DNA from: Escherichia coli
Lineage (GTDB): Bacteria; Pseudomonadota; Gammaproteobacteria; Enterobacterales; Enterobacteriaceae
Length of the DNA: 64,000 nucleotides
Reading direction: 5' to 3' (one strand)
NCBI RefSeq assembly: GCF_003334335.1
Contig: NZ_QOWQ01000005.1
The position numbers and the translations under genes were made by a program. The notes under the pieces are model-generated. The model ran no database searches. It worked only from the letters and a program-made list of their open reading frames with translations, and was not told the DNA's origin. Shown one piece after another: positions 1-64,000 of the stretch. Every line of letters starts with the position of its first letter. Positions within the stretch are counted from its first letter, which is position 1.

Positions 1-151
1 TGTAGAGAAGCAGCTTCCCAATAAATTTCATGGTCTTCCATCCCGTGAAATGCACATAAGGGAGTTATGCACGATTTACGCGCAATCCTCAAGGCGGGAA
101 TGGTGAAAGAGGTGAGACTGCGGCGGTAATTATCTTACCGCCGCCAGTGAA

Positions 152-1543
152 TTACTGTTTTTCTGGTGGGAAAATCAGATTCAGCACGATGGCAGTAATA
201 CCGCCCGCGGCGATCCCGGAGGAGAGCAGGTTTTTCAGCCATTCAGGGGCAAACTGCAAAATCAGCGGCTGCTGAGACACGCCCAGACCAACCGCCAGCG
301 ACAGCGCGATAATCAGAATCGCCCGACGGTTCAGCGGCTCACGAGAAACGATACGCACACCGGAGGCGGCGATGGTGCCAAACATTACAAGCGTTGCGCC
401 GCCCAGAACCGGTTCTGGAATGTGTTGTACAAAACCGCTCACTGCCGGGAACAGACCCAGCACGATCAACATCAGCGCGACGACAAAACCGACATAGCGG
501 CTGGCAACACCAGTCAACTGGATCACTCCGTTGTTTTGCCCGAAGCAGGAGTTCGGGAAGGTGTTAAACACCGCCGAAACAAACGAGTTCAGGCCGTTTG
601 CCAGCACGCCACCTTTCAGGCGTTTCATGTACAGCGGACCGGACACTGGCTGTTCGGAAACGTCAGAGGTCGCCGTGATATCGCCAATGGTTTCCAGCGA
701 AGTGATCATAAAGACCAGCATCAGCGGCAGCAGCAGACTCCATTCAATGCCAAGACCGTAATAGAGCGGCGTTGGCACCATAATCAGTTCTTGCGTCATC
801 GGTTCGTTGCTTTCTGGCAACATGCCCATAAACCACGCCAGCGCATATCCGGCCGCCATCGCAATCACCAGTGAGGCCACGCGTAAGTAAGGGTTACGTT
901 GACGGTTAAGCAGGATAATTAAGGCTAAGACCACGCCTGCCAGCAGCAGATTTTTCGGTGCGCCGAAGGTGTTATCGCTCATGGCTGCGTAACCGCCGCC
1001 AATGGACGTTAACCCAACCTGAATTAGCGACAGGCCGATAATCATCACCACAACGCCAGAAACCAGCGGCGTAATAATGCGGCGCGCCAGATGCAGAACG
1101 CGGGAGATCACCATCTCGGTGCAACTTGCCAGCATCAACGTGCCGAACAAAGCCGCCATCATGGTAGGAACATCAGCACCACCGGTTTTCAGCGCGGTAC
1201 CGCCCATAATCAGCGGGGCAACAAAGTTGAAGCTGGTGCCCTGAATAGACAACAGCCCGGAGCCAACCGGACCCCAGGCCTTAATTTGAATAATCGATGC
1301 CACACCGGAGGCAAACAGCGACATACTAATAATGTGTTGCGTGTCTTGTGCCGGTAAACCCAGCGCCTGGCAGATTAATAGCGCTGGCGTGATCACCGCA
1401 ACGAACATCGCCAGCAGATGCTGACAGGCGGCAAACAGGGTTTGAGGAAGCGGCGGACGATCTTCAAGACGGTAAATCAGTTCGCTGTTTTGAGTCTGCG
1501 CAACCGGTTGCGCATTTTCTGACTCGAGGGTGGAAACAGACAT
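152..1543 (-). CDS. xanP: Xanthine permease, NCS2 family
   Basis: 466-aa ORF 152..1552; recognisable nucleobase:cation symporter-2 sequence; start trimmed to the internal Met (MSVSTLESE...) matching the ~463-aa protein I recall. Confidence 0.8.
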
Positions 1544-1822
1544 CGAAAACAATCCCGTGGTAGCAAAGCGGGCATTTTAGCTGACCGAAAGAGAAAAGCA
1601 AACGTTTGCCACATCCTCATCTAAATATTTAAATGAGATAAATGCACTTTTTTATATAACTTTTGGTATTTTTCTGCTTAAAATCCATGCCATTTGTTCA
1701 TTAACAGCTGAGAATTTGACCCAGGAAAGCATAACTCGATACCCGTCATAGTTCATGAAGTTGCCACTGCGCGATGAAGTATGACGAGTATGAAAGAGTG
1801 ATGCGGATACAAAGGAGTAACT

Positions 1823-3028
1823 ATGTTTCATCTCGATACTTTAGCAACGCTTGTTGCCGCAACGCTGACGTTGCTGCTCGGGCGTAAGTTGGTCCATTCC
1901 GTCTCCTTTTTGAAGAAATACACCATACCGGAACCTGTTGCGGGTGGTTTGTTGGTGGCGCTGGCGCTACTAGTACTGAAAAAAAGCATGGGCTGGGAAG
2001 TCAACTTTGATATGTCCCTGCGCGATCCGTTAATGCTGGCTTTCTTCGCCACCATTGGCCTGAACGCCAACATTGCCAGTTTGCGTGCCGGTGGGCGTGT
2101 GGTTGGCATCTTCTTGATTGTGGTTGTTGGTCTGTTGGTGATGCAAAATGCCATTGGCATTGGTATGGCTAGCCTGTTAGGGCTTGATCCGCTGATGGGG
2201 CTGTTGGCCGGTTCTATTACGCTTTCCGGCGGTCACGGTACGGGCGCTGCGTGGAGTAAATTGTTCATTGAACGTTATGGCTTCACCAATGCGACGGAAG
2301 TGGCGATGGCCTGTGCAACGTTCGGTCTGGTGCTGGGCGGCTTGATTGGCGGTCCGGTGGCGCGCTATCTGGTGAAACACTCCACCACGCCGAACGGTAT
2401 TCCGGATGACCAGGAAGTCCCGACGGCGTTTGAAAAGCCGGATGTGGGCCGCATGATCACCTCGTTGGTGCTGATTGAAACTATCGCGCTGATTGCTATC
2501 TGCCTGACGGTGGGGAAAATTGTTGCGCAACTTTTGGCTGGCACTGCTTTTGAACTGCCGACCTTCGTCTGTGTACTGTTTGTTGGCGTGATTCTGAGCA
2601 ACGGTCTGTCAATAATGGGCTTTTACCGCGTCTTTGAGCGTGCGGTATCCGTGCTGGGTAACGTAAGCTTGTCGTTGTTCCTGGCGATGGCGTTGATGGG
2701 GCTGAAACTGTGGGAGCTGGCTTCGCTGGCGCTGCCGATGCTGGCGATTCTGGTGGTACAGACCATCTTCATGGCGTTGTATGCCATCTTCGTTACCTGG
2801 CGCATGATGGGCAAAAACTACGATGCGGCAGTGCTGGCTGCGGGTCACTGTGGTTTTGGCCTCGGTGCAACGCCAACGGCAATCGCCAACATGCAGGCGA
2901 TCACTGAACGCTTTGGCCCGTCGCACATGGCGTTTTTGGTGGTGCCGATGGTCGGTGCGTTCTTTATCGATATCGTCAATGCGCTGGTAATTAAGTTGTA
3001 TTTGATGTTGCCGATTTTTGCCGGTTAA
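1823..3028 (+). CDS. gltS: Sodium/glutamate symporter
   Basis: 401-aa polytopic membrane ORF, AAGGAG RBS 7 nt upstream of ATG; sequence recognised as GltS. Confidence 0.88.
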   Translation: MFHLDTLATLVAATLTLLLGRKLVHSVSFLKKYTIPEPVAGGLLVALALLVLKKSMGWEVNFDMSLRDPLMLAFFATIGLNANIASLRAGGRVVGIFLIVVVGLLVMQNAIGIGMASLLGLDPLMGLLAGSITLSGGHGTGAAWSKLFIERYGFTNATEVAMACATFGLVLGGLIGGPVARYLVKHSTTPNGIPDDQEVPTAFEKPDVGRMITSLVLIETIALIAICLTVGKIVAQLLAGTAFELPTFVCVLFVGVILSNGLSIMGFYRVFERAVSVLGNVSLSLFLAMALMGLKLWELASLALPMLAILVVQTIFMALYAIFVTWRMMGKNYDAAVLAAGHCGFGLGATPTAIANMQAITERFGPSHMAFLVVPMVGAFFIDIVNALVIKLYLMLPIFAG

Positions 3029-3193
3029 CCGATGAAGCGGCGGTAGAAGTGCCGCCGCAACAAAGACAAATGCCTGATACGCTTCGCTTATCAAGCCTGC
3101 GTATTGATTCATAATTTATTGAATTTGTAGGGTGAATCGCATCCGGCAGGAAGGTAGGGTAACCTGAAATGGCGGTCTTCTCACTGCCGCCTT

Positions 3194-5275
3194 TTACGCA
3201 TTCGAGTAACGTTCTGTCTCCGGCATCCAGCGTTCTATCAAGGCTTTTGCCTGTTGTGGGTAACGTTCGTGAATATGTCGCGCCAGGCGCTGAACTTCCG
3301 GGATCATCGCCTGATCGCGCAGTAAATCCGCCACTTTAAATTCAGCATTACCCGTCTGACGCGTGCCTAACAATTCGCCAGGGCCGCGAATCTCCAGATC
3401 TTTTTGCGCAATCACAAAACCGTCGTTACTGTCGCGCAGCACTTGCAGGCGAATTTGCGCCGTTTTAGAAAGCGGCGTTTTGTAGAGCAGCACGCAGTGA
3501 GAAGCCACCGCGCCACGACCTACGCGCCCGCGCAGCTGGTGTAACTGCGCCAGACCCAGACGCTCAGGGTTTTCGATAATCATCAGGCTGGCGTTAGGCA
3601 CATCAACACCGACTTCAATAACGGTAGTGGCAACCAGCAGATGTAGCTCACCTTGTTTAAACGACGCCATCACCGCCTGTTTCTCGGCTGGTTTCATCCG
3701 CCCGTGTACCAGGCCAACATTCAATTCTGGTAGCGCCAGTTTCAACTCTTCCCAGGTAGCTTCCGCCGCCTGCGCTTCCAGTAACTCTGACTCTTCAATC
3801 AACGTACAAACCCAGTACGCCTGACGACCTTCAGTTATGCAGGCGTGGCGCACGCGGTCAATGATGTCGGTACGGCGGGTATCAGGAATAGCGACCGTAG
3901 TCACTGGCGTGCGGCCTGGCGGCAGCTCATCTATCACCGAGGTATCGAGATCGGCATACGCCGTCATTGCCAGCGTGCGGGGGATCGGCGTGGCGGTCAT
4001 GATCAACTGATGCGGATGGAAGCCCTGCTGCTGGCCTTTCTCCCACAATGCCAGACGCTGATGCACGCCAAAACGATGCTGTTCGTCGATAATCACCAGC
4101 GCCAGGCCGTTAAACTGCACCTGTTCCTGGAAGATGGCGTGTGTACCGACAATCATCTGCACCTGACCGCTGGCGATGGCTTCCTGCTGAGACAGTCGCG
4201 CTTTGCCTTTCTGCTTACCGGCGAGCCAGCCCACTTTGATACCGAGCGGTGCAAACCAGTTGCGGAAGTTATTGGCGTGCTGCTCGGCGAGTAATTCGGT
4301 TGGTGCCATCAGTGCCACCTGTTTGCCGTGGGCAATCGCACGCAGCGCGGCGAGGGCGGCGACCAGCGTTTTACCGGAACCTACATCGCCCTGTACCAGG
4401 CGCATCATCGGCACATCCAGCGCCATATCATGCTCGATCTCCGCCACTACGCGTGCCTGTGCGCCCGTTGGCTTGAACGGTAAGGCGGCGAGGAGTTTAT
4501 TTTTCAGCGTGTCATTGGCGCTCAGCGGCTGGGCATGAAAACGCTGTGCTCCGGCACGTAAGGCTAACATGCTGAGGTTGTGCGCCAGCAGTTCTTCCAG
4601 AATCAGACGACGTTGCGCCGGATGCTGCCCGGTTTCCAGATCGCTAAGCTGTAGCGTCGGTGGCGGGCGGTGCAAAGTGCGCAACGCTTCCGGTAGCGTC
4701 ATCATTCCTTGTGACAGTTCCGGCGGCAGGAGTTCTTCAATGGCGCAGGTGTCGAGCAGATCCAGCGCCTGGTCGGTTAATTTACGCAGCGTGGCCTGCT
4801 TTACGCCTTCCGTTGTTGGATAAACCGGCGTGAGCGTTTCCTGTAATTCTGGCGTGCTGAGATCGCCCTGCACGCGGTATTCCGGGTGGATCATCTCCGC
4901 ACCATATTTACCGCGCTTTGCTTCGCCATAAGCCAGTACACGGCGGCCCGTCGCCAGGCTATTTTTCATTGCCGCGCTGAAATTGAAAAAGCGCATGGTG
5001 AGGATGCCGGAACCGTCGCTGATCTGGCAGGTCATCATCCGCCGACCGCCGAAGGAGATATTGCAGTTCAGCACTTCGCCTTCCACCGTGGCATAAACGC
5101 CCGGCAGTAGTTCTCCGATGGGGTAGAGATGGGTGCGATCTTCGTAGCGCAGGGGAAGGTGTAAGAGTAAATCCTGCACGGTATGCAGGTTGATTTTCGC
5201 CAGTTTGTTACTAAGCGCTGCGCCAACGCCCGTTAGGGAACTGAGCGGGACAGTATCTAACAGGCGGCCTTTCAT
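3194..5275 (-). CDS. recG: ATP-dependent DNA helicase RecG
   Basis: ORF 3194..5308; Walker A GSGKT and DEQHRFG helicase motifs visible; start trimmed to MKGRLLDTVPL (693 aa). Confidence 0.9.
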   Translation of the reverse strand: MKGRLLDTVPLSSLTGVGAALSNKLAKINLHTVQDLLLHLPLRYEDRTHLYPIGELLPGVYATVEGEVLNCNISFGGRRMMTCQISDGSGILTMRFFNFSAAMKNSLATGRRVLAYGEAKRGKYGAEMIHPEYRVQGDLSTPELQETLTPVYPTTEGVKQATLRKLTDQALDLLDTCAIEELLPPELSQGMMTLPEALRTLHRPPPTLQLSDLETGQHPAQRRLILEELLAHNLSMLALRAGAQRFHAQPLSANDTLKNKLLAALPFKPTGAQARVVAEIEHDMALDVPMMRLVQGDVGSGKTLVAALAALRAIAHGKQVALMAPTELLAEQHANNFRNWFAPLGIKVGWLAGKQKGKARLSQQEAIASGQVQMIVGTHAIFQEQVQFNGLALVIIDEQHRFGVHQRLALWEKGQQQGFHPHQLIMTATPIPRTLAMTAYADLDTSVIDELPPGRTPVTTVAIPDTRRTDIIDRVRHACITEGRQAYWVCTLIEESELLEAQAAEATWEELKLALPELNVGLVHGRMKPAEKQAVMASFKQGELHLLVATTVIEVGVDVPNASLMIIENPERLGLAQLHQLRGRVGRGAVASHCVLLYKTPLSKTAQIRLQVLRDSNDGFVIAQKDLEIRGPGELLGTRQTGNAEFKVADLLRDQAMIPEVQRLARHIHERYPQQAKALIERWMPETERYSNA

Positions 5276-5280
5276 GGCGC

Positions 5281-5970
5281 TTACCCTGCGGCCTGCATGG
5301 TGGACCACCAGTCAGCATCAGCTTCGATCTCGCCTTGCTGATTGACGTGGGGGTAAGGCAGGCCTTTGCGTTTTGCGACTTTCGCCAGCACCGGATAGCC
5401 GCCTTCAAACAACAGGCGTTGTTGCTCTGCTTCCGGCAACATGCTGTTTTCACGCAGGTACATGCCTGCATTTTGCCGCTGACGCTGGGCTTCGTAAAGA
5501 ATGAGGGCTGAGGCAACGGAAACATTCAGCGACTGCACCATGCCGATCATCGGAATGATGATGTCCTGATCCGCCAGGGCCAATGCTTCCTGCGTGATGC
5601 CCGTTTTCTCCTGTCCCATCAAAATGCAGGTCGGGCGAGTGTAATCAATTTCGCGGAAATCGACAGCATTATCAGAAAGATGGGTTGCCAGAATCTGCAT
5701 GCCCTGGCCTTTCAGATGAGCGACGGCATCGCCAATGGTGCGGTGTGTTTTCACCTGTACCCAGCTGTTACTACCCGCCGCTGCCGAAGCCATGGTGCGC
5801 ATCCGGCTACCAGGCCAGACGGCGTGAACTTCATGTACGCCAACGGCATCTGCGGTACGAATAATCGCAGAAACGTTATGAGGTTTGTGGACCTGCTCCA
5901 TGCAGACGGTCAGGTCAGGCTGCCGCCTGGCGAGCATTTCGCAGATGCGTGCATAACGTGTTGGGTTCAT
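5281..5970 (-). CDS. trmH: tRNA (Gm18) 2'-O-methyltransferase, SPOUT family
   Basis: 229-aa ORF immediately upstream of recG in the same orientation; SpoU-type sequence. Confidence 0.85.
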   Translation of the reverse strand: MNPTRYARICEMLARRQPDLTVCMEQVHKPHNVSAIIRTADAVGVHEVHAVWPGSRMRTMASAAAGSNSWVQVKTHRTIGDAVAHLKGQGMQILATHLSDNAVDFREIDYTRPTCILMGQEKTGITQEALALADQDIIIPMIGMVQSLNVSVASALILYEAQRQRQNAGMYLRENSMLPEAEQQRLLFEGGYPVLAKVAKRKGLPYPHVNQQGEIEADADWWSTMQAAG

Positions 5971-5976
5971 AAAACA

Positions 5977-8085
5977 TTAATTTCGGTTTCGGGTGACTTT
6001 AATCACGTCTGGCATCACGCGGATTTTGCGCATGATATTCGCCAGATGCACACGGTCACGAGCGGTCAGACGAATAAAGGCGCTGTAGACGCGACCATCT
6101 TTCTCTTCCGTATTCAAACTTTGAATATTCGAGGTCGTGGTGTTAATTGCCGCCGTCAGGTTTGCCAGCGCACCCTGATGATTGAACATCTCCACCTTGA
6201 TTTCGGTGATGAATTCCTGCGCCGTCTCTTTATCCCATTCCACAGCCATAAACTTCTCTGGCTCTTTCTGGTAGCCACGGATGTTACGGCAGGATTCATG
6301 GTGGATCACCAGACCTTTACCGGGGCTGACGTGGGCGATAATCGGGTCGCCAGGAATAGGGCGGCAGCATTTCGCAAAGGTGATCAGCACGCCATCGGCA
6401 CCTTTAATTGGCAGATGTCCGTGACTTTGGGTTGCCGGTGGAATGGAGGCGTCCCCATGTTGTAGATTTTTCGCGACCACCACGCTCATTGCGTTACCAA
6501 GGCCGATTTCAGCCAGCAGATCGTCAAGCGTTGCCAGCTTCATGCGATCCAGCTCGCGCTGAATATTTTCCTGCGGGATTTCATTCAGCTTACGGCTACC
6601 ACCCAAAGCATGGTTGAGCAGACGACGGCCCAGGCTTACAGAATCATCACGCTTGAGGTTTTTCAGCAACTGACGAATTTTGGCGCGCGCTTTTGAGCTA
6701 ACGACAAAGTTCAGCCACGCGGCATTCGGGCGAGCGCCCGGTGCGGTAATGATTTCAACGGTTTGACCGCTGGTAAGCGGCTGCGACAGCGGGTAAGGCT
6801 GGCGGTCAACGCGTGCGCCCACGCAGGCATGACCGATATCGGTATGCACTGCATAAGCGAAGTCGACGGGCGTTGCACCGGCAGGCAGCTCGACAATGCG
6901 CCCTTCCGGTGTGAAAACGTAAATCTCATCCGGGAAGAGATCGGATTTAACGCTCTCGATAAATTCAAACGAACTACCGGCGCTCTGTTGCAGCTCCAGC
7001 AGGCTTTGCATCCAGCGCTGGGCGCGGATTTGTGCGGTAGTACTGGTTTCGCCGTGCTCTTTATAAGCCCAGTGCGCGGCAACACCCATCTCCGCCATCT
7101 GATCCATATCTTCGGTACGGATCTGGACCTCAACCGGCACGCCGTGCGGGCCAATCATCGAGGTGTGCAAAGACTGATAGCCGTTCGCTTTTGGAATGGC
7201 GATATAGTCTTTCACGCGGCCCGGACGCGGCTTGTACAGGCTGTGCATCTGGCCCAGCACGCGATAACAGGTGTCAGAATCATTGACGATCACGCGGAAA
7301 GCGTAGATGTCCATGATTGAGTGAAAACGCTGCTCTTTGAGCACCATTTTGCAGTAAATCGAATAAAGATGCTTTTCGCGACCACTGACGCGGCACGGTA
7401 TTCCCGCTTCCTGCAAACGCCCTTCGATTTCAGAAAGAATCTTCTGGATCATCTCTTTACGGTTGCCGCGCGCGGCTTTCACCACTTCTTTGATTACGCG
7501 ATAACGGTTGGGATACAGCGCCTCAAAACCCAGCTCTTCGAGTTCGGTTTTAATGTGGTGGATACCTAAACGGTGCGCCAGCGGGCTGTAAATTTCGAGA
7601 GTTTCACGGGCGATGCGGCGACGTTTGTCCGGGCGAAGTGAGCCCAGCGTGCGCATGTTGTGGGTACGGTCGGCAAGTTTGATGAGGATGACGCGGATAT
7701 CCTGCACCATCGCCATAATCATCTTGCGAAAGTTTTCGGCCTGCGCCTCTTTCTTATCGCGGAACTTGAGTTTATCAAGTTTCGACACCCCCTCTACCAG
7801 CTCGGCGACGCTTTTACCAAAAAGCTGTTCCATATCCTGGTAGGTGGCGGGAGTATCTTCAATCACGTCATGCAGCAGCGCCGCCATCAGCGTTTCATAG
7901 TCGAGTTTCATCTCGGCCAGAATGCAGGCAACCGCTACCGGGTGCGTGATATAGGGTTCACCGCTTGAACGTGTTTGCCCCTCGTGAGCATCACGTGCAA
8001 CGAGATACGCCTGCCGCAGACGCTTGATTTGGTCTTCCGGCAGGTAGGTTTGAATCAGTTGATTCAGGCTTTCAAACAGATACAA
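5977..8085 (-). CDS. spoT: Bifunctional (p)ppGpp synthetase/hydrolase SpoT
   Basis: 702-aa ORF with HD-domain and RelA/SpoT synthetase regions; non-ATG (TTG) start as known for spoT. Confidence 0.92.
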   Translation of the reverse strand: MYLFESLNQLIQTYLPEDQIKRLRQAYLVARDAHEGQTRSSGEPYITHPVAVACILAEMKLDYETLMAALLHDVIEDTPATYQDMEQLFGKSVAELVEGVSKLDKLKFRDKKEAQAENFRKMIMAMVQDIRVILIKLADRTHNMRTLGSLRPDKRRRIARETLEIYSPLAHRLGIHHIKTELEELGFEALYPNRYRVIKEVVKAARGNRKEMIQKILSEIEGRLQEAGIPCRVSGREKHLYSIYCKMVLKEQRFHSIMDIYAFRVIVNDSDTCYRVLGQMHSLYKPRPGRVKDYIAIPKANGYQSLHTSMIGPHGVPVEVQIRTEDMDQMAEMGVAAHWAYKEHGETSTTAQIRAQRWMQSLLELQQSAGSSFEFIESVKSDLFPDEIYVFTPEGRIVELPAGATPVDFAYAVHTDIGHACVGARVDRQPYPLSQPLTSGQTVEIITAPGARPNAAWLNFVVSSKARAKIRQLLKNLKRDDSVSLGRRLLNHALGGSRKLNEIPQENIQRELDRMKLATLDDLLAEIGLGNAMSVVVAKNLQHGDASIPPATQSHGHLPIKGADGVLITFAKCCRPIPGDPIIAHVSPGKGLVIHHESCRNIRGYQKEPEKFMAVEWDKETAQEFITEIKVEMFNHQGALANLTAAINTTTSNIQSLNTEEKDGRVYSAFIRLTARDRVHLANIMRKIRVMPDVIKVTRNRN

Positions 8086-8103
8086 GGGCGACCCGCTTTG
8101 TGA

Positions 8104-8379
8104 TTAACGACGACCTTCAGCAATAGCGGTAACGGCTTGTAATTCAGCGGCTTCCTGCTCTTGCTGTTCCTGGCGTTCGCGAACGTCGAGGATCTGGTTG
8201 TTGATCAGACCTTCTTCGATTTCGCGCAGCGCGATTACAGTGGTTTTATCGTTTTCTTCCGGTACCAGCGGATCCTTTCCGCCTACCTGCATCTGACGAG
8301 CGCGACGCGCGGCGACCAGTACCAGGTCAAAACGGTTACCAATTTTCTCTACAGCGTCCTGAACAGTTACGCGTGCCAT
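8104..8379 (-). CDS. rpoZ: RNA polymerase omega subunit
   Basis: 91-aa [32 protein letters not shown], directly upstream of spoT. Confidence 0.92.
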
Positions 8380-8433
8380 ACTTAAAAAGCTCCACAGGTG
8401 AAGAAATGACTGGGCATGATACTGAAATCAGGT

Positions 8434-11611
<3,178 letters not shown>

Positions 11612-11902
11612 GGTTCTCTCCCTAAAAATCTGTCTGGCAGGGTAGCGATTTGTGCGTATTGTCACGATTGAGATTTTTTAAGGTGAGAGGAAATTGATAA
11701 CTTGTAGTTATGTGAAATCGCTATTTTCTGTAGCGTAGATGCATTCTTCTGACTTCTTGTCTGAGAAAATGCATAAGAAAAAATAGGTTAAAATTGAGGG
11801 GTGGAAAAGAAAGGTGCAATGTTTAGCCATTGTGTTCACCGCACCTGGACTTTGGCTTACGCATCGGGTATCTCAATCAACAAAAAGAGTTTTTAGTTTC
11901 TG

Positions 11903-12727
11903 CTATTTCTTCTCTGTAATTTTTACACTGTTTTCCAACTGCTTGATGCTGACCTGCGGGGTCGGCAACTCCTCAGGCATGGTTCCGCCAAGTTCCTGAA
12001 TGGTTTGCATCACCTTGCTACCCACGTCAAAGTGTGTGGTATTAGCTTGCTGTTTTGAATTCACGCCATCCCGCTTGAGTTTTTCTTCTGTTTGGGTAGC
12101 TCGAAAGAGATTAGCCGCCAGTTCTGTTGAACCCATATGATCCAGGATCTTCTGATTCTTTTTCAGCCCCTTCCGCTGATGAATAGCTTTCTGATCTAAT
12201 CCACCATACAGCCCCTGGTAACCATGATTCTGAAATATGGCGAAATCAGTAGCTGTCGCTACCCCAGCTTGCTGTGCTGCCTCAACCAATTGTTTGTTAT
12301 GTTCTTTCAACTCATTTCTCAGAAACAGACGCTTTTCGTCTTCACGAAGTTGCTTAAATGCTTCATCGTCAGCAAGCTCCTGCCGTCGGGTCTGGATAGC
12401 AAAATAAGTCTGCCCTGCCGCAATGACCGGTTTCGCAGGGTCGCCGTTTTGTACTACCAGGTAACAGGCATAGCGGGAGAGTACGATGTCTTTTAATGCT
12501 CTTTTGGCATTTGAGCCAATTTTGACCATATCGAGGATCTCCTCGAAATGGTCATCAATTGTGTGACCACTGTTCTCACAGGCTTCTTTGGCGCGCGTTA
12601 ATACAGGTATAAAGTGACGATACTCTGAATAACCCAGTAGTTTCCCAAGTTGTCTTGCTGACCATTGTTCTGCTCCGTTTGCATTAATCAGTTTTATCTC
12701 TTCAAAAGGTTGATGATGTTCGTTCAT
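11903..12727 (-). CDS. dinD: DNA damage-inducible protein D
   Basis: ORF 11903..12739 trimmed to MNEHHQPFEEIKLINANG (274 aa); near-consensus LexA box 46 bp upstream. Confidence 0.8.
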   Translation of the reverse strand: MNEHHQPFEEIKLINANGAEQWSARQLGKLLGYSEYRHFIPVLTRAKEACENSGHTIDDHFEEILDMVKIGSNAKRALKDIVLSRYACYLVVQNGDPAKPVIAAGQTYFAIQTRRQELADDEAFKQLREDEKRLFLRNELKEHNKQLVEAAQQAGVATATDFAIFQNHGYQGLYGGLDQKAIHQRKGLKKNQKILDHMGSTELAANLFRATQTEEKLKRDGVNSKQQANTTHFDVGSKVMQTIQELGGTMPEELPTPQVSIKQLENSVKITEKK

Positions 12728-12772
12728 TGCCCACTCCATGTGATATCAATTGCAAAGAAAGTAAATCTGTAA

Positions 12773-12788
12773 CTGTATTTATATACAG
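12773..12788. promoter_or_regulatory. LexA (SOS) box CTGTATTTATATACAG upstream of dinD
   Basis: Perfect CTGT-N8-ACAG palindrome with AT-rich spacer, read directly from the sequence. Confidence 0.7.
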
Positions 12789-12882
12789 TTGTGAGTATCT
12801 CACGTTCTCAGTGTGCTGGGCAAAAAAACATCGCAAAATCTGGAGCAGGCACGAAAAACAGAATTGAAAGTTGCGGGGAAGA

Positions 12883-12914
12883 AAAATGCCGCTCTGTTTG
12901 AGTGGGCGGCATTT
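12883..12914 (-). terminator. Putative rho-independent terminator downstream of yicC
   Basis: Inverted repeat aaatgccgc...gcggcattt, followed on the minus strand by a T-run. Confidence 0.5.
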
Positions 12915-12948
12915 GTGAAGGCTGAAAAGTAAGAATTGGCGTTACGAG

Positions 12949-13812
12949 TTATTCAATATTCTGAATCTGCTCGCGCATCTGCTCAATCAACACTTTCAGC
13001 TCAATCGCGGAGTTTGTCACTTCGGCATTGATAGACTTCGACGCAAGAGTGTTCGACTCGCGGTTGAACTCCTGCATCATAAAGTCCAGACGACGACCAA
13101 CGGCTTCTTTTTTCTTCAGAATGTTGTAGGTCTCTTTGACATGCGCTTCGAGGCGGTCCAGTTCTTCGGCAACGTCAATTCGTTGTGCCAGCAGAACCAA
13201 CTCCTGCTCCAGACGGTTGTTTTCCAACTGAACCTGAGCATCTTCCAGCTTCGCGACCAAGCGTTCACGCTGCCATTGCAGGATTTCCGGCATATGGGAG
13301 CGGACTTTGACCACTTCGGCGGTGACGCCTTCCAGACGCTGCTCGATCAATGCTTTCAGTGCCTGACCTTCGGTTTCGCGCGCGACAATAAAGTCGTCCA
13401 GCGTACCATCCAGCGCCGCGAGAATTTCAGCGGCAATGGCGTCAAGATCCTGCTCCTGGGCTGCCATCACGCCCGGCCAGCGTAGAATATCAACCGGGTT
13501 GATTTCCCCTTCGTCACTCTGCATTTTTACCCAGTTCGCGGCAGTTACCAGCTGTTTAGCCAGTTTTTCGTTGAGGATCAGCTCACCTTGCGCGCTAACA
13601 TCTGGCTCATAGCGCAGGGTACATTCCACTTTACCGCGCGTCAGGCGAGAACGAATACGCTCGCGAACGACAGGTTCAAGGCTACGGAACTGCTCCGGCA
13701 GACGAAAGTAAGTTTCCAGATAACGCTGGTTTACCGAGCGCATTTCCCAGGTTGCGCTCCCCCATTCACCCTTGATTTCACGCCGGGCGTAGGCGGTCAT
13801 ACTGCGGATCAT
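12949..13812 (-). CDS. yicC: YicC-family stress-induced protein (reported endoribonuclease)
   Basis: 287-aa ORF MIRSMTAYARREIKGEWGSATWEMRSVNQRY, YicC N-terminal plus DUF1732-type C-terminal region. Confidence 0.85.
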   Translation of the reverse strand: MIRSMTAYARREIKGEWGSATWEMRSVNQRYLETYFRLPEQFRSLEPVVRERIRSRLTRGKVECTLRYEPDVSAQGELILNEKLAKQLVTAANWVKMQSDEGEINPVDILRWPGVMAAQEQDLDAIAAEILAALDGTLDDFIVARETEGQALKALIEQRLEGVTAEVVKVRSHMPEILQWQRERLVAKLEDAQVQLENNRLEQELVLLAQRIDVAEELDRLEAHVKETYNILKKKEAVGRRLDFMMQEFNRESNTLASKSINAEVTNSAIELKVLIEQMREQIQNIE

Positions 13813-13938
13813 AGACGTTCCTGTTTATAAAAGGAGAGGTGGAAGGATTATAGCCATCGATGCCTTGTCAGGATAGGAATAACCGCCGGAAGTCCGTATA
13901 ATGCGCAGCCACATTTGTTTCAAGCCGGAGATTTCAAT

Positions 13939-14655
13939 ATGCGTCCAGCAGGCCGTAGCAATAATCAGGTGCGTCCCGTTACCCTGACTCGTAACTATAC
14001 AAAACATGCAGAAGGCTCGGTGCTGGTCGAATTTGGCGATACCAAAGTGTTGTGTACCGCCTCTATTGAAGAAGGCGTGCCGCGCTTCCTGAAAGGTCAG
14101 GGCCAGGGCTGGATCACCGCAGAGTACGGCATGCTGCCACGTTCTACCCACACCCGTAACGCTCGTGAAGCGGCGAAAGGTAAGCAGGGTGGACGCACAA
14201 TGGAAATCCAGCGTCTGATCGCCCGTGCGCTTCGCGCGGCAGTAGATTTGAAAGCGCTGGGTGAGTTCACCATTACGCTGGACTGCGACGTGCTTCAGGC
14301 TGATGGTGGCACGCGTACCGCTTCGATTACGGGTGCCTGTGTGGCGCTGGCAGATGCGCTACAGAAGCTGGTGGAAAACGGCAAGCTGAAAACCAACCCG
14401 ATGAAAGGGATGGTAGCCGCGGTTTCTGTCGGGATTGTGAACGGCGAAGCGGTTTGCGATCTGGAATACGTTGAAGACTCTGCCGCAGAGACCGACATGA
14501 ACGTAGTGATGACCGAAGACGGGCGCATCATTGAAGTGCAGGGGACGGCAGAAGGCGAGCCGTTCACCCATGAAGAGCTACTCACCTTGTTGGCGCTGGC
14601 CCGAGGGGGAATCGAATCCATTGTAGCGACGCAGAAGGCGGCGCTGGCAAACTGA
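13939..14655 (+). CDS. rph: Ribonuclease PH (intact 238-aa form)
   Basis: ORF 13915..14655 trimmed to [20 protein letters not shown]; C-terminus ...[13 protein letters not shown] is full length. Confidence 0.9.
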
Positions 14656-14660
14656 TTTTT

Positions 14661-14688
14661 AAGGCGACTGATGAGTCGCTTTTTTTTG
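14661..14688 (+). terminator. pyrE leader attenuator hairpin (GCGACT-GATG-AGTCGC + T8)
   Basis: Perfect 6-bp stem with an 8-T run between the rph stop (14655) and pyrE start (14720). Confidence 0.7.
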
Positions 14689-14719
14689 TCTGTAGAAAAG
14701 TAAGATGAGGAGCGAAGGC

Positions 14720-15361
14720 ATGAAACCATATCAGCGCCAGTTTATTGAATTTGCGCTTAGCAAGCAGGTGTTAAAGTTTGGCGAGTTTACGCTGAAATCC
14801 GGGCGTAAAAGCCCCTATTTCTTCAACGCCGGGCTGTTTAATACCGGGCGCGACCTGGCACTGTTAGGCCGTTTTTACGCTGAAGCATTGGTGGACTCCG
14901 GCATTGAGTTCGATCTGCTGTTTGGCCCTGCTTACAAAGGGATCCCGATTGCCACCACAACCGCCGTGGCGTTGGCGGAGCATCATGACCTGGACCTGCC
15001 GTACTGCTTTAACCGCAAAGAGGCAAAAGACCACGGTGAAGGCGGCAATCTGGTTGGTAGCGCGTTACAAGGACGCGTAATGCTGGTAGATGATGTGATC
15101 ACCGCCGGAACGGCGATTCGTGAGTCGATGGAAATTATTCAGGCCAATGGCGCGACGCTTGCTGGCGTGTTGATTTCGCTCGATCGTCAGGAACGGGGGC
15201 GCGGCGAGATTTCGGCGATTCAGGAAGTTGAGCGTGATTACAACTGCAAAGTGATCTCTATCATCACCCTGAAAGATCTGATTGCTTACCTGGAAGAGAA
15301 GCCGGAAATGGCGGAACATCTGGCGGCGGTTAAGGCCTATCGCGAAGAGTTTGGCGTTTAA
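14720..15361 (+). CDS. pyrE: Orotate phosphoribosyltransferase
   Basis: ORF 14705..15361 trimmed to [23 protein letters not shown] (213 aa); PRTase motif [13 protein letters not shown]. Confidence 0.92.
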
Positions 15362-15368
15362 AGAAACT

Positions 15369-15392
15369 CGCCGGATGAAAATTCATCCGGCG
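15369..15392. terminator. Perfect 10-bp hairpin between convergent pyrE and slmA
   Basis: cgccggatga-aaat-tcatccggcg inverted repeat; no strong T-run, so terminator function is uncertain. Confidence 0.4.
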
Positions 15393-15397
15393 TCATA

Positions 15398-15994
15398 TTA
15401 CTGCAACTGCGCGGCAATTAGCGGCCAGCGGGCGTCAAAATCATCCGTCGGGCGGTATTTAAATTCGCTGCGGACAAAACGTGACAGCATACCTTCACAG
15501 AAGGCCAGGATCTGGCTTGCCAGCAGGGTTTCATCGGTGGTGTAACCTTCACCCTCACGCATTCTCTTTTCACGCAATACCTGGCGCAGCTGCGCTTCAA
15601 TACGCTCGAACAGCTGGTTGATGCGCCCTTGCAGGCGATCCTGTTCAAACATTAGCGCATGACCAGTGAGGATGCGGGTCAGGCCAGGATTACGCTCACC
15701 AAAACCGAGAAGCAGCAACACAATCAGACGCAGGCGCGCTGTGGTGTCTTTCTCATCTTTCAGAATCAGATTGATGCGAGTAATCAGGCTATCTTCGATA
15801 AACTCAATCAGGCTATCGAACATGCGGGTCTTACTGGGGAAGTGGCGATACAGTGCCGCTTCGGAAACGCCGACAGAGGCGGCCAGTTTTGCCGTCGTGA
15901 TACGTTGGCTTCCATCGCTGGATTCCAGCATCAGCGCCAGAGACTGAAGTATTTCCTCGCGACGGTTCCTTTTCGCAGTTTGTTTTTCTGCCAT
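15398..15994 (-). CDS. slmA: Nucleoid occlusion factor SlmA (TetR family)
   Basis: ORF 15398..16036 trimmed to [23 protein letters not shown] (198 aa); TetR-type HTH. Confidence 0.85.
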
Positions 15995-16100
15995 GTTACA
16001 AAATACCCCTGAAAATAAGCACTTGCCAGGCGGCACCCACGCTATGACCGCAAACGAAATGTTTGCGGCTATGTTATGACGTTATTCGGATGCGTATGTG

Positions 16101-16559
16101 TTACTGACGACCAGAGTGACCAAAGCCGCCTTCACCGCGGTCGGTGGCGTCGAAATCTTCCACCAGATTAAATTCAGCCTGTACTACCGGAACAAAAATC
16201 ATCTGGGCGATGCGTTCGCCAGGTTGAATGGTGAAGCTGTCCTGACCACGGTTCCACACGGAAATCATCAACTGGCCCTGATAGTCGGAATCGATCAATC
16301 CTACCAGGTTACCAAGCACGATACCGTGCTTATGTCCCAATCCGGAGCGCGGCAGCATCATTGCCGCCAGTGAAGGATCGGCAATATGAATCGCCAGCCC
16401 GGTCGGAACCAGCGTAGTGTCACCCGGAGCCAGTTCTACGGCGTCGTCGAGACAGGCACGCAGGTCAAGTCCGGCAGAGCCAGAGGTGGCATAAGTCGGG
16501 AGCGGAAATTCCTTCCCAACGCGCGGGTCCAGAATCTTAACGTCGATTTTTTTCATCAT
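16101..16559 (-). CDS. dut: dUTP diphosphatase
   Basis: 152-aa [39 protein letters not shown]. Confidence 0.92.
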
Positions 16560-17757
16560 AACGGGTCACGATCTCGTCGAGTAATAATTGGCCAAGGAGC
16601 TCTTTGCGCTCAAGCGGTAAGACTTTATCTCCGTCCTGCCAGAAAAGGTGTAATGCGTTGTTGTCGCTGTTAAATCCTTGAGTTGGCTGGGAAACATCGT
16701 TCGCGCAGATCAGATCAAGGTTTTTACGGATACGTTTTTGCCGGGCGTATTCTTCCACATTATTTGTTTCGGCGGCAAATCCAACGACGTAGGGTCGATG
16801 GTCTTTTAGTGCGGCAACGCCTGCGACGATATCGGGGTTTTTAACCATTTTTATTGTTAATTCATCACCCTGCGTGGCCTGCTTTTTGATTTTTTCTGGG
16901 GCCACGGTAGCTGCGCGATAATCCGCCACGGCGGCGCAGCCGATAAAAATATTTTGCTGCTGTACAGAAGCATTCACGGCGGCTTCCATTTCCAGCGCGG
17001 TCATCACATCAACACGTTTAACAAACGGTGGCGTCGGTAGTGAAACCGGACCTGATACCAGCGTGACGTTCGCGCCACGACGGGCAGCGGCGGCGGCGAT
17101 AGCAAAACCCATCTTGCCGGAGCTGTGATTAGAGATATAACGCACCGGATCGAGCGGTTCACGCGTCGGACCGGCGGTAATCATAATGTTCAGATGTTTC
17201 AGGTCGTTGACGGGCGAAAAATGCGCCACCGCCATATCCACAATGGTTAACGGATCGAGCATTCGCCCAGGACCGATATCACCACAAGCCTGACTGCCAC
17301 TGTCTGGCCCCCAGATGAGCAAACCACGGGAAGCAAGCACCTCTAAATTATGCTGCGTGGCAGCGGCACGGTACATCTGCTGGTTCATGGCGGGGAGCAC
17401 GGCTACAGGCGCAGGTGTAGCCAGACAAATCGTCGATACCAGGTCATTCGCCATTCCGGCAGCAACACGGGCAATCAAATCTGCCGTGGCAGGGGCGAGA
17501 ATCACTAAATCAGCCCATTTACCCAGCTCAATATGGCCCATAGCGGCTTCGGCTGCCGGGTCCAGCAAACTGTCGGAAACGGGATAACCAGAAACCGCCT
17601 GCAAGCTAAGTGGGGTGATAAAGGCTTTTGCCGCTTCGGTCATGGCTACGCGGACGTCGGCCCCGCGATCGCGCAAACGACGCACCAGTTCAGGGGTTTT
17701 ATAGGCAGCAATACCGCCGCTAACGCCGAGAACGATTTTTTTACCGGCCAGGCTCAT
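16537..17757 (-). CDS. coaBC: Bifunctional phosphopantothenoylcysteine decarboxylase/synthetase
   Basis: ORF 16537..17829 trimmed to [20 protein letters not shown] (406 aa); flavoprotein N-terminal domain plus CoaB domain. Confidence 0.9.
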
Positions 17758-17922
17758 GATGATTTTTCCTGTTGGGTGACACCAGAAGTTGGCGATTTTA
17801 TCACAATACTTTTGTTGTCGTGCCTTCACCTGAGAATCACTTTGCGAGGCGCTTTCCAGGATTGAAAACTGGCCGTCGATTTAACGGAACGGCTATGACA
17901 GGATGCGAGCACCACAAAGGAG

Positions 17923-18597
17923 GTGAAGGTGAAAAACAATTCACAGCTGTTGATGCCGCGCGAAAAAATGCTGAAGTTTGGTATTAGCGCCTTAACGGAT
18001 GTCGAGCTGCTGGCGCTATTTCTGCGTACCGGAACGCGCGGTAAAGATGTATTAACCCTGGCAAAAGAGATGCTGGAGAATTTCGGCTCTCTTTATGGCT
18101 TGTTAACCTCTGAATATGAACAATTTAGTGGCGTTCATGGAATTGGCGTGGCGAAATTTGCCCAGTTAAAGGGGATTGCTGAACTGGCGCGGCGTTACTA
18201 CAACGTGCGGATGCGTGAAGAAAGCCCTTTACTCAGCCCGGAGATGACGCGGGAATTTTTACAAAGCCAGCTCACGGGTGAGGAGCGGGAGATCTTTATG
18301 GTGATCTTTCTCGACTCACAACACCGGGTTATAACGCATAGCCGTCTTTTTTCCGGCACGCTAAACCATGTTGAAGTCCATCCTCGGGAAATTATCCGCG
18401 AAGCGATAAAAATAAACGCCTCGGCGCTGATCCTTGCACATAATCACCCTTCGGGTTGTGCTGAACCCAGTAAAGCGGATAAACTCATTACTGAACGGAT
18501 AATAAAGAGTTGTCAGTTCATGGATTTACGCGTGCTCGACCATATCGTGATTGGGCGTGGAGAGTATGTTTCTTTTGCCGAACGCGGTTGGATTTAA
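17923..18597 (+). CDS. radC: RadC-like JAB-domain protein (UPF0758)
   Basis: 224-aa ORF with HNHPSG JAMM-like motif. Confidence 0.85.
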
Positions 18598-18792
18598 CCC
18601 GCTATGCGCGATCCTTCGGGATCTTTGTCTGTTCGGGACTTGAGCACATCGCTGAGTCAGCGTATACTACGCCACCTTTGAGAATCTCGGGTTTGGCATT
18701 TGGGCCTGGCAATCGAGAGTTCACATAGAACTGCGATGACCGGGCTGTAAAGCCTGACGAGGCGCCAATACCCCATACGAAGCTCGAGCTAA

Positions 18793-19050
<258 letters not shown>

Positions 19051-19067
19051 GTACTTAGAGGAAATAA

Positions 19068-19238
<171 letters not shown>

Positions 19239-19254
19239 TTCTCGCTTTGATGTA

Positions 19255-19288
19255 ACAAAAAACCTCGCTCCGGCGGGGTTTTTTGTTA
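19255..19288 (+). terminator. Rho-independent terminator of rpmBG
   Basis: A-tract, GC-rich hairpin (cctcgctccggcgggg) and T-run. Confidence 0.6.
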
Positions 19289-19335
19289 TCTGCTTGCCCC
19301 CATATTGACTGCATCTGTTCATTCCTGGAGATGCT

Positions 19336-20145
19336 ATGCCTGAATTACCCGAAGTTGAAACCAGCCGCCGCGGCATAGAACCGCATCTCGTTGGTGCAAC
19401 CATTCTTCATGCAGTGGTGCGCAACGGACGCTTGCGCTGGCCGGTTTCAGAAGAGATCTACCGTTTAAGCGACCAACCAGTGCTTAGCGTGCAGCGGCGG
19501 GCTAAATATCTGCTGCTGGAGCTGCCTGAGGGCTGGATTATCATTCATTTAGGGATGTCTGGCAGCCTGCGCATCCTTCCAGAAGAACTTCCCCCTGAAA
19601 AGCATGACCATGTGGATTTGGTGATGAACAACGGCAAAGTGCTGCGCTACACCGATCCGCGCCGCTTTGGTGCCTGGCTGTGGACCAAAGAGCTGGAAGG
19701 GCATAATGTGCTGGCCCATCTTGGACCGGAGCCGCTTAGCGACGATTTCAATGGTGAGTATCTGCATCAGAAGTGCGCGAAGAAAAAAACGGCGATCAAA
19801 CCGTGGCTGATGGATAACAAGCTGGTGGTAGGCGTAGGGAATATCTATGCCAGCGAATCTCTGTTTGCGGCGGGGATCCATCCGGATCGGCTGGCGTCAT
19901 CACTGTCGCTGGCGGAGTGCGAATTGCTGGCTCGGGTGATTAAAGCGGTGTTGCTGCGTTCGATTGAGCAGGGCGGTACAACGCTAAAAGATTTTCTGCA
20001 AAGCGACGGTAAACCGGGCTATTTCGCGCAGGAATTGCAGGTTTACGGGCGAAAAGGTGAGCCGTGTCGGGTGTGCGGTACGCCGATTGTGGCGACTAAA
20101 CATGCGCAGCGGGCAACGTTTTATTGTCGGCAGTGCCAGAAGTAA
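19336..20145 (+). CDS. mutM: Formamidopyrimidine-DNA glycosylase
   Basis: 269-aa ORF starting MPELPEVE (catalytic Pro2) with C-terminal zinc finger CxxC...CxxC. Confidence 0.93.
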
Positions 20146-20183
20146 TTCATGCGCGCCGGATGGCATACCATCCGGCATAAACG

Positions 20184-21948
<1,765 letters not shown>

Positions 21949-22354
21949 AATAAATAGCTGACTTATGGATGTGCTGGGGATTCTATGTATTTAGCACCGG
22001 GTTTGCCATTACTTTTCCTTTTTTTGACTTAATTAGCCTCTGTTTGAGCTGATCTGCCGCTAGATCTTCATTTTTTTTGTATTTTTATGCGATTCATTGA
22101 ATTTCAGCCAGGATTGCAGCTTTACATCGACAATATCTGGATTCTCGAGTATGCAAAATTTTATCTCTATGATTTTTATAATTAAAACATATTTTGTGTA
22201 TAAAAATCATTCGGGTCGGATTGCTGCGAAAGAAATGATACACTAGCGCGTCAAAGTAAGTGCGTTATCAGTATTCGGGTAGCTGTTGAGCCTGGGGCGG
22301 TAGCGTGCTTTTTTCTGCTTAACTTAACCAGACAATCACACAAAAGAGTCGCTA
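21949..22354. promoter_or_regulatory. Divergent waaA / waaQ control region (AT-rich, long waaQ leader)
   Basis: 406-bp AT-rich intergenic region between divergent operons; contains the ops element listed separately. Confidence 0.55.
22296..22307 (+). promoter_or_regulatory. ops element GGCGGTAGCGTG (RfaH recruitment site, JUMPstart core)
   Basis: Exact GGCGGTAG octamer followed by CGTG, about 50 nt upstream of the waaQ start on the coding strand. Confidence 0.75.
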
Positions 22355-23425
22355 GTGGAAAAGCCATTTCGAAAAATCCTGGTCATAAAGATGCGATATC
22401 ACGGAGATATGTTATTAACTACTCCTGTAATCAGTACACTCAAGCAGAATTATCCCGACGCAAAAATCGATATGCTGCTTTACCAGGATACAATTCCGAT
22501 TTTATCTGAAAACCCAGAAATTAATGCACTCTATGGTATAAGCAATAAAGGTACGGGAACATTCGATAAAATTAAAAATGCACTTTCACTGATAAAAACT
22601 CTGCGTGCGAATAATTACGACCTGGTCATTAATCTTACGGATCAGTGGATGGTGGCCCTGCTGGTACGTTGTTTACCTGCTCGTATGAAAATATCGCAGC
22701 TTTATGGTCATCGGCAGCATGGCATTTGGAAAAAAAGCTTTACACACTTAGCGCCTATACACGGTACACATATTGTTGAGCGTAATTTGTCGGTCCTTGA
22801 GCCATTAGGTATTACCGATTTTTATACTGAAACAACCATGAGTTACGCCGAGGATTGCTGGAAGAAAATGCGCCAGGAATTAGATGCACTGGGCGTGAAA
22901 GATCATTATGTCGTCATCCAGCCGACAGCCAGACAGATATTTAAGTGCTGGGACAACGATAAATTTTCTATGGTTATCGATGCGTTGCAACATCGTGGTT
23001 ATCAGGTTGTGCTGACTTGTGGCCCTTCGGCAGATGATCTCGCTTGCGTAGATGAAATTGCACGAGGCTGCCAAACAAAACCTATTACCGGCCTTGCCGG
23101 TAAAACACGTTTTCCTGAACTGGGCGCATTAATTGATCATGCAGTGCTCTTTATTGGTGTGGATTCTGCGCCGGGGCATATTGCAGCGGCTGTGAAGACG
23201 CCAGTTATTAGCCTGTTTGGGGCCACTGATCATGTATTCTGGCGTCCATGGACCGAGAATATTATTCAGTTCTGGGCGGGGAATTATCAAAAAATGCCTA
23301 CCCGGCACGAACTTGACCGCAACAAAAAATATCTTTCTGTTATTCCAGCGGAAGATGTCATTGCCGCTACGGAAAAGCTGTTGCCAGAAGATGCACCTTC
23401 AGCTGACAGGAATGCGCAATTATGA
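22355..23425 (+). CDS. waaQ: LPS heptosyltransferase III (GT9)
   Basis: GTG start with AAAGAG RBS; N-terminal KILVIKMRYHGDML aligns with the WaaC/WaaF N-terminal motifs, so the start must lie upstream of Met13. Confidence 0.8.
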   Translation: MEKPFRKILVIKMRYHGDMLLTTPVISTLKQNYPDAKIDMLLYQDTIPILSENPEINALYGISNKGTGTFDKIKNALSLIKTLRANNYDLVINLTDQWMVALLVRCLPARMKISQLYGHRQHGIWKKSFTHLAPIHGTHIVERNLSVLEPLGITDFYTETTMSYAEDCWKKMRQELDALGVKDHYVVIQPTARQIFKCWDNDKFSMVIDALQHRGYQVVLTCGPSADDLACVDEIARGCQTKPITGLAGKTRFPELGALIDHAVLFIGVDSAPGHIAAAVKTPVISLFGATDHVFWRPWTENIIQFWAGNYQKMPTRHELDRNKKYLSVIPAEDVIAATEKLLPEDAPSADRNAQL

Positions 23426-24546
23426 TCGTGGCATTTTGCTTATATAAATATTTTCCATTTGGTGGGCTACAGCGTGACTTTATGCGTATTGCCTCAACAG
23501 TTGCCGCACGGGGCCACCATGTTCGGGTATATACACAGTCGTGGGAAGGCGATTGCCCGGAAGCATTTGAGCTTATTCGCGTACCGGTTAAATCCCATAC
23601 TAACCATGGACGTAATGCAGAATATTATGCCTGGGTTCAAAACCATCTGAAGGCACATCCCGCTGATCGCGTTGTTGGCTTTAATAAGATGCCTAGGCTG
23701 GATGTTTATTTTGCCGCCGATGTCTGTTATGCCGAGAAAGTGGCGCAAGAAAAGGGATTTTTCTATCGTTTAACATCGCGCTATCGCCATTATGCTGCAT
23801 TCGAGCGAGCGACTTTCGAACATGGTAAATCGACGAAACTTATGATGTTGACCGATAAGCAAATCGCCGATTTTCAGAAGCATTACCAAACTGAACCAGA
23901 ACGTTTTCAAATTCTTCCCCCTGGTATCTATCCTGACAGAAAATACAACGCGCAAATCCCAAACAGTCGTGAAATTTATCGCCAGAAAAATGGCATCACT
24001 GAACAACAAAACTTATTGCTGCAGGTTGGTTCAGATTTTGGTCGTAAAGGTGTGGATCGCTCAATTGAAGCTTTGGCATCGTTACCAGAATCGTTACGCC
24101 ATAATACGTTGTTGTTTGTTGTTGGCCAGGATAAACCGCGTAAATTTGAAGTGCTGGCAGAAAAACTCGGTGTGCGTAGTAAAGTGCATTTCTTTTCCGG
24201 GCGGAATGATGTGTCTGAATTAATGGCAGCCGCTGATTTATTAATGCATCCCGCTTATCAGGAGGCTGCAGGTATTGTTCTCCTTGAGGCAATTGCCGCG
24301 GGATTACCTGTGTTGACGACTGCGGTATGCGGATACGCACACTATATCACAGATGCTAATTGTGGAACGGTCATCGCTGAACCTTTCTCCCAGGAACAAT
24401 TAAATGACGTTTTACGTAAAGCGTTAACTCAATCTCCATTGCGCATGGCCTGGGCGGAGAATGCTCGGTATTACGCCGATACTCAGGATTTATACAGCCT
24501 GCCGGAGAAAGCGGCAGATATCATTACAGGTGGTTTAGATGGTTGA
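23422..24546 (+). CDS. waaG: LPS core glucosyltransferase I (GT4)
   Basis: 374-aa ORF; ATGA start/stop overlap with waaQ. Confidence 0.9.
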
Positions 24547-25336
24547 ATTAGAAGAGCCACTTGCCACACTCTGGCGTGGTAAAGATGCCTTTGCAGAAGT
24601 TAAAAAACTGAATGGCGAGGTCTTCCGTGAACTGGAGACGCGTCGCACATTACGCTTTGAACTGGCCGGCAAAAGTTATTTCCTCAAATGGCACAAAGGG
24701 ACGACCCTAAAGGAGATTATAAAAAATCTGCTCTCATTGCGGATGCCCGTTTTAGGTGCAGACAGAGAGTGGCACGCTATTCATCGACTGCATGATGTCG
24801 GTGTTGATACGATGCACGGAATAGGATTTGGTGAAAAAGGGTTAAATCCATTAACTCGCACATCATTTATTATTACCGAAGATCTCACTCCCACAATTAG
24901 CCTTGAAGATTATTGTGCAGATTGGGCGGTCAACCCGCCTGATGTACATATTAAGCGTATGCTGATCGCGCGTGTGGCAACCATGGTGCGCAAAATGCAT
25001 GCAGCAGGGATTAATCACCGTGATTGTTATATCTGCCACTTTTTACTCCATTTGCCATTTACTGGCCGGGAAGATGAATTAAAAATTTCGGTTATCGATC
25101 TGCACCGGGCACAGATACGTGCAAAAGTACCACGTCGTTGGCGGGATAAAGATTTGATTGGTTTATATTTCTCATCAATGAATATTGGTCTGACGCAGAG
25201 AGATATCTGGCGATTTATGAAGGTTTATTTTGGGATGCCTTTACGCGATATTTATAGACTTGAGATTGATTTACTTAAAAAGGCAAGGATTAAAGCAGGA
25301 AAAATAGAAGCAAGAACAATAAGAAAAAACTTGTAA
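24539..25336 (+). CDS. waaP: LPS core heptose(I) kinase
   Basis: 265-aa ORF with kinase-like catalytic motifs ([11 protein letters not shown]); 8-nt overlap with waaG. Confidence 0.9.
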
Positions 25337-25368
25337 ATAGTATTTTATTACAAAAAGGGATTCTAAAA

Positions 25369-26349
25369 TTGTTGAAATATAGAAACTTCGTTGCTAAGAA
25401 GAAAAATTTATACCAAAACGAAGTGTCGTATGTTAAAAATTTACATATTGCACTATGCTTTGACCGTGAATTCATAATGCCAGCGGGTGTTGCATTATAT
25501 TCAATTATATCCAACAATAGACATATTAACCTTCATTTTCACCTTCTTATATCAGGCATAGAAGAAAAGGAGTGTTCAGCTTTTTACGAACTAGAAGGTC
25601 CTAATACATCAATATCTGTATATTATATAACTGATAAATTTGACATTAATCCGGATACATTAGTTCTTGGTATTCCTTTATCAACATGTTTACGTTTTTT
25701 AATCCCAGAAGTTATTGATGATAAAATAAATAAGATACTTTATCTTGACTGTGATGTCATATGTAATGGTCCTTTAGATGAACTGGTTGATTATAATTTA
25801 AATGCTGATATTGCATGTGTAATTCCAGATTCGCCAGAAATGCAAGAACGTGTAAAAAAATTAGACTATGGCATTGAGTTTATTAATTATTTTAATGCCG
25901 GGGTTATGTTTATTAATACCAGCGAATGGAAAAAAAATAATATAACACAAAAAGCGTTAGAAATGATCAACAGTGGAAAAGTATATAGGTATGCAGATCA
26001 GGATGTGCTCAATATTTTACTTAATGGACGAGTGCATTACCTTGATAAGAAGTACAATAATAAGACAACATTGTCAGTACGATGTGATGAAGAACAAAAA
26101 AACTTGCCCAACACAATTATAATGCATTATGTTACCCAGAATAAACCATGGTACAAAATATTTAGAGCACAAAATTTTGATCATTATTTTTCAAATTCTC
26201 CTTGGAAGAACCATAAAAGAAATCTAGCTCCATCATCAAGTGAGATTAGGTTAAAGTCTAAAGTTTTTTGGCTAGAAGGAAAATATTGTAAAGCCATTTC
26301 TTATTATTATAAGTATTTACTTGTTAAATTATTTGGCTTAAAGATTTAG
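25369..26349 (+). CDS. LPS core glycosyltransferase, GT8-like, at the waaS position
   Basis: 326-aa ORF from TTG start; YLDCDV (DxD), FNAGVMFIN and DQDVLN motifs shared with the two downstream GT8 paralogs; very low GC. Confidence 0.6.
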   Translation: MLKYRNFVAKKKNLYQNEVSYVKNLHIALCFDREFIMPAGVALYSIISNNRHINLHFHLLISGIEEKECSAFYELEGPNTSISVYYITDKFDINPDTLVLGIPLSTCLRFLIPEVIDDKINKILYLDCDVICNGPLDELVDYNLNADIACVIPDSPEMQERVKKLDYGIEFINYFNAGVMFINTSEWKKNNITQKALEMINSGKVYRYADQDVLNILLNGRVHYLDKKYNNKTTLSVRCDEEQKNLPNTIIMHYVTQNKPWYKIFRAQNFDHYFSNSPWKNHKRNLAPSSSEIRLKSKVFWLEGKYCKAISYYYKYLLVKLFGLKI

Positions 26350-26362
26350 CTGGAATGAAATT

Positions 26363-27442
26363 ATGAAAATAGCCTTTATTGGCGAAGCTGTTTCTGGATT
26401 TGGCGGCATGGAAACAGTCATTCGTGATGTTATTACTACCTTCAGGCAACAACATATCCAAAGTGAAATTTTTTTCTTTTGTCGTAATGACAAAATGGAT
26501 AAGGGATGGCTGGAAGGTATTAAGTACTCGTGTTCATTTTCCAATATTCGCTTAGGTTTTTTGCGTCGCGCGAAACATATTCATGCTTTAAGCAAATGGC
26601 TTCATGATTATCAGCCAGATGTTGTTATTTGTATTGACGTGATCTCGTGTTTGTATGCGGCCAAAGCTCGTAAAAAATCGGGGATTGATGTACCTGTATT
26701 TTCATGGCCGCATTTTTCTTTAGATCATAAAAAACATGCCGAATATATCACCTGTGCCGACTATCATTTAGCCATCAGCTCTGGTATTAAACAGCAAATG
26801 ATTAGCCGGGGTGTACCAGAATCGACAATAAACGTTATTTTTAATCCCGTTGAGGCGAAAAATTCAGTCATTCCTGCACCCGGGGAAGGCGAAACGGCAA
26901 CATTCATTTATGTTGGGCGCATGAAATTTGAAGGCCAAAAGCGCGTAAAAGATCTGCTTGATGGCTTATCACAAGTGCAAGGTGACTGGAAACTTCATGT
27001 ATTGGGAGATGGCTCCGATTTCGAAAAATGCCAGGCTTATGGTAGAGGATTAAATATTGATGATCGAATTGTCTGGTATGGTTGGCAACAACATCCCTGG
27101 AAATTAGTTCAGCAAGATATTAAAAAAGTGAGTGCATTATTACTCACGTCATCTTTTGAAGGTTTCCCAATGACTCTACTTGAAGCCTTGTCGTGGGGGA
27201 TCCCTTGTATCAGTGCAGATTGTGTCTCCGGGCCTGTTGATATCATTCAGCCTGATGTTAATGGTCATTTATATCAACCGGGGGATATGACCGGTTTTGT
27301 TGCTCTTCTCAATAAATACATAGCCGGTGAAATTCACATCGCACATGAAAAAATTCCGGCGTCGATCGATAAATTTTATCAACCGAAATATTACGACAGA
27401 TTGCAAAAGATAATTATTTCTGTTATTTCCCGGAGGAAATAA
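26363..27442 (+). CDS. waaB: LPS core alpha-1,6-galactosyltransferase (GT4)
   Basis: 359-aa ORF MKIAFIGEAVSGFGGMETV..., GT4 C-terminal EGFPMTLLEA motif. Confidence 0.8.
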   Translation: MKIAFIGEAVSGFGGMETVIRDVITTFRQQHIQSEIFFFCRNDKMDKGWLEGIKYSCSFSNIRLGFLRRAKHIHALSKWLHDYQPDVVICIDVISCLYAAKARKKSGIDVPVFSWPHFSLDHKKHAEYITCADYHLAISSGIKQQMISRGVPESTINVIFNPVEAKNSVIPAPGEGETATFIYVGRMKFEGQKRVKDLLDGLSQVQGDWKLHVLGDGSDFEKCQAYGRGLNIDDRIVWYGWQQHPWKLVQQDIKKVSALLLTSSFEGFPMTLLEALSWGIPCISADCVSGPVDIIQPDVNGHLYQPGDMTGFVALLNKYIAGEIHIAHEKIPASIDKFYQPKYYDRLQKIIISVISRRK

Positions 27443-28461
27443 TGCAGCAGGTTTTTTTCCAGGAGACTGAGTTTCTCAATTCGGTTATTGATTATAATCA
27501 TAAAATAGAAGCAGAAAATCTTTGTCTGGATATTGCTTATGGGACTGACAAAAATTTTCTTTTTGGATGCGGAATATCGATTGCTTCAATATTAAAATAT
27601 AATGAAGGAAATCAATTATGCTTTCATATTTTTACTGATTATTTCGGTGATGACGATCGCAAATATTTTGATGCCCTGGCCAGGCAATATAAAACAAGAA
27701 TTAAGATATATTTAATTAATGGTGATCGACTCCGTTCATTACCCTGCACCAAGAACTGGACTCATGCTATTTATTTTCGTTTTGTTATCGCCGATTACTT
27801 TTTTAATAAAGCACCCAAAGTTCTTTATCTGGATGCAGATATTATTTGTCAGGGAACTATAGAACCACTTATCAATTACACGTTTTCTGAACATACAGTC
27901 GCAATGGTTGTTACAGAAGGACAAAAAGACTGGTGGGCAAAACGTGCTCATTCGTTAGGTGTTGCTGGGATTGCTAATGGTTACTTTAACTCCGGTTTTT
28001 TACTGATTAATACTAATCAATGGACGAATGAGCGGGTTTCTGCACGGGCCATTGCAATGTTAAGTGATCCAGAGATAGTCAAAAAAATAACACATCCTGA
28101 TCAGGATGTATTAAATATGTTATTGGCAGACAAACTTGTTTATGCTGATATTAAATATAACACTCAGTTTAGTTTAAATTATCAACTAAAAGAAAGTTTT
28201 AAAAACCCAGTAACTAACGATACAGTTTTTATTCATTATATTGGTCCAACTAAACCCTGGCATGACTGGGCCTGGGATTATCCAATATCACAAGCTTTTA
28301 TGGCGGCAAAAAATGCTTCACCATGGAAGGATACTGCGTTATTGAAACCGGTTAATAGTAATCAATTAAGATACAGTGCTAAACATATGTTGAAAAAAAA
28401 GCAATATATCAAAGGATTTGGCAACTATCTTTTGTATTTTATAAAAAAGCTAAAGCATTAA
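27442..28461 (+). CDS. waaI: LPS core alpha-1,3-glycosyltransferase (GT8)
   Basis: 339-aa ORF; GT8 motifs YLDADIIC, FNSGFLLIN, DQDVLNMLL; 1-nt overlap with the waaB stop. Confidence 0.75.
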   Translation: MQQVFFQETEFLNSVIDYNHKIEAENLCLDIAYGTDKNFLFGCGISIASILKYNEGNQLCFHIFTDYFGDDDRKYFDALARQYKTRIKIYLINGDRLRSLPCTKNWTHAIYFRFVIADYFFNKAPKVLYLDADIICQGTIEPLINYTFSEHTVAMVVTEGQKDWWAKRAHSLGVAGIANGYFNSGFLLINTNQWTNERVSARAIAMLSDPEIVKKITHPDQDVLNMLLADKLVYADIKYNTQFSLNYQLKESFKNPVTNDTVFIHYIGPTKPWHDWAWDYPISQAFMAAKNASPWKDTALLKPVNSNQLRYSAKHMLKKKQYIKGFGNYLLYFIKKLKH

Positions 28462-28624
28462 TACTGATAATCTATACTCTAAATAATTCGAGTTGCAGGA
28501 CAAAAAGCCAGTGGCGTTTTGAGGAACGCTTGCGTTGGCCCTGAAATGCCGAGTAACTCGCCGATGCAGCACATGCAACTTGAAGTATAACGAGTATATA
28601 AAGTAATGATATAAGGATAGCCTT

Positions 28625-29641
28625 GTGAACTCATTTCCTGCCATAGAGATAGATAAAGTTAAAGCCTGGGATTTTAGGCTTATTGATGAAAATACTGCTG
28701 AAAGTTTAAATGTTGCCTATGGTGTCGATTCCAATTATCTTGATGGTGTAGGTGTTTCCATTACTTCAATTGTCATTAATAATCGACATGTTAATCTTGA
28801 TTTTTATATTATTGCTGATGTTTATAACGACGATTTCTTTCAAAAAGTTGAGAAACTTGCTGAGCAATACCAATTAAGAATCACACTTTATAGAATAAAT
28901 ACTGATAATCTTCAGTGCCTGCCTTGTACACAAGTCTGGTCAAGAGCAATGTACTTCCGTTTATTTGCTTTTCAATTATTGGGAGTAACACTTAATCGTT
29001 TGCTTTATCTTGATGCCGATGTAGTTTGTAAGGGAAATATTAGTCAACTATTGCATTTAGAGTTTAATGGAGCGGTGGCTGCAGTAGTCAGGGATGTAGA
29101 CCCAATGCAGGAAAAGGCGGTAGTCAGATTATCTGATCCTGAACTTCGGGGGCAGTATTTTAATTCTGGTGTCGTTTACTTAGACCTAAAAAAATGGACA
29201 GAAGCAAAACTAACCGAAAAAGCACTGTCTATTCTTATGAGTAAAGATAGTATTTATAAGTATCCTGACCAGGACGTTATGAATGTCCTACTAAAAGGGA
29301 TGACAATATTCCTGCCACGTGAGTTCAATACTATATATACAATAAAAAGTGAGTTAAAAGATAAAACGCATCAAAAATATAAAGAGTTGATAAAAGAGGA
29401 TACTCTTCTTATTCATTATACTGGGGCCACCAAGCCGTGGCACAAATGGGCAATTTATCCATCGGTAAAATACTATAAAATAGCTTTAGAAAGATCCCCC
29501 TGGAAAGATGACTCACCACGAGATGCAAAATCAATTATTGAATTCAAAAAAAGATATAAACATCTGTTAGTGCAACATCATTATATCTCAGGACTCATTG
29601 CAGGAGTGTGTTATCTTTGCCGAAAATATTACCGTAAATAA
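28625..29641 (+). CDS. waaJ: LPS core alpha-1,2-glycosyltransferase (GT8)
   Basis: 338-aa ORF from GTG start with AAGGA RBS; GT8 motifs YLDADVVC, FNSGVVYLD, DQDVMNVLL. Confidence 0.75.
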   Translation: MNSFPAIEIDKVKAWDFRLIDENTAESLNVAYGVDSNYLDGVGVSITSIVINNRHVNLDFYIIADVYNDDFFQKVEKLAEQYQLRITLYRINTDNLQCLPCTQVWSRAMYFRLFAFQLLGVTLNRLLYLDADVVCKGNISQLLHLEFNGAVAAVVRDVDPMQEKAVVRLSDPELRGQYFNSGVVYLDLKKWTEAKLTEKALSILMSKDSIYKYPDQDVMNVLLKGMTIFLPREFNTIYTIKSELKDKTHQKYKELIKEDTLLIHYTGATKPWHKWAIYPSVKYYKIALERSPWKDDSPRDAKSIIEFKKRYKHLLVQHHYISGLIAGVCYLCRKYYRK

Positions 29642-29658
29642 CATTTAACTGGTTTAAC

Positions 29659-30357
29659 ATGATTCAGAAGAATAAAATCAAAGATTTAGTTGTTTTTACC
29701 GATGAAAATAACTCAAAGTATCTCAATGTATTAAATGACTTTCTTTCTTATGATATTAATATCATCAAAGTTTTTCGTTCTATAGATGATACAAAAGTCA
29801 TGCTTATTGATACCGATTACGGTAAATTGATACTTAAAGTTTTTTCGCCTAAAGTAAAACGCAACGAACGTTTCTTTAAATCTCTTTTAAAGGGAGATTA
29901 TTATGAACGCCTTTTTGAGCATACTCAAAAAGTGCGTAACGAGGGGCTACATTCTCTCAATGATTTTTATTTGTTGGCAGAACGGAAAACATTACGTTTT
30001 GTCCATACTTATATCATGCTTATCGAATATATCGATGGCGTAGAGTTGTGTGATATCCCCGATATTGATGAAACTTTAAAAAATAAAATTCAACAATCAA
30101 TTCGTTCATTACACGAACACGGTATGGTATCTGGTGATCCTCACCGCGGTAATTTTATTATTGAAAATGGTGAAGTACGCATTATTGATCTTTCAGGAAA
30201 ACGGGCATCTGCACAACGTAAAGCGAAAGATCGTATTGATTTAGAGCGACATTATGGTATTAAGAATGAGGTTAAAGATCTCGGTTATTATCTTTTAGTT
30301 TATCGTAAAAAAATACGTAATCTTATGCGGCGTTTGAAAGGGAAGCCAGCACGATAA
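29659..30357 (+). CDS. waaY: LPS core heptose(II) kinase
   Basis: 232-aa ORF; small kinase-like protein at the position WaaY occupies in this cluster. Confidence 0.75.
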   Translation: MIQKNKIKDLVVFTDENNSKYLNVLNDFLSYDINIIKVFRSIDDTKVMLIDTDYGKLILKVFSPKVKRNERFFKSLLKGDYYERLFEHTQKVRNEGLHSLNDFYLLAERKTLRFVHTYIMLIEYIDGVELCDIPDIDETLKNKIQQSIRSLHEHGMVSGDPHRGNFIIENGEVRIIDLSGKRASAQRKAKDRIDLERHYGIKNEVKDLGYYLLVYRKKIRNLMRRLKGKPAR

Positions 30358-30428
30358 AGTAAAAGTCTTACATTTAAACGTCTTCGTCAGGACATTTCTA
30401 TGCGGAGTTCTTATTTCACAGGTTTATC

Positions 30429-31238
30429 ATGAAGAATATTAGATACATTGACAAAAAAGATGTTGAAAACCTGATAGAAAGTAAAACGTCTGATGATGTT
30501 ATTATTTTTCTTTCCGGCCCCGCATCGCAAAAAACACCATTGTCAGTGCTGCAGACAAGGGATGTTATTGCTGTCAATGGTTCTGCACAATATCTATTAA
30601 GTCATAATATTATTCCCTATATTTATGTACTTACCGATGTTCGCTTTTTACATCAACGGCGTGATGATTTTTATAAATTTAGCCAGAGAAGTCGTTATAC
30701 CATCGTAAATGTTGACGTTTATGAACATGCTTCTGAAGAAGATAAGCGGTACATCCTTCAAAACTGCCTGGTACTACGTTCATTTTACCGCAGAGAAAAA
30801 GGTGGATTGATCAAGAAGATCAAGTTTAATATTTTGAGCCGAATTCATAAAGAGCTCCTGATCTCTGTACCTTTTTCTAAAAAAGGTCGTCTGGTTGGCT
30901 TTTGCAAGGATATTAACCTCGGTTATTGTTCATGCCATACCGTTGCTTTTGCTGCAATCCAAATAGCCTATTCGCTGAAGTATGCTCGTATTATCTGTTC
31001 AGGCCTTGATTTAACGGGTAGCTGTTCGCGTTTCTATGATGAAGATAAGAATCCTATGCCCTCAGAGTTGACTCGGGATTTATTCAAAATTTTACCATTT
31101 TTCCGTTTTATGCGTGAAAATATAGAAGATATCAATATTTATAATTTATCCGACGATACTGCAATTCAATATGATATTATTCCCTATATGAAAATATCCG
31201 AAATTGAAGAGCCGTGTGTTTATGAAAAAATAAGCTAA
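30429..31238 (+). CDS. waaZ: LPS core biosynthesis protein WaaZ (KdoIII-associated)
   Basis: 269-aa ORF at the WaaZ position in the WaaY-WaaZ-WaaK order; assignment by position and size. Confidence 0.65.
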   Translation: MKNIRYIDKKDVENLIESKTSDDVIIFLSGPASQKTPLSVLQTRDVIAVNGSAQYLLSHNIIPYIYVLTDVRFLHQRRDDFYKFSQRSRYTIVNVDVYEHASEEDKRYILQNCLVLRSFYRREKGGLIKKIKFNILSRIHKELLISVPFSKKGRLVGFCKDINLGYCSCHTVAFAAIQIAYSLKYARIICSGLDLTGSCSRFYDEDKNPMPSELTRDLFKILPFFRFMRENIEDINIYNLSDDTAIQYDIIPYMKISEIEEPCVYEKIS

Positions 31239-31290
31239 TATTTTATATGTGTTTATTACGTGTTATAAATTATATTGGAGTTGGCTAATA

Positions 31291-32433
31291 ATGATTAAAA
31301 AAATAATATTTACCGTCACACCAATATTTTCTATACCGCCAAAAGGAGCTGCAGCGGTTGAAACATGGATTTATCAGGTCGCAAAAAGACTTTCGATTCC
31401 AGTAACTATCGCCTGTATTCGAAACGAAGGTTACCCAACCTACACAAAAGTAAATGATCACTGTGATATTCACTACATTGGTTTTAGTCGAGTCTATAAA
31501 CGACTTTTCCAAAAGTGGACTCGACTTGATCCTGTGCCATATTCTCAGCGTATTTTAAATACCCAACCTAAAAACACTGATCCGAAAGACTCTGTTATTG
31601 TTATCCACAATAGCATGAAGCTGTATAAACAGATTCGTAGCAGAAGCCCTCACGCGCAGCTAGTTATGCATCTTCATAATGCTTTCGAGCCAGGTGAGTT
31701 AGACAAAAATGCAAAGATAATTGTTCCTAGCCAGTTTCTTTTCGATTTCTATTCGGAAAAAATGCCTGATGCAAATATTGCTATTGTGCCTAATGGTTTT
31801 TGTTCTGAATCGTATGAACAAAATAATACTGAAGATTTGAGGCAGAAACTGAACATTGATGCAAATGATACCGTGTTATTATTTGCAGGAAGGATATCAC
31901 CAGATAAAGGTTGCCTGATGCTTATGGAGGCTTTTAATCAGCTGAATAAGATACAAGATAACCTCAAACTGGTGATTGTCGGAGATCCTTTTGCCAGTAA
32001 AAAAGGCGAAAAAGCTGAATATCAGAAAAAAGTTCTGGATGCAGCGAAAGCTATTGGAGCGCAATGCATTATGGCGGGTGGACAGCCTCCAGAGCAGATG
32101 CATAACTATTACCGTTTAGCAGATTTAGTTGTTGTTCCTTCTCAGGTAGAAGAAGCTTTTTGTATGGTAGCTGTTGAAGCGATGGCGGCAGGTAAACCAG
32201 TGCTTGCCAGTCAAAAAGGTGGAATTAGTGAGTTTGTTCTGGAAGGAATTACAGGCTATCACCTTGCAGAGCCTATGACATCTGAAAGTATTCTCGCGGA
32301 TATTAAGCGCGTTTTGGCGGATGCTGACAGAGCTCAAATTGCTAAAAATGCCCGAAATTTTGTTTTCTCAAAATATAGCTGGGAACATGTTACTCAGCGT
32401 TTTGAAGCACAAATACAAGACTGGTTTGGTTAA
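31291..32433 (+). CDS. waaK: LPS core GlcNAc transferase-like glycosyltransferase (GT4), Salmonella/R2-type
   Basis: ORF 31249..32433 trimmed to ATG 31291 (GGAG RBS at 31277-31280), 380 aa; GT4 fold; size fits WaaK rather than the K-12 WaaU length I recall. Confidence 0.65.
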   Translation: MIKKIIFTVTPIFSIPPKGAAAVETWIYQVAKRLSIPVTIACIRNEGYPTYTKVNDHCDIHYIGFSRVYKRLFQKWTRLDPVPYSQRILNTQPKNTDPKDSVIVIHNSMKLYKQIRSRSPHAQLVMHLHNAFEPGELDKNAKIIVPSQFLFDFYSEKMPDANIAIVPNGFCSESYEQNNTEDLRQKLNIDANDTVLLFAGRISPDKGCLMLMEAFNQLNKIQDNLKLVIVGDPFASKKGEKAEYQKKVLDAAKAIGAQCIMAGGQPPEQMHNYYRLADLVVVPSQVEEAFCMVAVEAMAAGKPVLASQKGGISEFVLEGITGYHLAEPMTSESILADIKRVLADADRAQIAKNARNFVFSKYSWEHVTQRFEAQIQDWFG

Positions 32434-32452
32434 AAATTATTGGATTTGAAGA

Positions 32453-32488
32453 GCCTGCCTGAACTTAATGTCAGGCAGGCTTTTTTTT
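32453..32488. terminator. Bidirectional terminator between convergent waaK and waaL
   Basis: Perfect 10-bp stem gcctgcctga / tcaggcaggc with 8-nt loop and T8 run; the waaL stop codon lies within the T-run. Confidence 0.7.
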
Positions 32489-33704
32489 ATTTATTCCGCA
32501 TTGCTAACAGTAAACCAACAATCAAGCCAATTGGTTTGAGATCAACTTCCTCGAAGTTACCTCGAATAATATAAAAGCTTACAAGCGTTAAAAATAGTAG
32601 TAATTGACCATTATAAGGAGTGACGACAACTGTTTTAAACGTTGCATTAGCTGTCTCTTTGATAATAGAGCCATACAGATAAAGTAAAGCGAGTAGTCCA
32701 GCCAAACCCGCTGCAAACCAAATTGACAAAACAACGTTGTGTGGCCCAATGGATTGCCTGAACTTCCATGACGGAAAATCTACAACACGCTTATTATATA
32801 TTGCATGGTAAATATCATCGCCGTAGCCATATCCCTTAAGAGGATTTTCCATAATTAATGTCCACGCCGTACCTTGAGTACCATTGGTATAGCGATAAGA
32901 ACTGTCGGTCTGTTGAAGTTTATAAATAAGCCTGTCTTTACCAGCATGATCACCTTTATAGGTAAATACACCCACTGCGGCAACAGAAATAACGATGGAA
33001 GTCAGCATCAATAATTTCCACTGACGATTTAAGATTAACCATAGCAGAGTCACTATGAATACTGCCAGCCATGCACCACGAGACAGCGTTCCTAATAGCA
33101 GAAATAAGAAAACTGCACTAAAAATTACGAATGCTATTTTATAAGAGGTTTTCTTGATAAGCCAAAGGTTTAATAATGCTGGAAACAGAAACACCATTGA
33201 ATCGGAAATACTACGGTGTTCATAGGTGGAAAATGGCATTATTCCTTTATTATAATCCTGAATATAAAGAATAAGTTCAACAAGACAACGTAAGCCAAGT
33301 CCGGTAACTAATGAGTATAGTACAATTTTACCAATGCTTTCATTATCTTCATCTTTTAATAATGCAGGTATAAGTAAACTATAGGCCAAAAATCCTTTAA
33401 GTACCGTATTACTGAATTCTTTAAAACTGATTTTCAGATCAGGTGATATAAAAGTAGCATATAAAAGAATGAGTGATAGTGCCAGGACACTATAAAAAAG
33501 ATTATTTTTATAGAGTACTTTAAATGTTCCCGGAGCACGAGAAACTTGATAGATTACCGTAATAATCATTAGTATAGATATGATGTGTTTATAACGGGTT
33601 ATACCATCAAGGAAAAAGGTTGCAATAAAGAGGAATACCAACGCTTTATTCCAGTACGGTTTCCACTTTTCTTTATTACGTAGCGCCAGCGAGGCTGTTA
33701 ACAT
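32487..33704 (-). CDS. waaL: O-antigen ligase
   Basis: 405-aa polytopic membrane ORF MLTASLALRNKEKWKPYWNKALVFLF...; N-terminus resembles the Salmonella/R2-type WaaL I recall, not the K-12 WaaL. Confidence 0.85.
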   Translation of the reverse strand: MLTASLALRNKEKWKPYWNKALVFLFIATFFLDGITRYKHIISILMIITVIYQVSRAPGTFKVLYKNNLFYSVLALSLILLYATFISPDLKISFKEFSNTVLKGFLAYSLLIPALLKDEDNESIGKIVLYSLVTGLGLRCLVELILYIQDYNKGIMPFSTYEHRSISDSMVFLFPALLNLWLIKKTSYKIAFVIFSAVFLFLLLGTLSRGAWLAVFIVTLLWLILNRQWKLLMLTSIVISVAAVGVFTYKGDHAGKDRLIYKLQQTDSSYRYTNGTQGTAWTLIMENPLKGYGYGDDIYHAIYNKRVVDFPSWKFRQSIGPHNVVLSIWFAAGLAGLLALLYLYGSIIKETANATFKTVVVTPYNGQLLLFLTLVSFYIIRGNFEEVDLKPIGLIVGLLLAMRNK

Positions 33705-33742
33705 TGCTTCTCCACCATCTTAAATAATATATAACGTATTAA

Positions 33743-34699
33743 TCAGGAATTGATTTTATTAAATACCGTTTCTGCAGTCAGATGAGCAAGATCTTTATCT
33801 GGTGCCCTACAAACCACCTGATTCTTCCCATATCCGCCAATTAATCCCGGATCGGTTGGTCCATAAACCGTGATATTCGGTCGATCCAGTGCTGCAGTTA
33901 AATGACTTAACCCAGTGTCTACCGATACCACGAATTTCGCTCCGGCCAGCACACGGGCAACACCTTCCAGACTCATCTTCGGCAATACTTCAACATAAGC
34001 AAATCCTTCCGCCAGTCGTTTCGCCCGTTTTTCCTCATGCGGCGCACCCCACGGAAGTTTAATGCGAATCCCTGAATCTGCCAGTAAACCAATCAATTCT
34101 CGCCAGTGTTCTTCCGGCCAGTGTTTATCATCACGGGTCGTCGCATGAAGAAATACGGCATATTCGCCAGCATCTGTAGGCAGGTTCGTCAGAAAATGCT
34201 GTGCGATAGCATAATCGCCCTGGGTTTGCGGTTTGCTATAGCCCAGACTTTTGGCAAAAAGTTCGCGGATGCGTTCTACGGCGTGCTGCTGTTTTGCAAT
34301 ATGATGTTTACGATTGTAAAACAGGCTGGCTAAAGGTTCGCGAGCGGTTTGCCAGTCCATTCCATGCTTTACGCCATGCGCCAGACGCGTCACCAGCGCC
34401 GCGCTTTTTACCAGCCCCTGAGCATCGATAACTGCGTCATAGTTCTCTGCTTGTAGCGCTTCACGAAACGCTTTGCGTTCAGCTTTTATGGGGGCCGAGA
34501 ACCAGGCTTTACGCCAGCGACGTATTGCCACAGGAATAACTCGCTCAACGGCGGCGTGCCAGGAAGGAATCTGTGCGAACCCTTCTTCCACCACCCAGTC
34601 AAACTTAATCCCTGGGATTGCCTGCTGGGCATCAGTGAGTGCGGGCAACGTATGGAGAACATCGCCCATCGACGATGTTTTAACGATCAAAACCCGCAT
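33743..34699 (-). CDS. waaC: LPS heptosyltransferase I (GT9)
   Basis: 318-aa ORF MRVLIVKTSSMGDVLHTLPALTDA. Confidence 0.9.
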   Translation of the reverse strand: MRVLIVKTSSMGDVLHTLPALTDAQQAIPGIKFDWVVEEGFAQIPSWHAAVERVIPVAIRRWRKAWFSAPIKAERKAFREALQAENYDAVIDAQGLVKSAALVTRLAHGVKHGMDWQTAREPLASLFYNRKHHIAKQQHAVERIRELFAKSLGYSKPQTQGDYAIAQHFLTNLPTDAGEYAVFLHATTRDDKHWPEEHWRELIGLLADSGIRIKLPWGAPHEEKRAKRLAEGFAYVEVLPKMSLEGVARVLAGAKFVVSVDTGLSHLTAALDRPNITVYGPTDPGLIGGYGKNQVVCRAPDKDLAHLTAETVFNKINS

Positions 34700-34702
34700 C
34701 CG

Positions 34703-35749
34703 TCAGGCTTCCTCTTGTAACAATAGAGAGTTGAGTTCTTCCAGCACGCGCTGGGGAGTAATGTCGATCAAGCTCTGGTGATAACCTTCTGCGGCGTCGC
34801 CTTTGCGTACTTTGTGATAGCCGGTAATCAGGCGGATCACGCGCGCTTTATGGGATAGCGGCGGTGTGAAGTCCGGGCTACTCGGACCATACAGGGCAAC
34901 CAGCGGACGATTGAGCGCCGCCGCAACGTGCATCAGGCCAGAATCGTTAGTGACAATGGCTTTACAGGCTGCAATCAGGATAACCGCTTGATCAAGCTGT
35001 GTTTCCCCCGCCAGGTTCCGGCACCATGCCTGCTGCTCGGTATTTAAAGCGGCAAGAATCTCATTGCCCGCTTCATGATCTTTCGCCGAGCCAAACAGAA
35101 CCACTTGATAACCTTCATCAATCAGTTGCTTTGCCAGTTCCGCATAGTGGTAGTGTGGCCAGCGTTTTGCCGGACCAAACTCCGCACCCGGGCAAAAACC
35201 AATCATTGGACGTTCTGATGAAAGCGAAAATTGATTACAGGTATATGATTTTTCACCTTCGCTCACCTGCAACTGCGGCCATAACAATGGCTGCGGCAGA
35301 TCTTGTGCGGTACGCATAATACCTTTGTCATAGGCCAGCGCCACATAGCGTTCCACCATCAGCGGCCAGGCTTCTTTATCCAGCACACGCACATCGTTGA
35401 GTAAACCGTAGCGCATTTCGCCGCGCCAGCCGGTGCGATGAGGAATACCCGCGAAGAAAGGCACTAATGCGGATTTGAAGGAGTTGGGTAAAACGTAGGC
35501 GCGGTCGTAACGTTTTTCGCGCAGGCTATGACCCAGCTTGCGGCGTTCGCCAATTTCCAGCGCCCCGTGACCAAGCGGCATAGGAATGGCTTCGTTAACT
35601 TCCGGCATCCGCGATAATAATGGACGGCACCATGCCGGTGCCATCACGTCGATTATCGCCTGGGGATAGCGCGCCTGGAGCGTGCGATAGAGACTTTGCG
35701 ACATCATCATGTCGCCAACCCATGACGGGCCGATCACCAATATTTTCAT
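34703..35749 (-). CDS. waaF: LPS heptosyltransferase II (GT9)
   Basis: 348-aa ORF MKILVIGPSWVGDMMMSQSLYRTL. Confidence 0.9.
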   Translation of the reverse strand: MKILVIGPSWVGDMMMSQSLYRTLQARYPQAIIDVMAPAWCRPLLSRMPEVNEAIPMPLGHGALEIGERRKLGHSLREKRYDRAYVLPNSFKSALVPFFAGIPHRTGWRGEMRYGLLNDVRVLDKEAWPLMVERYVALAYDKGIMRTAQDLPQPLLWPQLQVSEGEKSYTCNQFSLSSERPMIGFCPGAEFGPAKRWPHYHYAELAKQLIDEGYQVVLFGSAKDHEAGNEILAALNTEQQAWCRNLAGETQLDQAVILIAACKAIVTNDSGLMHVAAALNRPLVALYGPSSPDFTPPLSHKARVIRLITGYHKVRKGDAAEGYHQSLIDITPQRVLEELNSLLLQEEA

Positions 35750-35828
35750 TCACTTCATCCTTCAAGCTGTCTCTGCGGCGGCTGCCTGCGTTCACTCCGG
35801 TCACTTACTTTTGTAAGCTCCCGGAGAT

Positions 35829-36809
35829 TCACTTAGTTGCTGCCTTGATACTGCTCGAATGATTTTGTGAATTTACGTTGATGTCGCGATTCAGCCAGGC
35901 CATGTATTCCGTTACGCCTTCGGCAACGGTTTTGAACGGTTTGTCATAACCCGCCGCGCGCAGATTCGTCAGATCTGCCTGCGTGAATGCCTGATAGCGG
36001 CCTTTCAGTTTATCCGGGAACGGAATGTATTCGATCTGGCCTTTCTTGTGATAAGCAAGCGTTGCATCGGCTACCGCCTGGAAGGATTCCGCACGACCAG
36101 TACCGAGGTTGAAGATGCCGGAAACGCCATTTTCCAGGAACCACAGGTTTACATCTGCCACGTCGCCAACATAGACGAAGTCGCGTTTAAAGTTCTCGCT
36201 ACCTTCGAACAGTTTCGGTGATTCACCGTTATTAAGCTGGGTGTTGAGATGGAAAGCGACGCTCGCCATGCTGCCTTTATGGCCTTCACGCGGTCCATAA
36301 ACGTTGAAATAACGGAAGCCAACAATCTGTGAGTTTGCTTCCGGCAGAATTTGACGAACATATTCATCAAACAGGAATTTCGAGTAACCGTAGACGTTCA
36401 ACGGTTTTTCGTACTCGCGGGATTCAATAAAGTCGGAAGTGCGACCGCCGTAAGTGGCTGCGGATGAAGCGTACAGGAACGGGATTTCACGCTCCAGGCA
36501 GTAGTGCAGCAGCTCCTTGGAGTATTGATAGTTGTTATCCATCATATACTTGCCGTCCCACTCGGTGGTGGAAGAGCACGCGCCTTCGTGGAAAATCGCT
36601 TCGACATCGCCGAACTCTTCGCCAGCCATAATCTGGATCAGGAAGTCTTCCTTATCCATATAGTCTGCGATATTCAGGTCCACCAGGTTCACAAACTTGG
36701 TGCCGTCTTTCAGGTTGTCCACCACCAGAATATCGGTGATGCCTTTGTCATTCAGGGCTTTAACGATGTTGCTGCCGATAAAGCCCGCGCCGCCGGTAAC
36801 GATGATCAT
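35829..36809 (-). CDS. hldD: ADP-L-glycero-D-manno-heptose 6-epimerase, with a 16-residue C-terminal extension
   Basis: 326-aa [22 protein letters not shown] (Rossmann); ends ...[23 protein letters not shown] where I recall the canonical protein ending ...AWLNRDA (310 aa). Confidence 0.85.
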
Positions 36810-37022
36810 AACTGTAACCTTCGAATTGTGGAGTCAGAGACAATCTCAGACACGAATACTTCTATCATATCACTACACGGCGCTGGCTACAGCCATTCAC
36901 CGAAAGTGGTATGCCTGAGCGTGATTTATGCTTATTTTTTGACAAGTACAAATGCTTCATCTCGTATCAACCTATGGCTTTCGGTAATATGTGCTGAAAT
37001 TTGCCCAGTCTGGAGAATCGCG

Positions 37023-38219
37023 ATGCGTGGAGATTTTTATCAGCAGTTAGCCAACGATCTGGAAACCGCTCGTGCGGAAGGATTGTTTAAAGAAGAGCGC
37101 ATTATCACATCCGCTCAACAAGCGGATATCACTGTGGCGGATGGTAGCCACGTCATTAACTTTTGTGCCAATAACTACCTGGGGCTGGCGAACCACCCGG
37201 AACTGATTGCGGCAGCAAAAGCGGGAATGGATTCTCATGGTTTCGGCATGGCTTCGGTGCGTTTTATTTGTGGCACTCAGGACAGCCACAAAGAGCTTGA
37301 GCAGAAGCTGGCTGCATTCCTGGGGATGGAAGATGCGATTCTCTACTCTTCCTGCTTTGATGCTAACGGTGGCCTGTTTGAAACACTGCTGGGTGCGGAA
37401 GACGCCATTATCTCCGACGCACTGAACCACGCGTCTATTATTGATGGTGTGCGTCTGTGTAAAGCTAAACGCTATCGCTATGCCAACAACGATATGCAGG
37501 AGCTTGAAGCTCGTCTGAAAGAAGCGCGTGAAGCCGGTGCGCGTCATGTGCTGATTGCCACCGATGGTGTGTTCTCGATGGACGGCGTGATTGCCAATCT
37601 GAAGGGCGTTTGCAATCTGGCAGATAAATACGATGCCCTGGTGATGGTAGACGACTCCCACGCGGTCGGTTTTGTCGGTGAAAACGGTCGTGGTTCCCAT
37701 GAATACTGCGATGTGATGGGCCGGGTCGATATTATCACCGGTACGCTTGGTAAAGCGCTGGGCGGGGCTTCTGGTGGTTATACCGCGGCGCGCAAAGAAG
37801 TGGTTGAGTGGCTACGCCAGCGTTCTCGTCCGTACCTGTTCTCCAACTCGCTGGCACCAGCGATTGTCGCCGCTTCCATCAAAGTGCTGGAGATGGTTGA
37901 AGCGGGCAGCGAGCTACGTGACCGTTTGTGGGCGAACGCGCGTCAGTTCCGTGAGCAAATGTCGGCGGCGGGCTTTACCCTGGCGGGAGCCGATCACGCC
38001 ATTATTCCGGTCATGCTTGGCGATGCGGTAGTGGCGCAGAAATTTGCTCGTGAGCTGCAAAAAGAGGGGATTTACGTCACCGGTTTCTTCTATCCGGTCG
38101 TTCCGAAAGGTCAGGCGCGTATTCGTACCCAGATGTCTGCGGCGCATACCTCTGAGCAAATTACGCGCGCAGTAGAAGCATTCACGCGTATTGGTAAACA
38201 ACTGGGCGTTATCGCCTGA
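37023..38219 (+). CDS. kbl: 2-amino-3-ketobutyrate CoA ligase (glycine C-acetyltransferase)
   Basis: ORF track 36504..38219 is over-extended antisense through hldD; true N-terminus [27 protein letters not shown] (398 aa). Confidence 0.9.
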
Positions 38220-38228
38220 GGATGTGAA

Positions 38229-39254
38229 ATGAAAGCGTTATCCAAACTGAAAGCGGAAGAAGGCATCTGGATGACCGACGTTCCTGAGCCGGAACTGGGT
38301 CATAACGATCTGCTGATTAAAATCCGTAAAACAGCCATCTGCGGGACTGACGTTCACATCTATAACTGGGATGAGTGGTCGCAAAAAACCATCCCGGTGC
38401 CGATGGTCGTGGGCCATGAATATGTCGGTGAAGTGGTAGGTATTGGTCAGGAAGTGAAAGGCTTCAAGATTGGCGATCGCGTTTCTGGCGAAGGCCATAT
38501 CACTTGCGGTCACTGTCGCAACTGTCGTGGCGGTCGTACCCATCTGTGCCGCAACACGATCGGCGTCGGCGTTAACCGCCCGGGCTGCTTCGCCGAATAT
38601 CTGGTGATTCCGGCGTTCAACGCCTTCAAAATTCCCGACAATATCTCCGACGATCTGGCTTCCATTTTTGATCCCTTCGGTAATGCCGTGCATACCGCGC
38701 TGTCGTTCGATCTGGTTGGCGAGGATGTGCTGGTCTCTGGTGCAGGTCCGATAGGTATTATGGCTGCGGCGGTGGCGAAACACGTTGGTGCACGCAATGT
38801 GGTGATCACGGATGTTAATGAATATCGTCTCGAACTGGCGCGCAAAATGGGTATCACCCGTGCGGTCAACGTCGCTAAAGAAAACCTTAATGATGTGATG
38901 GCAGAACTGGGTATGACCGAAGGCTTTGATGTCGGTCTGGAAATGTCCGGTGCGCCGCCAGCGTTTCGTACCATGCTCGACACCATGAACCACGGCGGTC
39001 GTATTGCGATGTTGGGTATTCCACCTTCTGACATGTCGATAGACTGGACAAAAGTGATCTTTAAGGGCTTGTTCATTAAAGGCATTTACGGTCGTGAGAT
39101 GTTTGAAACCTGGTACAAGATGGCGGCGCTGATTCAGTCTGGCCTCGATCTCTCGCCGATCATTACCCATCGTTTCTCTATCGATGATTTCCAGAAGGGC
39201 TTTGACGCTATGCGTTCGGGCCAGTCCGGGAAAGTTATTCTGAGCTGGGATTAA
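38229..39254 (+). CDS. tdh: L-threonine 3-dehydrogenase
   Basis: 341-aa zinc-dependent alcohol dehydrogenase-family ORF directly downstream of kbl. Confidence 0.92.
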
Positions 39255-39492
39255 CACGAACAAGGGCTGGTATTCCAGCCCTTTTATCTGAGGATAATCT
39301 GTTAAATATGTAAAATCCTGTCAGTGTAATAAAGAGTTCGTAATTGTGCTGATCTCTTATATAGCTGCTCTCATTATCTCTCTACCCTGAAGTGACTCTC
39401 TCACCTGTAAAAATAATATCTCACAGGCTTAATAGTTTCTTAATACAAAGCCTGTAAAACGTCAGGATAACTTCAGAGGTCGTCGGTAATTT

Positions 39493-40527
39493 ATGATGAA
39501 CAGCACCAATAAACTTAGTGTTATTATTCCGTTATATAATGCGGGCGATGATTTCCGCACTTGTATGGAATCTTTAATTACGCAAACCTGGACTGCTCTG
39601 GAAATCATTATTATTAACGATGGTTCAACGGATAATTCTGTTGAAATAGCAAAGCATTACGCAGAAAACTATCCGCACGTTCGTTTGTTGCATCAGGCGA
39701 ATGCTGGCGCATCGGTGGCGCGTAATCGTGGGATTGAAGTGGCAACGGGCAAATATGTCGCTTTTGTCGATGCTGACGATGAAGTCTATCCCACCATGTA
39801 CGAAACGCTGATGACCATGGCGTTAGAGGACGACCTCGACGTGGCGCAGTGCAACGCTGACTGGTGTTTTCGTGAAACGGGAGAAACCTGGCAATCCATC
39901 CCCACCGATCGCCTTCGCTCAACCGGCGTCTTAACCGGCCCGGACTGGCTGCGGATGGGGCTTTCTTCGCGCCGTTGGACTCACGTTGTCTGGATGGGGG
40001 TTTATCGCCGTGATGTTATTGTTAAAAATAACATTAAATTTATTGCCGGATTACATCATCAGGATATTGTCTGGACAACAGAATTCATGTTTAACGCGCT
40101 GCGTGCGCGATATACCGAGCAATCATTATATAAATATTATCTGCATAATACGTCAGTGAGTCGGTTGCATAGACAAGGGAATAAAAACCTTAATTATCAA
40201 CGTCACTATATTAAGATTACCCGCCTGCTGGAGAAATTAAATCGAAATTATGCCGACAAAATTATGATTTATCCGGAATTTCATCAGCAAATAACTTACG
40301 AGGCATTGCGTGTTTGCCATGCGGTGCGCAAAGAGCCGGATATTCTTACCCGCCAACGGATGATTGCCGAGATATTTACTTCCGGTATGTATAAGCGCCT
40401 GATTACCAATGTGCGCAGCGTGAAGGTCGGTTACCAGGCGTTACTGTGGTCTTTCCGCTTATGGCAATGGCGCGACAAAACGCGGTCGCACCATCGCATT
40501 ACGCGTAGCGCCTTTAATTTGCGCTAG
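39493..40527 (+). CDS. waaH: LPS core GlcUA transferase (GT2)
   Basis: 344-aa ORF with GT2 N-terminal LSVIIPLYNAG...DGSTDNS and DADDE motifs. Confidence 0.8.
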   Translation: MMNSTNKLSVIIPLYNAGDDFRTCMESLITQTWTALEIIIINDGSTDNSVEIAKHYAENYPHVRLLHQANAGASVARNRGIEVATGKYVAFVDADDEVYPTMYETLMTMALEDDLDVAQCNADWCFRETGETWQSIPTDRLRSTGVLTGPDWLRMGLSSRRWTHVVWMGVYRRDVIVKNNIKFIAGLHHQDIVWTTEFMFNALRARYTEQSLYKYYLHNTSVSRLHRQGNKNLNYQRHYIKITRLLEKLNRNYADKIMIYPEFHQQITYEALRVCHAVRKEPDILTRQRMIAEIFTSGMYKRLITNVRSVKVGYQALLWSFRLWQWRDKTRSHHRITRSAFNLR

Positions 40528-41473
40528 CGTTAAACTTCGCCGCTTCGGGCTGTTTGCCCCAGCCTTGCCACTGATGCTGGAAGTAAACGATCAGCGTGCT
40601 CTGGCTGATGCTTTCGCTTAATACTTCAAAGAAGCGATTAGCATAAACAGGTTCTATCGGTTTCTTCGGTTTGCACAGCTTCACGCCACGGAACGGATTA
40701 CGCGGTGCATCAGGCACAGCGTTTTTCGGCGGTGTAGAAGTATCAACCTGCGGTTCATTCAGCAAGCTGCTGGCTTTCACCAGCGTAATGTCTGGCGGCA
40801 GGTTATAAACCATCTGTTGTAGCACGCGTACCGTTGAAGGGTGAGGATGCCCAATGGCAATGGTTGAACCGTTGCGACGCGCCAGATCAATTGCGCGATT
40901 AAATTGCACACGGATGTCCGCTTCGTTCTGCGAATCGTCGAGGAACACCTTCCGTTTGATCACCTTCACGCCAGTACCTTGCGCGGCGCGCATCGCCTGG
41001 GTATTACCGATGGTTACGCTGTCGAGGAAGTAAAGATTGTAACGCTCCAGTGCCTGCATCACTTTCTGCATACCAAACAGGTTAGAGGTCATCTTGCTAC
41101 CCATGTGGTTGTTGATCCCCACGGCATAGGGCACGTTATTGACCGCACTACGAATAATGCGCTCAATTTCGTCGCTGCTCATCTCCGGGCGCAGCGTATT
41201 TTTCTCCAGCGGCTGTTTACTCAGTGGTGCCATCGGGAGATGAATCAACACTTCGTGCCCGCTGTTATGCGCTTTGGTCGCCATCTCTCTGGCGTGCGGT
41301 GAATCGGGTAATACAGCGACGGAGATAGCGGAGGGCATCGCCAGCACCTGGTTTTCGTTGTGCGGGCGATACCCAAAATCATCAATGACGATGGCAAGTT
41401 TGCCAGCAAGTACGGGGGAGGAGAGCGCCAACAGAGCGGCAAATGCAAGAACGTTACGACGAAATGGAAACAA
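40514..41473 (-). CDS. yibQ: Divergent polysaccharide deacetylase family protein
   Basis: 319-aa ORF with signal peptide; 14-nt convergent overlap with the waaH 3' end. Confidence 0.8.
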   Translation of the reverse strand: MFPFRRNVLAFAALLALSSPVLAGKLAIVIDDFGYRPHNENQVLAMPSAISVAVLPDSPHAREMATKAHNSGHEVLIHLPMAPLSKQPLEKNTLRPEMSSDEIERIIRSAVNNVPYAVGINNHMGSKMTSNLFGMQKVMQALERYNLYFLDSVTIGNTQAMRAAQGTGVKVIKRKVFLDDSQNEADIRVQFNRAIDLARRNGSTIAIGHPHPSTVRVLQQMVYNLPPDITLVKASSLLNEPQVDTSTPPKNAVPDAPRNPFRGVKLCKPKKPIEPVYANRFFEVLSESISQSTLIVYFQHQWQGWGKQPEAAKFNASAN

Positions 41474-41476
41474 AAC

Positions 41477-42736
41477 TTATCTTCCCAACCACGGCTGTGG
41501 ATTGACCGCCTGACCCTGGCGGCGAATTTCGAAATAGAGTGAAGGCCGACCCTGACCGCCACTGCTGCCCACCAGTGCAATTGGCTGGCCCGCGCGAACC
41601 TGCGAACCAACGCTCACCAGTGCGCTCTGATTATAGCCGTAAAGACTCATGTCGCCTTTACCGTGCTCAACCACCACCACCAGACCGTAACCTTGCAGCC
41701 AGTCAGCCAGAATCACCCGACCGTCGGCAATCGCTTTAACTTCAGTACCTTCAGAGGCACCGATAACCATTCCTTTCCAGCGTAGTTCGCCCTGTAGCTG
41801 TTCACCATAGCGATGCAGCGTCGGCCCGCGAACCGGCCAGAATGCCTGACCACGCGGCGCACCCAGACCACCGGTACGGGACATCAGCGATTTTTCGCTT
41901 TCAGTCGGTTTGTAGGTGGTGCCTTTACGCGTCGCTTCTTTCTGGCGGTCGCGAACCGCCTGGGCCTCACGCGCTTCTCGTTCAGCACGCGCTTTCGCCG
42001 CGGCTTCCGCACGGGCAATGCTGTTACGCAGACGGGATTCGTTGGCACGCAGTTCACTTAGCTGCTGCTGACCTTGCTGGATGGAAGATTCCAGCCCCGC
42101 CAGCGTCTTTTTACGCTCGTTCAGAGCCTGAGTCAGTTTCGCCTGTTGGGCGCGCTGTTCATATAACAGCGTTTGTTGCTCGCTTTGTTTCTCTTCCAGT
42201 TCAGCACGCTGCATGGCGACTTCTTCACGCGTTTGCTTCAACTGGGCAATGGTTTCTTGTCGCGCCTGGTTGAGATAGCCGAAATAAGCCTGTAAACGCT
42301 GTCCACGCTGGCTTTCTTCACCGCTGAGAATTAGCTGAATACCGGTATGCTCGCCCTGACGGAATGCGGCATCCAGTTGTGCGGCGAGGCTGCGCTCCTG
42401 GGCGGCTTTTTGCTGCTCCAGTTTGGCAATCGACGCGTTCATCTCATCAATCTGTTTATTGAGTTGATTGAGCGTGTTTTGCGTTTCGCGCAGCTTACGG
42501 GTGGCTTCAGAGATCGCTTCTTCCTGCTTTTTCAATTGTGCGAGCAGGCTTGCGCGTTGTTGTTGCTTTTGGCGTACCGCGCGCTCTTTCGCGGCGATAT
42601 CGGCCTGAATAGATTTGAGTTGGTCACGCTCATCCGCGTGGGCGGAAAAGGCGCACAACAATACGCCAGCGCTAAGAACGCTGGCGTAGATGATGGGCCT
42701 GATTGCAAACCTGCGCGGTTTCACGGCCCGTGTCAT
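41477..42736 (-). CDS. envC: Murein hydrolase activator EnvC (coiled-coil plus LytM domain)
   Basis: ORF 41477..42760 trimmed to MTRAVKPRRF (419 aa); long Q/A-rich coiled coil and C-terminal M23/LytM domain. Confidence 0.88.
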   Translation of the reverse strand: MTRAVKPRRFAIRPIIYASVLSAGVLLCAFSAHADERDQLKSIQADIAAKERAVRQKQQQRASLLAQLKKQEEAISEATRKLRETQNTLNQLNKQIDEMNASIAKLEQQKAAQERSLAAQLDAAFRQGEHTGIQLILSGEESQRGQRLQAYFGYLNQARQETIAQLKQTREEVAMQRAELEEKQSEQQTLLYEQRAQQAKLTQALNERKKTLAGLESSIQQGQQQLSELRANESRLRNSIARAEAAAKARAEREAREAQAVRDRQKEATRKGTTYKPTESEKSLMSRTGGLGAPRGQAFWPVRGPTLHRYGEQLQGELRWKGMVIGASEGTEVKAIADGRVILADWLQGYGLVVVVEHGKGDMSLYGYNQSALVSVGSQVRAGQPIALVGSSGGQGRPSLYFEIRRQGQAVNPQPWLGR

Positions 42737-42769
42737 GGTATTAATCGCCTTTCCCCTCATGGGGAGGGA

Positions 42770-44314
42770 TTATTCCACGATGAACAGCGGCTTACCAGTC
42801 ATCTCTTGCGGGATTTCCATACCCATCAGCGACAACATGGTCGGCGCGATGTCAGAAAGTTTGCCGCCTGCAACCGCTTTCACGTTCTTATCACCAACGT
42901 AAATCAGCGGAACTGGCAGGTTGGTGTGTGCCGTGTGTGCCTGACCCGTTGCCGGATCGCGCATCTGTTCAGCGTTACCGTGGTCAGCGGTGATCAGCAG
43001 TTGTCCACCCACGGACTCAACCGCTTTCGCGACTTCTTCCACGCAGTGATCCAGTGCTTCAACCGCTTTAACCGCCGCTTCCATCACCCCGGTGTGACCT
43101 ACCATGTCGCCGTTCGGATAGTTACAGATAATGGTGTCGTATTTGCCGCTCTTGATGGCCGCAACCAGTTTTTCGGTCAGCTCTGCGGAGCTCATTTCCG
43201 GTTGCAGATCGTAGGTAGCCACTTTCGGTGAGTTGATCAGAATGCGATCTTCGCCTTTGAACGACTCTTCTACGCCACCGTTGAAGAAGAAAGTAACGTG
43301 GGCATATTTTTCGGTTTCGGAAATACGCAACTGAGTTTTGTCGTTTTTCGCCATCCACTCGCCGAAGGTGTTAACCAGGGAAGCGGGTGGGTAAGCAACC
43401 GCAGTTTTGATGTCAGCGGCGTATTCGGTCAGCATCACGAAATCGACGTTAACCACTTTCTTACGCGCGAAGCCGTCGAAATCTGCGTTTACGAATGCAC
43501 GAGTGATTTCGCGCGCGCGGTCAGCACGGAAGTTCATGAAAATCAGCGCATCGCCGTCTTCCATTGCCGCATCTGGCTGACCTTCTGCACGAATAACGGT
43601 CGCTTTCACGAACTCGTCGTTTTCGTCGCGAGCATAAGCTGCCTGCAAACCAGCAACGGCAGTATCGGCCTGGAACTCACCCTGCGCCAGAGTCAGCAGG
43701 TCATAGGCTTTTTCAACGCGATCCCAACGGTTATCGCGGTCCATCGCGTAGTAACGACCAATGATGGACGCTACGCGGCCTTTACCCAGCGCAGCAAATT
43801 TCTCTTCAAATTTTTTCAGCGAGGATTCAGCACTGCGCGGCGGGGTGTCGCGACCGTCAAGGAATGCGTGCAGGTAGATTTTTTCTGCGCCGCGTTCAGC
43901 TGCCAGTTCTACCATCGCCATGATGTGATCTTCGTGGCTGTGTACGCCGCCTGCGGAGAGCAGACCCATAATGTGTACTGCTTTACCTGCGTTTTTCGCT
44001 TTATCTACCGCGCCAGTCAGCACTGGATTAGCAAAGAAAGCGCGATCTTTGATTTCAACGTCCAGACGAGTCAGGTCCTGATACACGATGCGGCCGGCAC
44101 CCAGGTTAACGTGGCCTACTTCGGAGTTACCCATCTGACGGTCAGGCAGACCGACTTCCAGACCGGAAGCGTCGATCAGGGTATGCGGACGATTGGCCCA
44201 CAGTGCATCCATTACCGGGGTTTTAGCACTAAAAATGGCGTTATCCTGCTGTTCTTCACGATAGCCATAGCCATCCAGAATCACCAGTACCATAGGTTTT
44301 TTAGAAACCGACAT
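42770..44314 (-). CDS. gpmM: 2,3-bisphosphoglycerate-independent phosphoglycerate mutase
   Basis: ORF 42770..44458 trimmed to [19 protein letters not shown] (514 aa). Confidence 0.9.
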
Positions 44315-44558
44315 TGCGACAACCTCATACTCAAGAGTCAAAATTTGCGTAATTTTACTACAGCTGAATCGATAAAATAGCCTCTGAAGATCAAAATATA
44401 CGACCGCTCGCGGCAAGCCGATGCCAGATTTGCGCTTTTTTTTCGTCGTGCCCCGCAAAATTGCATTCCAGTTAACGCGCTGGCTGTATTTGCCGCACCG
44501 CGCAGGTATACTCCTTTCCTGGTTTTTTTAATCACTACGTCGGGAGTTGTTACCCCCC

Positions 44559-44990
44559 ATGCAAGAAATTATGCAATTTGTTGGCCGTCATCCCATACTG
44601 AGTATCGCCTGGATCGCGTTACTGGTGGCGGTTCTTGTGACTACGTTTAAGAGCCTGACCTCGAAAGTGAAGGTGATTACTCGTGGTGAAGCTACGCGTC
44701 TGATCAACAAAGAAGACGCTGTGGTTGTGGATTTACGTCAGCGTGATGACTTCCGTAAAGGCCATATCGCAGGTTCTATCAATCTGTTGCCGAGCGAAAT
44801 CAAAGCCAACAATGTTGGTGAGCTTGAGAAGCACAAAGACAAACCGGTTATCGTGGTAGACGGTTCTGGCATGCAGTGCCAGGAGCCTGCAAACGCGCTG
44901 ACGAAAGCTGGTTTTGCGCAAGTATTCGTGCTGAAAGAGGGCGTTGCTGGCTGGGCTGGCGAAAACTTGCCTCTGGTGCGCGGCAAATAA
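44559..44990 (+). CDS. yibN: Rhodanese-domain membrane-anchored protein
   Basis: ORF 44547..44990 trimmed to [21 protein letters not shown] (143 aa). Confidence 0.8.
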
Positions 44991-45131
44991 TTTACCTGTC
45001 GTCTTTCATGATGCAGGCCGTTAGCTGCAATTAGGCCCCCAGCGACTTATTGTTATAAGCTTCTGGGGACACTCCATTTTGCAGCCGCCCTGCAACATGA
45101 AATTTCAGGGTAAAAAAACAGGAGCTAAATT

Positions 45132-45383
45132 ATGGCCAATGTTGAAATCTATACCAAAGAAACCTGCCCGTATTGCCATCGTGCAAAAGCACTGCTGAGC
45201 AGCAAGGGCGTGAGTTTTCAGGAGTTGCCGATCGATGGCAATGCCGCCAAGCGTGAAGAGATGATCAAACGCAGCGGTCGCACCACGGTTCCCCAGATTT
45301 TTATTGACGCACAGCACATTGGCGGCTGTGATGACTTGTATGCATTGGATGCACGTGGTGGACTGGATCCCCTGCTGAAATAA
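45132..45383 (+). CDS. grxC: Glutaredoxin 3
   Basis: 83-aa ORF with CPYC active site. Confidence 0.92.
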
Positions 45384-45445
45384 CGTGTGAACGTTGGCAT
45401 TACATTGCGCAGTATTTAAGGACAACACTTAAGGGTTTTCTACAC

Positions 45446-45913
45446 ATGTCAGAACAAAACAACACTGAAATGACTTTCCAGATCCAACGTATTTATACCA
45501 AGGATATCTCTTTCGAAGCGCCGAACGCGCCGCACGTTTTCCAGAAAGATTGGCAACCAGAAGTTAAACTTGATCTGGATACGGCATCTTCCCAACTGGC
45601 AGATGACGTATACGAAGTGGTACTGCGTGTTACCGTAACGGCCTCCCTGGGCGAAGAAACCGCGTTCCTGTGTGAAGTTCAGCAGGGCGGTATTTTCTCC
45701 ATCGCGGGTATCGAAGGCACCCAGATGGCACATTGCCTGGGCGCATACTGCCCGAACATTCTGTTCCCGTATGCTCGTGAGTGCATCACCAGCATGGTAT
45801 CCCGCGGTACATTCCCGCAACTGAACCTTGCGCCGGTTAACTTCGATGCGCTGTTCATGAACTATTTGCAGCAGCAGGCTGGCGAAGGTACTGAAGAACA
45901 TCAGGATGCCTGA
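45446..45913 (+). CDS. secB: Protein-export chaperone SecB
   Basis: 155-aa [32 protein letters not shown]. Confidence 0.95.
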
Positions 45914-46932
45914 TGAACCAACGTAATGCTTCAATGACTGTGATCGGTGCCGGCTCGTACGGCACCGCTCTTGCCATTACCCTGGCAAGAAATGGCCACG
46001 AGGTTGTCCTCTGGGGCCATGACCCTGAACATATCGCAACGCTTGAACGCGACCGCTGTAACGCCGCGTTTCTCCCCGATGTGCCTTTTCCCGATACGCT
46101 CCATCTTGAAAGCGATCTCGCCACTGCGCTGGCAGCCAGCCGTAATATTCTCGTCGTCGTACCCAGCCATGTCTTTGGTGAAGTGCTGCGCCAGATTAAA
46201 CCGCTGATGCGTCCTGATGCGCGTCTGGTGTGGGCGACCAAAGGGCTGGAAGCGGAAACCGGGCGTCTGTTACAGGACGTGGCCCGCGAGGCGTTAGGCG
46301 ATCAAATTCCGCTGGCGGTTATCTCTGGCCCAACGTTTGCGAAAGAACTGGCGGCAGGTTTACCGACAGCTATTTCGCTGGCCTCGACCGATCAGACCTT
46401 TGCTGATGATCTTCAGCAGCTGCTGCACTGCGGCAAAAGTTTCCGCGTTTACAGTAACCCGGATTTCATTGGCGTGCAGCTTGGCGGCGCGGTGAAAAAC
46501 GTCATTGCCATTGGTGCGGGGATGTCCGACGGTATCGGTTTTGGTGCGAATGCGCGTACGGCGCTGATCACCCGTGGGCTGGCTGAAATGTCGCGTCTTG
46601 GCGCGGCGCTGGGTGCCGATCCTGCCACCTTTATGGGCATGGCGGGGCTGGGGGATCTGGTGCTTACCTGTACCGACAACCAGTCGCGTAACCGCCGTTT
46701 TGGCATGATGCTCGGTCAGGGCATGGATGTACAAAGCGCGCAGGAGAAGATTGGTCAGGTGGTGGAAGGCTACCGCAATACGAAAGAAGTCCGCGAACTG
46801 GCGCATCGCTTCGGCGTTGAAATGCCAATAACCGAGGAAATTTATCAAGTATTATATTGCGGAAAAAACGCGCGCGAGGCAGCATTGACGTTATTAGGTC
46901 GTGCACGCAAGGACGAGCGCAGCAGCCACTAA
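45913..46932 (+). CDS. gpsA: NAD(P)H-dependent glycerol-3-phosphate dehydrogenase
   Basis: 339-aa ORF with [10 protein letters not shown] Rossmann motif; ATGA overlap with the secB stop. Confidence 0.93.
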
Positions 46933-47011
46933 CCTCAGGGAACCTTTGTTACCGCTATGACCCGGCCCGCGCAGAACGGGCCGGTCATTATCTCATCGTG
47001 TGGAGTAAGCA

Positions 47012-47833
47012 ATGTCGTGTGAAGAACTGGAAATTGTCTGGAACAATATTAAAGCCGAAGCCAGAACGCTGGCGGACTGTGAGCCAATGCTGGCCAGTTT
47101 TTACCACGCGACGCTACTCAAACACGAAAACCTTGGCAGTGCACTGAGCTACATGCTGGCGAACAAGCTGTCATCGCCAATTATGCCTGCTATTGCTATC
47201 CGTGAAGTGGTGGAAGAAGCCTACGCCGCTGACCCGGAAATGATCGCCTCTGCGGCCTGTGATATTCAGGCGGTGCGTACCCGCGACCCGGCAGTCGATA
47301 AATACTCAACCCCGTTGTTATACCTGAAGGGTTTTCATGCCTTGCAGGCCTATCGCATCGGTCACTGGTTGTGGAATCAGGGGCGTCGCGCACTGGCAAT
47401 CTTTCTGCAAAACCAGGTTTCTGTGACGTTCCAGGTCGATATTCACCCGGCAGCAAAAATTGGTCGCGGTATCATGCTTGACCACGCGACAGGCATCGTC
47501 GTTGGTGAAACGGCGGTGATTGAAAACGACGTATCGATTCTGCAATCTGTGACGCTTGGCGGTACGGGTAAATCTGGTGGTGACCGTCACCCGAAAATTC
47601 GTGAAGGTGTGATGATTGGCGCGGGCGCGAAAATCCTCGGCAATATTGAAGTTGGGCGCGGCGCGAAGATTGGCGCAGGTTCCGTGGTGCTGCAACCGGT
47701 GCCGCCGCATACCACCGCCGCTGGCGTTCCGGCTCGTATTGTCGGTAAACCAGACAGCGATAAGCCATCAATGGATATGGACCAGCATTTCAACGGTATT
47801 AACCATACATTTGAGTATGGGGATGGGATCTAA
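47012..47833 (+). CDS. cysE: Serine O-acetyltransferase
   Basis: 273-aa ORF MSCEELEIVWNNIKAEART with left-handed beta-helix hexapeptide repeats. Confidence 0.93.
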   Translation: MSCEELEIVWNNIKAEARTLADCEPMLASFYHATLLKHENLGSALSYMLANKLSSPIMPAIAIREVVEEAYAADPEMIASAACDIQAVRTRDPAVDKYSTPLLYLKGFHALQAYRIGHWLWNQGRRALAIFLQNQVSVTFQVDIHPAAKIGRGIMLDHATGIVVGETAVIENDVSILQSVTLGGTGKSGGDRHPKIREGVMIGAGAKILGNIEVGRGAKIGAGSVVLQPVPPHTTAAGVPARIVGKPDSDKPSMDMDQHFNGINHTFEYGDGI

Positions 47834-47847
47834 TGTCCTGTGATCGT

Positions 47848-47880
47848 GCCGGATGCGATGTAATCATCTATCCGGCCTAC
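47848..47880. repeat. REP (repetitive extragenic palindrome) element
   Basis: gccggatgcgatg...tatccggcctac between convergent cysE and trmL. Confidence 0.6.
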
Positions 47881-47885
47881 AGTAA

Positions 47886-48359
47886 CTAATCTCTCAATAC
47901 CGCTCCCGGATACCCCAACTGCCGCCAGGCTTCATACACCACTACCGACACCGCATTGGACAGATTCATGCTGCGGCTGTCCGGCACCATCGGAATGCGA
48001 ATTTTTTGTTCAGCGGGCAGGGCATCAAGAATGCTCGCTGGCAGGCCGCGTGTTTCCGGGCCGAACATCAGATAATCGCCATCCTGATAGCTTACGGCGC
48101 TGTGAGCAGGTGTACCTTTCGTGGTGAGGGCGAACAGGCGCTGGGGATTTTCTGCTTCGAGGAACGCGCGATAGTCATGATGACGCGTAACGGCGGTAAA
48201 CTCGTGATAGTCCAGCCCCGCGCGGCGCAGGCGCTTATCGTCCCAGGCAAATCCCATCGGTTCGATGATATGCAGACGAAAGCCGGTATTAGCGCAAAGA
48301 CGGATGATGTTGCCAGTATTTGGCGGAATTTCTGGTTCGTAAAGTACGATGTTTAGCAT
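47886..48359 (-). CDS. trmL: tRNA (cytidine/uridine-2'-O)-methyltransferase TrmL (SPOUT)
   Basis: 157-aa [29 protein letters not shown]. Confidence 0.88.
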
Positions 48360-48394
48360 ACTGCCCCCTTAGTGCGGGGGCAGGATAGCAGAAA

Positions 48395-48550
48395 ATTGGT
48401 GAGCAGTGCGGCCTTTTCCCCTCACCCCGGCCCTCTCCCCGGAGGGGCGAGGGAGAAAAAAAGAGTGCGGTGTCGTTTCAGAGTGAGGGAGTACATACAG
48501 CGCCGAACGGTCCCCTCTCCCTGAGGGAGAGGGTTAGGGTGAGGGGGCGC
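48395..48550. repeat. GC-rich palindromic intergenic repeats (ccctctcc / ggagaggg and ccctcaccc / gggtgaggg units)
   Basis: Several inverted copies of the same short GC-rich units; the same family recurs at 55160-55378. Confidence 0.55.
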
Positions 48551-48556
48551 AAACGA

Positions 48557-49747
48557 CTATGCCGCATTCCCTTTCGCCATGGGAGCCAGTGCCGCAGGCA
48601 ACTCTTTACCCAGCCCCTGCACCAGCGAATCTTGCGTAATTTCGCTGATCGATTTCGCGCCAGTCAGCGTCATCGCCACTTTCATCTCTTTTTCGATCAG
48701 ATTTAGCAGGTTAGCTACACCCGCCTGGCCCGCTGTTGCCAGCGCATACAAGAAAGCACGACCCAGCAGTACGGTGTCGGCACCGAGCGCAATCATACGC
48801 ACGACATCAAGCCCGTTACGAATTCCGCTATCCGCCAGAATGGCTATATCACCTTTCACCGCATCTGCAATAGCAGGCAGTGCACGGGCGGAAGAGAGTA
48901 CACCGTCCAGCTGGCGGCCACCGTGGTTAGAAACCACAATTCCATCAGCACCAAAACGTACTGCATCGCGCGCATCTTCCGGATCGAGGATCCCTTTGAT
49001 CACCATCGGGCCATCCCAGAAATCGCGGATCCATTCAAGGTCTTTCCATGAGATGGACGGATCGAAGTTATTCCCCAGCCAGCCGATGTAATCTTCCAGT
49101 CCGGTCGGTTTGCCGAGATAAGCTGAGATATTACCTAAATCATGTGGACGACCGTTCAGGCCCACATCCCACGCCCATTGCGGATGTGTCACCGCTTGCA
49201 AGTAGCGGCGCATTGCCGCGTTCGGGCCGCTCATACCTGAATGCGCATCACGGTAGCGTGCGCCCGGTGTCGGCATATCCACGGTGAAAACCAGCGTCGA
49301 ACAACCCGCTGCTTTTGCTCGCTCCAGCGCGTTACGCATAAAGCCGCGATCGCGCAGTACATAAAGCTGGAACCACATTGGGCGCTTGATGGCTGGCGCG
49401 ACTTCTTCAATCGGGCAAACGGAAACCGTCGAGAGAGTAAACGGAATACCATGCGCGTCCGCCGCTTTGGCTGCCTGAACTTCGCCACGACGCGCATACA
49501 TGCCACACAAACCCACCGGAGCCAGTGCCACCGGCATCGACAATTTCTCATTAAACAGCGTCGTTTCCAGGCTTAAGTCGGACATGTTTTTCAGAATACG
49601 CTGGCGCAGCGCCACTTCTGACAAATCTTCCACGTTGCGGCGCAGCGTGTATTCAGAATATGCACCACCATCCATATAGTGGAACAGGAACGGCGGCAGA
49701 ATGCGTTGCGCTGCGGCGCGATAATCGCTGGCTGCGGAAATAATCAT
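48557..49747 (-). CDS. lldD: L-lactate dehydrogenase (FMN-dependent)
   Basis: 396-aa alpha-hydroxy-acid oxidase-family ORF. Confidence 0.92.
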
Positions 49748-50520
49748 GCGTTTTTCTCCCTCGAATGCTCATTATGCTCACCGGGCAGGCGGGTAATCCG
49801 TGCGTGGCGAGCCTGATCTTCATCGAATCGTTTCATGGTGGTGTGAACAAAACTAAGGTGCGCCATCATTGCTTTACGCGCCCCGTCAGCATCACCGGCA
49901 AAAATGGCGTCAATGACAGCCTGATGTTGTTCGGTCAGTTGTGAAAAAACCGGTGGCACCAGATACATCCGCTGACGGCTATGCTTCACTGAGGATTGCA
50001 GGACATCGAAGAAACCGCGCATGGTTTGCAGCAGCACGATGTTATGTGAGGCTTCGGCAATCGCCAGATGAAAACGAACGTCCGCTTGTGAGGCGATATC
50101 CGGGTCTTCACTTAGCGTTGCTTCAAAGCAAAGCTGAATCTTTTCTTTGTCGCCAGGTGTGGCGCGCATTGCCGCATGCCATGCGGTGCTGGCTTCAATG
50201 GCGTAGCGGGCTTCCAGAATATCGAAACTGTAATCCGGATCATCGGCCATCAGTGTTTTTAGCGGCTGGACGATGTTTTGCTCCGACCATGTGTCATGAC
50301 GCCAGCGAATAAACGTCCCGCCGCCGCGTCGACTGAGCAGCACGCCTTCACTCACCAGTTTTGCCAGCGCCTCGCGCAGTGAATTACGTGATACGCCGAG
50401 TTGCATCGCCAGTTGGCGCTCAGCGGGCAACTTCATGCCCGCTTCCAGGTTTTTTTCATCAATCAGCGCCCGCACACGATCGGCAACCTCGTCTGACAGG
50501 CGTCTGGGTAAAACAATCAT
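49744..50520 (-). CDS. lldR: L-lactate operon regulator (GntR/FadR family)
   Basis: ORF 49744..50535 trimmed to [22 protein letters not shown] (258 aa). Confidence 0.88.
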
Positions 50521-52175
50521 TAAGGAATCATCCACGTTAAGACATAAGCCTGAAGCGTGGTGATCACGCCCACTATACAGGTGAAGATCAGGCTGTGTTT
50601 GACAGTAAAGCGGAACAAATCAGACTCTTTGCCCACCAGGCCTACCGCCGCACAGGCGATAGCGATAGATTGCGGGGAGATCATCTTACCGGTGACGCCA
50701 CCGGTGGTATTGGCGGCAACCAGCAACAGATCAGAGACGCCAATTTGTTGTGCTGCGGTGGCTTGCAGCGCGGCGAACAGGGCGTTAGATGAGGTATCCG
50801 ACCCGGTCAGGAATACCCCCAGCCAGCCGAGGAACGGCGAGAAGAAGGTGAATGCATGACCGGTGTGCGCCAGTGCCAGCGCCAGTGTTGATGACAGTCC
50901 GGAATAGTTCGAAATAAAGGCGAATGCCAGCACCATACCGATGGAGTAGATGGGCAGAGCCAGTTCTTTCAGCGTGCTGCCGAAGGTGCTGATAGCGTCA
51001 GACGGTTTCATCTTCAGCCAGACAATCGAGAGCAGTGCAGCAAACAGAATGGCGGTGCCGGTGGCAGAGAACCAGTCAAACTTAAACACGGCGGCATAGG
51101 CTGTAGCCTCGCTGACCACTGGCGGCATACGGGCAACCAGTTTATCGAGGTACGGCACCGGAATATTGATCACCCACTCATACAGCGCGCCACCCGATGC
51201 GAACAGGGCTTTAAACGGCGGGATACTCCACAGTGTTACGGTAGCTGTCAGGAACAGGAACGGTGTCCAGGCACGTAACACCTGACCCGCAGTGTAACCG
51301 GTGTGGGCCAGCGTCATATCAACCTGTGACGCCCCCAAATCACCAAAACGGAATACACGCACTGGCTGCCAGCGTTTGAGGAACAGCGTCAGGCAGAGCA
51401 GTGATACCAGCGAAGAGATAATGTCCGGCAGCTCCGGCCCAATGAAGTTAGAGCTAAGGTACTGAGCGATGGCAAACGAGCCGCCCGCAACCACGACCGC
51501 AGGCCACGTCTCTTTGATACCGCGCCAGCCGTCCATAATCGCCATGATCCAGAACAGCACGATAATGGTCATAAACGGTAGCTGCCGCCCCACCATCTGA
51601 CCAATCTCAAAGCTGTCGATACCTGTTACCTGTCCGGCAACCAGGATTGGAATGCCCATCGCACCAAATGCCACTGGCGCGGTGTTAACAATCAGGCACA
51701 GCCCGGCGGCGTACAGCGGTTTAAAACCCAGGCCGACCAGCAATGCGGCGGTAATTGCTACCGGTGCGCCAAAGCCTGCGGCTCCTTCAAGGAACGCGCC
51801 GAAACAGAAACCGACGATCAGCATTTGCAGACGCTGGTCAGGGGTTATCGAAAGAATAGACGAGCGAATGATGTCAAACTGCCCGGTTTTCACCGAGATC
51901 TTATAGACGAACACCGCTGCAATAATGATCCACGCGATGGGCCACAACCCGTAGAAGAAACCATAAACCACCGAGGCCAGCGCGTTAGCGACCGGCATTT
52001 TATAGAACAGCAAAGCCACGGCAAGGGCGATTGCCACCGTCCACGAGGCGGCGACGTATCCTTTCAGTTTGAGCTTAATCAGCGCAAAGAAGAAAAACAG
52101 GATGGGAAGCGATGCTATCAGACTGGAAAGCCAGATATTCCCGGCGGGATCGTAGTTTTGTTGCCAGAGATTCAT
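50520..52175 (-). CDS. lldP: L-lactate permease
   Basis: ORF 50520..52202 trimmed to [15 protein letters not shown] (551 aa). Confidence 0.88.
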
Positions 52176-52373
52176 TGCAGGTCTCCTGGAGTCCACGCAC
52201 ATCGTGTAATGAGTCTGTTGCTCATCTCCTTGTCACACGTTGTGTAAAAGTGGCACTGCCAATTGTGTTGTGTAGGGATAATGACAATGAATGGTTAACT
52301 AAATGTTATGTATTGGCAACATTGATGTGAGTTTTAATTGGGAAATTGTGAACCAGAGGTCAGATAAGCGAAG

Positions 52374-52390
52374 AATTGGTAGGGCCAATT
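52374..52390. promoter_or_regulatory. Candidate LldR operator, perfect palindrome AATTGG-TAGGG-CCAATT
   Basis: 17-bp palindrome about 200 bp upstream of lldP; matches my recollection of the lldPRD operator AATTGGCCCTACCAATT on the coding strand. Confidence 0.6.
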
Positions 52391-52546
52391 CTTGTGGGGG
52401 GAGATGTCTGGTAAAGAAAAGGGCAATCCTCATCAGAGAATTGCCCTTAGGTTGTTGATCCAGAGCGCCTTATCTTGCCGGATGCGGCGTGAACACCTTA
52501 CTCGGCCTATAGGAATGTGCAGAATCACCCTGTAGATACTGTGTTC

Positions 52547-52909
52547 TTAAAACGCGGTCTTTGAAAACCCAGTCATCTCCTGCAGGCCCATTTCGCGGCC
52601 CAGTGCGGTCATTGGGTGCACAACGACCAGTCCGCGAACACTTTTCTTCAGCTTGCCCATATCAGCCTGCTCTTTTTTGGTAATTGCGCGCTGGAATGGC
52701 ATCTTCATCAGCTTCTGTGCTTCTTTACTCAGTTTTTGGCTATGAACTTCACGCAGGCGAGCAATTTCTGCTTCCAGCGTGGCTTTCTCTTTTTCCAGCT
52801 CGGCATATTTGTCTGCGGCTTCAACCAGCGAAAGATCGGCCTGCTGGTGGCGGATGGCGTCCAGGCGATCGCTGAGACGTTTGATTTCGTTTTTTTCGAC
52901 TTCTTTCAT
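52547..52909 (-). CDS. yibL: DUF2810 family coiled-coil protein
   Basis: 120-aa [26 protein letters not shown]. Confidence 0.75.
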
Positions 52910-53193
52910 GTGATGGCTTCTGATAAAGATAAATTTATAGCCCCTAGTATGCGCGACCAGGTGCTTTGTTCACAACTAATGACATTGTAATAGTTCTGTA
53001 ACGTAATCATTAACATGCTCAAAAACTACGCAATTCGTTGATTAATTAAGAAATCTATAGAAAAAAGATAATAAACAGCAGCGGATGATTATTGAGGATT
53101 CAGCACGTTTTCCTTAATGTCATCTTTACCGGGAACCTAAACTAAAATTGGCGGCCGCGCATTCCCGGCGCGGGGTAATACGGAGATATCATC

Positions 53194-53403
53194 ATGGGCA
53201 AATTAGGTGAAAACGTTCCGCTTCTTATCGATAAAGCCGTAGATTTCATGGCATCAAGCCAGGCGTTCCGGGAGTATCTGAAAAAACTTCCTCCCCGTAA
53301 CGCGATTCCGTCCGGAATACCCGATGAAAGCGTGCCGTTATATCTACAACGTCTGGAGTATTATCGTCGGCTTTATCGGCCGAAGCAGGTAGAGGGGCAG
53401 TAA
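53194..53403 (+). CDS. yibT: Small protein of unknown function
   Basis: 69-aa [34 protein letters not shown]; symbol from recalled synteny between mtlR and yibL; hairpin plus T-run downstream. Confidence 0.55.
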
Positions 53404-53414
53404 GCAGACGTTGC

Positions 53415-54002
53415 TTACTTTTGAAAGGCTTTTTTTAAGCTGATTTTGGAAATCAGCTCAGTCAGTGAAAGGACCATTGTTGATCGCACAGCCTGTTGAT
53501 AGCGCTGAATTTGCATTGCATACAAACTGGAGTCTGCTGGTTCAAACTGTGGCGGCGGTGGTAACGCCGCCACGCAGTGCAGTTCACCAAAGGGTCCAAG
53601 GATTTCGTCGTCGGTAAAGGCGTACTCGTTGCCGTCGTGATTTAGCTCTTCACGCAATGCCATCAGCAGTTCCGCATCTTCGTATTCCTGGCGGTTAATG
53701 ACGCCCAACCCGTAAATGAGTTTTAAACGCACAGAAAGATCGCCCAGCGGACCATCGCCGTCGAGTAACGGTTCTACAGCATACTTCACCGCGTAATCGT
53801 CTTTGCGGAATACCTGAAGCACCAGAAGATTTACCGCCTCGGTCAGGAGCTCGACGGCGGTGATCAGAAAGCTTCGCACGGTTTTGCCAGCATTCAGACG
53901 CTCAAGCACACGGTTTTCAAAGGCCTGGGTTTGTTCCATTGTTGCCTGCATATCTGACAATCTGTTATTCGGGCGCAGGGTGTCCTGCGCCTGGTCCACC
54001 AT
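53415..54002 (-). CDS. mtlR: Mannitol operon repressor
   Basis: 195-aa ORF immediately downstream of mtlD. Confidence 0.85.
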   Translation of the reverse strand: MVDQAQDTLRPNNRLSDMQATMEQTQAFENRVLERLNAGKTVRSFLITAVELLTEAVNLLVLQVFRKDDYAVKYAVEPLLDGDGPLGDLSVRLKLIYGLGVINRQEYEDAELLMALREELNHDGNEYAFTDDEILGPFGELHCVAALPPPPQFEPADSSLYAMQIQRYQQAVRSTMVLSLTELISKISLKKAFQK

Positions 54003-55150
54003 TATTGCATTGCTTTATAAGCGGTTACCGCCTCGGATACAACCTCGCTGTTGGCATCAAGACCGGAAATCTGTGCCAGCGCCGCCTGCGGACCTTTGTC
54101 AGCGATCAGTGCTGCCAGTTCCTGAGCCTGCGGATCATCTTCACTGCGGAAGTGCATTGCAGCGGCAATACCTTCAATCAGGTTTTTATGTGGCAGACCA
54201 TATTCCAGCGTACCGAGCAGTGGCTTGATCAGACGGTCGCCAGCACTCAGTTTACGCAGTGGCTGACGGCCTACGCGCTCTACATCATCTTTCAGATACG
54301 GGTTCTCAAAACGGCCGAGAATTTTCTGGATGTACGCCGCATGCTTGTCAGCGTCAAAGCCGTAGCGCTTGATCAATACTGCACCACTTTCTTCCATCGC
54401 ACCTTTTACCACCGCGCGGATTTTCTCGTCGAGAATCGCGTCACGAATGGTCTGATGACCGGCCAGTTTTCCGAGGTACGCGGTTATAGCATGACCCGTG
54501 TTCAGGGTGAAGAGTTTACGTTCGACAAATGCCATCAGGTTGTCGGTTAACTCCATGCCTGGGATGTTCGGCAGTGCGCCTTTGAACTGCGTTTTATCGA
54601 CAATCCATTCGCTGAAGGTTTCTACCGTCACTTCCAGCGGATCGTTAGTTGCCGAAGCCGAAGGCGGTACGATGCGGTCAACGGCGGAATCGACAAAGCC
54701 AACGTGTTCTTCTACCCACGCTTTGGCGTCTTCCGGCAGGGCGTTCATCACATGGCCTTTCAGCTGCGTGGTACCGCGTACCATGTTTTCACAGGCGATG
54801 ATGTTCAGCGGGGATTCATTACCTTGTTCTTTACGTTTCACCAGCCCTTTGGCGATTGCCGGAGCAATACGTTCCAGCACAACCGGGCCAACGGCGGTAG
54901 TGACTAAATCAACCTGAGCAATCAGATCAACGACATCATCACCAATGCTGCTGACAGCATTGACGCCGGAAACGGTATCTACCTGCTCGGTTTCACCAAC
55001 CACATGTACCTGATAGCTATGACGGGCATTCAGGGCATCAAGTACCACCTGATTGACATCGGCAAACGTCAGTTGGATACCCGCGTCTGCCAGCAGTTTA
55101 CCGATAAAGCCACGACCGATATTACCTGCGCCAAAATGTAATGCTTTCAT
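54002..55150 (-). CDS. mtlD: Mannitol-1-phosphate 5-dehydrogenase
   Basis: ORF track 54002..55468 is over-extended through the REP cluster; true N-terminus [17 protein letters not shown] (382 aa). Confidence 0.9.
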
Positions 55151-55159
55151 AGTATTAAC

Positions 55160-55378
55160 CTTCATCAATGTTTTTACCCGAGAGGGCTGGGGTGAGGCTT
55201 TTCCCTCACCCAAACCCTCTCCGTGAGGAGAGGGGCAGCGCCGGATGCGGCGTAAGCGCCTTATCCGGCCTACAAGAACGTGCAAATTCAACAAATTGTG
55301 ATGCATCCTGTAGGCCTGATAAGCGTAGCGCATCAGGCAATTAACCCCACCTTCTCCATGTGGAGAGGGTGGGATTGG
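55160..55378. repeat. REP / GC-rich palindromic repeat cluster in the mtlA-mtlD intergenic region
   Basis: Two canonical REP units (gccggatgcggcg...ccggcctac and gcctgataagcgtagcgcatcaggc) flanked by ccctctcc / ggagaggg palindromes. Confidence 0.7.
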
Positions 55379-55379
55379 A

Positions 55380-57293
55380 TTACTTACGACCTGCCAGCAG
55401 TTCCAGCACTTCATCCACGCTGGTGGTGTGTGCCAGACGCTCGATGACGGACTCATCATCCAGTGCATTGGTCAGGCTGGTGATAACCTGAATGTGCTCG
55501 TTGTTACGGGCAGCAATACCAATCACCAGACGGGCAATGTCATCTTCTTCTTCACCGAAGCGCACGCCTTCCGGGTACTGGCAGAACACGACGCCCGTTT
55601 TCAGTACGCGATCTTTCGCTTCAACCGTACCGTGTGGCACCGCGATAGACTCACCCAGATAAGTCGGGGTCAGTTTTTCACGATCCAGCATCGCCTGAAC
55701 GTATTCCGGCTCAACGTAACCGCCTTTCACCAGCTGCTCGCCAGCAAAACGAATCGCTTCTTCTTTGGTTGCCGCTTTGCGACCGAGGAAGATGTTCTCC
55801 GCGCCTAGCTTGAACAGGTTAGCACTGGAATCGTCAAAGCTGTCTTTCAGGCTGTCTTTTACTTTCTCTTCGTTTGCCGTGTGGCGTTGGGCAGCAACCA
55901 GACGTTCGGTCAGGCTGGTGTACAGGCCGCTGTCGAGGAAGTTGGTCAGCGAAATATGCTGTGCCTGCGGAACCTGGCGCATAGCGCGTTCGGTCAGGTC
56001 ACGGTGAGTGATGACGAGGTCCACATCTGGCGGCAGGTTGTTGATCGCGCTGTTAGTAACAGAAATCTGCGACAGACCTGCATCCTGAATTTTCTTACGC
56101 AGAACGCCTGCGCCCATCGCACTGGAACCCATACCGGCGTCACAGGCAACGATGATTTTACGTACGTGGCTCAGGTCGTTAGTCACATCGCCAGCAGACA
56201 GCGGAGATGCGCCTTTAGACTCAGCTTTCATGTCCTGCATACGACGAGTTGCTGCTTCAATATCATCTTCTTCTTTCACTTTGCTGGTTTTCAGCAAAAT
56301 AGCAGAGACAACGAAGGAGACAGCCATCGCCGCACACACACCCGCGATGTTAGCGAAGTAAGCACCTTTTGGTGTCATCGCCAGTACAGCAAGGATAGAA
56401 CCCGGAGATGCCGGAGAAACCAGACCACCGCCCAGGATAGTCAGCGTGAACACGCCAGTCATACCGCCGAGGATGACTGCGAGGATCAGACGCGGATTCA
56501 TCAGCACATACGGGAAGTAGATTTCGTGGATACCCCCCAGGAAGTGGATGATTGCCGCACCGCCCGCAGACTGTTTAGCGCTACCACGACCAAAGAACAT
56601 GTACGCCAGCAGCACGCCCATACCTGGACCTGGGTTAGCTTCAATCAGGAAGAAGATTGATTTACCCAGTTCATGGGACTGCTGAATACCCAGCGGCGAG
56701 AAGATACCGTGGTTAATGGCGTTGTTGAGGAACAGGATTTTCGCCGGTTCAACAAAGATAGACGCCAGCGGCAGCATGTCATGGACAACCATGAAGTTAA
56801 CGCCCGCAGCCAGCATTTTGGACAGGGCTTCAACAATCGGGCCAATGCCGAGGAATGCCAGAATAGCGAGGATCATCCCGATGATGCCTGCGGAGAAGTT
56901 ATTCACCAGCATCTCAAAACCGGATTTGATCTTACCGTCTACCCAGCGGTCGAAGTGCTTAATGCACCAGCCGCCCAGCGGACCTGCAATCATAGAACCG
57001 AGGAACATCGGCATGTCTGCGCCGACGATAACGCCCATGGTGGTGATGGCACCGACTACGCCGCCACGTTCGCCGCCTACCAGCTTACCACCGGTATAAC
57101 CGATCAGCAGCGGCAGGAGATAAGTGATCATCGGCCCGACCAGCTTCGCCAGCGTCTCGTTCGGTAACCACCCTGTTGGAATAAATAACGCGGTGATGAT
57201 ACCCCACGCGATAAACGCGCCGATATTTGGCATCACCATGTTGCTGAGGAAACGACCAAAGCTTTGCACTTTGATCTTAATATCGGATGACAT
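55380..57293 (-). CDS. mtlA: PTS mannitol-specific EIICBA component
   Basis: 637-aa [34 protein letters not shown]. Confidence 0.93.
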
Positions 57294-57436
57294 AAAAACA
57301 CCCCTTCTTATGTTTGCTGTCGCGCAGGCTGGAAGCCCGAGGTTTTTTGTTAATGTGGCGGCAGAGGTAGCCGGACCTTGTAGATACTGCGAAATCTGGC
57401 ACTGAATCGGTTAACTGTCCAGTCGACGGCCTTTTG

Positions 57437-57452
57437 TGTGATATCAATCACA
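57437..57452. promoter_or_regulatory. CRP site TGTGA-tatcaa-TCACA (mtlA promoter region)
   Basis: Perfect symmetric CRP core motif. Confidence 0.65.
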
Positions 57453-57553
57453 TAAATATAGGGGGTAGAGAGGTAATTGACGTGACGTTCATCACAAAAC
57501 GCTTGTGTAAAAAAGCAACAAGGCGGCGATTTTCGCTAAAAATGGCATTTAAA

Positions 57554-57569
57554 TGTGAGTAGTGTCACA
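57554..57569. promoter_or_regulatory. CRP site TGTGA-gtagtg-TCACA (mtlA promoter region)
   Basis: Perfect symmetric CRP core motif. Confidence 0.65.
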
Positions 57570-57597
57570 TTTTTGTTTTGATGGTTTGTTGAATCTT

Positions 57598-57613
57598 TGT
57601 GATCTGAATCACA
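57598..57613. promoter_or_regulatory. CRP site TGTGA-tctgaa-TCACA (mtlA promoter region)
   Basis: Perfect symmetric CRP core motif. Confidence 0.65.
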
Positions 57614-57829
57614 AGATATTTTCTTACGGCGTTCACCTGATGTGATCTACAGCATGTTATGCCTTCGTCATACAATCGTTATGTAACTAAGCAACTCATC
57701 ACCTCTAAAAATTATTCTTTGGTGTTATGGCGAGAATCGCGAACCCGGATTATTGTCAAAATATCAGCCTGACTCCCTTCTGGCTGCCAGCCCAAAAACA
57801 ACACTGATAAACGTGAATCCGAGGCAGAT

Positions 57830-58192
57830 ATGTTTCTAAACTATTTCGCGTTGGGAGTGCTGATCTTCGTCTTTCTGGTGATTTTTTATGGAATCATCGC
57901 GATACATGACATCCCTTATCTGATTGCCAAAAAGCGCAACCATCCCCATGCCGACGCTATTCATACGGCGGGCTGGGTGAGCCTGTTTACTCTGCATGTT
58001 ATCTGGCCGTTTCTGTGGATCTGGGCGACGCTCTATCAACCGGAGCGTGGCTGGGGTATGCAGTCACATGTTGCGTCGCAGGAGAAAGCGACTGACCCGG
58101 AAATCGCCGCACTTTCTGACCGAATTTCCCGGCTGGAGCATCAACTCGCCGCCGAGAAAAAGACTGACTATTCCACGTTCCCGGAGATCTAA
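57830..58192 (+). CDS. yibI: Small inner-membrane protein (DUF3302)
   Basis: 120-aa ORF with two predicted TM helices; stop is 2 nt before the yibH start. Confidence 0.75.
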
Positions 58193-58194
58193 TT

Positions 58195-59331
58195 ATGGAT
58201 CTATTGATTGTTTTAACTTACGTGGCGCTGGCGTGGGCGGTCTTTAAAATCTTCCGCATTCCGGTAAATCAGTGGACGCTGGCGACGGCGGCGCTGGGAG
58301 GCGTGTTTCTGGTGAGTGGTTTGATTTTGTTGATGAACTACAACCACCCTTACACTTTTACCGCGCAAAAGGCAGTGATAGCGATCCCTATCACGCCACA
58401 GGTGACGGGAATTGTTACTGAAGTCACTGACAAGAATAATCAGCTTATTCAAAAGGGCGAGGTGCTTTTTAAGCTCGACCCGGTTCGTTACCAGGCGCGA
58501 GTTGACAGACTTCAGGCTGACCTGATGACGGCGACGCATAATATAAAGACGCTGCGTGCGCAGCTCACTGAAGCGCAGGCCAACACCACCCAGGTTTCAG
58601 CGGAGCGCGACCGTCTGTTTAAAAATTATCAACGTTACTTGAAAGGCAGCCAGGCGGCGGTGAATCCGTTCTCGGAACGTGACATCGACGATGCGCGGCA
58701 AAATTTCCTCGCGCAGGATGCGCTGGTGAAAGGCTCGGTGGCGGAGCAGGCGCAGATCCAGAGCCAGCTCGACAGTATGGTTAACGGCGAGCAATCGCAG
58801 ATTGTGAGCTTAAGAGCGCAACTTACTGAAGCAAAATATAACCTTGAGCAGACTGTCATTCGCGCGCCGAGCAATGGCTACGTTACTCAGGTACTGATCC
58901 GCCCAGGTACATACGCAGCTGCCTTGCCGCTGCGTCCGGTGATGGTCTTCATCCCCGAGCAAAAACGGCAAATTGTCGCCCAATTTCGGCAAAACTCGCT
59001 GTTACGTCTGAAACCCGGCGATGATGCGGAAGTGGTGTTTAACGCGCTACCTGGGCAGGTGTTTCACGGCAAACTGACTAGTATTTTACCTGTCGTGCCA
59101 GGCGGTTCTTATCAGGCGCAGGGGGTATTGCAATCATTAACGGTCGTGCCCGGCACGGACGGTGTGCTGGGAACCATTGAACTGGACCCTAACGATGATA
59201 TCGATGCCTTACCCGACGGCATCTACGCCCAGGTGGCGGTTTACTCCGACCATTTCAGCCATGTTTCGGTGATGCGGAAAGTGCTGCTAAGAATGACCAG
59301 CTGGATGCATTATCTTTATTTGGATCATTGA
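58195..59331 (+). CDS. yibH: HlyD-family periplasmic adaptor protein
   Basis: 378-aa ORF with N-terminal TM anchor, coiled-coil and beta-barrel regions typical of membrane-fusion proteins. Confidence 0.8.
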
Positions 59332-59790
59332 GGGGGAGGGGGGAGATTATGGAACTTTGCTCCTTGTAAGGACTAATTATTTTTGCATATTACTTCATTA
59401 GCTGCGATGATTTTTCTTTAATATTCATTATGTTAATAAGTTCTGGATGAGTGTGCTCTCATTGGATTTTTTATCCGTCTTGTTCTGCCGCAGGATGAGA
59501 CTATACATCGTCGAGATCGCAATGATGATATGAGTTGTTCCTCCTGCGACGGCTCTAATCAAAAAAGAGCAGGAGTGCTTTTCCATCTATTGCGATGATG
59601 GCTTTATTATCTGAAGGATGACAGTCACATTTAAAAAATATTTAATCTATAGATCACAATGTAGGGTCATGGAATATATGTATACAACTATTTTCTTCTT
59701 CACTTTTAATTATCGTATTCATTATAAAACTAAGTTAAAAAAACTCCTGGAGAGTGAGTTATTAATATATTTTTAAATAAAATTAAGTTA

Positions 59791-60228
59791 TCATTCATCG
59801 ATGCACTTTATAGAATCATCAATGGCCATAATAGTACTATTAACTCTCAATTTTATATTTTTATCATCACTACAAATATTAACTGAATTTATATCAATGA
59901 TTTTTTTATTCTTATCTTTTATTTTATTTACTGTTTCAATGCAATCAGCGGCAAGTTGGAGTGGATTTAGATTTTTCAGATATGGTCTTATGATCTTTCC
60001 CTTACTTAATAAATAGCATGTATAGGATTCGGAAAGTCCAGCATCTATTTTGTACCTCATTATATTAGATAAGGATGTGAGAAATTCCTTGTTATCATTC
60101 GCAGCCATATATGCCAGTCCGAGTTCAGCCTCTGCGGCCTTACAGGCAAAATAGCTTAGTGAACACGCTTTTCGTCCCTCTTTAGTACTGGCTGATATTA
60201 GTGCCCATAATATTGCTTTGTCTGCCAA
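59791..60228 (-). CDS. Hypothetical protein; candidate immunity protein of the degenerate third Rhs module
   Basis: 145-aa AT-rich ORF immediately downstream (minus strand) of a degraded Rhs C-terminal remnant; role inferred from position only. Confidence 0.4.
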   Translation of the reverse strand: MADKAILWALISASTKEGRKACSLSYFACKAAEAELGLAYMAANDNKEFLTSLSNIMRYKIDAGLSESYTCYLLSKGKIIRPYLKNLNPLQLAADCIETVNKIKDKNKKIIDINSVNICSDDKNIKLRVNSTIMAIDDSIKCIDE

Positions 60229-60316
60229 ATCTAACTCTCTCTGAAATTGTCTTGCAGTAACTGCACTCGCAGAAATAGAGAAAAAAATACAATTGTTAAT
60301 AACCTTGCCATATTTT

Positions 60317-60900
60317 TTAGTCCGTAACTGTTAATGTGCTATCTGGCTCTGAAAATATTAACTCATTTAATTTTTGCATGTCATTAGATAAACCAGTTAT
60401 ACAACCCTCGGAACAGAATCGAGGTCCTAAAGACGGACCAAAAGCGTTTAAACAACTATGTATTGAAAATCCATTGCGATTATAAGTTCCTGTATTAACT
60501 GACGGTACTAATCGTATGCCGTCAGGTTTTCTATTGCTTGCTCCCGGGTCATTAACATTCCAACTCCATAGGCCTTGAGGTATTGGCCATCTATTTATAA
60601 ATGTGTACAACGGGGATTATTTTTACATTGCATATTATTACCAGAAGCGACTGGAATACTAAGCACATCATAAAAATTATCATCACATGGTATATCTGAA
60701 ACACACGAAAGCATACCTAAAGTTATGCTGTATAAACAGGTGGCTAATCCCAAGGGGATCGATTCCAGAAATCGGGTTCAACGGATACTGATAAAAATTC
60801 CACCTACCTTCCAGCCCAATCGGAGCCTGAGTGTTATACCGCCCCTGCTGCGGTTAATGTTACCGATAATAGTTATAGTACAGCCCTGATTCATCATCAT
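60317..60900 (-). pseudogene. Degenerate orphan Rhs C-terminal (toxin-tip) remnant
   Basis: About 140 bp (60764-60900) of degraded similarity to the Rhs core 3' repeat, followed by AT-rich sequence with only a 97-aa ORF (60317..60610) and no continuous frame. Confidence 0.45.
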
Positions 60901-60934
60901 ACTACTGCTGCGGCAGTCTGATGAACTATTGCTT

Positions 60935-61396
60935 TTACGGATTCTCCTTATTCTTCCTTCTATCCATTCGCTTTAGCTTTTTGAGCTCTTGAAGTTTGCT
61001 CTTTGCATCAATATTACCGTTATTTACAGCGAATTCCATCCAATAAATAGCTCTATTCAAATTATAATATTCTGATAATGTTGGATTTGTATCTGATAAA
61101 AAGACCCCATAATTAAACTGCGCTGTAACATTCCCCTGAGATGCTGATCTTTCCAAGAATCGCAATTGTTTGTAAATGTTATTTTTAGTAAAGCAGTAAT
61201 ATTGATATAGTCGAAATGATGCCTCTGAATCACCATGTTGTGATTTATACTTCAGTTTCATCAACTTTTCTTCACTTAAATCATAGGTCATTGCTGTAGA
61301 CCCCATCATACTTTCGTTTTGTTTTATTTTCACATCAGCACCATGCAATTGACAAATAAAAGAGAAATAAAAAAATAGTAACAAGCATGCTTTCAT
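60935..61396 (-). CDS. yibG: Sel1-repeat protein; candidate immunity for the orphan Rhs toxin tip
   Basis: 153-aa ORF with signal-like N-terminus and Sel1/TPR-like repeats; immediately follows the orphan Rhs tip. Confidence 0.6.
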   Translation of the reverse strand: MKACLLLFFYFSFICQLHGADVKIKQNESMMGSTAMTYDLSEEKLMKLKYKSQHGDSEASFRLYQYYCFTKNNIYKQLRFLERSASQGNVTAQFNYGVFLSDTNPTLSEYYNLNRAIYWMEFAVNNGNIDAKSKLQELKKLKRMDRRKNKENP

Positions 61397-61407
61397 ACAT
61401 CTACAAC

Positions 61408-62352
61408 CTATCTTATATCACTGGGTTTTTCTGGCGTACCTTGCATATTAGAAATGGGGTGCCCAGATGGCCCATATGTTATCCAATTACCAAGGTCTTT
61501 TGTTGTTATAGCCATTAGATCCTTATTTGAATTAAGGTTCGTTGGTGCTGTTAGCACTGTATCCATTTTTAACTTACCATTAGTTCCTCGCCCCCACCAC
61601 GTCCATAGCGTGTCAGGTCCTATTACATTTGTATGTAACTCTTTAGCTAATTGGCTAGCAAATGAATTTTGTCCTTTACCTGTATTACAAGAAAATAACC
61701 AAACTGTCATCCCATCTTTATAATTCCCATCAAATTTAATTAGATATGCTAGATCTTTAGCTGTCATGATACTGCGCGTTGCGGATTCAATAGATGTGGG
61801 GGAACCATGCCCCCCGATTGTGAAAACGCCTGGGATATTAATCTCATCAGCTACAGAATGGATAAGATCACTTTCGGGGTATAAATTTATATCAACCAAA
61901 CCTTGCGGATCTACATTTATGACCGGATTCAACGGATACTGATAAAAATTCCATCCCCCCTTCAGTCCAATCGGATCCTGAGTGATATACCGCCCCAGCA
62001 GCGGGTCATAATAGCGGTGGCGGTTGTAATACAGGCCGGACTCCTCATCATACTGCTGACCCGGCAGGCGAATGAGCTGCTGCAGATGATGCGGGTTCTC
62101 ATCACTCAGCAGGTTGCCCCATTCATCATATTCTGCGCACCACGCTGTTGCCCCTTCCGTGCTGATGAGCGCCAGCGGCAGGCCGCGATGGTCGCAGTGG
62201 TACAGGTGGATTTTTCGCGCCGGCGTGTACACCGGGTCCATCTGGTTTTGCATCTGCTCCACGGTCAGGCCGCACGATGCCAGCCAGCGGCGGCTTTCCT
62301 CACTCACCCGGTCAGCCAGGATTTCACTTTCCAGCCGGTCGAGCATCTGCAC
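61408..62352 (-). CDS. yibJ: Orphan Rhs C-terminal fragment (core 3' end plus distinct toxin domain)
   Basis: 314-aa ORF; N-terminal part matches the Rhs core end ([26 protein letters not shown]...[16 protein letters not shown]) and is followed by a divergent AT-rich C-terminal domain. Confidence 0.65.
61924..62250. repeat. Rhs core 3'-end repeat, copy in the orphan module
   Basis: About 95 percent identical over about 330 bp to 63675..64000. Confidence 0.75.
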
Positions 62353-62393
62353 CGTGCCGGCGGGAATCCCCCACTGTGCATAGGCAACTCACG

Positions 62394-63236
62394 CTATGAA
62401 CGCTTCAGCTTATCAATAGCGGAAGTTATAATTTCATTGTCATCAAACTTGTACAACATAGTATCTAAAACAGGAAGTAGCGTTTTATCACCTAATTCAC
62501 CCGCAGCTTCAATGATATCATCATAAACAGTATTTTTTTTTAACTCATCGCATAAAACAGATAAAACCCTTTTATCTTTTCTGTAGGAAAGTCCGATTAT
62601 TGCTTCAATACGGACTTCCTCATTTTTATCCTGAAGCATCTCCACAAAACAATCCCTAATATCACTATTATCATATTTATTGATATTTATTGCAAATGCG
62701 GCCCAGTTTCTGACATCTCCATTTGGATCTTTTAACAGATTAATCAATAGTGGAATTGTTGCTTTATCATTGATAACAGAAATAGCAAATGCTGTAGCAC
62801 GTCTGACATTAGTCGATTTATCAAAAGCAGTAATTTGAGATTGTTCTACTATTTTAGGTGAATAAATTGGGTTTTTCTTGCATCGCTGAGCCGTTGACTC
62901 GATTGCCGTAGCTCGAACGCAAGCGCTCTTATCATTCAATGCCATATTGTTCAAAATATTAAAAACATTATCTTCGCATTTTTTGCAAATTTTTATTTGC
63001 CCGAGTATAAATGCTCCGATATCTCTACGGATATAATTTTTATCAGAGCAGAACTCAATTGCCAATCTAACAGCGTCTTGCCCACCTCTTAACTGTAATA
63101 CTCTGGCAGATGAAATCCTTTTCAAGGAATTGTGATCATCAAGTAAGCGAAATAATTCATCATCATTTAGTTTCTTACATTGATTATATAAACCATACTC
63201 TTTACTTGCCTTTCTTTTCTGGTATGTATTTGACAT
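62394..63236 (-). CDS. yibA: HEAT-repeat protein; candidate immunity for the main Rhs C-terminal toxin
   Basis: ORF 62394..63251 trimmed to MSNTYQKRK (280 aa); AT-rich; repeated helical units; immediately downstream of the Rhs tip. Confidence 0.65.
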   Translation of the reverse strand: MSNTYQKRKASKEYGLYNQCKKLNDDELFRLLDDHNSLKRISSARVLQLRGGQDAVRLAIEFCSDKNYIRRDIGAFILGQIKICKKCEDNVFNILNNMALNDKSACVRATAIESTAQRCKKNPIYSPKIVEQSQITAFDKSTNVRRATAFAISVINDKATIPLLINLLKDPNGDVRNWAAFAININKYDNSDIRDCFVEMLQDKNEEVRIEAIIGLSYRKDKRVLSVLCDELKKNTVYDDIIEAAGELGDKTLLPVLDTMLYKFDDNEIITSAIDKLKRS

Positions 63237-63256
63237 TGCAGGAACCTCCACAAGGG

Positions 63257-64000
63257 CTATCTTTTTTTATCGTTTGACTGTCTGGAGTGACGACAATTCC
63301 AGGCTTTCTGTGTGCTTTTTGCATCTTTAGCACTAATATCACCACAATCAATTAGTTCCTGAAGTACGTCACATCTGTCGGGTTTTTTCCCATCACTCCA
63401 GAATCTGTCATTTATTATGTCATTGACACGATCAGTTATCCCTGTGTCTGCAACATTTCCACGAGAAGCTATCATTGTTATATCTAATGCTAGTCCCGGA
63501 TTATTCAATATTAGAGAGTCAAATATTCTTTGTGATGCTGTATCGTTCCACCATTTTGTCAATGCTTTTGCAGCATTATCATCTGCTTGCTGCTGTGCAG
63601 GGCTTTTGGGCCATGGAATTGGCAAGGGGAATGGTCTAGGAAAAACTTCTAACCCCAGAGGATCTGTATTCGTAACTGGATTCAACGGATACTGATAAAA
63701 ATTCCATCCCCCCTTCAGCCCAATCGGATCCTGAGTGATATACCGCCCCTGCAGCGGGTCATAATAGCGGTGGCGGTTGTAATACAGGCCGGACTCCTCA
63801 TCATACTGCTGCCCCGGCAGGCGGATAAGCTGCTGCAGCTGATGCGGGTTCTCTTCATTCAGCAGGTTACCCCATTCATCGTATTCTGCGTACCACGCTG
63901 TTGTCCCTTCCGTGCTGATAAGGGCCAGCGGCAGGCCGCGATGGTCGCAGTGGTACAGGTGGATTTTTCGCGCCGGCGTGTACACCGGGTCCATCTGGTT
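63257..64000 (-). CDS. rhsA: Rhs protein, 3' end only (core end with DPxGL motif plus C-terminal toxin domain); continues past the window edge
   Basis: GC-rich core-end sequence ...[20 protein letters not shown]...DPLGL followed by about 125 aa of AT-rich variable C-terminus; the symbol follows recalled K-12 synteny. Confidence 0.7.
63675..64000. repeat. Rhs core 3'-end repeat, copy in the main gene
   Basis: Near-identical direct repeat of 61924..62250. Confidence 0.75.

Follow-up and report, generated by a model that had tools for sequence, protein, structure and literature searches.

The GC-rich palindromes that lie between lldD and trmL and between mtlA and mtlD in the window (the whole stretch of 64,000 nucleotides analysed here) are, judged by their sequence, almost certainly copies of Box C, known also as PIT elements or TMECO. 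Box C is a family of intergenic repeats of about 35-56 bp, each built of three blocks, and it is already known and named; the observation is sound and not new, and the original prediction had described the family without recognising its name. The explanation that best covers the material as a whole, and which we consider very likely, is that of known Box C units which would provide a REP-like hairpin at RNA 3' ends and whose alleles would be driven by slippage.

Box C has been catalogued in E. coli since the 1990s, under the names Box C (Bergler, 1992), PIT elements (Hoyne and Maher, 2000) and TMECO (Holder et al., 2015; PMC4666352). Further sources on the family are Hoyne and Maher (2002), Hoyne et al. 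(2000) and Bachellier et al. (1999). Holder et al. (2015) speak of the TMECO as "earlier described as BoxC" and equate it with the PIT elements of Hoyne and Maher. The family has been given 22-32 copies of 50-56 bp in E. coli (Petrillo et al., 2008), and 23 TMECO copies have been tabulated in K-12 (Holder et al., 2015).

Box C units in two intergenic spacers

The window is of K-12-type E. coli and corresponds to the reverse complement of MG1655 at ~3.77-3.78 Mb, with 100% identity to K-12 records. The four genes concerned are all encoded on the minus strand, so that the two spacers lie 3' of lldD and mtlA and 5' of trmL and mtlD (Table 1). The original prediction had placed the stem-loops at the 3' ends of trmL/lldD and mtlD/mtlA, which is right for lldD and mtlA, but for trmL and mtlD the spacers are at the 5' ends. 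All four GC-rich units fall between annotated coding sequences and are thus intergenic; the MG1655 RefSeq annotation table gives no repeat features, and hence no name for the units.

Table 1. Genes, spacers, repeat units and the published lldD 3' end in the window.
Feature	Position	Strand	Sequence, basis or remark
trmL	47886-48359	minus	annotation
lldD-trmL spacer	48360-48556		3' of lldD, 5' of trmL
TMECO 18, type B with one mismatched pair	48418-48453	minus	CCCTCGCCCC-TCC-GGGGAGAGGG-CCG-GGGTGAGGGG
59-nt spacer between the convergent TMECO 17 and 18 units	48454-48512		direct repeat, allele alignment
Published dominant lldD 3' end	48509	minus	Term-seq, Adams et al., 2021 (PMC7815308)
TMECO 17, type A	48513-48546	plus	CCCTCTCCC-TGA-GGGAGAGGG-TTA-GGGTGAGGGG; perfect 10-nt inverted repeat
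lldD	48557-49747	minus	annotation
mtlD	54002-55150	minus	annotation, 382 aa
mtlA-mtlD spacer	55151-55379		within the mtlADR operon, 3' of mtlA, 5' of mtlD
Truncated Box C unit, two G-blocks only	55176-55197	plus	ACCC-GAGAGGG-CTG-GGGTGAGG; 3 mismatches to the 21-nt core
Box C-like unit, 8-nt arms	55203-55235	minus	CCCCTCTCC-TCAC-GGAGAGGG-TTT-GGGTGAGGG; 1 mismatch to the 21-nt core
Canonical REP, first arm of a BIME	55240-55273	plus	REP consensus match, hairpin, weak naRNA4 match
Second REP, inverted relative to the first	55309-55339	minus	inverted repeat with the first REP
Third GC-rich hairpin	55345-55373		CCCCACCTTCTCC-ATG-TGGAGAGGGTGGG; RNA hairpin -23.1 kcal/mol, z -5.2
mtlA	55380-57293	minus	annotation

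The motif counts bear out the original claim of one repeat family common to the two spacers. The motif CCCTCTCC/GGAGAGGG has 6 matches in the 64-kb window against 0.82 expected, confined to 48431-48533 and 55215-55369 with none elsewhere, and CCCTCACCC/GGGTGAGGG has 3 against 0.23 expected, all within the same two spacers. The compound core GAGAGGGNNNGGGTGAGG is found 4 times in the window against 0.07 expected, and a 21-nt version of the core with 3 mismatches tolerated returns the same four units only. Moreover, the genome-wide motif search that had been suggested recovers about 20 copies per E. coli genome, so the motif is indeed repeated elsewhere: a 51-nt query (48506-48556) had matches at between 1 and 35 places in a genome, with a median of 20 and with 22 in an MG1655 record, and the 94,488 places in all comprised 94,410 on chromosomes and 78 on plasmids. 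Another Box C unit, CCCCTCACCCTAACCCTCTCCCCAGAGGGGCGAGGGG, is held by the MG1655 spacer between ycjD and fabI (fabI = envM), which we take to be the locus of the first description of Box C. The envM region is reported to have been sequenced in Bergler (1992), which Holder et al. cite for that first description.

Each unit consists of a C-rich arm, a loop, a complementary G-rich arm, 3 nt and a near-copy of the G-rich arm. The pairing expressed in the earlier term "inverted pairs" is real, with arms at 48418-48439 and 48525-48546 that are 86% complementary and perfect hairpins at 48513-48522/48524-48533 and 55215-55222/55227-55234, but the actual unit has three blocks, the third being the near-copy of the G-arm. 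The predicted stem-loops are stable, as had been proposed, at -18 to -28 kcal/mol for single units. Their z-scores are merely -1.2 to -1.9, same-composition shuffles being nearly as stable, because C-runs and G-runs fold well whatever their order. The whole lldD-trmL spacer folds at -87.9 kcal/mol (z -3.8 against shuffles) and the whole mtl spacer at -111 kcal/mol (z -7.8).

The identity of the lldD-trmL units rests on published entries. The plus strand at 48513-48546 equals TMECO 17, CCCTCTCCCTGAGGGAGAGGGTTAGGGTGAGGGG, letter for letter (MG1655 3,781,061-3,781,028), and the minus strand at 48418-48453 likewise equals TMECO 18, CCCTCGCCCCTCCGGGGAGAGGGCCGGGGTGAGGGG (MG1655 3,781,121-3,781,156; Holder et al., 2015, Table 1; PMC4666352). 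Both satisfy the strict TMECO pattern, 5'-CCCTCNCCC N3-6 GGGNGAGGG N3 GGGNGAGGG-3' with one mismatched pair permitted (Holder et al., 2015). Further, each of the five published inverted pairs joins one type A unit (loop TTA) to one type B unit (loop CCG) (Holder et al., 2015), and the lldD-trmL pair, which is one of these five, obeys the rule with TTA at 48513-48546 and CCG at 48418-48453. The spacer between its two units contains a degenerate G-block, AGAGTGAGGGAG, at 48480-48491, and is deleted or replaced in other strains. In their three blocks, intergenic position, copy number, A+B inverted pairing and strain variability, the lldD-trmL units agree with the Box C literature.

The mtlA-mtlD units depart from that literature, in that they have 8-nt arms and one is truncated, and the 23-copy table of Holder et al. 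(2015) has no 3,774,xxx entry for them. The strict TMECO pattern fails on both, the arms of 55203-55235 being 8 and not 9 nt long and 55176-55197 having no C-arm, and the pair carries TTT and CTG, off the A+B rule. Both units fit the relaxed core; the unit at 55203-55235, tested on the minus strand as CCCTCTCC-TCAC-GGAGAGGG-TTT-GGGTGAGGG, also fits the relaxed whole-unit pattern, and its RNA hairpin has a predicted energy of -18.9 kcal/mol. The truncated unit stands head-to-head with it across a 5-nt spacer, CTTTT. Going by these matches, the mtl units are best called degenerate or truncated Box C members. They are interleaved with REP elements, as originally described, with one REP following the full unit and the second, inverted, farther along the spacer; the REP part of the mtl query has a median of 18 occurrences per genome. 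Tested against the REP pattern, a 35-40-nt imperfect palindrome of the form GCC(G/T)GATGCG...CTTATC(C/A)GGCCTAC, the Box C units fail, and only 55240-55273 fits, with its inverted partner 55309-55339; the idea that Box C is a REP variant was rejected on this ground. In its core, the hairpin at 55345-55373 repeats the Box C hairpin at 55214-55234 in direct orientation with 86% identity; two copies thus bracket the REP pair, and the third hairpin is a mere duplicate of the hairpin core and no independent element. Rfam 15 covariance models, run up to E = 1 on 10 kb around both loci, gave nothing over the truncated mtl unit or either lldD-trmL unit; the full mtl unit alone was touched, by a sub-threshold match to the REP-derived naRNA4 (55214-55270) that spans its hairpin and reaches into the adjacent REP. 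The earlier suggestion that the repeats create artefactual reading frames holds for the 5' extension of mtlD: the open frame 54002-55468 (488 aa) is mtlD prolonged across the entire mtl spacer, and the Box C repeats caution against calling it.

Transcript 3' ends at Box C hairpins

The original prediction had named two possible roles for the stem-loops, transcript stabilisation and termination, and mapped RNA 3' ends at lldD and at four other Box C loci give support to a stabilising or 3'-end-defining role; a terminator role is not supported. The dominant "primary" lldD mRNA 3' end was mapped by Term-seq to MG1655 3,781,065 on the plus strand (Adams et al., 2021; PMC7815308). Converted to window coordinates in this analysis, with TMECO 17 as the anchor, this end lies 4 nt beyond the point where pairing in the TMECO 17 hairpin stops. 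The lldD mRNA bears the C-rich complement of TMECO 17, the hairpin lying 29 nt past the stop codon with a predicted RNA folding energy of -18.4 kcal/mol, and a read-through transcript carries TMECO 18 in the G-rich orientation. Moreover, the Box C units at 632098, 847200, 3959467 (TMECO 20) and 4231270 each have a Term-seq 3' end close by, 2-11 nt beyond their Watson-Crick hairpin (Adams et al., 2021). Such ends are seen at Box C hairpins of both orientations, and in the G-rich orientation the end comes ahead of the third block. By our own estimate, based on ~1,000-1,200 3' ends per condition and 9.3 Mb of strand, fewer than 0.2 coincidences of a 3' end with a Box C hairpin are expected by chance. 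This evidence, which is correlative and comes from a single laboratory's data set, fits protection of 3' ends by Box C hairpins. The mtl operon was silent in the media used by Adams et al. (2021), so that the Term-seq evidence covers lldD and the four other loci.

Adams et al. (2021; PMC7815308) place the site 3,781,065 within a significant region of Rho termination and score it 1.49 for Rho and 1.32 as an intrinsic terminator, for which the threshold is 3; the strongest nearby Rho signal, scored 8.4, lies within trmL at 3,781,497. A mechanism may be proposed in which lldD read-through transcripts would be stopped by Rho further downstream, inside trmL, and 3'-5' exonucleases would then trim them back as far as the foot of the hairpin formed by TMECO 17. 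REP hairpins are established barriers to 3' exonucleases, and the transcribed C-arm/G-arm hairpin would act like one, fixing and probably stabilising the mature lldD 3' end. That TMECO 17 sets this end by blocking exonucleases is, from the position of the end, moderately probable; by analogy, trimming back to a Box C hairpin is the simplest reading, being the one established for REP. However, any stable hairpin would act alike, and 3'-end protection thus explains neither the third block nor the conservation of the family.

The alternative that the hairpins are Rho-independent terminators of lldD and mtlA is largely refuted and highly improbable. Stable GC-rich stem-loops do come soon after the stop codons of both genes, and an RNA 3' end adjoins one of them, but the intrinsic-terminator scan found no T-run after the hairpin at any unit on either strand, which leaves the transcripts without a U-tract, and the published score at the lldD 3' end is below the threshold, in a region that is Rho-dependent. 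Further, mtlD needs co-transcription through the mtl spacer, and in reporter assays PIT elements had neither promoter nor terminator activity (Hoyne and Maher, 2002, as far as it is relayed by Holder et al., 2015). A scan for sigma-70 promoters likewise found nothing at the units.

REP and Box C are neighbours in the mtl spacer and the 3' ends at Box C hairpins look REP-like, but the two have unrelated sequences, and only Box C has a third block. REP elements have a candidate mobilising enzyme, RAYT/TnpA-REP, and gyrase, IHF and Pol I as partners, whereas for Box C we know of no mobilising enzyme or partner. The Correia/NEMIS elements of Neisseria and the enterobacterial ERIC/IRU are also transcribed intergenic repeats, whose stem-loops make processing sites or stabilising ends; they are 100-160 bp long with terminal inverted repeats and, in some cases, target duplications, whereas Box C units are 35-56 bp long and have no terminal inverted repeats. 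REP/BIME (palindromic units; Stern et al., 1984) and Box C are alike in being short, GC-rich, intergenic and hairpin-forming, and in lying at gene ends and inside operons, while REP is some 15-25 times more abundant, with 301-485 palindromic units against 22-32 BoxC copies (Petrillo et al., 2008).

The three-block motif beyond E. coli

TMECO have been reported in 262 genomes, proteobacterial only, with no function found (Holder et al., 2015; PMC4666352), and the wider range described here, together with the control on the third block, therefore adds to the literature. A whole-unit pattern with 22 specified bases, searched in one genome per species, gave at least 120 loci among the matches listed outside Enterobacteria. 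The exact pattern CCCTCNCC-loop-GGNGAGGG-NNN-GGG(T/A)GAGG is present in multiple copies in several distant phyla. An Archangium metagenome-assembled genome (MAG; Myxococcota) has at least 84 copies of the three-block pattern; among the matches listed, a Cyclobacteriaceae MAG (Bacteroidota) has at least 18, a Verrucomicrobia MAG at least 13 and a Ca. Nomurabacteria MAG at least 5, with more in Ignavibacteriaceae, Contendobacter, Burkholderiales and Desulfobacterales. The Verrucomicrobia copies include four inverted pairs, 64-85 nt apart, that resemble the lldD-trmL pair. These genomes outside E. coli are mostly metagenome bins, and several have a GC content of just 36-45%. In Archangium the flanks show no conservation past ~4 nt upstream and ~11 nt downstream, and nothing beyond about 45 nt, which argues that no longer element is hidden there.

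Viral contigs supply a control for the third block. More than 120 loci carry GGGTGAGG as the third block, and likewise more than 120 carry GGGAGAGG, on contigs of 32-74% GC; a composition-matched scrambled third block, GGTGGAGG, had 0 matches in the entire viral collection. The abundance of the two mirror versions and the absence of the scrambled one imply that the third block is under constraint. At the two free positions the Watson-Crick combination is dominant. A mismatch of G in the C-arm opposite A in the G-arm recurs, in K-12 in 15 of 23 copies and on viral contigs in 54 of 312, and a compensating G-C pair was never seen at this position in either set. Among cultured phages Box C is essentially absent: matches came from just 7 records, two of them perfect, and these two resemble E. 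coli DNA inside Campylobacter phage assemblies. As to orientation relative to genes, copies on viral contigs place the C-rich strand in the mRNA at about 2:1, and Archangium shows no bias; with the crude ORF calling used, this bias is at most weak and supports no conclusion.

It is conceivable, if improbable, that Box C is a local branch of a pan-bacterial class of ~32-45-nt three-block elements, and a conserved function, not yet recognised, behind the cross-phylum spread would be similarly unlikely.

Strain variation and its explanations

At least five alleles of the lldD-trmL spacer occur among E. coli strains. The 197-nt allele of K-12 has the complete A+B pair. The 185-nt allele of O157:H7 has a T>A change in TMECO 17 and lacks the 12 nt CCCTCTCCCCGG, which the direct repeat CCCCGG flanks; this deletion takes away the middle block of TMECO 18. 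In the 153-nt allele of B strains and others, the interior of the pair is replaced by 35-bp back-to-back termini of the IS4 family (IS50 inside-end-like). The 72-nt allele of 118UI retains only the stub CTTTTCCCCTCACCCCC, and the 47-nt allele of Nissle and A36 has no Box C and differs also in the last two lldD codons. By coverage thresholds of the search, with a direct count for the IS-end allele, ~2,700 E. coli genomes have the pair, ~800 the IS-end allele (797 counted) and ~1,900 a stub or an empty site. The pair is thus absent from this locus in roughly a third of E. coli genomes, from which it follows that any benefit is small, and Box C units are dispensable. This polymorphism agrees with the genome-wide result that TMECO loci are more variable between strains than control loci (Holder et al., 2015; PMC4666352). 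The mtl spacer keeps an identical Box C part across five diverse alleles, and it is the REP pair that varies there, in 1, 2 or 3 tandem copies, so Box C is not unstable everywhere; in the O55:H7 allele both REPs are missing and the two direct-repeat copies of the hairpin are merged into one. At the DNA level, repeated C- and G-blocks and inverted pairs would promote slippage and deletion and so give rise to many alleles, and slippage or hairpin-driven deletion is a likely account of the lldD-trmL series.

A rival reading is that of a DNA intrastrand triplex, in which the third G-block would fold onto the G-arm of the hairpin in single-stranded DNA. Given the evidence below, we see such a triplex as possible but doubtful, and the same holds for its extension, that stalls of replication or repair make the loci hypermutable and possibly a selected source of variation. 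The three-block layout suits a purine-motif triplex, and in vitro the G-rich strand by itself adopts an intrastrand triplex of high stability, documented by CD and NMR for these exact TMECO sequences, with melting at 70-82 C for the A, B, A mm and B mm oligonucleotide types (Holder et al., 2015; PMC4666352). As in H-DNA, a homopurine block is followed by its mirror copy and G.G:C, A.A:T and T.A:T triads are possible, but in Box C all strands of the triplex come from one DNA strand, as a hairpin with a fold-back, rather than from a duplex mirror repeat. The constraint on the third block and the highly polymorphic lldD-trmL spacer are also consistent with a triplex. However, only the duplex forms once the complementary strand is added, DMS footprinting in vivo showed no protection and detected no triplex at TMECO (Holder et al., 2015), and PIT had no effect on replication in vivo (Hoyne and Maher, 2002, as relayed by Holder et al., 2015). 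The alleles are equally explained by direct-repeat slippage and by hairpin-mediated deletion, and none of the sampled mtl alleles shows a change in the Box C units. A literature search for functional work on intrastrand triplex repeats after 2015 gave citing reviews only. A G-quadruplex of the G-rich strand (G3-N3-G3-N3-G3-N3-G3) that affects transcription or replication is very unlikely, even though the only two canonical motifs in the window (four runs of at least 3 G, 1-7 nt apart) are the two lldD-trmL units. Full-length oligonucleotides gave 18 sharp imino signals in NMR, where 3-4 were expected for an intramolecular quadruplex, and these were taken by Holder et al. (2015) as proof of a triplex; moreover, the adjacent C-arm competes through Watson-Crick pairing, and GG runs in the mtl units break the pattern.

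Two further readings concern what might recognise or move the units. Operator-like sites for a DNA- or RNA-binding protein, with two direct GGGNGAGGG half-sites 12 nt apart and one inverted, would accord with the G-block spacing, which is near one helical turn, and with conserved blocks and variable loops. Yet no such protein is known, the genes flanking TMECO share no function (Holder et al., 2015; PMC4666352), and occurrence in phyla with very different regulators would demand a universal factor, all of which makes this reading quite improbable. A tiny non-autonomous mobile element, REP- or MITE-like and copied by an enzyme acting in trans, with local effects as by-products, would be easier to reconcile with dispersed near-identical copies that include the conserved G/A mismatch, with a copy number of 1 to 35 across strains, with multiple copies in distant phyla and viral contigs, and with the inverted pairs that recur in the Verrucomicrobia genome as at lldD-trmL. 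Against it, filled and empty lldD-trmL alleles show no clean insertion boundary and no target-site duplication, the last two lldD codons also differing; no associated gene is known; Holder et al. (2015) saw no connection of the family with E. coli transposons, phages or plasmids; cultured phages are essentially without Box C; and plasmids hold just the 78 places counted above. Mobility of this kind is on balance unlikely. Known Box C units with a REP-like 3'-end hairpin and slippage-driven alleles remain our preferred explanation.

Overall, the consequence for this window is small, as the annotation of lldD, trmL, mtlA and mtlD is unaffected by the repeats. The stable RNA ends that published maps place just beyond Box C hairpins point to a concrete RNA-level effect for a function-less family, one that is absent from the Box C literature reviewed. 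The lldD-trmL spacer, at 47 to 197 nt, offers a compact natural allelic series for studies of repeat decay. Finally, the three-block motif is spread far wider than published, and its constrained third block keeps the question of its purpose alive. If the pan-bacterial class is true, it would imply a conserved partner or a structure-specific function that needs the third block, for which a mobilising enzyme, a host factor, or a transient triplex or alternative-hairpin switch would be candidates.

Variation in the lldD-trmL and mtlA-mtlD spacers

The two Box C-bearing spacers vary between strains in different segments. At lldD-trmL, 797 E. coli genomes carry CTGTCTCTTGATCAGGAGATCTGATCAAGAGACAG where the inner part of the Box C pair would otherwise lie. 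This segment consists of two back-to-back IS4-family termini (ISEc13/IS50 inside-end-like) without a transposase in between, and it looks like either a solo-ends footprint or a minimal element. In strains that lack Box C at this position (alleles L126 and L127), the final two lldD codons are also changed, and the protein ends in Met-Gln-Leu-stop rather than the Met-Arg-His-stop of the window (48547-48562); the variable segment therefore extends into the lldD coding sequence.

At mtlA-mtlD, two copies of the Box C hairpin core, forming 21-nt direct repeats that are 86% identical, flank the REP pair. In O55:H7-type strains (L130), the spacer is 94 nt long, with a single repeat copy and zero REPs. 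Either the mtl BIME was gained together with a target duplication, or it was lost through recombination between the 21-nt direct repeats. The REP pair has moreover been amplified in tandem with a step of ~101 nt, from one pair in K-12 to two in A1.S1.65 (L129) and three in CFT073 (L128), the corresponding spacer lengths being 227-229 nt, 318 nt and 419 nt. The Box C units beside the REP pairs are unchanged across the three strains.

Features of the compared spacers and loci
Feature	Position	Strand	Remark
GC hairpin, CUGCCCCC-GCACUAA-GGGGGCAG	48361-48383	-	perfect 8 bp; folding -18.1 kcal/mol, z -3.8
G-quadruplex motif	48418-48440	-	sequence pattern
G-quadruplex motif	48525-48547	+	sequence pattern
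naRNA4 (REP-derived), weak match	47842-47877	-	trmL-cysE spacer
STnc380-like (enterobacterial sRNA family)	52349-52457	+	sub-threshold full-length Rfam match, lldP-yibL spacer
naRNA4 (REP-derived), weak match	52467-52507	-	yibL-lldP spacer
21-nt direct repeats	55214-55234, 55349-55369		flank mtl REP pair
CTGTCTCTTGATCAGGAGATCTGATCAAGAGACAG segment	L124 279-313		lldD-trmL spacer of E. coli B / T7 Express; not present in window
Tandem repeats with Box C-like units	L004 3350-3480, L014 4840-5087		Cyclobacteriaceae MAG; unit ...AAGTCCACTCTGCCCCGTAACTCCT-[Box C]-CCGGTGA...

A hairpin at the start of trmL

The GC hairpin, kept in 6/6 alleles compared, adjoins the trmL start codon (48359-48357) and ends 2 nt ahead of the AUG, and it likely contains the trmL ribosome-binding site. 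In published data, nucleotide 4 of trmL (MG1655 3,781,218) is the site of an RNA 3' end, the gene itself holds a strong Rho region (score 8.4), and a reporter was built from the trmL 5' UTR and ORF (Adams et al., 2021; PMC7815308).

Box C and related repeats elsewhere

The STnc380-like match reaches 36.4 bits (E 3e-4); the Rfam gathering score is 60. The weak naRNA4 matches indicate additional REP units, and no Box C motifs lie beside them in the yibL-lldP and trmL-cysE spacers. Outside E. coli, 51/51 identity to the K-12 lldD-trmL Box C region was found in MG065686.1 (13625-13675) and MG065691.1 (160448-160498), labelled in GenBank 'Campylobacter phage A18a/A11a'. Since an identical K-12 copy is implausible in a Campylobacter phage, the match suggests that both assemblies contain E. 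coli DNA. In the Cyclobacteriaceae MAG, Box C-like units lie within tandem direct repeats of ~91-118 nt each, whereas no such embedding was seen in E. coli.

Across the whole 64-kb window, only two canonical G-quadruplex motifs (four runs of G3+, loops of 1-7 nt) occur, both in the lldD-trmL Box C units; hence the Box C family may be heavily represented among genome-wide G-quadruplex predictions for E. coli.

Follow-up and report, generated by a model that had tools for sequence, protein, structure and literature searches.

Upstream of the L-lactate permease gene lldP, in the 64,000-nucleotide stretch of Escherichia coli DNA analysed here (the window), lies the 17-mer AATTGGTAGGGCCAATT. Two questions are raised by this locus: whether the repeat is an operator of LldR, the regulator encoded in the same operon, and where its partner operator is located. 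The original prediction described the 17-mer as a perfect palindrome matching an LldR operator of lldPRD, and sought a two-operator arrangement in AATTG-containing partial sites nearer to the lldP start codon.

The 551 bases at positions 52100-52650 match the yibL, intergenic, and lldP sequence of E. coli K-12 MG1655 with 100% identity, and positions 52176-52546 comprise the entire spacer between the minus-strand genes yibL and lldP. The annotation of the identical K-12 locus contains mtlA-mtlD-mtlR, yibT, yibL, lldP-lldR-lldD, trmL, and cysE. The first gene of the operon, lldP (50520-52175, minus strand), encodes the L-lactate permease according to the RefSeq annotation of that locus and to the NCBIfam equivalog NF007740 (1198 bits against a cut-off of 918); its ATG occupies positions 52175-52173. 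It is followed on the same strand by lldR (49744-50520), whose product is annotated as a FadR-subfamily GntR regulator (NCBIfam equivalog NF007741, 499.7 bits against a cut-off of 311) and is reported in the literature to bind both operators discussed below, O1 and O2. The final gene of the operon, lldD (48557-49747, minus strand), encodes the quinone-dependent L-lactate dehydrogenase (annotation; NCBIfam NF033901, 824 bits against a cut-off of 550). The gene yibL (52547-52909, minus strand) is assigned by the K-12 annotation and by a score above its NCBIfam equivalog cut-off. The 17-mer, therefore, lies upstream of lldP, in the lldP-lldR-lldD operon that encodes its own cognate regulator.

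The 17-mer was found exactly where it had been placed, at positions 52374-52390, that is, 199-215 nt upstream of the minus-strand lldP ATG; on the gene (minus) strand, it reads AATTGGCCCTACCAATT. Its symmetry had been overstated. The reverse complement of AATTGGTAGGGCCAATT is AATTGGCCCTACCAATT, and the two sequences disagree at positions 7, 8, 10, and 11, within the asymmetric 5-bp centre TAGGG. The perfect part of the repeat is the pair of 6-bp arms around this centre. In this strain, the arms reach 9 bp (AAGAATTGG/CCAATTCTT, positions 52371-52379 and 52385-52393), the outer 3 bp being unconserved in other species. Such an arrangement is rare in the window. The pattern AATTGG-N5-CCAATT has one exact match in the 64 kb, against 0.02 expected from shuffles, and when no more than one mismatch is allowed, two matches are present against 0.46 expected, both of them in the yibL-lldP spacer.

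Comparison with the published lldPRD operators bears out the assignment to LldR, since AATTGGCCCTACCAATT is letter for letter LldR box 1 (PMC10272880, Table 1; PMC3582500). San Martín et al. (2013; PMC3582500) gave this sequence as the one needed for LldR binding. Two LldR boxes were listed in the yibL/lldP spacer by Anzai et al. (2023; PMC10272880), AAtTGGcCctACCAaTT (12/14) and AAgTGGcactgCCAaTT (10/14), scored against the consensus AAnTGGTCnGACCAnTT; in the window, they correspond to positions 52390-52374 (gene strand) and 52248-52264 (plus strand), respectively. In the same work, the yibL/lldP region gave the strongest genomic-SELEX peak of LldR (62.9) as well as the strongest gel shift, and, according to the authors, both lldP boxes are in agreement with the pair of LldR sites of Aguilera et al. 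(2008). When a weight matrix was derived from orthologous boxes of organisms other than Escherichia, the first box (O1) scored 22.6 bits and the second (O2) 21.0 bits, and the next best site in the window reached 9.1 bits; the training sites of this matrix and the box counts were chosen by the same AATTGG-N5-CCAATT pattern and are thus not fully independent. By mismatch count and by weight matrix, O1 and O2 are the two best box matches in the 64 kb.

Our own analysis contributes the identity to the published boxes, their geometry, their statistical rarity, and the conservation of the boxes and of their spacing. The best explanation of these data as a whole, in which we have high confidence, is that positions 52374-52390 are the operator O1 of E. 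coli lldPRD, a GntR-type inverted repeat of the FadR subfamily with the core TGGN5CCA. O1 and O2 of the window are the known system itself, base for base, and nothing about O1 is new. The DNA and the locus are the same as those of the K-12 operators (Aguilera et al. 2008, J Bacteriol 190:2997; Anzai et al. 2023, PMC10272880), and there is no difference between them. The value of the present analysis is corrective: both operators, the transcription start, and the ArcA site are now placed exactly in the window, and the original prediction proves correct in its main point but not in the perfection of the palindrome or in the place of the second operator.

The partner of O1 is O2 (LldR box 2), located at positions 52248-52264 on the minus strand (AAGTGGCACTGCCAATT on the plus strand, AATTGGCAGTGCCACTT on the gene strand), which is identical to the published box 2 (PMC10272880, Table 1). 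It is the only one-mismatch match to the box pattern in the window, and it is absent from the original prediction, even though it lies inside the span covered there (52176-52546). The idea of a two-operator arrangement thus holds; the second operator, however, is the published box at 52248-52264, and neither 52333-52350 nor 52279-52300. According to PMC3424551, LldR has two sites, one on either side of the start site.

The positions of the operators relative to the transcription start were derived indirectly, via the supplement of Park et al. (2013) and via citing papers. The ArcA string of Park et al., given with genome coordinates and described as '-49 to -7', is found at window positions 52292-52334; consequently, the derived +1 of lldPRD is position 52285 on the minus strand, O1 extends from -105 to -89, and O2 extends from +22 to +38. 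O1 is then centred at -97 and O2, the slightly weaker box, at +30, so that the partner lies across the transcription start from O1. The centre-to-centre distance is 126 bp, or 12.0 turns at 10.5 bp per turn, a phasing that may be linked to looping between the two sites. As an internal check, the same coordinate mapping sends the published genome position of the PdhR box to the centre of O1. The abstract of the Aguilera study reportedly gives -105 to -89 for O1 and +22 to +38 for O2, in agreement with the derived positions.

For the analysis of conservation, 80 lldP loci were drawn from 100,044 species genomes by LldP peptide patterns only, unconditioned on operators, and 450 bp upstream of each lldP were scanned for boxes, which were called at a match of at least 9/12. 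At least two boxes were present upstream of lldP in 74 of the 80 loci. The density of boxes was 4.7 per kb upstream of lldP versus 0.68 per kb within lldP, and all 80 upstream regions together contained 168 matches versus approximately 13 in shuffled copies. The spacing between the boxes was 125-126 bp in 43 loci, all belonging to Enterobacterales and including genera in which O2 is located 30 nt nearer to the ATG. A spacing of 103-107 bp was found in 15 loci, mostly of Acinetobacter; Stenotrophomonas and Comamonas have 95-98 bp, Paracidovorax has 116 bp, and Thauera has 120 bp. Several of the spacings outside Enterobacterales are near whole helical turns, which is not true for 97 bp (9.2 turns) or 120 bp (11.4 turns). 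The gene lldR follows lldP in 78 of the 80 loci, and lldD in 75. These data document a two-box geometry with a 125-126 bp spacing that is conserved with lldR across Enterobacterales; in several other groups of proteobacteria, the boxes are closer together and roughly in phase. It can also be noted that outside Enterobacterales (loci L051-L081), the spacing is characteristic of each clade and the boxes are more symmetric, being of the TATTGGTnnnACCAATA type.

A MAFFT alignment of 28 Enterobacteriaceae was used to obtain a conservation footprint of the promoter region. Its islands are O1 (0.91), O2 (0.82), the GTTAAC...TGTTA block of the ArcA site (0.85), and TTGCCA (0.81); the Shine-Dalgarno sequence is conserved in this set too. 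Against these values, the DNA upstream of O1 scored 0.33, and the inter-operator stretch 52320-52373 scored 0.51. O1 is, accordingly, conserved in orthologous promoters. Within the species, 5420 of 5426 complete E. coli genomes carry the O1-O2 core once, on the chromosome. In divergent E. coli alleles and in E. albertii, O2 is invariant, and O1 varies at its first base only.

Between the two operators lies the promoter. The ArcA-P direct-repeat operator TGGTTAACTAAATGTTATGTATTGGCAACATTGATGTGAGTTT (52292-52334, plus strand) is present as an exact string in supplementary files 3, 4, and 6 of Park et al. (2013; PMC3798270), so that this interval of the window equals the published lldP ArcA site; it overlaps the -10 and -35 region of the lldP promoter. 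A putative -35-like hexamer, TTGCCA (52314-52319, minus strand), was assigned by its position relative to the derived +1, and its TTGC is nearly invariant in the 28 Enterobacteriaceae. The putative -10-like hexamer TAACCA (52292-52297, minus strand), assigned by its sequence and by the derived +1, is conserved; it follows TTGCCA at a distance of 16 bp and precedes +1 by 6 nt. A scan of positions 52100-52650 with the sigma-70 consensus revealed no strong promoter on either strand, and this outcome is consistent with a weak, activator-dependent lldP promoter.

A further short motif is located in the stretch between the ArcA site and O1. This is TCACA on the gene strand (plus-strand TGTGA at 52348-52352, approximately -63 to -67, within the region 52345-52352), which is partly overlapped by the interval 52333-52350. 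Its offset from the start of O1 is fixed at 38-40 nt in nearly all Enterobacteriaceae and in Pantoea, and the TGTGA counted by Park et al. (2013) as the last ArcA repeat follows exactly 22 bp (2 x 11) downstream of it. We consider it a possible, though rather unlikely, extra element, either a further ArcA repeat extending the anoxic operator towards O1 or a site of another factor. If it were an ArcA repeat, it could couple the occupancy of ArcA to activation by LldR; if it belonged to another factor, this could be, for example, the one responsible for the glucose repression that Zúñiga et al. (2021) described. A CRP site was considered for the conserved TTCACA and rejected by inspection: the candidate left half TCTGA is unconserved, and the spacer would be 8 bp instead of 6 bp.

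The 110-nt 5' leader of lldP (52176-52285, minus strand) shows strong conservation beyond O2, at +1 to +20 and at +39 to +49, and the sequence GATGAGCAACAGACTCATT at approximately 52206-52224, outside O2, is also strongly conserved. These conserved stretches of the 5' UTR suggested a structured leader RNA; this candidate was dropped because the 113-nt RNA comprising the 110-nt leader and the ATG folds no better than shuffled sequences (z = -0.42).

As for the mechanism, the binding of LldR, PdhR, and ArcA and the regulatory outcomes are taken from the literature. In the proposed model, an LldR dimer would grip O1 through its winged helix-turn-helix domains. When lactate is absent, the LldR dimers on O1 and O2 would associate and loop out the promoter, so that transcription would be repressed. 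When L-lactate (or D-lactate) is present, repression via O2 would be relieved, and LldR at O1 would act as an activator. Phosphorylated ArcA, bound at 52292-52334 over the weak promoter between the operators, shuts the operon off in anoxia, and PdhR, which recognizes O1 weakly, adds repression at low pyruvate. The loop and dual-role model goes back to Aguilera et al. (2008), as represented in the papers citing that work. According to PMC3424551 and PMC5412874, the two sites flank the start, repression needs both of them, and activation proceeds from the upstream site.

The two halves of this model differ in their support. Zúñiga et al. (2021) replaced all DNA between the operators and retained lactate control; induction was abolished when 10 bp were deleted between O2 and the -10 region but not when 10 bp were deleted between O1 and the -35 region. 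Anzai et al. (PMC10272880) observed that lactate induction is lost in an lldR mutant and described LldR simply as an activator; in their hands, 5 mM lactate enhanced the LldR-DNA complex, and the complex came apart only when the lactate concentration was raised further, an effect that is probably non-specific. The evidence is thus good for activation and less direct for repression by looping. Because lactate enhanced the complex and LldR was called an activator in that study, repression by looping is also less secure than the identity of the sites. A search for a solved LldR-DNA complex yielded none for this protein, and the nearest solved relatives are PdhR entries.

Two-operator looping promoters with a dual regulator, such as AraC at araBAD, are comparable in architecture: lldPRD likewise brackets its promoter, with approximately 12 helical turns between the sites. 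In both AraC-type looping promoters and LldR, repression needs both sites, and the effector turns the upstream-bound protein into an activator. AraC and LldR, however, belong to different protein families, and looping by LldR has been deduced from genetics and spacing rather than visualised. In PMC3424551, LldR was compared with FleQ and TyrR. Among LldR proteins, those of Corynebacterium glutamicum and Pseudomonas aeruginosa share the FadR-type core TGGTnnnACCA, respond to lactate, and act upstream of an operon for a permease and a dehydrogenase. Both are regarded as plain repressors whose operator sits close to the start site or downstream of it. Two boxes that bracket the promoter, as in this window and in the 74 loci, are instead the arrangement of enterobacterial, or gamma- and beta-proteobacterial, lldPRD. 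The O1 and O2 operators of lldPRD have been characterised since 2008 and have served as parts of engineered lactate biosensors (PMC8689689, PMC5412874).

Another regulator to be considered at O1 is PdhR, a close paralogue of LldR within the FadR subfamily; PdhR is the nearest NCBIfam family to LldR after its own and also its nearest solved relative. The PdhR box AATTGGTnnnACCAATT, known from the pdhR-aceEF-lpd, ndh, and cyoA promoters, has the same half-site and spacing as O1. By inspection, O1 matches it at 13 of 14 positions; the difference lies in one arm, whose seventh position is C rather than T (GGC...ACC). The O1 17-mer also appears as a PdhR box, with the same 13/14 match, in the work of Anzai et al. 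(2020; PMC7660256), and that work is the only source of the binding and expression data on PdhR used here. It reports a genomic-SELEX peak of PdhR at yibL/lldP, with a stated box position that maps to the centre of O1, and a 3.3-fold increase in lldPRD mRNA in a pdhR mutant. One could, therefore, regard O1 as mainly a PdhR operator, with PdhR being physiologically dominant and repressing lldPRD until pyruvate accumulates. The relative strength of the signals makes this improbable: the PdhR peak at yibL/lldP is weak (632-943 versus approximately 9,900 at pdhR, PMC7660256), whereas the same region is the top LldR target both in genomic SELEX and in gel shift (PMC10272880). In addition, the loss of lactate induction in the lldR mutant (PMC10272880) and the association of the two-box arrangement with lldR in 78 of 80 loci both speak for LldR. 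PdhR binding at O1 is approximately ten times weaker than at pdhR, and its effector is pyruvate, in contrast to lactate for LldR. PdhR at O1 is best seen as an additional cross-regulatory input to the LldR operator, not as an alternative identity of the site.

A different view of the second operator, the one drawn in the original prediction, combines O1 with partial LldR sites at 52333-52350 and/or 52279-52300. The description of these intervals as AATTG-containing is correct for 52333-52350, which includes AATTGG and AATTG, and part of which (CACAA) overlaps a conserved island; it is incorrect for 52279-52300 (TAATGACAATGAATGGTTAACT), which has no AATTG at all. As LldR sites, both are at background level. 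The best overlapping 17-mers match the box at 6/12 (52333-52350) and 7/12 (52279-52300), values reached by approximately 5% and 1.4% of positions in the window, respectively, and the non-Escherichia weight matrix assigns them -26.1 and -13.2 bits. The AATTGG at 52336 is, moreover, poorly conserved. The interval 52279-52300 (+7 to -15) covers the transcription start together with the -10 region and the first of the ArcA repeats, and the interval 52333-52350 (-48 to -65) lies just beyond the ArcA site and is touched by it; the published ArcA site is 52292-52334, and the second published LldR box is 52248-52264. The comparative data also disagree with these partial sites, since in 43 of the 74 two-box loci the partner box lies 125-126 bp from O1 and not 40-100 bp. 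We consider this arrangement very unlikely, and O2 at 52248-52264 stands as the partner of O1.

The least credible reading, that the O1 repeat forms an RNA hairpin of a plus-strand STnc380-like sRNA (52349-52457) instead of or besides being an operator, relies on an end-to-end alignment with Rfam RF02055 (STnc380; plus strand, E = 3.6e-5), in which the O1 arms make one stem and the downstream hairpin, the yibL terminator stem, makes the second, and it was rejected, as the score of 36.4 bits is far under the gathering score of 60, the plus strand has neither a sigma-70-like promoter nor a terminator call, the orthologous region of Salmonella diarizonae (L004) has no RF02055 match, and a model of this type would accommodate any palindromic operator that has a bidirectional-looking hairpin behind it. 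A literature search for STnc380 returned only the prefix match 'STnc3800'.

The DNA on the yibL side of O1 contains several elements of its own. An intrinsic terminator hairpin (52419-52448, minus strand), AAGGGCAATTCTCTGATGAGGATTGCCCTT followed by TTCTTT, is located 29 bp upstream of O1; here it ends yibL, and in other strains it ends an autotransporter gene. A REP element (52467-52507, minus strand) with a weak naRNA4 match (27.3 bits) adjoins the terminator. Both elements fall within 52176-52546, are unrelated to LldR, and are unconserved outside Escherichia. The right half of O1 with its flank (TAGGGCCAATTCT, 52380-52392) is 85% complementary to the arm AGAATTGCCCTTA of the terminator stem (52437-52449), 44 nt away, which is probably due to chance.

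Strains of E. coli also differ in what lies next to this terminator. Of 5421 complete E. coli genomes, only 1265 cover the full 551-bp yibL-lldP query. A gene of 4-5 kb encoding a YadA-like trimeric autotransporter adhesin ends approximately 190 bp upstream of O1 in all four divergent E. coli strains that were inspected (loci L082-L085, 1-350). The gene is of the ehaG/upaG type, is annotated as ehaG in an EHEC strain, and is probably carried by most strains. The K-12-type window is without it, and yibL directly abuts the REP element and the terminator (52400-52560). The homology between the K-12-type and autotransporter-type sequences resumes near position 52500.

Follow-up and report, generated by a model that had tools for sequence, protein, structure and literature searches.

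The CRP palindromes between mtlA and yibI belong to the five-site mtlADR operator, and yibIH is probably transcribed from its own promoter outside the mtl module

The region considered here, positions 57294-57829 of a 64,000-base stretch of Escherichia coli DNA (the whole of which is called the window below), is the 536-bp spacer bounded exactly by mtlA on the minus strand and yibI on the plus strand. The spacer is 100% identical to that of K-12-type and O157:H7 genomes and is found in 5,403 of 5,426 complete E. coli genomes. The gene on its left, the promoter of that gene and the CRP sites of the spacer, with positions relative to the mtlA start and scores from the matrix described below, are as follows.

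55380-57293, minus strand: mtlA, mannitol PTS transporter, subunits IICBA (637-aa ORF; RefSeq annotation in matching genomes)
57386-57421, minus strand: mtlA core promoter, with -35 TGGACA (57421 to 57416), a 17-bp spacer, -10 CAGATT (57398 to 57393) and start at ~57386
57437-57452: CRP5, perfect palindrome TGTGATATCAATCACA, centre 57444.5 (-58.5), 18.0 bits
57481-57496: CRP4, CGTGACGTTCATCACA, one mismatch, centre 57488.5 (-102.5), 16.3 bits
57554-57569: CRP3, perfect palindrome TGTGAGTAGTGTCACA, centre 57561.5 (-175.5), 14.7 bits
57598-57613: CRP2, perfect palindrome TGTGATCTGAATCACA, centre 57605.5 (-219.5), 19.7 bits, the best of the window
57641-57656: CRP1, weak site TGTGATCTACAGCATG, centre 57648.5 (-262.5), 10.1 bits

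A preliminary description of this DNA had reported three perfect CRP palindromes in the spacer with further half-sites nearby, and both statements hold. The exact sequence TGTGA-N6-TCACA occurs in the window only at 57437-57452, 57554-57569 and 57598-57613, compared with a mean of 0.05 occurrences in dinucleotide-preserving shuffles, none of 100 of which contained three; beside these lie the single-mismatch site at 57481 and the weak site at 57641, and half-sites (TGTGA or TCACA) in the spacer number eight in all, where 0.86 would be expected from their window-wide density. The same description had called for a matrix scan, in which poor scores would speak against the sites. The matrix used for this purpose was symmetrised and derived from 103 ChIP-seq sites of ETEC H10407 (PMC4287617), with the mtl sites excluded, and its training sites have a median score of 12.7 bits. 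The scores obtained are high: the four best in the whole window are those at 57598 (19.7 bits), 57437 (18.0), 57481 (16.3) and 57554 (14.7), and the site at 57641 (10.1 bits) ranks 13th. Judged by palindrome or near match together with matrix score, the spacer thus contains three perfect sites, one site with a single mismatch and a fifth at 10.1 bits. Elsewhere in the window the matrix also finds a match of 12.9 bits at 27646-27661 (GGTGATGACGATCGCA) and, within yibH, moderate matches at 58380-58395 (AGCGATCCCTATCACG, 11.9 bits) and 58413-58428 (TGTTACTGAAGTCACT, 9.5 bits); all of these may be due to chance.

The perfect palindromes correspond to CRP5, CRP3 and CRP2 in the long-known five-site array of mtlADR, which CRP4 and CRP1 complete. 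The mtlA start was positioned at ~57386 on the minus strand from CRP5 at -58.5, and from CRP5 to CRP1 the centre-to-centre spacings are 44, 73, 44 and 43 bp. Lee et al. (NAR 2026; PMC13421365) place the mtl operator sites at -58.5 (CRP5), -102.5, -175.5, -219.5 and -262.5 (CRP1), and in RegulonDB, as listed in the supplement to Shimada et al. 2011, identical sequences stand at identical positions as activator sites of mtlADR only, the entry at -102.5 being the CRP4 sequence in reverse complement. An mtlA start that 454 sequencing placed 92 bases before the ATG, having GACTGGACA as its -35 box (Mendoza-Vargas et al. 2009), agrees with ~57386, and among the sigma-70-type candidates that the spacer has on its minus strand the core promoter listed above scores highest (7.65). 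In locus, sequences, centres and spacings the array is the same as the mtlADR operator of E. coli (Ramseier and Saier 1995, as cited; RegulonDB; PMC13421365), with no differences on the mtl side, so that the agreement with a CRP-rich mannitol promoter that had been proposed is confirmed site by site. Compared with the known operator, the preliminary description gave only the three perfect sites, whereas CRP4, despite its one mismatch, is as strong as they are. The mtl side of the observation is therefore already known, a rediscovery of a CRP cluster that is among the best documented in E. coli.

The mechanism by which these sites act at mtl has recently become known in detail. Transcription of mtl depends on CRP (PMC13421365), and when CRP2, CRP4 or CRP5 is replaced on the chromosome, mtlD expression and growth on mannitol are almost lost; mutation of CRP3 slightly lowers mtl expression, and mutation of CRP1, which has 7 of 10 consensus bases and is unoccupied when CRP2 and CRP3 are present, has no effect (PMC13421365). 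The repressor MtlR, which lacks a DNA-binding domain, acts by docking on two CRP dimers 43-46 bp apart, the docking pairs being CRP4/5, CRP2/3 and CRP1/2, and is released when dephosphorylated MtlA sequesters it at the membrane during mannitol transport (PMC13421365). Following that work, activation of the weak mtlA promoter needs cAMP-CRP at CRP5, CRP4 and CRP2, with a contribution from CRP3, and pairs of CRP dimers 43-46 bp apart form the platform for MtlR, which is pulled off to the membrane during mannitol transport. In the present sequence the three pairs have spacings of 44 bp (CRP4/5), 44 bp (CRP2/3) and 43 bp (CRP1/2), all within the 43-46-bp range; it is this spacing within the MtlR-CRP-DNA assembly that was tested here, and the docking itself is taken from the paper. 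A likeness to CytR-CRP at deoP2, where a repressor likewise contacts tandem DNA-bound CRP dimers, is drawn in PMC13421365; however, CytR binds DNA itself, whereas MtlR, lacking a DNA-binding domain, reads only the spacing between CRP dimers. Binding of cAMP-CRP to the mtl sites has been published from EMSA (PMC13421365), genomic SELEX and ChIP-seq (PMC4287617): the yibI/mtlA spacer contributed 38 clones to genomic SELEX, the second most abundant (Shimada et al. 2011), and CRP ChIP-seq in ETEC H10407 shows two peaks in it (Haycocks et al., PMC4287617). PhyloScan ranked the spacer first. A 1-bp insertion in the mtlA/yibI spacer was fixed in one lineage over 1,200 days of stationary-phase evolution (PMC7858067); a 1-bp change between CRP sites could alter spacing-dependent docking of MtlR.

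Conservation of the array was followed in a one-genome-per-species scan with YibI, which returned 80 loci; in 46 of them yibIH has mtlA as its divergent upstream neighbour. Together with the window, these 46 loci make up a comparison set of 47 sequences, and the genera they represent are Escherichia, Citrobacter, Yokenella, Klebsiella, Raoultella, Enterobacter, Lelliottia, Leclercia and Huaxiibacter. The positional layout of CRP5, CRP4, CRP3 and CRP2 (44/73/44) is kept in 47/47, with CRP3 falling below the scoring threshold at one locus (L042): CRP5, CRP4 and CRP2 score at least 12 bits in 47/47, and at a threshold of at least 10 bits CRP3 is found in 46/47 and CRP1 in 15/47. Toward mtlA the array is held in register, CRP5 being at a constant distance from the -35 and -10 boxes in 47/47 within a conserved promoter block, and the distance from the array to the mtlA ATG ranges over 145-153 bp across the 47 sequences. 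Perfect palindromes number one to four per locus and are confined to mtlA-containing loci, and which of the sites are perfect varies by species. The idea that the palindromes are a functionless chance cluster is already refuted and retains virtually no probability, given three exact matches against 0.05 expected, the four best matrix scores in 64 kb, site positions that are conserved across genera, and binding and mutagenesis that are already published (PMC13421365, PMC4287617).

Some further features of the array were seen in these alignments. The yibI-side flank of CRP2 (57609-57622, TCACAAnAnATTTT) is conserved in all genera beyond the CRP core, as is a GTTTGTT upstream of CRP2 (~57584-57590); a flank preference of CRP, DNA bending or another factor such as Fis are possible reasons. 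In E. coli GPEC1054, a chicken isolate (L082), an IS21-family element (istA, istB) lies between CRP2 and CRP1, at the equivalent of ~57629, where it parts yibI from the strong CRP sites, CRP5 to CRP2 staying on the mtlA side.

On the other side of the spacer lie yibI and yibH, with the following features in and upstream of them.

57727-57758, plus strand: conserved yibI-proximal block, ATGGCGAGAA-N13-TTATTGTCA (consensus ATGGCGAAAA-N13-TTAtGtTCA, with invariant internal spacing)
57727-57763, plus strand: predicted yibI core promoter, with -35 TGGCGA (57728-57733), -10 TATTGT (57751-57756) and predicted start at ~57763
57765-57786, plus strand: predicted stem-loop in the yibI leader, in which CAGCC (57765-57769) pairs with GGCTG (57782-57786) (RNAalifold consensus)
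57830-58192, plus strand: yibI, DUF3302 membrane protein (ORF; RefSeq name)
58195-59331, plus strand: yibH, HlyD-family protein (ORF; RefSeq name)

Since the gene upstream is divergent, a promoter for yibI-yibH must lie within 57294-57829, and to this extent the earlier argument that the region also drives yibIH is sound. A sigma-70 consensus scan in the yibI direction of the spacer gave nothing relevant, and a sigma-70 matrix scan in the same direction gave no candidate above background (for scores of at least 5, 8.5 hits per kb per strand). Near yibI, strong conservation is confined to the block at 57727-57758, which occurs in all mtlA-yibIH genera and in Kluyvera; we read it as a weak sigma-70 core promoter of yibI, a prediction for which its matrix score of 5.07 is at background level. 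The supplementary data to Kim et al. 2012, to Latif et al. 2018 (ChIP-exo) and to Mendoza-Vargas et al. 2009, the last of which lists mtlA only, give no mapped yibI start. In keeping with the promoter reading, the leader stem-loop follows just downstream of the predicted start; its five pairs are 91-100% paired in 34 sequences, with compensatory changes of C-G to U-A in two sequences and of A-U to G-C in one. Escherichia, Citrobacter, Klebsiella, Raoultella and Kluyvera all conserve the structure; located at the predicted 5' end of the mRNA, it may be a stabilising 5' hairpin. Rfam scans of this spacer and of the longer Enterobacter-type spacer returned no match.

Other readings of the yibI-proximal sequence were considered and set aside. 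The pair TCTACA-19-TACAAT (57646-57676) is listed in the mtlA column of a constitutive-promoter table (Shimada 2014, PMC3946193) and is present only on the strand that points to yibI; as a yibI promoter it was rejected, being lost even in E. albertii and lying outside the small promoter-trap insert described below. The pair TTCACC-17-TGTTAT (57632-57660), from which CRP2 would lie at -61.5, was rejected as well, as it has no A at position 2 of the -10 box, a background score of 4.39 and poor conservation. For sigma-E, sigma-54, sigma-32 and sigma-28, the spacings and key bases of the block, judged by eye, are unfit. A 26-codon ORF (MARIANPDYCQNISLTPFWLPAQKQH, 57727-57807) starts at the conserved ATGG of the block; its substitutions show no third-codon-position bias and its frame stops after 11 codons in Kluyvera and after 8 in Lelliottia, so it is probably not a gene.

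Relative to the predicted yibI start at ~57763 the five CRP sites are centred at -114.5, -157.5, -201.5, -274.5 and -318.5. If that start is right, all of them fall outside the classical class I and class II positions, taken here as a centre near -41.5, or near -61.5, -71.5, -82.5 or -92.5. Unlike the mtlA side, where the distance to the promoter boxes is constant in 47/47, the interval between CRP2 and the yibI-proximal block differs among genera, the values seen being 100.5 and all those from 118.5 to 126.5; helical phasing between a CRP site and the yibI core promoter block is therefore not conserved. Measured from the yibI ATG, the nearest detected CRP site lies at a distance of 177 to 353 bp, part of which range is accounted for by an insertion of ~125 bp in the Enterobacter, Lelliottia, Leclercia and Raoultella group. 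This insertion, which is AT-rich, conserved and also present in Huaxiibacter, lies between the yibI promoter block and yibI (L046, 3815-3945; also L022, L024, L026, L029, L031, L044 and L053) and contains TTGACA and TATAAT motifs 22 bp apart.

A natural separation of yibIH from the array is provided by Kluyvera, in six loci of which (L025, L030, L034, L035, L037 and L039) the yibIH orthologues do not adjoin mtlA. That these are orthologues is indicated by YibH, which is 87-90% identical to the E. coli protein, compared with 75-78% at paralogous loci. At L030, yibL and lldP are found directly upstream of yibI; in E. coli both genes come after mtlR. When L030, L034 and L025 are aligned to the window (blastn), homology breaks off within the yibL-mtlR spacer, at a locus-dependent point between 53279 and 53291, and picks up again at 57708 (L030), 57746 (L034) or 57812 (L025), which defines one further feature of the window:

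53280-57707: segment absent at the Kluyvera yibL-yibI locus, comprising mtlR, mtlD, mtlA and the CRP operator with all five of its sites

Set against Kluyvera, this segment forms a single insertion/deletion block, with ~200 bp of unrelated sequence in its place. By this comparison of sequences, 53280-57707 behaves as one mtl module relative to Kluyvera, with the yibI block just outside it. Kluyvera keeps the yibI block, the leader hairpin and the ribosome-binding region, and no CRP site of at least 10 bits is present within 700 bp upstream of its yibI; the block is thus retained without the array, and therefore the array goes with mtlADR and not with yibIH. The comparison covers the Kluyvera genomes at the yibIH locus. 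The paralogous DUF3302/HlyD pairs, whose YibH-like proteins are 75-78% identical, share a conserved block of another kind, GTATATATAAACCCATATATCGTTATATAAATAAG, located upstream of the yibI-like gene by ~90-130 bp (L047, L049, L050, L052, L059, L060, L063, L067, L072-L074, L077 and L079). Their nearest 500 bp contain no CRP site of at least 10 bits, and two loci have an 11.7-bit match 556-618 bp upstream; the upstream sequences suggest that these pairs are under a separate regulator.

Taken together these comparisons bear on the second part of the earlier proposal, that yibIH, driven from the same region, may be under catabolite control. The promoter in this spacer stands; the step from there to CRP control is supported by neither the geometry, nor the phasing, nor the Kluyvera comparison. 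We favour, with moderate confidence, a yibIH promoter at ~57727-57763 that would lie outside the mtl module and would not be stereospecifically coupled to the CRP array, and so would not be a classical class I or class II CRP-dependent promoter. An independent promoter of this kind is consistent with an array registered to mtlA, a variable distance to the yibI block, the arrangement in Kluyvera, and the recovery of a promoter-trap insert that carries no CRP site. This last observation comes from UPEC UTI89, in which an insert from 4027590 to 4027356 was recovered as inducible, from a single colony and with its own fold induction unreported; with the yibI gene starting at 4027446, it corresponds to -144 to +90 of yibI (~57686 onward in the window), and it includes the conserved yibI block and no CRP site. 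Weighing against an independent promoter are its start, which is a predicted one, its background sigma-70 score, the single colony behind the insert, a ChIP-seq peak over CRP2 and CRP1 that was assigned to yibI, and the co-induction of yibH with mtlA.

That CRP2 and CRP1, and perhaps CRP3, also activate a promoter directed at yibI, placing yibIH in the CRP regulon under bidirectional catabolite control, is a reasonable idea and one that has been made before: Shimada et al. 2011 list mtlA and yibI as both downstream of a CRP-binding sequence, with the partner of mtlA a predicted target, and note that divergent promoters are often both regulated, the spacer being their second most abundant SELEX clone. 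The ChIP-seq peak containing TGTGATCTGAATCACA (CRP2) and TGTGATCTACAGCATG (CRP1) is the one assigned to yibI (PMC4287617), and a larger UTI89 insert (-329 to +151), which contains CRP3 to CRP1, was recovered in three colonies and is induced 5.6-fold in urine; the smaller, CRP-less insert was nevertheless still recovered. On entry into stationary phase in glucose minimal medium yibH and mtlA rise together (log2 +3.78 and +2.84), a transition that the authors of those data tie to relief of catabolite repression, but the co-induction could equally come from RpoS. TTCACC-17-TGTTAT would set CRP2 at exactly -61.5 from a yibI-directed start, but it lacks the key A at position 2 of its -10 box, scores at background (4.39) and is unconserved; the loss of TCTACA-19-TACAAT already in E. 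albertii counts against bidirectional control as well, as do an array that is unphased with the conserved yibI block, a Kluyvera yibIH with no CRP site, and the assignment of the sites to mtlADR only in the RegulonDB list (in Shimada et al. 2011). For CRP acting from far upstream there is the example of the pap operon, at -215 (cited in PMC13421365). Our search found no published yibI expression with and without CRP, and what bears on membership of yibIH in the CRP regulon is correlative (stationary phase, urine). The malE/malK and fucA/fucP regions, which are likewise divergent spacers with several CRP sites and of a kind that dominates CRP SELEX and ChIP lists, offer an instructive comparison: there both promoters respond to CRP, whereas at mtlA/yibI the mtlA side alone is documented and the yibI side has no CRP site at an activating distance from its conserved block. 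On balance we consider bidirectional catabolite control unlikely, and prefer a yibIH promoter that would be independent of the array.

A different kind of connection would arise if the regulatory complex itself reached yibI. The divergent mtlA-yibIH arrangement is kept in about ten genera, and MtlR docks on CRP1/2 and CRP2/3, the sites nearest yibI (PMC13421365); a CRP-MtlR complex on either pair might dampen or insulate yibI, for example by DNA bending or looping, in which case a response of yibIH to mannitol would come through MtlR and not through CRP activation. These sites, however, lie upstream of the predicted yibI start by over 100 bp, the mtl operon is MtlR's sole known target (PMC13421365), and the variable distance to the yibI block argues against stereospecific coupling, so that damping of this sort is a very remote prospect. 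Scarcely better placed is the broader proposal that yibIH is a second output of the CRP-MtlR complex, with CRP1/2/3 dimers, with or without MtlR, modulating yibI from more than 100 bp upstream, which we hold to be improbable. If it were true, MtlR would for the first time have a target beyond the mtl operon, namely yibIH, and a conserved DUF3302/HlyD-family membrane pair would be co-regulated with mannitol uptake.

We thus return to the reading preferred above, to which, as a whole, we assign a probability of roughly 80%: the palindromes are the CRP array of mtlADR, and yibIH would have its own promoter outside the mtl module. Few regions of the E. coli genome bind CRP as strongly as the mtl operator, which since 2026 has also been the model for a repressor that reads the spacing of CRP dimers and not the DNA sequence. 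For the gene pair on its other side, the comparative evidence suggests that yibIH mostly does not share mtl control.

Follow-up and report, generated by a model that had tools for sequence, protein, structure and literature searches.

The 64,000-nucleotide stretch of Escherichia coli DNA analysed here, hereafter the window, carries two adjacent forward-strand genes, yibI and yibH, whose nearest neighbours are the divergent mtlA-mtlD-mtlR genes and the rhsA island (Table 1). The yibI stop codon TAA (58190–58192) is followed by TT and the yibH start codon ATG (58195), a stop-to-start gap of 2 nt, and the GGAG sequence at 58183–58186 lies inside the 3′ end of yibI, 8 nt upstream of the yibH ATG; the two genes are translationally coupled. 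Because stop-to-start spacings of −1 to +9 nt are kept in 85 of 89 DUF3302/MFP pairs from other genomes, the tight spacing is not a matter of chance. The preliminary description of this DNA had identified YibI as a DUF3302 protein with two transmembrane (TM) helices and YibH as a HlyD-family adaptor, coupled across a 2-nt stop-to-start gap. Pfam agrees on both identities and NCBIfam on that of YibH, and the junction reads TAA-TT-ATG at exactly these coordinates.

Table 1 Features of the yibI–yibH locus in window coordinates
Feature	Position	Strand	Description	Basis
Candidate yibIH promoter	57646..57676	+	TCTACA-N19-TACAAT, 153 nt upstream of yibI ATG	−35/−10-like
Shine–Dalgarno of yibI	57821..57824	+	GAGG, ATG 5 nt on	read from sequence
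yibI CDS	57830..58192	+	120 aa, DUF3302 inner-membrane protein	ORF; PF11742; RefSeq E. coli annotation
YibI TM helix 1	57839..57904	+	residues 4–25	hydropathy, family alignment
YibI inter-helix loop	57905..57967	+	residues 26–46, His/Asp-rich	family conservation
YibI TM helix 2	57968..58036	+	residues 47–69, Trp-rich	family alignment
YibI C-terminal tail	58091..58159	+	about residues 88–110, variable, heptad-like helix	family alignment
Coupling junction yibI/yibH	58183..58197	+	GGAG Shine–Dalgarno, TAA, TT, ATG	sequence
yibH CDS	58195..59331	+	378 aa, EmrA-type periplasmic adaptor, HlyD/MFP	ORF, Pfam, NCBIfam, profile, AF2, Foldseek
YibH N-terminal membrane hairpin	58198..58353	+	ends in MNYNHPY motif	hydropathy, AF2
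YibH α-helical hairpin	58483..58848	+	residues 97–218	AF2 H97–152, H161–218; EmrA alignment
YibH lipoyl second half and β-barrel	58849..59244	+	residues 219–350	AF2 strands, HlyD_D23/HlyD_3, EmrA alignment
YibH C-terminal amphipathic helix	59257..59316	+	residues 355–374, conserved	AF2 H355–374
Start of variable rhsA island, outside the module	59332..64000	−	Imm57 pseudogene, Rhs C-terminal fragments, yibG, yibA	

Architecture of YibI and YibH

The only Pfam match of YibI is to DUF3302 (PF11742, E = 3e-41), with residues 3–78 falling on model positions 1–76 of 77; DUF1656 was not matched. Hydropathy and the family alignment place two hydrophobic segments at about residues 4–25 and 47–69. Within the loop that joins them (residues 26–46), the majority of positions are 92–100% conserved among 260 non-identical family members, and mean pairwise identity is 0.66 for the loop and 0.67 for TM helix 2, compared with 0.13 for the C-terminal tail. 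Residues P29, A33, H38, P39, A43, W49, S51, W59, P60 and W65 are invariant in the DUF3302 alignment. In the tail, the spacing of Leu and Ile is conserved amid otherwise variable sequence, and this segment may form a coiled coil. The positive-inside count is ambiguous, with 2.7 Lys/Arg residues in the loop versus 2.1 in the first 15 residues of the tail. Among solved structures, DUF3302 had only weak matches in TM composition, the best of them to rhodopsin (E = 0.0017). Because an initial protein search with YibI reached only close enterobacterial relatives, the family was extended with more distant members and aligned a second time.

YibH matches the Pfam families HlyD/CusB_dom_1, HlyD_D23, Biotin_lipoyl_2 and HlyD_3. 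It scores above the cutoff of the generic MFP model TIGR01730 (99.9, cutoff 94.9) and below the equivalog cutoffs for EmrA/EmrK (113.5 versus 390.8), MdtN (110.9 versus 376) and AaeA (75.1 versus 400). The EmrA profile (8zar) matches YibH collinearly over residues 60–351 (E = 7e-23), which align with EmrA residues 58–347 nearly without gaps, the single indel spanning 2 residues. An AlphaFold2 model built on a 33-sequence alignment has a pLDDT of 84, compared with only 53 for the single-sequence version, and its best Foldseek matches are the EmrA chains of EmrAB–TolC (E = 4e-20, TM-score 0.62–0.67). YibH is an EmrA-type adaptor, consisting of a lipoyl domain, a long α-helical hairpin and a β-barrel in the canonical interleaved order, without a membrane-proximal domain. 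EmrA of the E. coli EmrAB–TolC complex (PDB 8zal/8zar), its closest match in both sequence and fold, has the same set of domains and is likewise anchored in the inner membrane.

The differences from EmrA lie at the two membrane-proximal ends and at the tip of the hairpin. Whereas EmrA has a single TM anchor, as is usual for adaptors, YibH has an N-terminal hairpin of two family-conserved helices, placed at residues 2–19 and 26–50, with hydrophobic stretches at 2–20 and 29–47. At the other end, outside the region aligned with EmrA, stands an amphipathic helix with R361, L364, R366, M367, W370 and Y373 invariant, followed by a near-invariant terminal His. These two membrane-proximal elements are the best conserved parts of the protein and the α-helical hairpin the least, with mean pairwise identities of 0.61 for residues 1–52 (the N-terminal region being scored on 12 diverse members), 0.57 for residues 351–378 and 0.22 for the hairpin. 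The hairpin has the length of that of EmrA plus a 2-residue insertion at its tip, and it is shortened in a clade of 315–320 aa proteins. In other adaptors, an R-L-S type motif at the hairpin tip contacts TolC. At the tip of YibH, R147 is nearly invariant and a Ser/Thr is kept near position 160, while the Leu is out of register relative to EmrA and AcrA and the loop length varies across the family. Conserved histidines occur in both proteins, at H26, H38, H40 and H45 of YibI and H51, H356 and H378 of YibH.

Conservation and gene neighbourhood of the pair

The pair is part of the E. coli core genome, being present in 5388 of 5426 genomes, and is under strong purifying selection (dN/dS 0.02–0.07). 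Beyond E. coli, our DUF3302 sample covered Enterobacterales, Vibrio, Shewanella, Marinobacter, Aeromonas, Alcanivorax, Rhizobium and metagenomes. A YibH-type MFP gene lies directly 3′ of 137 of the 139 DUF3302 genes that have at least 700 nt of downstream sequence, several distant representatives being on contigs too short for context. The two genes stay together in otherwise unrelated neighbourhoods in Shewanella, Vibrio, Marinobacter, Aeromonas, Ferrimonas and a Pseudomonadota MAG, and are also found in Alcanivorax, Rhizobium, Serratia, Yersinia and Pantoea, so that the range takes in Gamma- and Alphaproteobacteria. Individual disruptions occur: an IS421 element is inserted within yibI in strain RM10410, and one Aeromonas veronii genome has a split MFP gene.

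The preliminary description had noted that no pump or channel gene is adjacent, and none lies anywhere in the window: the annotation of the collinear K-12-type record lists none over the approximately 57 kb upstream to yibI, and the 12 kb on each side of the pair in that record contain no annotated efflux pump or TolC-family gene. In 168 sampled loci, no RND, MFS, ABC or FUSC pump gene lies next to the pair; neighbours were mostly classed by a crude ORF caller with NCBIfam or precomputed Pfam matches, by which a transporter of very divergent sequence could have been overlooked. Unannotated neighbours at operon spacing (432 aa in locus L129; 442 and 240 aa in L101; 357 and 732 aa in L165) are not polytopic by NCBIfam and hydropathy. 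Downstream of the pair in the related loci, the only gene for a polytopic protein is that of a CPA1-type antiporter, which follows an outer-membrane-factor gene in locus L148.

A gene for a TolC/NodT-type outer-membrane factor adjoins the pair in six lineages and in both orders, either before yibI (loci L076-79 and L138) or after yibH (L104, L148, L121 and probably L117), with gaps of 11–15 nt where measured. This linkage is confined to the short-hairpin clade, where it occurs in about one-third of loci, and is not seen in the E. coli-type clade. In tripartite pumps, adaptor and pump are usually encoded side by side, and the component most often encoded elsewhere is the outer-membrane factor; a pair with an adjacent channel gene but no pump is the reverse of this pattern. 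Because the two genes remain together across many Proteobacteria without an adjacent pump, a complete system is more probable than a broken efflux operon, and gene order points to yibI–yibH as probably an intact, ancient and self-contained two-gene membrane module. The layout that the preliminary description had likened to an incomplete module is thus itself the conserved state, given the 137 of 139 linkage, the near-universal presence and purifying selection in E. coli, and the 168 loci free of a pump gene.

Expression and reported phenotypes

The candidate promoter TCTACA-N19-TACAAT has a single match in the window and none in 100 shuffles, and may drive yibIH. By genomic SELEX, the mtlA/yibI spacer binds RpoD holoenzyme and was assigned constitutive RpoD promoters, with yibIH taken as a single operon (PMC3946193). 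TCTACA-19-TACAAT is given under mtlA in that study, yet it sits on the yibI strand here, and TATACA-18-TATAAT, the element given for yibIH, is absent from the window (PMC3946193). A simple promoter/terminator scan gave no convincing promoter for yibI, missing TCTACA-N19-TACAAT too, and no terminator 3′ of yibH. In uropathogenic E. coli (UPEC), the yibI promoter region is induced by urine (PMC5404293), and YibI protein has been detected by proteomics (PMC7580552). Constitutive silence of yibIH, which the preliminary description had put forward as an outcome that would count against its reading, is contradicted by the urine induction, the proteomic detection and the RpoD binding of the spacer.

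The phenotypes reported for yibIH and its paralogue yiaWV are all screen-level, unvalidated or from other species. A UPEC ΔyibI mutant is outcompeted, with reduced adhesion and lower fitness in urine (PMC5404293). The Keio ΔyibH strain ranks within the 15 transporter knockouts most sensitive to azithromycin, together with acrB, tolQ, tolR and mdtN (PMC9405208), and evolved phages form fewer plaques on Klebsiella pneumoniae ΔyibH (PMC11796411). Deletion of yiaW raises the efficiency of Ca2+-mediated transformation, according to the passage of PMC12844161 in which this is cited. yibH has also served as a neutral integration site, with no ill effect reported (PMC5852967). No mechanistic study turned up in literature searches on yibH/yibI, on DUF3302, yiaW and yiaV, or on yibH with TolC.

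Possible functions and related systems

We tentatively suggest that DUF3302 and the membrane helices of the adaptor could make up the inner-membrane portion of a conduit linked to TolC. Support for a conduit comes from the adjacency of outer-membrane-factor genes, the EmrA-type fold, the linkage of the pair and the selection acting on it, the lack of an adjacent pump gene and the hints from phenotypes; that the membrane-proximal parts of YibH and YibI are the best conserved supports a self-contained one. YibH would oligomerise in the manner of EmrA into a periplasmic tunnel, which would dock on TolC in E. coli and, in some environmental lineages, on a dedicated NodT-type factor from the same operon. 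At the inner membrane, the two-TM DUF3302 protein and the adaptor hairpin would make up the base, in place of a pump of the MFS, RND, ABC or FUSC class. The conserved DUF3302 loop, rich in His and Asp, would join the NYNHPY motif and the C-terminal helix of YibH in a functional site at the membrane surface, possibly proton-coupled or binding an ion or ligand. Such a site would serve export, or maintenance of the barrier, starting either in the periplasm or in the outer leaflet of the inner membrane. Counting against the conduit, the pair has no ATPase or recognised proton-relay fold, the TolC-contact motif at the tip of YibH appears to be kept only in part and the outer-membrane-factor linkage was not seen in the E. 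coli-type clade. We know of no transporter made of a two-TM protein and adaptor helices. The wider proposal that DUF3302, a YibH-type adaptor and a TolC/NodT channel constitute an unrecognised envelope-spanning class, in which the inner-membrane component belongs to no known transporter family but is a ring of two-TM subunits combined with the adaptor hairpin, and in which the conserved histidines of both proteins would cluster with aspartates at the membrane surface for proton coupling or ion binding, is in our judgement unlikely. To our knowledge, the described tripartite systems all need an inner-membrane transporter of MFS, RND, ABC or FUSC type; a module working without one would represent a new architecture in envelope transport and might also contribute, so far unnoticed, to the tolerance of macrolides, to susceptibility to phages and to fitness in the urinary tract.

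A somewhat unlikely alternative is that YibH serves a pump encoded elsewhere, such as an EmrB-type MFS or FUSC-family protein, with YibI as a small accessory like AaeX/YdhI or AcrZ, in which case the pair would amount to a conventional adaptor whose anchor is unusual. The collinearity and shared fold with EmrA fit this, as do the next-best NCBIfam matches of YibH, to MdtN and AaeA, and the azithromycin hypersensitivity of ΔyibH, which resembles an efflux phenotype. Gene order offers a further parallel, as in AaeX-AaeA-AaeB and YdhI-YdhJ-YdhK a small two-TM gene also directly precedes the adaptor gene. In those systems, however, the small protein belongs to DUF1656 rather than DUF3302 and a large FUSC pump gene follows the adaptor gene, the place taken after yibH by the Rhs island or yibF. 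EmrA, too, shares an operon with its MFS pump, EmrB, whereas yibH has a DUF3302 partner and no adjacent pump gene; adaptor and pump being normally co-operonic, the count of 0 in 168 loci across many orders argues against a distant pump, particularly with outer-membrane-factor genes adjacent several times. The membrane regions of both proteins are, moreover, far more conserved than a plain anchor or accessory would need. Less probable still, the pair would be a structural, sensing or envelope-integrity element, such as an anchored strut or a TolC plug, the loss of which weakens the permeability barrier. The phenotypes are barrier-like rather than substrate-specific, with azithromycin sensitivity grouping with tolQ and tolR, altered plaque formation in K. 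pneumoniae, poorer adhesion and urine fitness of UPEC ΔyibI and better transformation of ΔyiaW, and the pair contains no energy-coupling domain. These phenotypes are nonetheless all screen-derived, the known proteins of the YibH fold found by Foldseek all act in export assemblies, and a conduit is the simplest reading of the repeated association between the pair and outer-membrane-factor genes.

It is very improbable that yibIH is what is left of an efflux operon now decaying after the loss of its pump. The window without an adjacent pump or channel gene, the use of yibH as a neutral integration site and the occasional disruptions in RM10410 and A. veronii would suit decay, but the low dN/dS, the intact pair in almost every E. 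coli genome, its expression and the two-gene layout across Gamma- and Alphaproteobacteria do not. A functional tie to the Rhs toxin array, such as a part in exporting the toxins or in immunity to them, is more improbable yet. The preliminary description had remarked on the position of the pair beside this array, and the array does physically adjoin it in the window; synteny lends the link no support. The Rhs remnants, at 59.8–64 kb, are on the minus strand, opposite to yibIH. In strain UPEC129 the island is absent and yibF-selAB comes directly after yibH, the order also seen in other Enterobacteriaceae, and the K-12-type junction between yibH and the island is present in only 3723 of 5402 E. 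coli genomes, the remainder diverging exactly at the yibH stop codon, with the break at window position 59332. With the island absent from UPEC129 and other Enterobacteriaceae and its junction limited to these genomes, we see no tie to Rhs; from this synteny, the adjacency is an accidental one, arising from an island insertion between yibH and yibF that is polymorphic among strains. A PADLOC search gave no match for YibI and only coiled-coil-level matches for YibH (E about 0.005), and a PHROGs search for a phage link returned nothing meaningful.

Set beside the canonical tripartite systems AcrAB–TolC, MacAB–TolC and CusCBA, yibIH shares the adaptor fold class and, in some of its relatives, linkage to a TolC/NodT-family gene. 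In those systems an energised inner-membrane transporter is always present and the adaptors have a membrane-proximal domain, whereas here the place of the transporter is filled by nothing larger than the 120-aa two-TM protein. A further related system is the paralogous E. coli pair YiaW–YiaV, which has the same two-gene architecture and an adaptor about 76–78% identical to YibH; YiaV is listed as TCDB 8.A.1.1.4, and YiaW–YiaV is uncharacterised, as is yibIH (PMC10971958). E. coli K-12 thus holds two copies of the module, both still listed as uncharacterised. yiaWV lies about 8 kb from yibIH in the ancestral order yibIH-yibF-selAB-yiaY-aldB-yiaWV, at a separate locus with a LysR-type neighbour, yiaU, and an H-NS-associated promoter.

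The yibI–yibH pair and its chromosomal setting

The window is a chromosome segment of E. coli K-12 type in which yibI and yibH, both already annotated, meet at a TAA-TT-ATG junction, with GAGG 5 nt 5′ of the yibI start codon and GGAG 8 nt 5′ of that of yibH. Pfam assigns YibI to DUF3302 (E = 3e-41). YibH carries HlyD/CusB adaptor domains and passes a single adaptor model, the generic-level TIGR01730, falling far under the equivalog cutoffs of EmrA/EmrK, MdtN and AaeA. The collinear annotated genome has no efflux pump or TolC-family gene within 12 kb on each side or in the remaining ~45 kb upstream. These ORFs, junction, families and flanks thus bear out the facts of the preliminary description, which had reported a coupled DUF3302/adaptor pair with no pump or channel gene adjacent to it.

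Coordinates of the features discussed
Feature	Sequence	Coordinates	Strand	Remark
Promoter-like TCTACA-N19-TACAAT	window	57646-57676	+ (yibI strand)	unique match, oriented towards yibI
yibI	window	57830..58192	+	120 aa, ORF list
yibH	window	58195..59331	+	378 aa, ORF list
rhsA island	window	59332-64000	-	begins at base directly after yibH stop codon
G-rich run GAGGGGGAGGGGGGAG	window	59332-59347		straight after yibH stop, at island boundary
Two pairs in one locus	L007	10001-11502; 18657-20161
Adaptor in fragments	L086	10343-11380		108 and 159 aa
Adaptor intact	L087	10343-11380		345 aa
Lone DUF3302 gene	L122	7740-8468		242 aa as called
Four-gene operon-like string	L148	3863-7810
Reductive-dehalogenase neighbourhood	L098	4602-7679
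Reductive-dehalogenase neighbourhood	L101	1127-4212
Reductive-dehalogenase neighbourhood	L103	4637-7734
Reductive-dehalogenase neighbourhood	L139	1400-6643
Reductive-dehalogenase neighbourhood	L120	1478-2957

The pair had also been placed directly beside an Rhs toxin array. This adjacency holds in K-12-type strains, where the rhsA island separates yibH from yibF. In UPEC129, yibF-selA-selB begin 70 nt after yibH, and Citrobacter, Enterobacter, Klebsiella and relatives share the order mtlR-mtlD-mtlA, yibI-yibH, yibF-selA-selB-yiaY-aldB, yiaW-yiaV, yiaU. Of 5402 E. coli genomes, 3723 match a junction-spanning query along its whole length; in the others, the match ends at query position 153, corresponding to 59332 in the window, which is the first base past the yibH stop. 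The island is therefore a polymorphic insertion functionally unconnected to yibI–yibH, and synteny and the polymorphic junction contradict an Rhs-linked reading of the pair. Within the island are yibG (Sel1 repeat), yibA (HEAT repeat), two C-terminal fragments of Rhs and a frameshifted gene of the Imm57 family. A search 3′ of yibH gave no intrinsic terminator.

A paralogous pair, yiaW-yiaV, is found just ~8 kb from yibI-yibH in the ancestral gene order of enterobacteria, with yibF-selA-selB-yiaY-aldB between. Both pairs were seen in six sampled loci (L007, L009, L010, L012, L024 and L040), and the arrangement resembles the product of an ancient local duplication. A third, more divergent pair is present in Serratia (L064, L067, L071).

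Linkage across genomes

The co-occurrence analysis proposed in the preliminary description covered 72 loci in species-representative genomes, 20 that surround identical proteins in assemblies, and 80 from metagenomes, the last retrieved with distant members of the family as seeds. They were scanned in six frames with profiles from the alignments of YibI and YibH relatives. The scan found 178 DUF3302 genes across 168 of the loci. Downstream sequence reaches 700 nt or more for 139 of them, and in 137 of these the N-terminus of a YibH-type adaptor comes next in the same orientation, the exceptions being a true orphan (L122) and a probable frameshift (L140). For 85 of 89 pairs, the stop-to-start gap lies between −1 and +9 nt. 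Beyond the core enterics, neighbourhoods are wholly different, as seen in Shewanella, Vibrio, Marinobacter, Aeromonas, a Pseudomonadota MAG and Ferrimonas, and likewise in Serratia, Yersinia, Pantoea, Alcanivorax and Rhizobium. No RND, MFS, ABC or FUSC transporter gene is adjacent in any sampled locus, and none of the unannotated neighbours checked at operon-like spacing is a polytopic membrane protein.

By contrast with transporters, which are never adjacent, a NodT/TolC-family outer-membrane factor gene lies directly beside the pair in six lineages, 11–15 nt away where measured. It precedes yibI- and yibH-type genes in L076-79 and L138 and follows them in L104, L148, L121 and probably L117. 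All six lineages fall within a clade of short-hairpin adaptors of 317–320 aa, where about a third of the loci with adequate flanks show this linkage. In L148, the operon-like string comprises DUF3302, adaptor, NodT-type outer-membrane factor and a 401-aa CPA1-type K+/H+ antiporter-like protein, with 12–13 nt gaps around the last two; it is the only such string that contains a polytopic membrane protein.

Genes downstream of the lone, unusually long L122 ORF are on the opposite strand. The adaptor is called as split in one complete genome of Aeromonas veronii (L086) and is intact in a near-identical contig (L087); a pseudogene peculiar to that strain or an error of sequencing lies behind the split. 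A lipoprotein gene of ~222 aa recurs beside the pair, in varying orientation, in Serratia, Yersinia and Pantoea (L060, L064, L067, L069, L071). In several sediment-type metagenome contigs, reductive-dehalogenase, ~92-aa and NosR/NapH-like membrane ferredoxin genes lie a few hundred nucleotides upstream, which may reflect lineage synteny, not a functional link.

Protein anatomy and a possible conduit

DUF3302 is a modest family, with 819 cluster representatives at E ≤ 1e-3 among 1.84 billion, and no solved structure is related to it. Its members have two TM helices joined by a 20-residue loop; TM2 is Trp-rich and leads into a variable tail that contains a heptad-like helix. Mean pairwise identity is 0.66–0.67 in the loop and TM2 versus 0.13 in the tail. 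The charge bias of YibI gives no clear orientation.

The 33-member YibH family profile matches E. coli EmrA (PDB 8zar; E = 7e-23), with EmrA 58-347 collinear with YibH 60-351 except for two residues inserted at the YibH hairpin tip. An AlphaFold2 model from the same alignment (mean pLDDT 84) begins with helices at 2-19 and 26-50 and ends with one at 355-374; between them lie a lipoyl domain, a beta-barrel and a hairpin whose arms span 97-152 and 161-218. Among known structures, the model matches the EmrA chains of EmrAB-TolC best (E = 4e-20, TM-score 0.62–0.67). Conservation is highest outside the EmrA-matching part: mean pairwise identity over 12 diverse members is 0.61 in residues 1-52 (a pair of hydrophobic helices with MNYNHPY at the end) and 0.57 in 351-378, with ~0.40 in the lipoyl and barrel domains and 0.22 in the hairpin. 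Because membrane anchors are usually the least constrained part of an adaptor, this pattern points to a specific function of YibH in or at the membrane. Conserved histidines lie near the membrane surface in both proteins (YibI H26, H38, H40 and H45; YibH H51, H356 and the C-terminal H378), and both have an N-H-P motif.

The gene that accompanies an adaptor gene most closely in the usual tripartite pump is that of the transporter; the component most commonly encoded at another site is the outer-membrane factor. Here the linkage is reversed, the adaptor gene being nearly always beside DUF3302, sometimes beside an outer-membrane factor and never beside a transporter. The most economical reading, which we advance tentatively and infer stepwise from the conserved pair, is a TolC-linked conduit that dispenses with a classical pump. 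Its inner-membrane part would consist of DUF3302 and the membrane helices of the adaptor itself, the EmrA-like part of YibH would form the periplasmic tunnel, and TolC, or in some lineages a dedicated channel, would complete the assembly. The main rival, for which the EmrA likeness is what one would look to and the missing transporter linkage is the difficulty, has DUF3302 as an accessory to a pump of the EmrB or FUSC kind whose gene lies at another locus; we consider it somewhat less likely. A non-transport role in envelope integrity, set against the channel linkage and EmrA-like fold, appears improbable.

Conservation, expression and phenotypes

The preliminary description likened the pair to an incomplete efflux or secretion module, which is not what we find. 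Of 5426 complete E. coli genomes, 5388 have the 2.1-kb yibIH region at ≥80% coverage, and dN/dS against E. whittamii, Citrobacter, Enterobacter and Klebsiella orthologues is 0.02–0.07 for yibH and 0.04–0.14 for yibI. The pair is expressed: proteomics quantifies YibI (PMC7580552), urine induces a yibI promoter fragment in UPEC UTI89 (PMC5404293), and the mtlA–yibI spacer counts among the constitutive sites of the RpoD holoenzyme in a study that gives yibIH as an operon (PMC3946193). Near-universal presence, low dN/dS and expression contradict a remnant; yibI–yibH is a widely conserved, pump-less adaptor/DUF3302 pairing that is probably complete. PMC3946193 tabulates TCTACA-19-TACAAT under mtlA, yet in the window it lies on the yibI strand and faces yibI; its yibIH entry, TATACA-18-TATAAT, is absent from the window and repeats that of the next table row.

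We found no mechanistic study of yibH/yibI or yiaWV/DUF3302. YiaV is an uncharacterised membrane-fusion protein in TCDB (PMC10971958), and a y-ome review places yibH and yibI within a cluster of uncharacterised genes (PMC11551758). Phenotype hints are screen-level. UPEC ΔyibI loses in competition (competitive index 0.33) and shows reduced adhesion (PMC5404293). Keio ΔyibH is among the top 15 azithromycin-sensitive transporter knockouts, with acrB, tolQ, tolR and mdtN (PMC9405208); we read the drug as azithromycin because the text assigns Table 3 to it, despite a legend naming ornidazole. Evolved phages form fewer plaques on K. pneumoniae ΔyibH (PMC11796411), ΔyiaW raises transformation efficiency according to work cited in PMC12844161, a yiaW insertion mutant has no phagosome phenotype (PMC5495878), and yibH has served as a neutral integration site (PMC5852967). 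Strain RM10410 (NZ_CP042350.1) has naturally lost the small partner to an IS4-like IS421 inside yibI, a gene annotated there as two DUF3302 fragments.

Follow-up and report, generated by a model that had tools for sequence, protein, structure and literature searches.

What occupies the 459 nt between the last core gene of an Escherichia coli chromosome and the Rhs array next to it, and does any of it have a function? The question is raised by positions 59332-59790 of a 64,000-nt stretch of DNA, referred to here as the window. The gap lies exactly between the stop codons of two convergent genes, yibH (TGA, 59329-59331) and yibV (59791-59793). The window belongs to E. coli, its segment 59250-59850 being 100% identical to strain B REL606; relative to K-12 MG1655, the differences within 59250-60400 are a single substitution and one T7/T8 run. 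In K-12 the gap corresponds to 3769784-3770242 of U00096.3. The gene order is mtlA (minus strand), yibI (plus strand) and yibH (plus strand), followed by the distal end of RhsA on the minus strand. From yibH inward, and still on the minus strand, the RhsA element comprises yibU, yibV, yibW, yibS, yibG, yibJ, yibA and rhsA; in the K-12 and REL606 annotations the rhsA core gene, the core extensions and the orphan tip/immunity modules are contiguous with the gap. The limits of the gap are as follows:

58195-59331, plus strand: yibH, HlyD-family membrane protein, the last core gene (ORF list; RefSeq annotation of K-12 and REL606)
59332-59333, no strand: junction between the core and the RhsA accessory DNA (comparison of empty and occupied sites)
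59791-60311, minus strand: yibV, Imm57-family immunity gene, frameshifted here, the right limit of the gap (PGAP annotation of the identical REL606 sequence)

In our reading the gap is very probably the decayed distal tail of the RhsA accessory element, and it is already known and ordinary: an annotated pseudogene plus a catalogued promoter island. About two thirds of E. coli genomes carry RhsA as an insert separating yibF from yibH, and the tail at its distal end can be divided into four parts. Counted from yibH, these are a 14-nt G-rich junction sequence, about 45 nt that are possibly a scrap of H-repeat leader, about 235 nt of a frameshifted internal fragment of an H-repeat transposase gene (yibU) oriented as rhsA, and about 165 nt with 21% GC forming the 3' flank of the oldest displaced Tlde1-Imm57 module.

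The rhs locus between yibF and yibH has been described by Jackson et al. 2009 (PMC2935791), and comparison of genomes with and without RhsA fixes its edge to a single base. The end of yibH was matched in 5,333 of 5,426 complete E. coli genomes; in this collection 3,729 genomes carry the tract-bearing allele of the RhsA tail and 1,523 have an empty site. With a 601-nt query, 3,685 genomes match over most of the length, and the remaining matches end at query base 83, which is position 59332. At the empty site, for example in strain SF-468 (L003 6083-6155), yibF lies 70 nt after yibH, and the RhsA-less genomes share the sequence through ...CATTGAG, after which come 32 unique nt, without counterpart in occupied genomes, and the yibF leader. 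Because the match of the empty-site genomes ends there, the junction is placed at 59332/59333, one base past the yibH stop, and therefore the entire gap, with the G-rich tract as its first bases, is RhsA accessory DNA. The alignment of empty and occupied sites puts the second junction before GCCATACTG, 39 nt upstream of the yibF start. RhsA thus shows presence or absence among strains, a fixed site and a base-precise junction. The original prediction had seen in the gap the boundary between core chromosome and Rhs array; this boundary is real, but it is a single point, and the gap is wholly accessory rather than neutral ground. As candidate terminal inverted repeats of RhsA, the G-tract end and the yibF end were compared by eye and rejected, the resemblance being merely purine-rich. 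In RhsA-less genomes yibH and yibF are co-oriented, while in K-12 and B they are separated by the oppositely transcribed RhsA; being co-oriented and only 70 nt apart, they could be co-transcribed where RhsA is absent.

The gap has a GC content of 33.1%, compared with 48.8% for the window, and falls in the lowest 5% of 459-nt windows. This composition is uneven, with 36.5% GC at 59332-59427, 41.7% at 59428-59626 and 20.7% at 59627-59790. Hence the description of about 450 bp of very AT-rich sequence holds for the overall low GC, but only the last 164 nt are very AT-rich. Similarly, the interval had been called non-coding, with no convincing ORF; it contains no intact gene, but the annotated pseudogene yibU had been missed. 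About half of the gap is in fact the remnant of an ISAs1/H-repeat transposase gene:

about 59393-59628, minus strand: internal fragment of an ISAs1-family (H-repeat) transposase gene (K-12 annotation, NCBIfam, tblastn, DNA alignment)

In K-12 this remnant is annotated as pseudogene yibU (b4652), which corresponds to 59428-59626 on the minus strand. Its homology was observed here by three routes. A conceptual translation spliced across a frameshift matched NCBIfam model NF033564 (ISAs1) at positions 68-138 of 314, with E = 1.3e-9 and 37.7 bits, a score that lies below the 70-bit full-length cut-off, as expected since the query is a fragment. A tblastn search with the K-12 H-repeat protein YhhI aligned residues 96-123 (64% identity) and 124-159 (58%) in two frames, with a combined E of 1e-14. 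Furthermore, the reverse complement of about 59393-59628 is about 75% identical to yhhI at the DNA level, with three single-base indels. An exhaustive search of 1.84 billion representative proteins returned 202 relatives at E <= 1e-3; among the matches listed, the intact relatives are about 40-60% identical, and the best-scoring ones, at about 60%, belong to the same H-repeat family. As the remnant reaches only about 60% protein identity and 75% DNA identity to the K-12 H-repeats, it is an old, diverged copy.

The remnant is damaged by the three 1-nt indels and by an in-frame stop codon. Its conceptual translation had no match in Pfam, a 27-mer taken from it had 0 matches in 100,044 species-representative genomes, and a word-indexed protein search returned only the same short E. 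coli ORFs. No matching terminal inverted repeats were found around it, the repeat search giving only AT-rich, chance-like pairs, and neither end of a 1.3-kb H-repeat element could be recognised. Of the marks of an insertion sequence, it shows similarity to ISAs1 transposases, with no full-length ORF carrying a DDE catalytic domain and no terminal inverted repeats with a target-site duplication. Because it covers only profile positions 68-138 of 314 and bears three indels and an in-frame stop, we consider it a pseudogene remnant and not an IS.

Between the G-tract and this remnant lies a stretch for which a similar origin was considered:

59346-59392, minus strand: possible second H-repeat fragment, leader plus Shine-Dalgarno hairpin-like, low confidence (alignment to the yhhI leader)

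Minus-strand positions 59356-59372 spell TCCTTAC-AAGGAG-CAAA, in the same order as in the leader that precedes the transposase ATG of yhhI. This pattern, chosen post hoc, has a single occurrence in the window and none in 100 shuffles. On the plus strand, 59342-59392 reads GGAG-ATT-ATGGAACTT, its last 9 nt being identical to those with which the H-repeat transposase ORF opens. To judge from these short alignments, the 47 nt beside the G-tract may, with low confidence, come from another piece of an H-repeat that underwent a tiny inversion, unless the resemblance is coincidental.

On its other side the gap is bordered by the most distal toxin/immunity module, which is itself decayed. A T-run in yibV (59901-59907) has seven T in the window and in REL606 and eight in K-12, changing the reading frame: YibV has 111 aa in K-12, while the window has a 145-codon ORF that covers residues 29-173 of the intact AF40 protein (173 aa) with 90% identity. 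Next to it, at 60317-60610 on the minus strand, a 97-codon ORF (pseudogene yibW in K-12) represents the C-terminal portion of a toxin with a Tlde1 domain; an intact gene for 135 aa in strain 1190 (L009 2507-2914) matches it at 87% identity. Among the modules of the array, Tlde1/Imm57 is therefore the oldest one, now displaced. Published data on this side of the gap concern yibV and the yibG-yibV spacer (window about 59894-60935): yibV is reported to be induced 7.9-fold by AZT in a LexA-dependent manner without having a LexA box (PMC11228462), and a genomic-SELEX peak of RcdA lies between yibG and yibV (PMC3535384).

The most AT-rich part of the gap separates the remnant from this module:

59627-59790, no strand: spacer with 20.7% GC, from the remnant to the Imm57 stop, the core of the published yibV/yibH promoter island (composition; PMC3661553)
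59709-59738, minus strand: sigma-70 promoter-like TTAACT-N18-GATAAT, pointing towards yibU and yibH (consensus scan; hexamers as in PMC3946193)

These 164 nt have no recognisable homology, and neither an Rfam match, a terminator-like site nor a stable fold was found in them. An imperfect 18-nt inverted repeat (59629-59646 and 59761-59778, 78% complementary) surrounds most of the segment and is probably due to chance in such AT-rich DNA. Panyukov and Ozoline 2013 (PMC3661553) list, among 78 promoter islands, island 3767592_418 at yibV/yibH (418 bp, U00096.2), marked as lying within a predicted genomic island. Shifted by +1,977, an offset checked on the waaC/waaL island, it occupies 3769569-3769986 of U00096.3 and about 59588-60005 of the window. 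The same authors describe promoter islands as AT-rich, horizontally acquired, covered by H-NS and transcriptionally silent, with RNA polymerase bound in the absence of productive transcription. In their Table 1 the island is marked 'A', for H-NS-bound in all ChIP data sets compared, an entry that reaches us second-hand, from one table summarising the ChIP data of other groups. For RNA polymerase, Shimada et al. (PMC3946193, Table 3) report an in vitro SELEX site of the RpoD holoenzyme in the yibV-yibU spacer, given as TTAACT-15-GATAAT. The suggestion that the gap could be an H-NS-silenced region is thus supported by the published ChIP compilation (PMC3661553); the spacer is not flagged in the in vitro H-NS genomic SELEX (PMC3946193).

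Our two-hexamer scan of 59100-60400, an algorithm that differs from that used by the authors of PMC3661553, found 7 promoter-like sites compared with 5.7 +/- 1.9 in shuffles, and the high-affinity H-NS motif TCGATAAATT, allowing at most 2 mismatches, has 87 matches in the window for 79 expected, with one weak match in the gap. The AT-rich part of the tail would resemble other horizontally acquired AT-rich DNA, to which, according to the literature, RNA polymerase binds in vitro and H-NS in vivo. Such binding by both would make it transcriptionally silent, the occupancy by H-NS being probably a passive result of base composition.

Sequence divergence bears on whether any of this is maintained by selection. 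Between the window and AF40, we observed 27 substitutions and 2 indels over the 459 nt of the gap, or 5.9%. In yibH, 16 of 1,137 nt differ, and as both strains have the protein WP_000364939.1 all 16 differences are synonymous, which gives an estimate of about 5-6% per synonymous site. The similarity of the two rates indicates that the tail drifts at about the neutral rate, and it appears, from the sequence comparison, to have been inherited together with yibH. The substitutions are unevenly spread, with 10 per 100 nt beside yibH and 1 per 100 nt at 59532-59631, in the 5' part of the remnant; this unevenness is not significant after allowing for five windows. Moreover, independent IS insertions in or beside the gap are found in natural isolates, at about 59359, 59544, 59625 and 59803:

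yibH 3' end: ISKpn26 (L004)
about 59359: IS1B (L010), followed by remnants of an SMR transporter and aadA that replace the Rhs tail
inside the yibU remnant: IS5 (L014-L017)
about 59625: IS1A (L021)
about 59803: IS1A (L005), with yibV to yibG lost

The alternative that survives best, although we hold it to be unlikely, is that the tail is a selected silencer or insulator. Its AT-rich DNA would nucleate H-NS filaments that, possibly with Rho, silence the orphan toxin/immunity fragments and stop read-through of yibIH from colliding with antisense transcription out of the island where the convergent genes meet. The published H-NS signal in all ChIP sets compared and the RNA polymerase bound without productive transcription (PMC3661553) are consistent with such a role, and so are the promoter pointing antisense into yibH and the absence of an intrinsic terminator-like site in the gap or after either of the convergent genes. 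The tail is also retained under differing upstream cassettes, in K-12/B, AF40 and strain 1190; however, linkage to yibH explains this retention equally well. The drift at about the synonymous rate argues against selection, and means that only base composition could be selected. In addition, natural isolates carry IS1 and IS5 insertions in the region or deletions of it, and it is absent from the 1,523 genomes with an empty site.

A more specific version, in which the tail is a selected boundary element, strikes us as very improbable. Here the promoter at 59738-59709 would fire antisense towards yibH, and transcription of the G-tract would yield a C-rich RNA (CUCCCCCCUCCCCC) that, jointly with H-NS, would bring about Rho-dependent termination just before yibH. 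If this were true, yibIH would be protected by an insulator that the RhsA island itself supplies. In a weaker variant, the Shine-Dalgarno-like tract and the mini-ORF behind it would load ribosomes at the 3' end of yibH mRNA. The idea of a selected insulator in general is speculation that draws only on base composition and context. We keep to the reading of the gap as a decayed RhsA tail, in which nothing encodes a product and the sequence drifts at about the neutral rate.

Whether the gap could hide a small protein or a small RNA was judged from the frames around the G-tract, from the short ORFs of the gap and from RNA structure. The frame nearest to yibH is:

59349-59369, plus strand: six-codon mini-ORF (MELCSL*), preceded by the Shine-Dalgarno-like GGAGG/GGAG of the tract (sequence)

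The mini-ORF is most likely not a gene. Its stop is CAA in AF40 (L006), where a 33-codon ORF, MELCSLQGLIIFAYYFIGCDDFSLISIMLRSSG, extends over window positions 59349-59450, and it remains TAA in the window, K-12 and strain 1190. Along this plus-strand frame, 6 of the 10 differences between the window and AF40 are synonymous, a weak hint of past coding constraint. The ORF was also considered as the N-terminal domain of a second transposase (MELCSL..DDFSLIFIMLISSG compared with MELKKL..LSDILLLTICAVISG), an idea rejected because its 3' half overlaps the opposite-strand homology to residues 160-178. Two 52-codon ORFs (59428-59586, minus strand, and 59618-59776, plus strand) complete the set; across three allele classes, an indel or stop interrupts each of these two and also the mini-ORF in one allele or another. 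Regarding RNA, a search of 57000-62000 against Rfam at E <= 1 gave no match, and folding compared with shuffles gave z = -0.10 for the yibH 3' flank and +2.02 for the Imm57 3' flank.

A hidden small gene is likewise very improbable, whether it be the 33-codon ORF that AF40 keeps open or an RNA started at the 59738-59709 promoter. In its favour, a Shine-Dalgarno-like sequence is followed by an ATG, the differences in the frame lean towards synonymous ones, RNA polymerase binds at the promoter in vitro (PMC3946193), and short ORFs of the gap sit in protein databases as 'hypothetical protein'. Yet the ORF ends at a premature TAA in the window, K-12 and strain 1190, its 3' half overlaps transposase-derived DNA of the opposite strand, Rfam returned no family, folding was no better than in shuffles, and the overall divergence of the gap is neutral. 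Furthermore, the current K-12 record lists small proteins from ribosome profiling elsewhere (yibX, yibY), and here annotates only pseudogene yibU.

The remaining feature of the gap is the G-rich tract itself, considered together with a control run in the spacer:

59332-59345, plus strand: G-rich tract GGGGGAGGGGGGAG (G5-A-G6), with which the accessory DNA begins (sequence)
59737-59743, plus strand: A7 homopolymer, the truly polymorphic run of the gap, with A7 in 2,493 genomes and A6 in 546 (six-allele alignment)

The string gagggggaggggggag reported after the yibH stop is present, but at 59330-59345 and not 59332-59347, an offset of 2 nt, and its initial GA belongs to the yibH TGA. In the 64-kb window, the only 16-mers with at least 12 G or at least 12 C are in the G-tract and in a boxC-like element at 48418-48440. 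The latter belongs to a GC-rich palindromic element, CCCCTCACCCCGGCCCTCTCCCCGGAGGGGCGAGGG (48418-48452), which we take to be boxC-like. As a pattern the tract is statistically unremarkable and within chance: allowing at most 2 mismatches there was 1 match for 0.32 expected, and at least 1 match occurred in 28 of 100 shuffles. A G-quadruplex is ruled out, four G-runs being needed and only two present. The allele types seen are G5AG6, G5AG5, G6CG5 (AF40) and GTAGGGAAGGGGG (strain 1190), and a 72-nt probe gave the following counts among the 3,729 tract-bearing genomes:

G5AG6, identical to the window over 72 nt: 3,322 genomes
G5AG5: 21 genomes
G5AG7: 4 genomes
G4AG6: 1 genome
older diverged allele (G6CG5 in AF40; the strain 1190 form): about 312 genomes

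One-G length variants thus number 26 in total among about 3,400 genomes with the window-type allele. Some of them may be sequencing errors, because the most similar protein match (P0001) is a 1.2-kb error-prone assembly of the same locus in which the G-tract and two T6 runs are shortened. The A7 run, by comparison, varies about 20 times more often; its A6 allele includes O157:H7, and although the run overlaps the first two -35 bases of the minus-strand promoter-like site, the hexamer and the spacing are unchanged. The G runs had been proposed to be slippage-prone, a claim that these counts do not support, with 3,322 identical tracts, 26 that differ by one G and a far more variable A7 run. Contingency loci usually have runs of at least 7 bases, and the runs of 5 and 6 bases in the tract are short for phase variation. 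Since the tract lies past a stop codon and between convergent genes, there is no evident target that a longer or shorter tract could switch; neither frequent length polymorphism nor a position inside a frame or a promoter spacer was found. The weakest alternative, a contingency tract whose slippage switches a neighbouring gene or the mini-ORF, can point to one-base variants across unrelated serotypes and to a GGAGG 9 nt before an ATG, but it is extremely improbable with so little variation, part of it perhaps sequencing error, with the tract 3' of the yibH stop and with an ORF behind it that has 6 codons in most alleles. Phase variation is already largely refuted and without basis here: rather than a switch, the G-tract is a sequence incidental to the junction.

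Read as the decayed tail of RhsA, the gap matters little beyond bookkeeping. The junction between RhsA and the core is now fixed to a single base, and for annotation our results argue against calling genes ('hypothetical proteins') from the short ORFs of the gap. For Rhs biology, they suggest that RhsA was formerly closed by an H-repeat, as RhsB and RhsC are, and that the tail, which would be left over from this H-repeat, stayed in place while the toxin cassettes upstream were exchanged.

The tail can be compared with four known systems. With contingency tracts it shares G runs and rare variants of +/-1 base, but its runs are short (5 and 6), interrupted, outside any ORF or promoter spacer, and almost invariant in 3,400 genomes. 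With promoter islands it has in common that the 3' two fifths of the gap together with the 3' half of yibV are a listed island; it differs in that this island covers only about 59588-59790 of the gap and extends into the Imm57 gene, leaving the G-tract and most of the transposase remnant outside. Compared with the displaced C-terminal tips and orphan modules of rhs loci (PMC2935791), the gap flanks the outermost module, a Tlde1 fragment with Imm57, on its 3' side, although it contains no rhs core, toxin or immunity sequence itself. The fourth comparison is with the H-repeat genes and fragments that close RhsB (yhhI, beside yhhJ) and RhsC (ybfQ, ybfL, ybfD) distally and point the same way as the rhs gene. 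These differ from the remnant, of which only about 235 nt are left, corresponding to about residues 96-178 of a 378-aa protein, with three frameshifts, a stop and no terminal repeats found. Like them, the remnant belongs to family NF033564, is oriented as its rhs gene and forms the last component of the Rhs element, adjoining the core flanking gene. As H-repeats close both RhsB and RhsC, the RhsA tail fits the known architecture.

Follow-up and report, generated by a model that had tools for sequence, protein, structure and literature searches.

Results

Locus identity and spread

The sequence at the 3' part of the window, by which we mean the whole 64,000-nt stretch of Escherichia coli DNA that was analyzed, shows this part to be the E. 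coli rhsA element at its downstream end (rhsA-yibA-yibJ-yibG-yibS/W/V/U). This element is where Rhs was first described. The window holds just the last 245 codons of rhsA, and the full 1,377-aa gene is found in near-identical genomes (WG5, K-12), where rhsA is flanked by yibF and selA, with yibF rather than vgrG upstream. No VgrG, PAAR, or T6SS genes were found in the 3' part of the window or upstream of rhsA in these near-identical genomes. From rhsA to yibH the region is 99.88% identical to K-12 across 9 kb, and the two share gene order and the flanks yibH, yibI, and mtlA. K-12 differs in having TAA at yibJ codon 234, whereas the orphan tip of the window lies in an intact frame of 314 aa; it also carries one additional A at window position 59907, with the Imm57 ORF truncated to yibV, and five further differences are clustered in the rhsA core 3' end. 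Of 5,426 complete E. coli genomes, 2,482 cover at least 80% of the array. Next to yibH, the element ends in a transposase remnant; strain RMDEC465 has a pseudogene annotated as an ISAs1 transposase at this site, and the remnant matches it at 92.6%. The features are collected in Table 1.

Table 1. Features of the rhsA array within the window, from the rhsA end to the distal edge of the element
Feature	Position	Strand	Evidence or remark
rhsA core 3' end, copy 1, cut by window end	63650..64000	-	PxxxxDPxGL motif 63679..63650
Tip 1, Ntox34 toxin domain at the RhsA C-terminus, 130 aa	63257..63649	-	PF15606 E 2.9e-43, model 1-80/80; GC 0.40
yibA, immunity gene of tip 1, with HEAT repeats	62394..63236	-	HEAT_2 matches; NF007244 E 3e-140
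Orphan core fragment, copy 2	61897..62376	-	Motif 61926..61897; open frame from GTG 62352
Tip 2, intact orphan toxin tip of 162 aa, at the yibJ region of K-12	61408..61896	-	Predicted clan CD His/Cys peptidase fold
yibG, candidate immunity gene of tip 2, Sel1/TPR-like	60935..61396	-	TPR_27 E 8e-4, Sel1 weak
Degenerate core remnant, copy 3	60754..60953	-	Two in-frame stops; K-12 pseudogene yibS
Tip 3, Tlde1-type L,D-peptidase toxin pseudogene	60317..60753	-	Direct Pfam match weak, E 0.0058
Imm57 immunity pseudogene	59791..60311	-	PF15596 E 1.9e-47 on composite
ISAs1-family (H-repeat) transposase remnant	59401..59630	.	K-12 pseudogene yibU position

Three copies of the Rhs core 3' end

An earlier note on this DNA had described three Rhs core 3' ends in direct orientation on the minus strand, and our alignments recover all three, spaced 1753 and 1151 nt apart. 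Its estimate of about 95% identity between the first two also holds: over 63675-64000, at a fixed offset of 1753 nt, 311 of 326 bases are identical (95.4%). Copy 2 lies where it had been placed (61924-62250), with a small correction to its ends, as the exact partner of 63675-64000 is 61922-62247, 2-3 nt away. When compared with full-length rhsA, copy 2 matches nt 3261-3731 (471 nt, 94.3% identity), reaching 5' to about 62376. A degraded third copy does lie at the expected place (60764-60900) and is longer than had been proposed, extending over 60774-60953 and matching rhsA nt 3531-3713 (183 nt, 76.5% identity); another alignment places it at 60749-60932 with 72-76% identity. The 5' edge of this copy overlaps the yibG stop.

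The earlier note had made alignment of these repeats to an Rhs core a test of its reading, and both intact copies match TIGR03696 (copy 1, E 6.4e-25; copy 2, E 3.6e-25) as well as the RHS_core model, of which copy 1 covers the last 115 positions (1147-1261) and copy 2 the last 151. Copy 1, with a GC content of 0.56, also matches PF03527 (E 5.5e-17). The proposed switch in base composition at the DPxGL boundary is borne out by GC contents of 0.56-0.58 for the core sequence and 0.39-0.40 for the tips, and the identity between copies 1 and 2 stops abruptly at the same motif. Each core copy is then followed by a different AT-rich C-terminal segment and a small ORF, as the note had described, and the three tips are unrelated. 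Its descriptions of the small ORFs stand for the HEAT-repeat protein and, with weak Sel1/TPR matches, for the second; the 145-aa ORF that it had called hypothetical is a frameshifted Imm57 gene. A search of the three tips for polymorphic-toxin families, which it had suggested, gave a strong match to Ntox34 for tip 1, a weak match for tip 3, and no Pfam family for tip 2.

Module 1: an Ntox34 tip with YibA

Judged by its sequence, module 1 is an Ntox34/Imm-HEAT pair, with a full-length domain match, both motifs, and a HEAT-repeat partner. The motifs GNVAD and WNCRH in tip 1 fit the Ntox34 signature (GNxxD and WxCxH) given in PMC3482391, where the Ntox34/Imm-HEAT pairing is also catalogued. The following gene is annotated yibA in a near-identical locus (L001) and in K-12; the ORF listing used here starts it at GTG 63251. 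The toxicity of the tip and its neutralization by YibA come from published work: where PMC3150448 cites Vlazny and Hill 1995, it describes a toxic RhsA C-terminus that yibA neutralizes.

Module 2: an intact orphan tip with YibG

Tip 2 has no match in Pfam beyond the RHS core and none in NCBIfam, and it matched nothing among PDB sequences with either 4 sequences or a 62-sequence profile (E<=10). In some genomes it carries the PGAP label DUF8616. An AF2 model built from 62 sequences, which replaced a four-sequence model (pLDDT 61), predicts a caspase-like alpha/beta fold with a His and then a Cys, each after a hydrophobic strand, and both residues are invariant. Foldseek E values are 0.015 at best. 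Tip 2 is thus predicted to be a clan CD cysteine peptidase-like domain. Toxin domains of this clan, of the kind found in C80-type proteases and the T6SS effectors Tce1 and Tce2, are termed "Tox-Caspase" in PMC3482391. Tip 2 differs from these in lacking a sequence-level match to Pfam, NCBIfam, or PDB entries, in its smaller size (core about 105 aa), in its fusion to Rhs, and in having a Sel1-like partner protein; Tce1 and Tce2 lack an immunity gene and are apparently directed against eukaryotes.

Co-variation between tip and downstream ORF, a second test set by the earlier note, is found for tip 2, as YibG homologs follow it directly in four independent loci, one in Salmonella (46% identity) and three in distant Rhs loci. 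Distant Rhs proteins carrying tip 2 are located after VgrG/PAAR. YibG has an N-terminal leader-like segment, and an export leader is present on the protein in the window, in the Salmonella locus, and in one of the distant Rhs loci (L011), hinting at a periplasmic target for tip 2. We downgraded the stronger claim that tip 2 necessarily acts in the periplasm because two of five distinct YibG homologs have no leader. Tip 2 is present in 3,350 complete E. coli genomes (about 62%), and we found no functional study of it in the literature.

Module 3: remnants of a Tlde1-type tip and Imm57

Tip 3 has no intact PF10908 domain and is a pseudogene of the Tlde1 family. Relative to locus L007, it has gained one nucleotide near 60758, lost one near 60597, and undergone an in-frame 9-nt deletion near 60644; the active-site motif SIHSC is kept, yet there are two breaks in the frame and three residues are missing. 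Once corrected for frame, tip 3 shares 82% identity with an intact E. coli allele and, over its full length, 57-61% with Rhs tips from Ralstonia and Paraburkholderia that belong to PF10908.

The adjacent Imm57 gene begins at ATG 60311 with a leader in another frame from the domain, which lies within the 145-aa ORF at 59791-60228. A composite of the two parts is 35% identical, from residue 2, to a Ralstonia Imm57 protein encoded downstream of a Tlde1 tip. The gene is annotated as "frameshifted" in all genomes inspected. Because the domain is contained entirely in the 145-aa ORF, we considered whether this frameshift is an annotation artifact. We rejected the idea, as the alignment with the Ralstonia protein begins at its residue 2 and runs through the leader that lies in the other frame. 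Tip and downstream ORF co-vary in this module as well, with the Tlde1 tip and Imm57 also paired in Ralstonia, and the LD-peptidase/Imm57 pairing is catalogued in PMC3482391 as Tox-LD-peptidase.

Natural variants

Module loss and swaps are seen among E. coli loci. In O157:H7, tip 2 is attached to a full-length Rhs at the native locus, and in an STEC strain the attached tip is identical to the orphan of the window at 312 of 314 aa. Tip 2 is attached in about 8 of the 38 genomes sampled. Strain a15 has kept yibA without its toxin tip.

Discussion

The rhsA element of E. coli has been studied for a long time, so the locus is not new, and both the layout with orphan tips and the recombination mechanism have been published. 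The region is very probably a polymorphic-toxin locus in which tips are displaced and re-attached by recombination in a shared core. In such a locus, the large Rhs protein has a conserved, GC-rich core, an exchangeable AT-rich toxin tip takes up all that lies beyond the DPxGL motif, and a small antidote gene comes next. An incoming cassette of tip and immunity gene, carrying a stretch of core, would integrate by homologous recombination inside the core and displace the old tip downstream, together with its immunity gene and a truncated stub of core. We infer an order of events in which the current Ntox34 tip with YibA was preceded by tip 2 with YibG, and that in turn by an older Tlde1-type tip with Imm57, now decayed. 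Recombination between the full core and an orphan stub can also remove the module that lies between them, so that the orphan tip becomes attached again. The mechanism comes from the literature, in particular the displacement model for Rhs tips in PMC2935791; the repeats, domains, co-variation, and natural variants come from the present analysis. Displacement of toxin tips by homologous recombination, as the earlier note had suggested, is supported by these variants, which show its outcomes, including the fusion in O157:H7.

The direction of these events can also be read differently. The three-module array may be the older state, with O157:H7-type lineages having arisen from it when recombination between two cores removed Ntox34/yibA and so activated tip 2. 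The near identity of the attached tip to the orphan, together with the shared flanks yibG, module 3, and yibH, would fit such an event, and one of this type has been experimentally selected in Salmonella (PMC3967940). The same pattern is expected, however, if the O157 state is ancestral and later gained the Ntox34/yibA cassette, in line with the PMC2935791 model. We therefore regard an older array as quite possible, if slightly disfavored.

It is also worth considering what orphan modules contribute to the cells that carry them. Rather than serving mainly as a silent reserve, they may provide immunity against neighbors, internal toxin-antitoxin-like expression of tip and immunity gene from promoters in the core stub, or both. 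This idea complements the recombination model and does not exclude it. For the "stockpile" of orphan cassettes proposed in the earlier note, the literature offers a corresponding role, and a second published role, that of internal, toxin-antitoxin-like expression, qualifies it. Selection on immunity is suggested by yibG, which is intact in all genomes inspected, in contrast to the nonsense codon in the K-12 orphan toxin, and by the yibA that strain a15 has without a toxin tip. Furthermore, YibG would be useful to orphan carriers because about a fifth of sampled tip-2 genomes, O157:H7 included, carry tip 2 attached. Internal expression has a precedent in Salmonella, where transcription of both the main and the orphan tip begins 89 nt upstream of PxxxxDPxGL and the tips act as toxin-antitoxin modules (PMC7043789), and the orphan in the window keeps about 450 nt of core upstream of its motif, along with the open frame from its GTG. 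The E. coli core, however, is unlike the Salmonella core, and our promoter/terminator scan of 59300-64000 identified no promoter, returning 14 promoter-like sites against 15.9 expected, a chance-level result that is uninformative on orphan expression. Moreover, selection for immunity only would not call for the fully intact orphan toxin frame that the window carries. An orphan value that lies mainly in immunity or internal expression is thus possible, but we incline against it.

Although direct repeats at similar spacing might suggest tandem duplication of one module followed by divergence in place, we reject this very improbable account because the tips share no similarity, the three tips and likewise the three immunity proteins belonging to unrelated families and folds, with identity ending sharply at the DPxGL motif and with tips 2 and 3 nearer to Salmonella and Ralstonia relatives than to each other.

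Displacement and re-attachment by recombination also have counterparts in other systems. Salmonella Typhimurium LT2 has a main rhs gene and an orphan rhs-CT/rhsI (PMC3967940, PMC7043789) that resembles module 2 in being a core-stub orphan with its own immunity gene. There, the orphan can be activated by recombination that fuses it to the main gene (PMC3967940), and E. coli lineages with tip 2 attached likewise exist. The Salmonella locus differs in its toxin domains and in lying in a T6SS island, whereas the window locus has no nearby T6SS genes and carries orphans of two generations, of which one is dead. Orphan cdiA-CT/cdiI arrays (PMC3150448) are similar in having displaced tips with a conserved upstream stub and a linked immunity gene in tandem downstream, but their carrier is CdiA with a VENN motif rather than Rhs with DPxGL, and the secretion route is another. 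Tip 3, once frame-corrected, retains the HSC...NAFGPS...SEGC motifs of the Tlde1 L,D-transpeptidase-like T6SS effectors (PF10908), with Imm57 next to it; its subfamily is fused to Rhs rather than stand-alone, and both genes are pseudogenes here.

In a locus this well known, tip 2 and YibG are the sole, modest lead. We infer that tip 2 is toxic and that YibG protects against it. The pair may represent an experimentally uncharacterized antibacterial system in which a minimal clan CD cysteine protease, delivered by Rhs, is neutralized by a small Sel1-like protein, a proposal that we consider slightly less likely than not. It would nonetheless offer a directly testable toxin/immunity candidate that is widespread in E. 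coli and deployed in O157:H7.

Results

Identity of the locus

In 56000-64000, a survey of ORFs, composition and repeats places mtlA, yibI and yibH ahead of a minus-strand AT-rich block, and 59400-64000 is identified as the rhsA element by the annotation of WG5 and K-12 MG1655, in which the gene order is rhsA, yibA, yibJ, yibG, yibS, yibW, yibV, yibU and then yibH; the window carries the reverse complement. By megablast, this segment occurs at a coverage of at least 80% in 2,482 of 5,426 complete E. coli genomes (best match, 99.8%). Only 11 positions differ from K-12 over 55001-64000. Five of them fall in a 44-nt stretch of the rhsA core 3' end (63869-63912), where the orphan core copy is matched by K-12 at some sites and by the window at others, and this cluster resembles a patch of gene conversion among rhs cores. 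The transposase remnant at the far end of the array is the K-12 pseudogene yibU, and a longer form of the pseudogene lies at the same site in strain RMDEC465.

An earlier note had read 59791-64000 as three Rhs toxin/immunity modules. Its observation of three core copies with a GC switch at the boundary motif is confirmed by the alignments, the core models and a drop in GC from 0.56-0.58 before the demarcation motifs to 0.39-0.40 after them, and its interpretation is supported. Against offset alignment and rhsA homology, the coordinates it gave for copies 1 and 2 are off by only a few bases, and its copy 3 is drawn somewhat too narrowly. The two intact copies hit the Rhs-associated core model (E 6e-25 and 4e-25) as well as the final part of the RHS_core model; below 63675, identity between them is lost within ~20 nt.

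Features of the tip array (minus strand) and its flank
Feature	Position	Detail
Core copy 1	63675-64000	311/326 bases identical (95.4%) to 61922-62247, fixed offset 1753 nt
Core copy 2	~62376 to 61907	471 nt, 94.3% identical to full-length rhsA
Core copy 3, rhsA homology	~60953 to 60774	183 nt, 76.5% identical to full-length rhsA
Core copy 3, repeat finder	60749-60932	72-76% identical
Demarcation motif, copy 1	63679..63650	10 residues
Demarcation motif, copy 2	61926..61897	10 residues
Orphan toxin frame	62352 (GTG) to 61408	open, 314 aa
Tip 3 lesion	near 60758	+1 insertion
Tip 3 lesion	near 60644	9-nt deletion
Tip 3 lesion	near 60597	-1 deletion
ISAs1-family (H-repeat) transposase gene remnant	59401-59630	between Imm57 pseudogene and yibH; matches ISAs1-family transposase pseudogene

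Modules 1 and 3

The 130 residues that follow DPLGL in module 1 give an end-to-end match to Pfam Ntox34 (E 2.9e-43) and contain the GNxxD and WxCxH motifs, both listed for this family by Zhang et al., with Imm-HEAT as partner (PMC3482391). The next gene, yibA, encodes a HEAT-repeat protein. In a passage of Poole et al. on the work of Hill and colleagues, the RhsA C-terminal region is described as blocking stationary-phase cells from recovering and as being neutralised by yibA (PMC3150448).

Module 3 is degraded: its core remnant holds two in-frame stops, and its tip shifts frame twice, once at the DPLG boundary and once near 60597, the individual lesions having been placed by alignment with the intact Tlde1 ORF of strain 1190. 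Direct Pfam matching of tip 3 is weak. Once frame-corrected, it shows 57-61% identity across its full length with Tlde1-domain (PF10908) Rhs tips from Ralstonia and Paraburkholderia and 82% with an intact allele from E. coli, and it retains the shared HSC, NAFGPS and SEGC motifs. Tlde1-type enzymes target peptidoglycan in the periplasm. The last ORF of the array contains a complete Imm57 domain (E 1.9e-47). Its gene is frameshifted, because the Imm57 that comes after a Tlde1 tip in Ralstonia aligns from residue 2 onwards, across a leader that is out of frame here and starts at ATG 60311; the gene is annotated as frameshifted in every genome inspected, and in K-12 an extra A at 59907 cuts the ORF down to the 111-aa yibV. 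Zhang et al. pair Tox-LD-peptidase with Imm57 (PMC3482391).

Module 2 encodes a predicted protease toxin

Codon 234 of the orphan toxin (61653) is CAA in the window, so tip 2 is intact here, versus TAA in K-12, for which reason yibJ is annotated there as a pseudogene. The 162-aa tip has no match by sequence in Pfam, NCBIfam or PDB, and its close relatives occur only in E. coli and Salmonella. For its first ~105 residues, an exhaustive profile search recovered 725 relatives, of which some form the C-terminus of a full-length Rhs protein and some are present as several copies within giant proteins. His30 and Cys70 do not vary across 62 diverse sequences and are kept in 150 of 151 domain copies. 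In structural comparison the later matches are, in order, gingipain, CHAT, legumain, clostripain, metacaspase, caspase-9 and separase, and Foldseek points weakly in the same direction. Tip 2 is predicted to be a clan CD protease toxin. Compared by description, it fits the 'Tox-Caspase' class of Zhang et al., which has conserved H and C and is sometimes a C-terminal toxin (PMC3482391). Tce1 and Tce2 have been described as putative His/Cys proteases, and toxicity of Tce2 in yeast is abolished in a Cys mutant (PMC13323088).

Elsewhere in the window

Divergence from K-12 across 37000-64000 shifts sharply near 47 kb, from 1-6% per kb in 37000-47000 to 14 differences in all of 47000-64000, which suggests the boundary of a recombination mosaic. 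The LPS core type of the strain is probably not that of K-12, since the waa region (25246-33794) is only 86-88% identical to K-12 where matched (26362-31193) and is otherwise unmatched (25246-26362 and 31193-33794). A JUMPstart RNA element (22269-22307, plus strand; RF01707, 53.1 bits) represents the sole Rfam family at its gathering score in the whole window.

Discussion

The tip-array system is already known, in this very locus. Tip 2 DNA occurs in 3,350 of 5,426 genomes; among 38 evenly spaced through the full-length matches, it lies within a full-length 'RHS element core protein' in 8 and is an orphan in the rest. O157:H7 7386WT lacks module 1 and keeps the native order, with yibF followed by a full-length Rhs bearing tip 2, then yibG and module 3, and in STEC 2011C-4251 the tip 2 on a full-length Rhs is identical to the window's orphan at 312 of 314 residues. 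Deletion has left module 3 alone in E100341, strain 1190 has a different main tip with several extra immunity genes and without module 2, and a15 keeps yibA without Ntox34 behind a different main tip. These states are the outcomes expected of recombination among shared core segments, as proposed for tip displacement by Jackson et al. (PMC2935791) and seen experimentally in Salmonella orphan activation by Koskiniemi et al. (PMC3967940).

Three of these loci have further features. In STEC 2011C-4251 (L006, 12398-14978), rpmE and priA, not yibF and selA, lie upstream of the tip 2 Rhs gene, which implies that a large rearrangement of the chromosome has its breakpoint at that gene or close to it. 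Strain 1190 (L007, 8707-11661) carries NTF2-fold, DUF6258 and pentapeptide genes in a run that resembles a polyimmunity tract, and in a15 (L017, 8942-9854 and 7995-8837) an RhsB-type DUF4329 tip and yhhH stand ahead of the yibA that lacks its Ntox34 tip.

In regard to what the orphan modules do, a role as an immunity reservoir fits the intact yibG beside the broken yibJ of K-12. Alternatively, they may be expressed internally as type II TA-like modules, by analogy with the Salmonella main and orphan tips, whose transcripts Stårsta et al. found to start 89 nt upstream of the motif and which they showed to act in this way (PMC7043789). Such a role is possible because the window's orphan retains ~450 nt of core and an open frame. 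A consensus promoter scan scored at chance level. An origin of the array by duplication in situ with divergence is excluded, since neither the tips nor the immunity proteins are related to one another.

The candidate partner of tip 2, YibG, is a weak Sel1/TPR protein. In Salmonella salamae a YibG homolog (46% identity) comes after an orphan tip that shares 47% identity with tip 2, and each of three distant full-length Rhs proteins that end in the tip 2 domain has a YibG homolog of 114-132 aa after it (pairwise E 1e-7 to 1e-15); two of these three Rhs genes lie behind VgrG with PAAR or DUF2169. The tip 2 domain and YibG homologs covary consistently across four independent loci. Of the YibG proteins, those of the window, of Salmonella and of one distant locus (L011) have a leader-like N-terminus, and two others are without it. 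Beyond the tip 2 homolog, the Salmonella locus (L003, 1638-3898) holds more orphan modules, namely a TseH-domain tip with Imm58 and then a PLA2G12-like tip. We found no functional study of the tip 2/YibG pair in the literature. The pair is the one modest lead, a predicted clan CD protease toxin whose Sel1-like partner is conserved, and it is intact in this window and widespread in E. coli.
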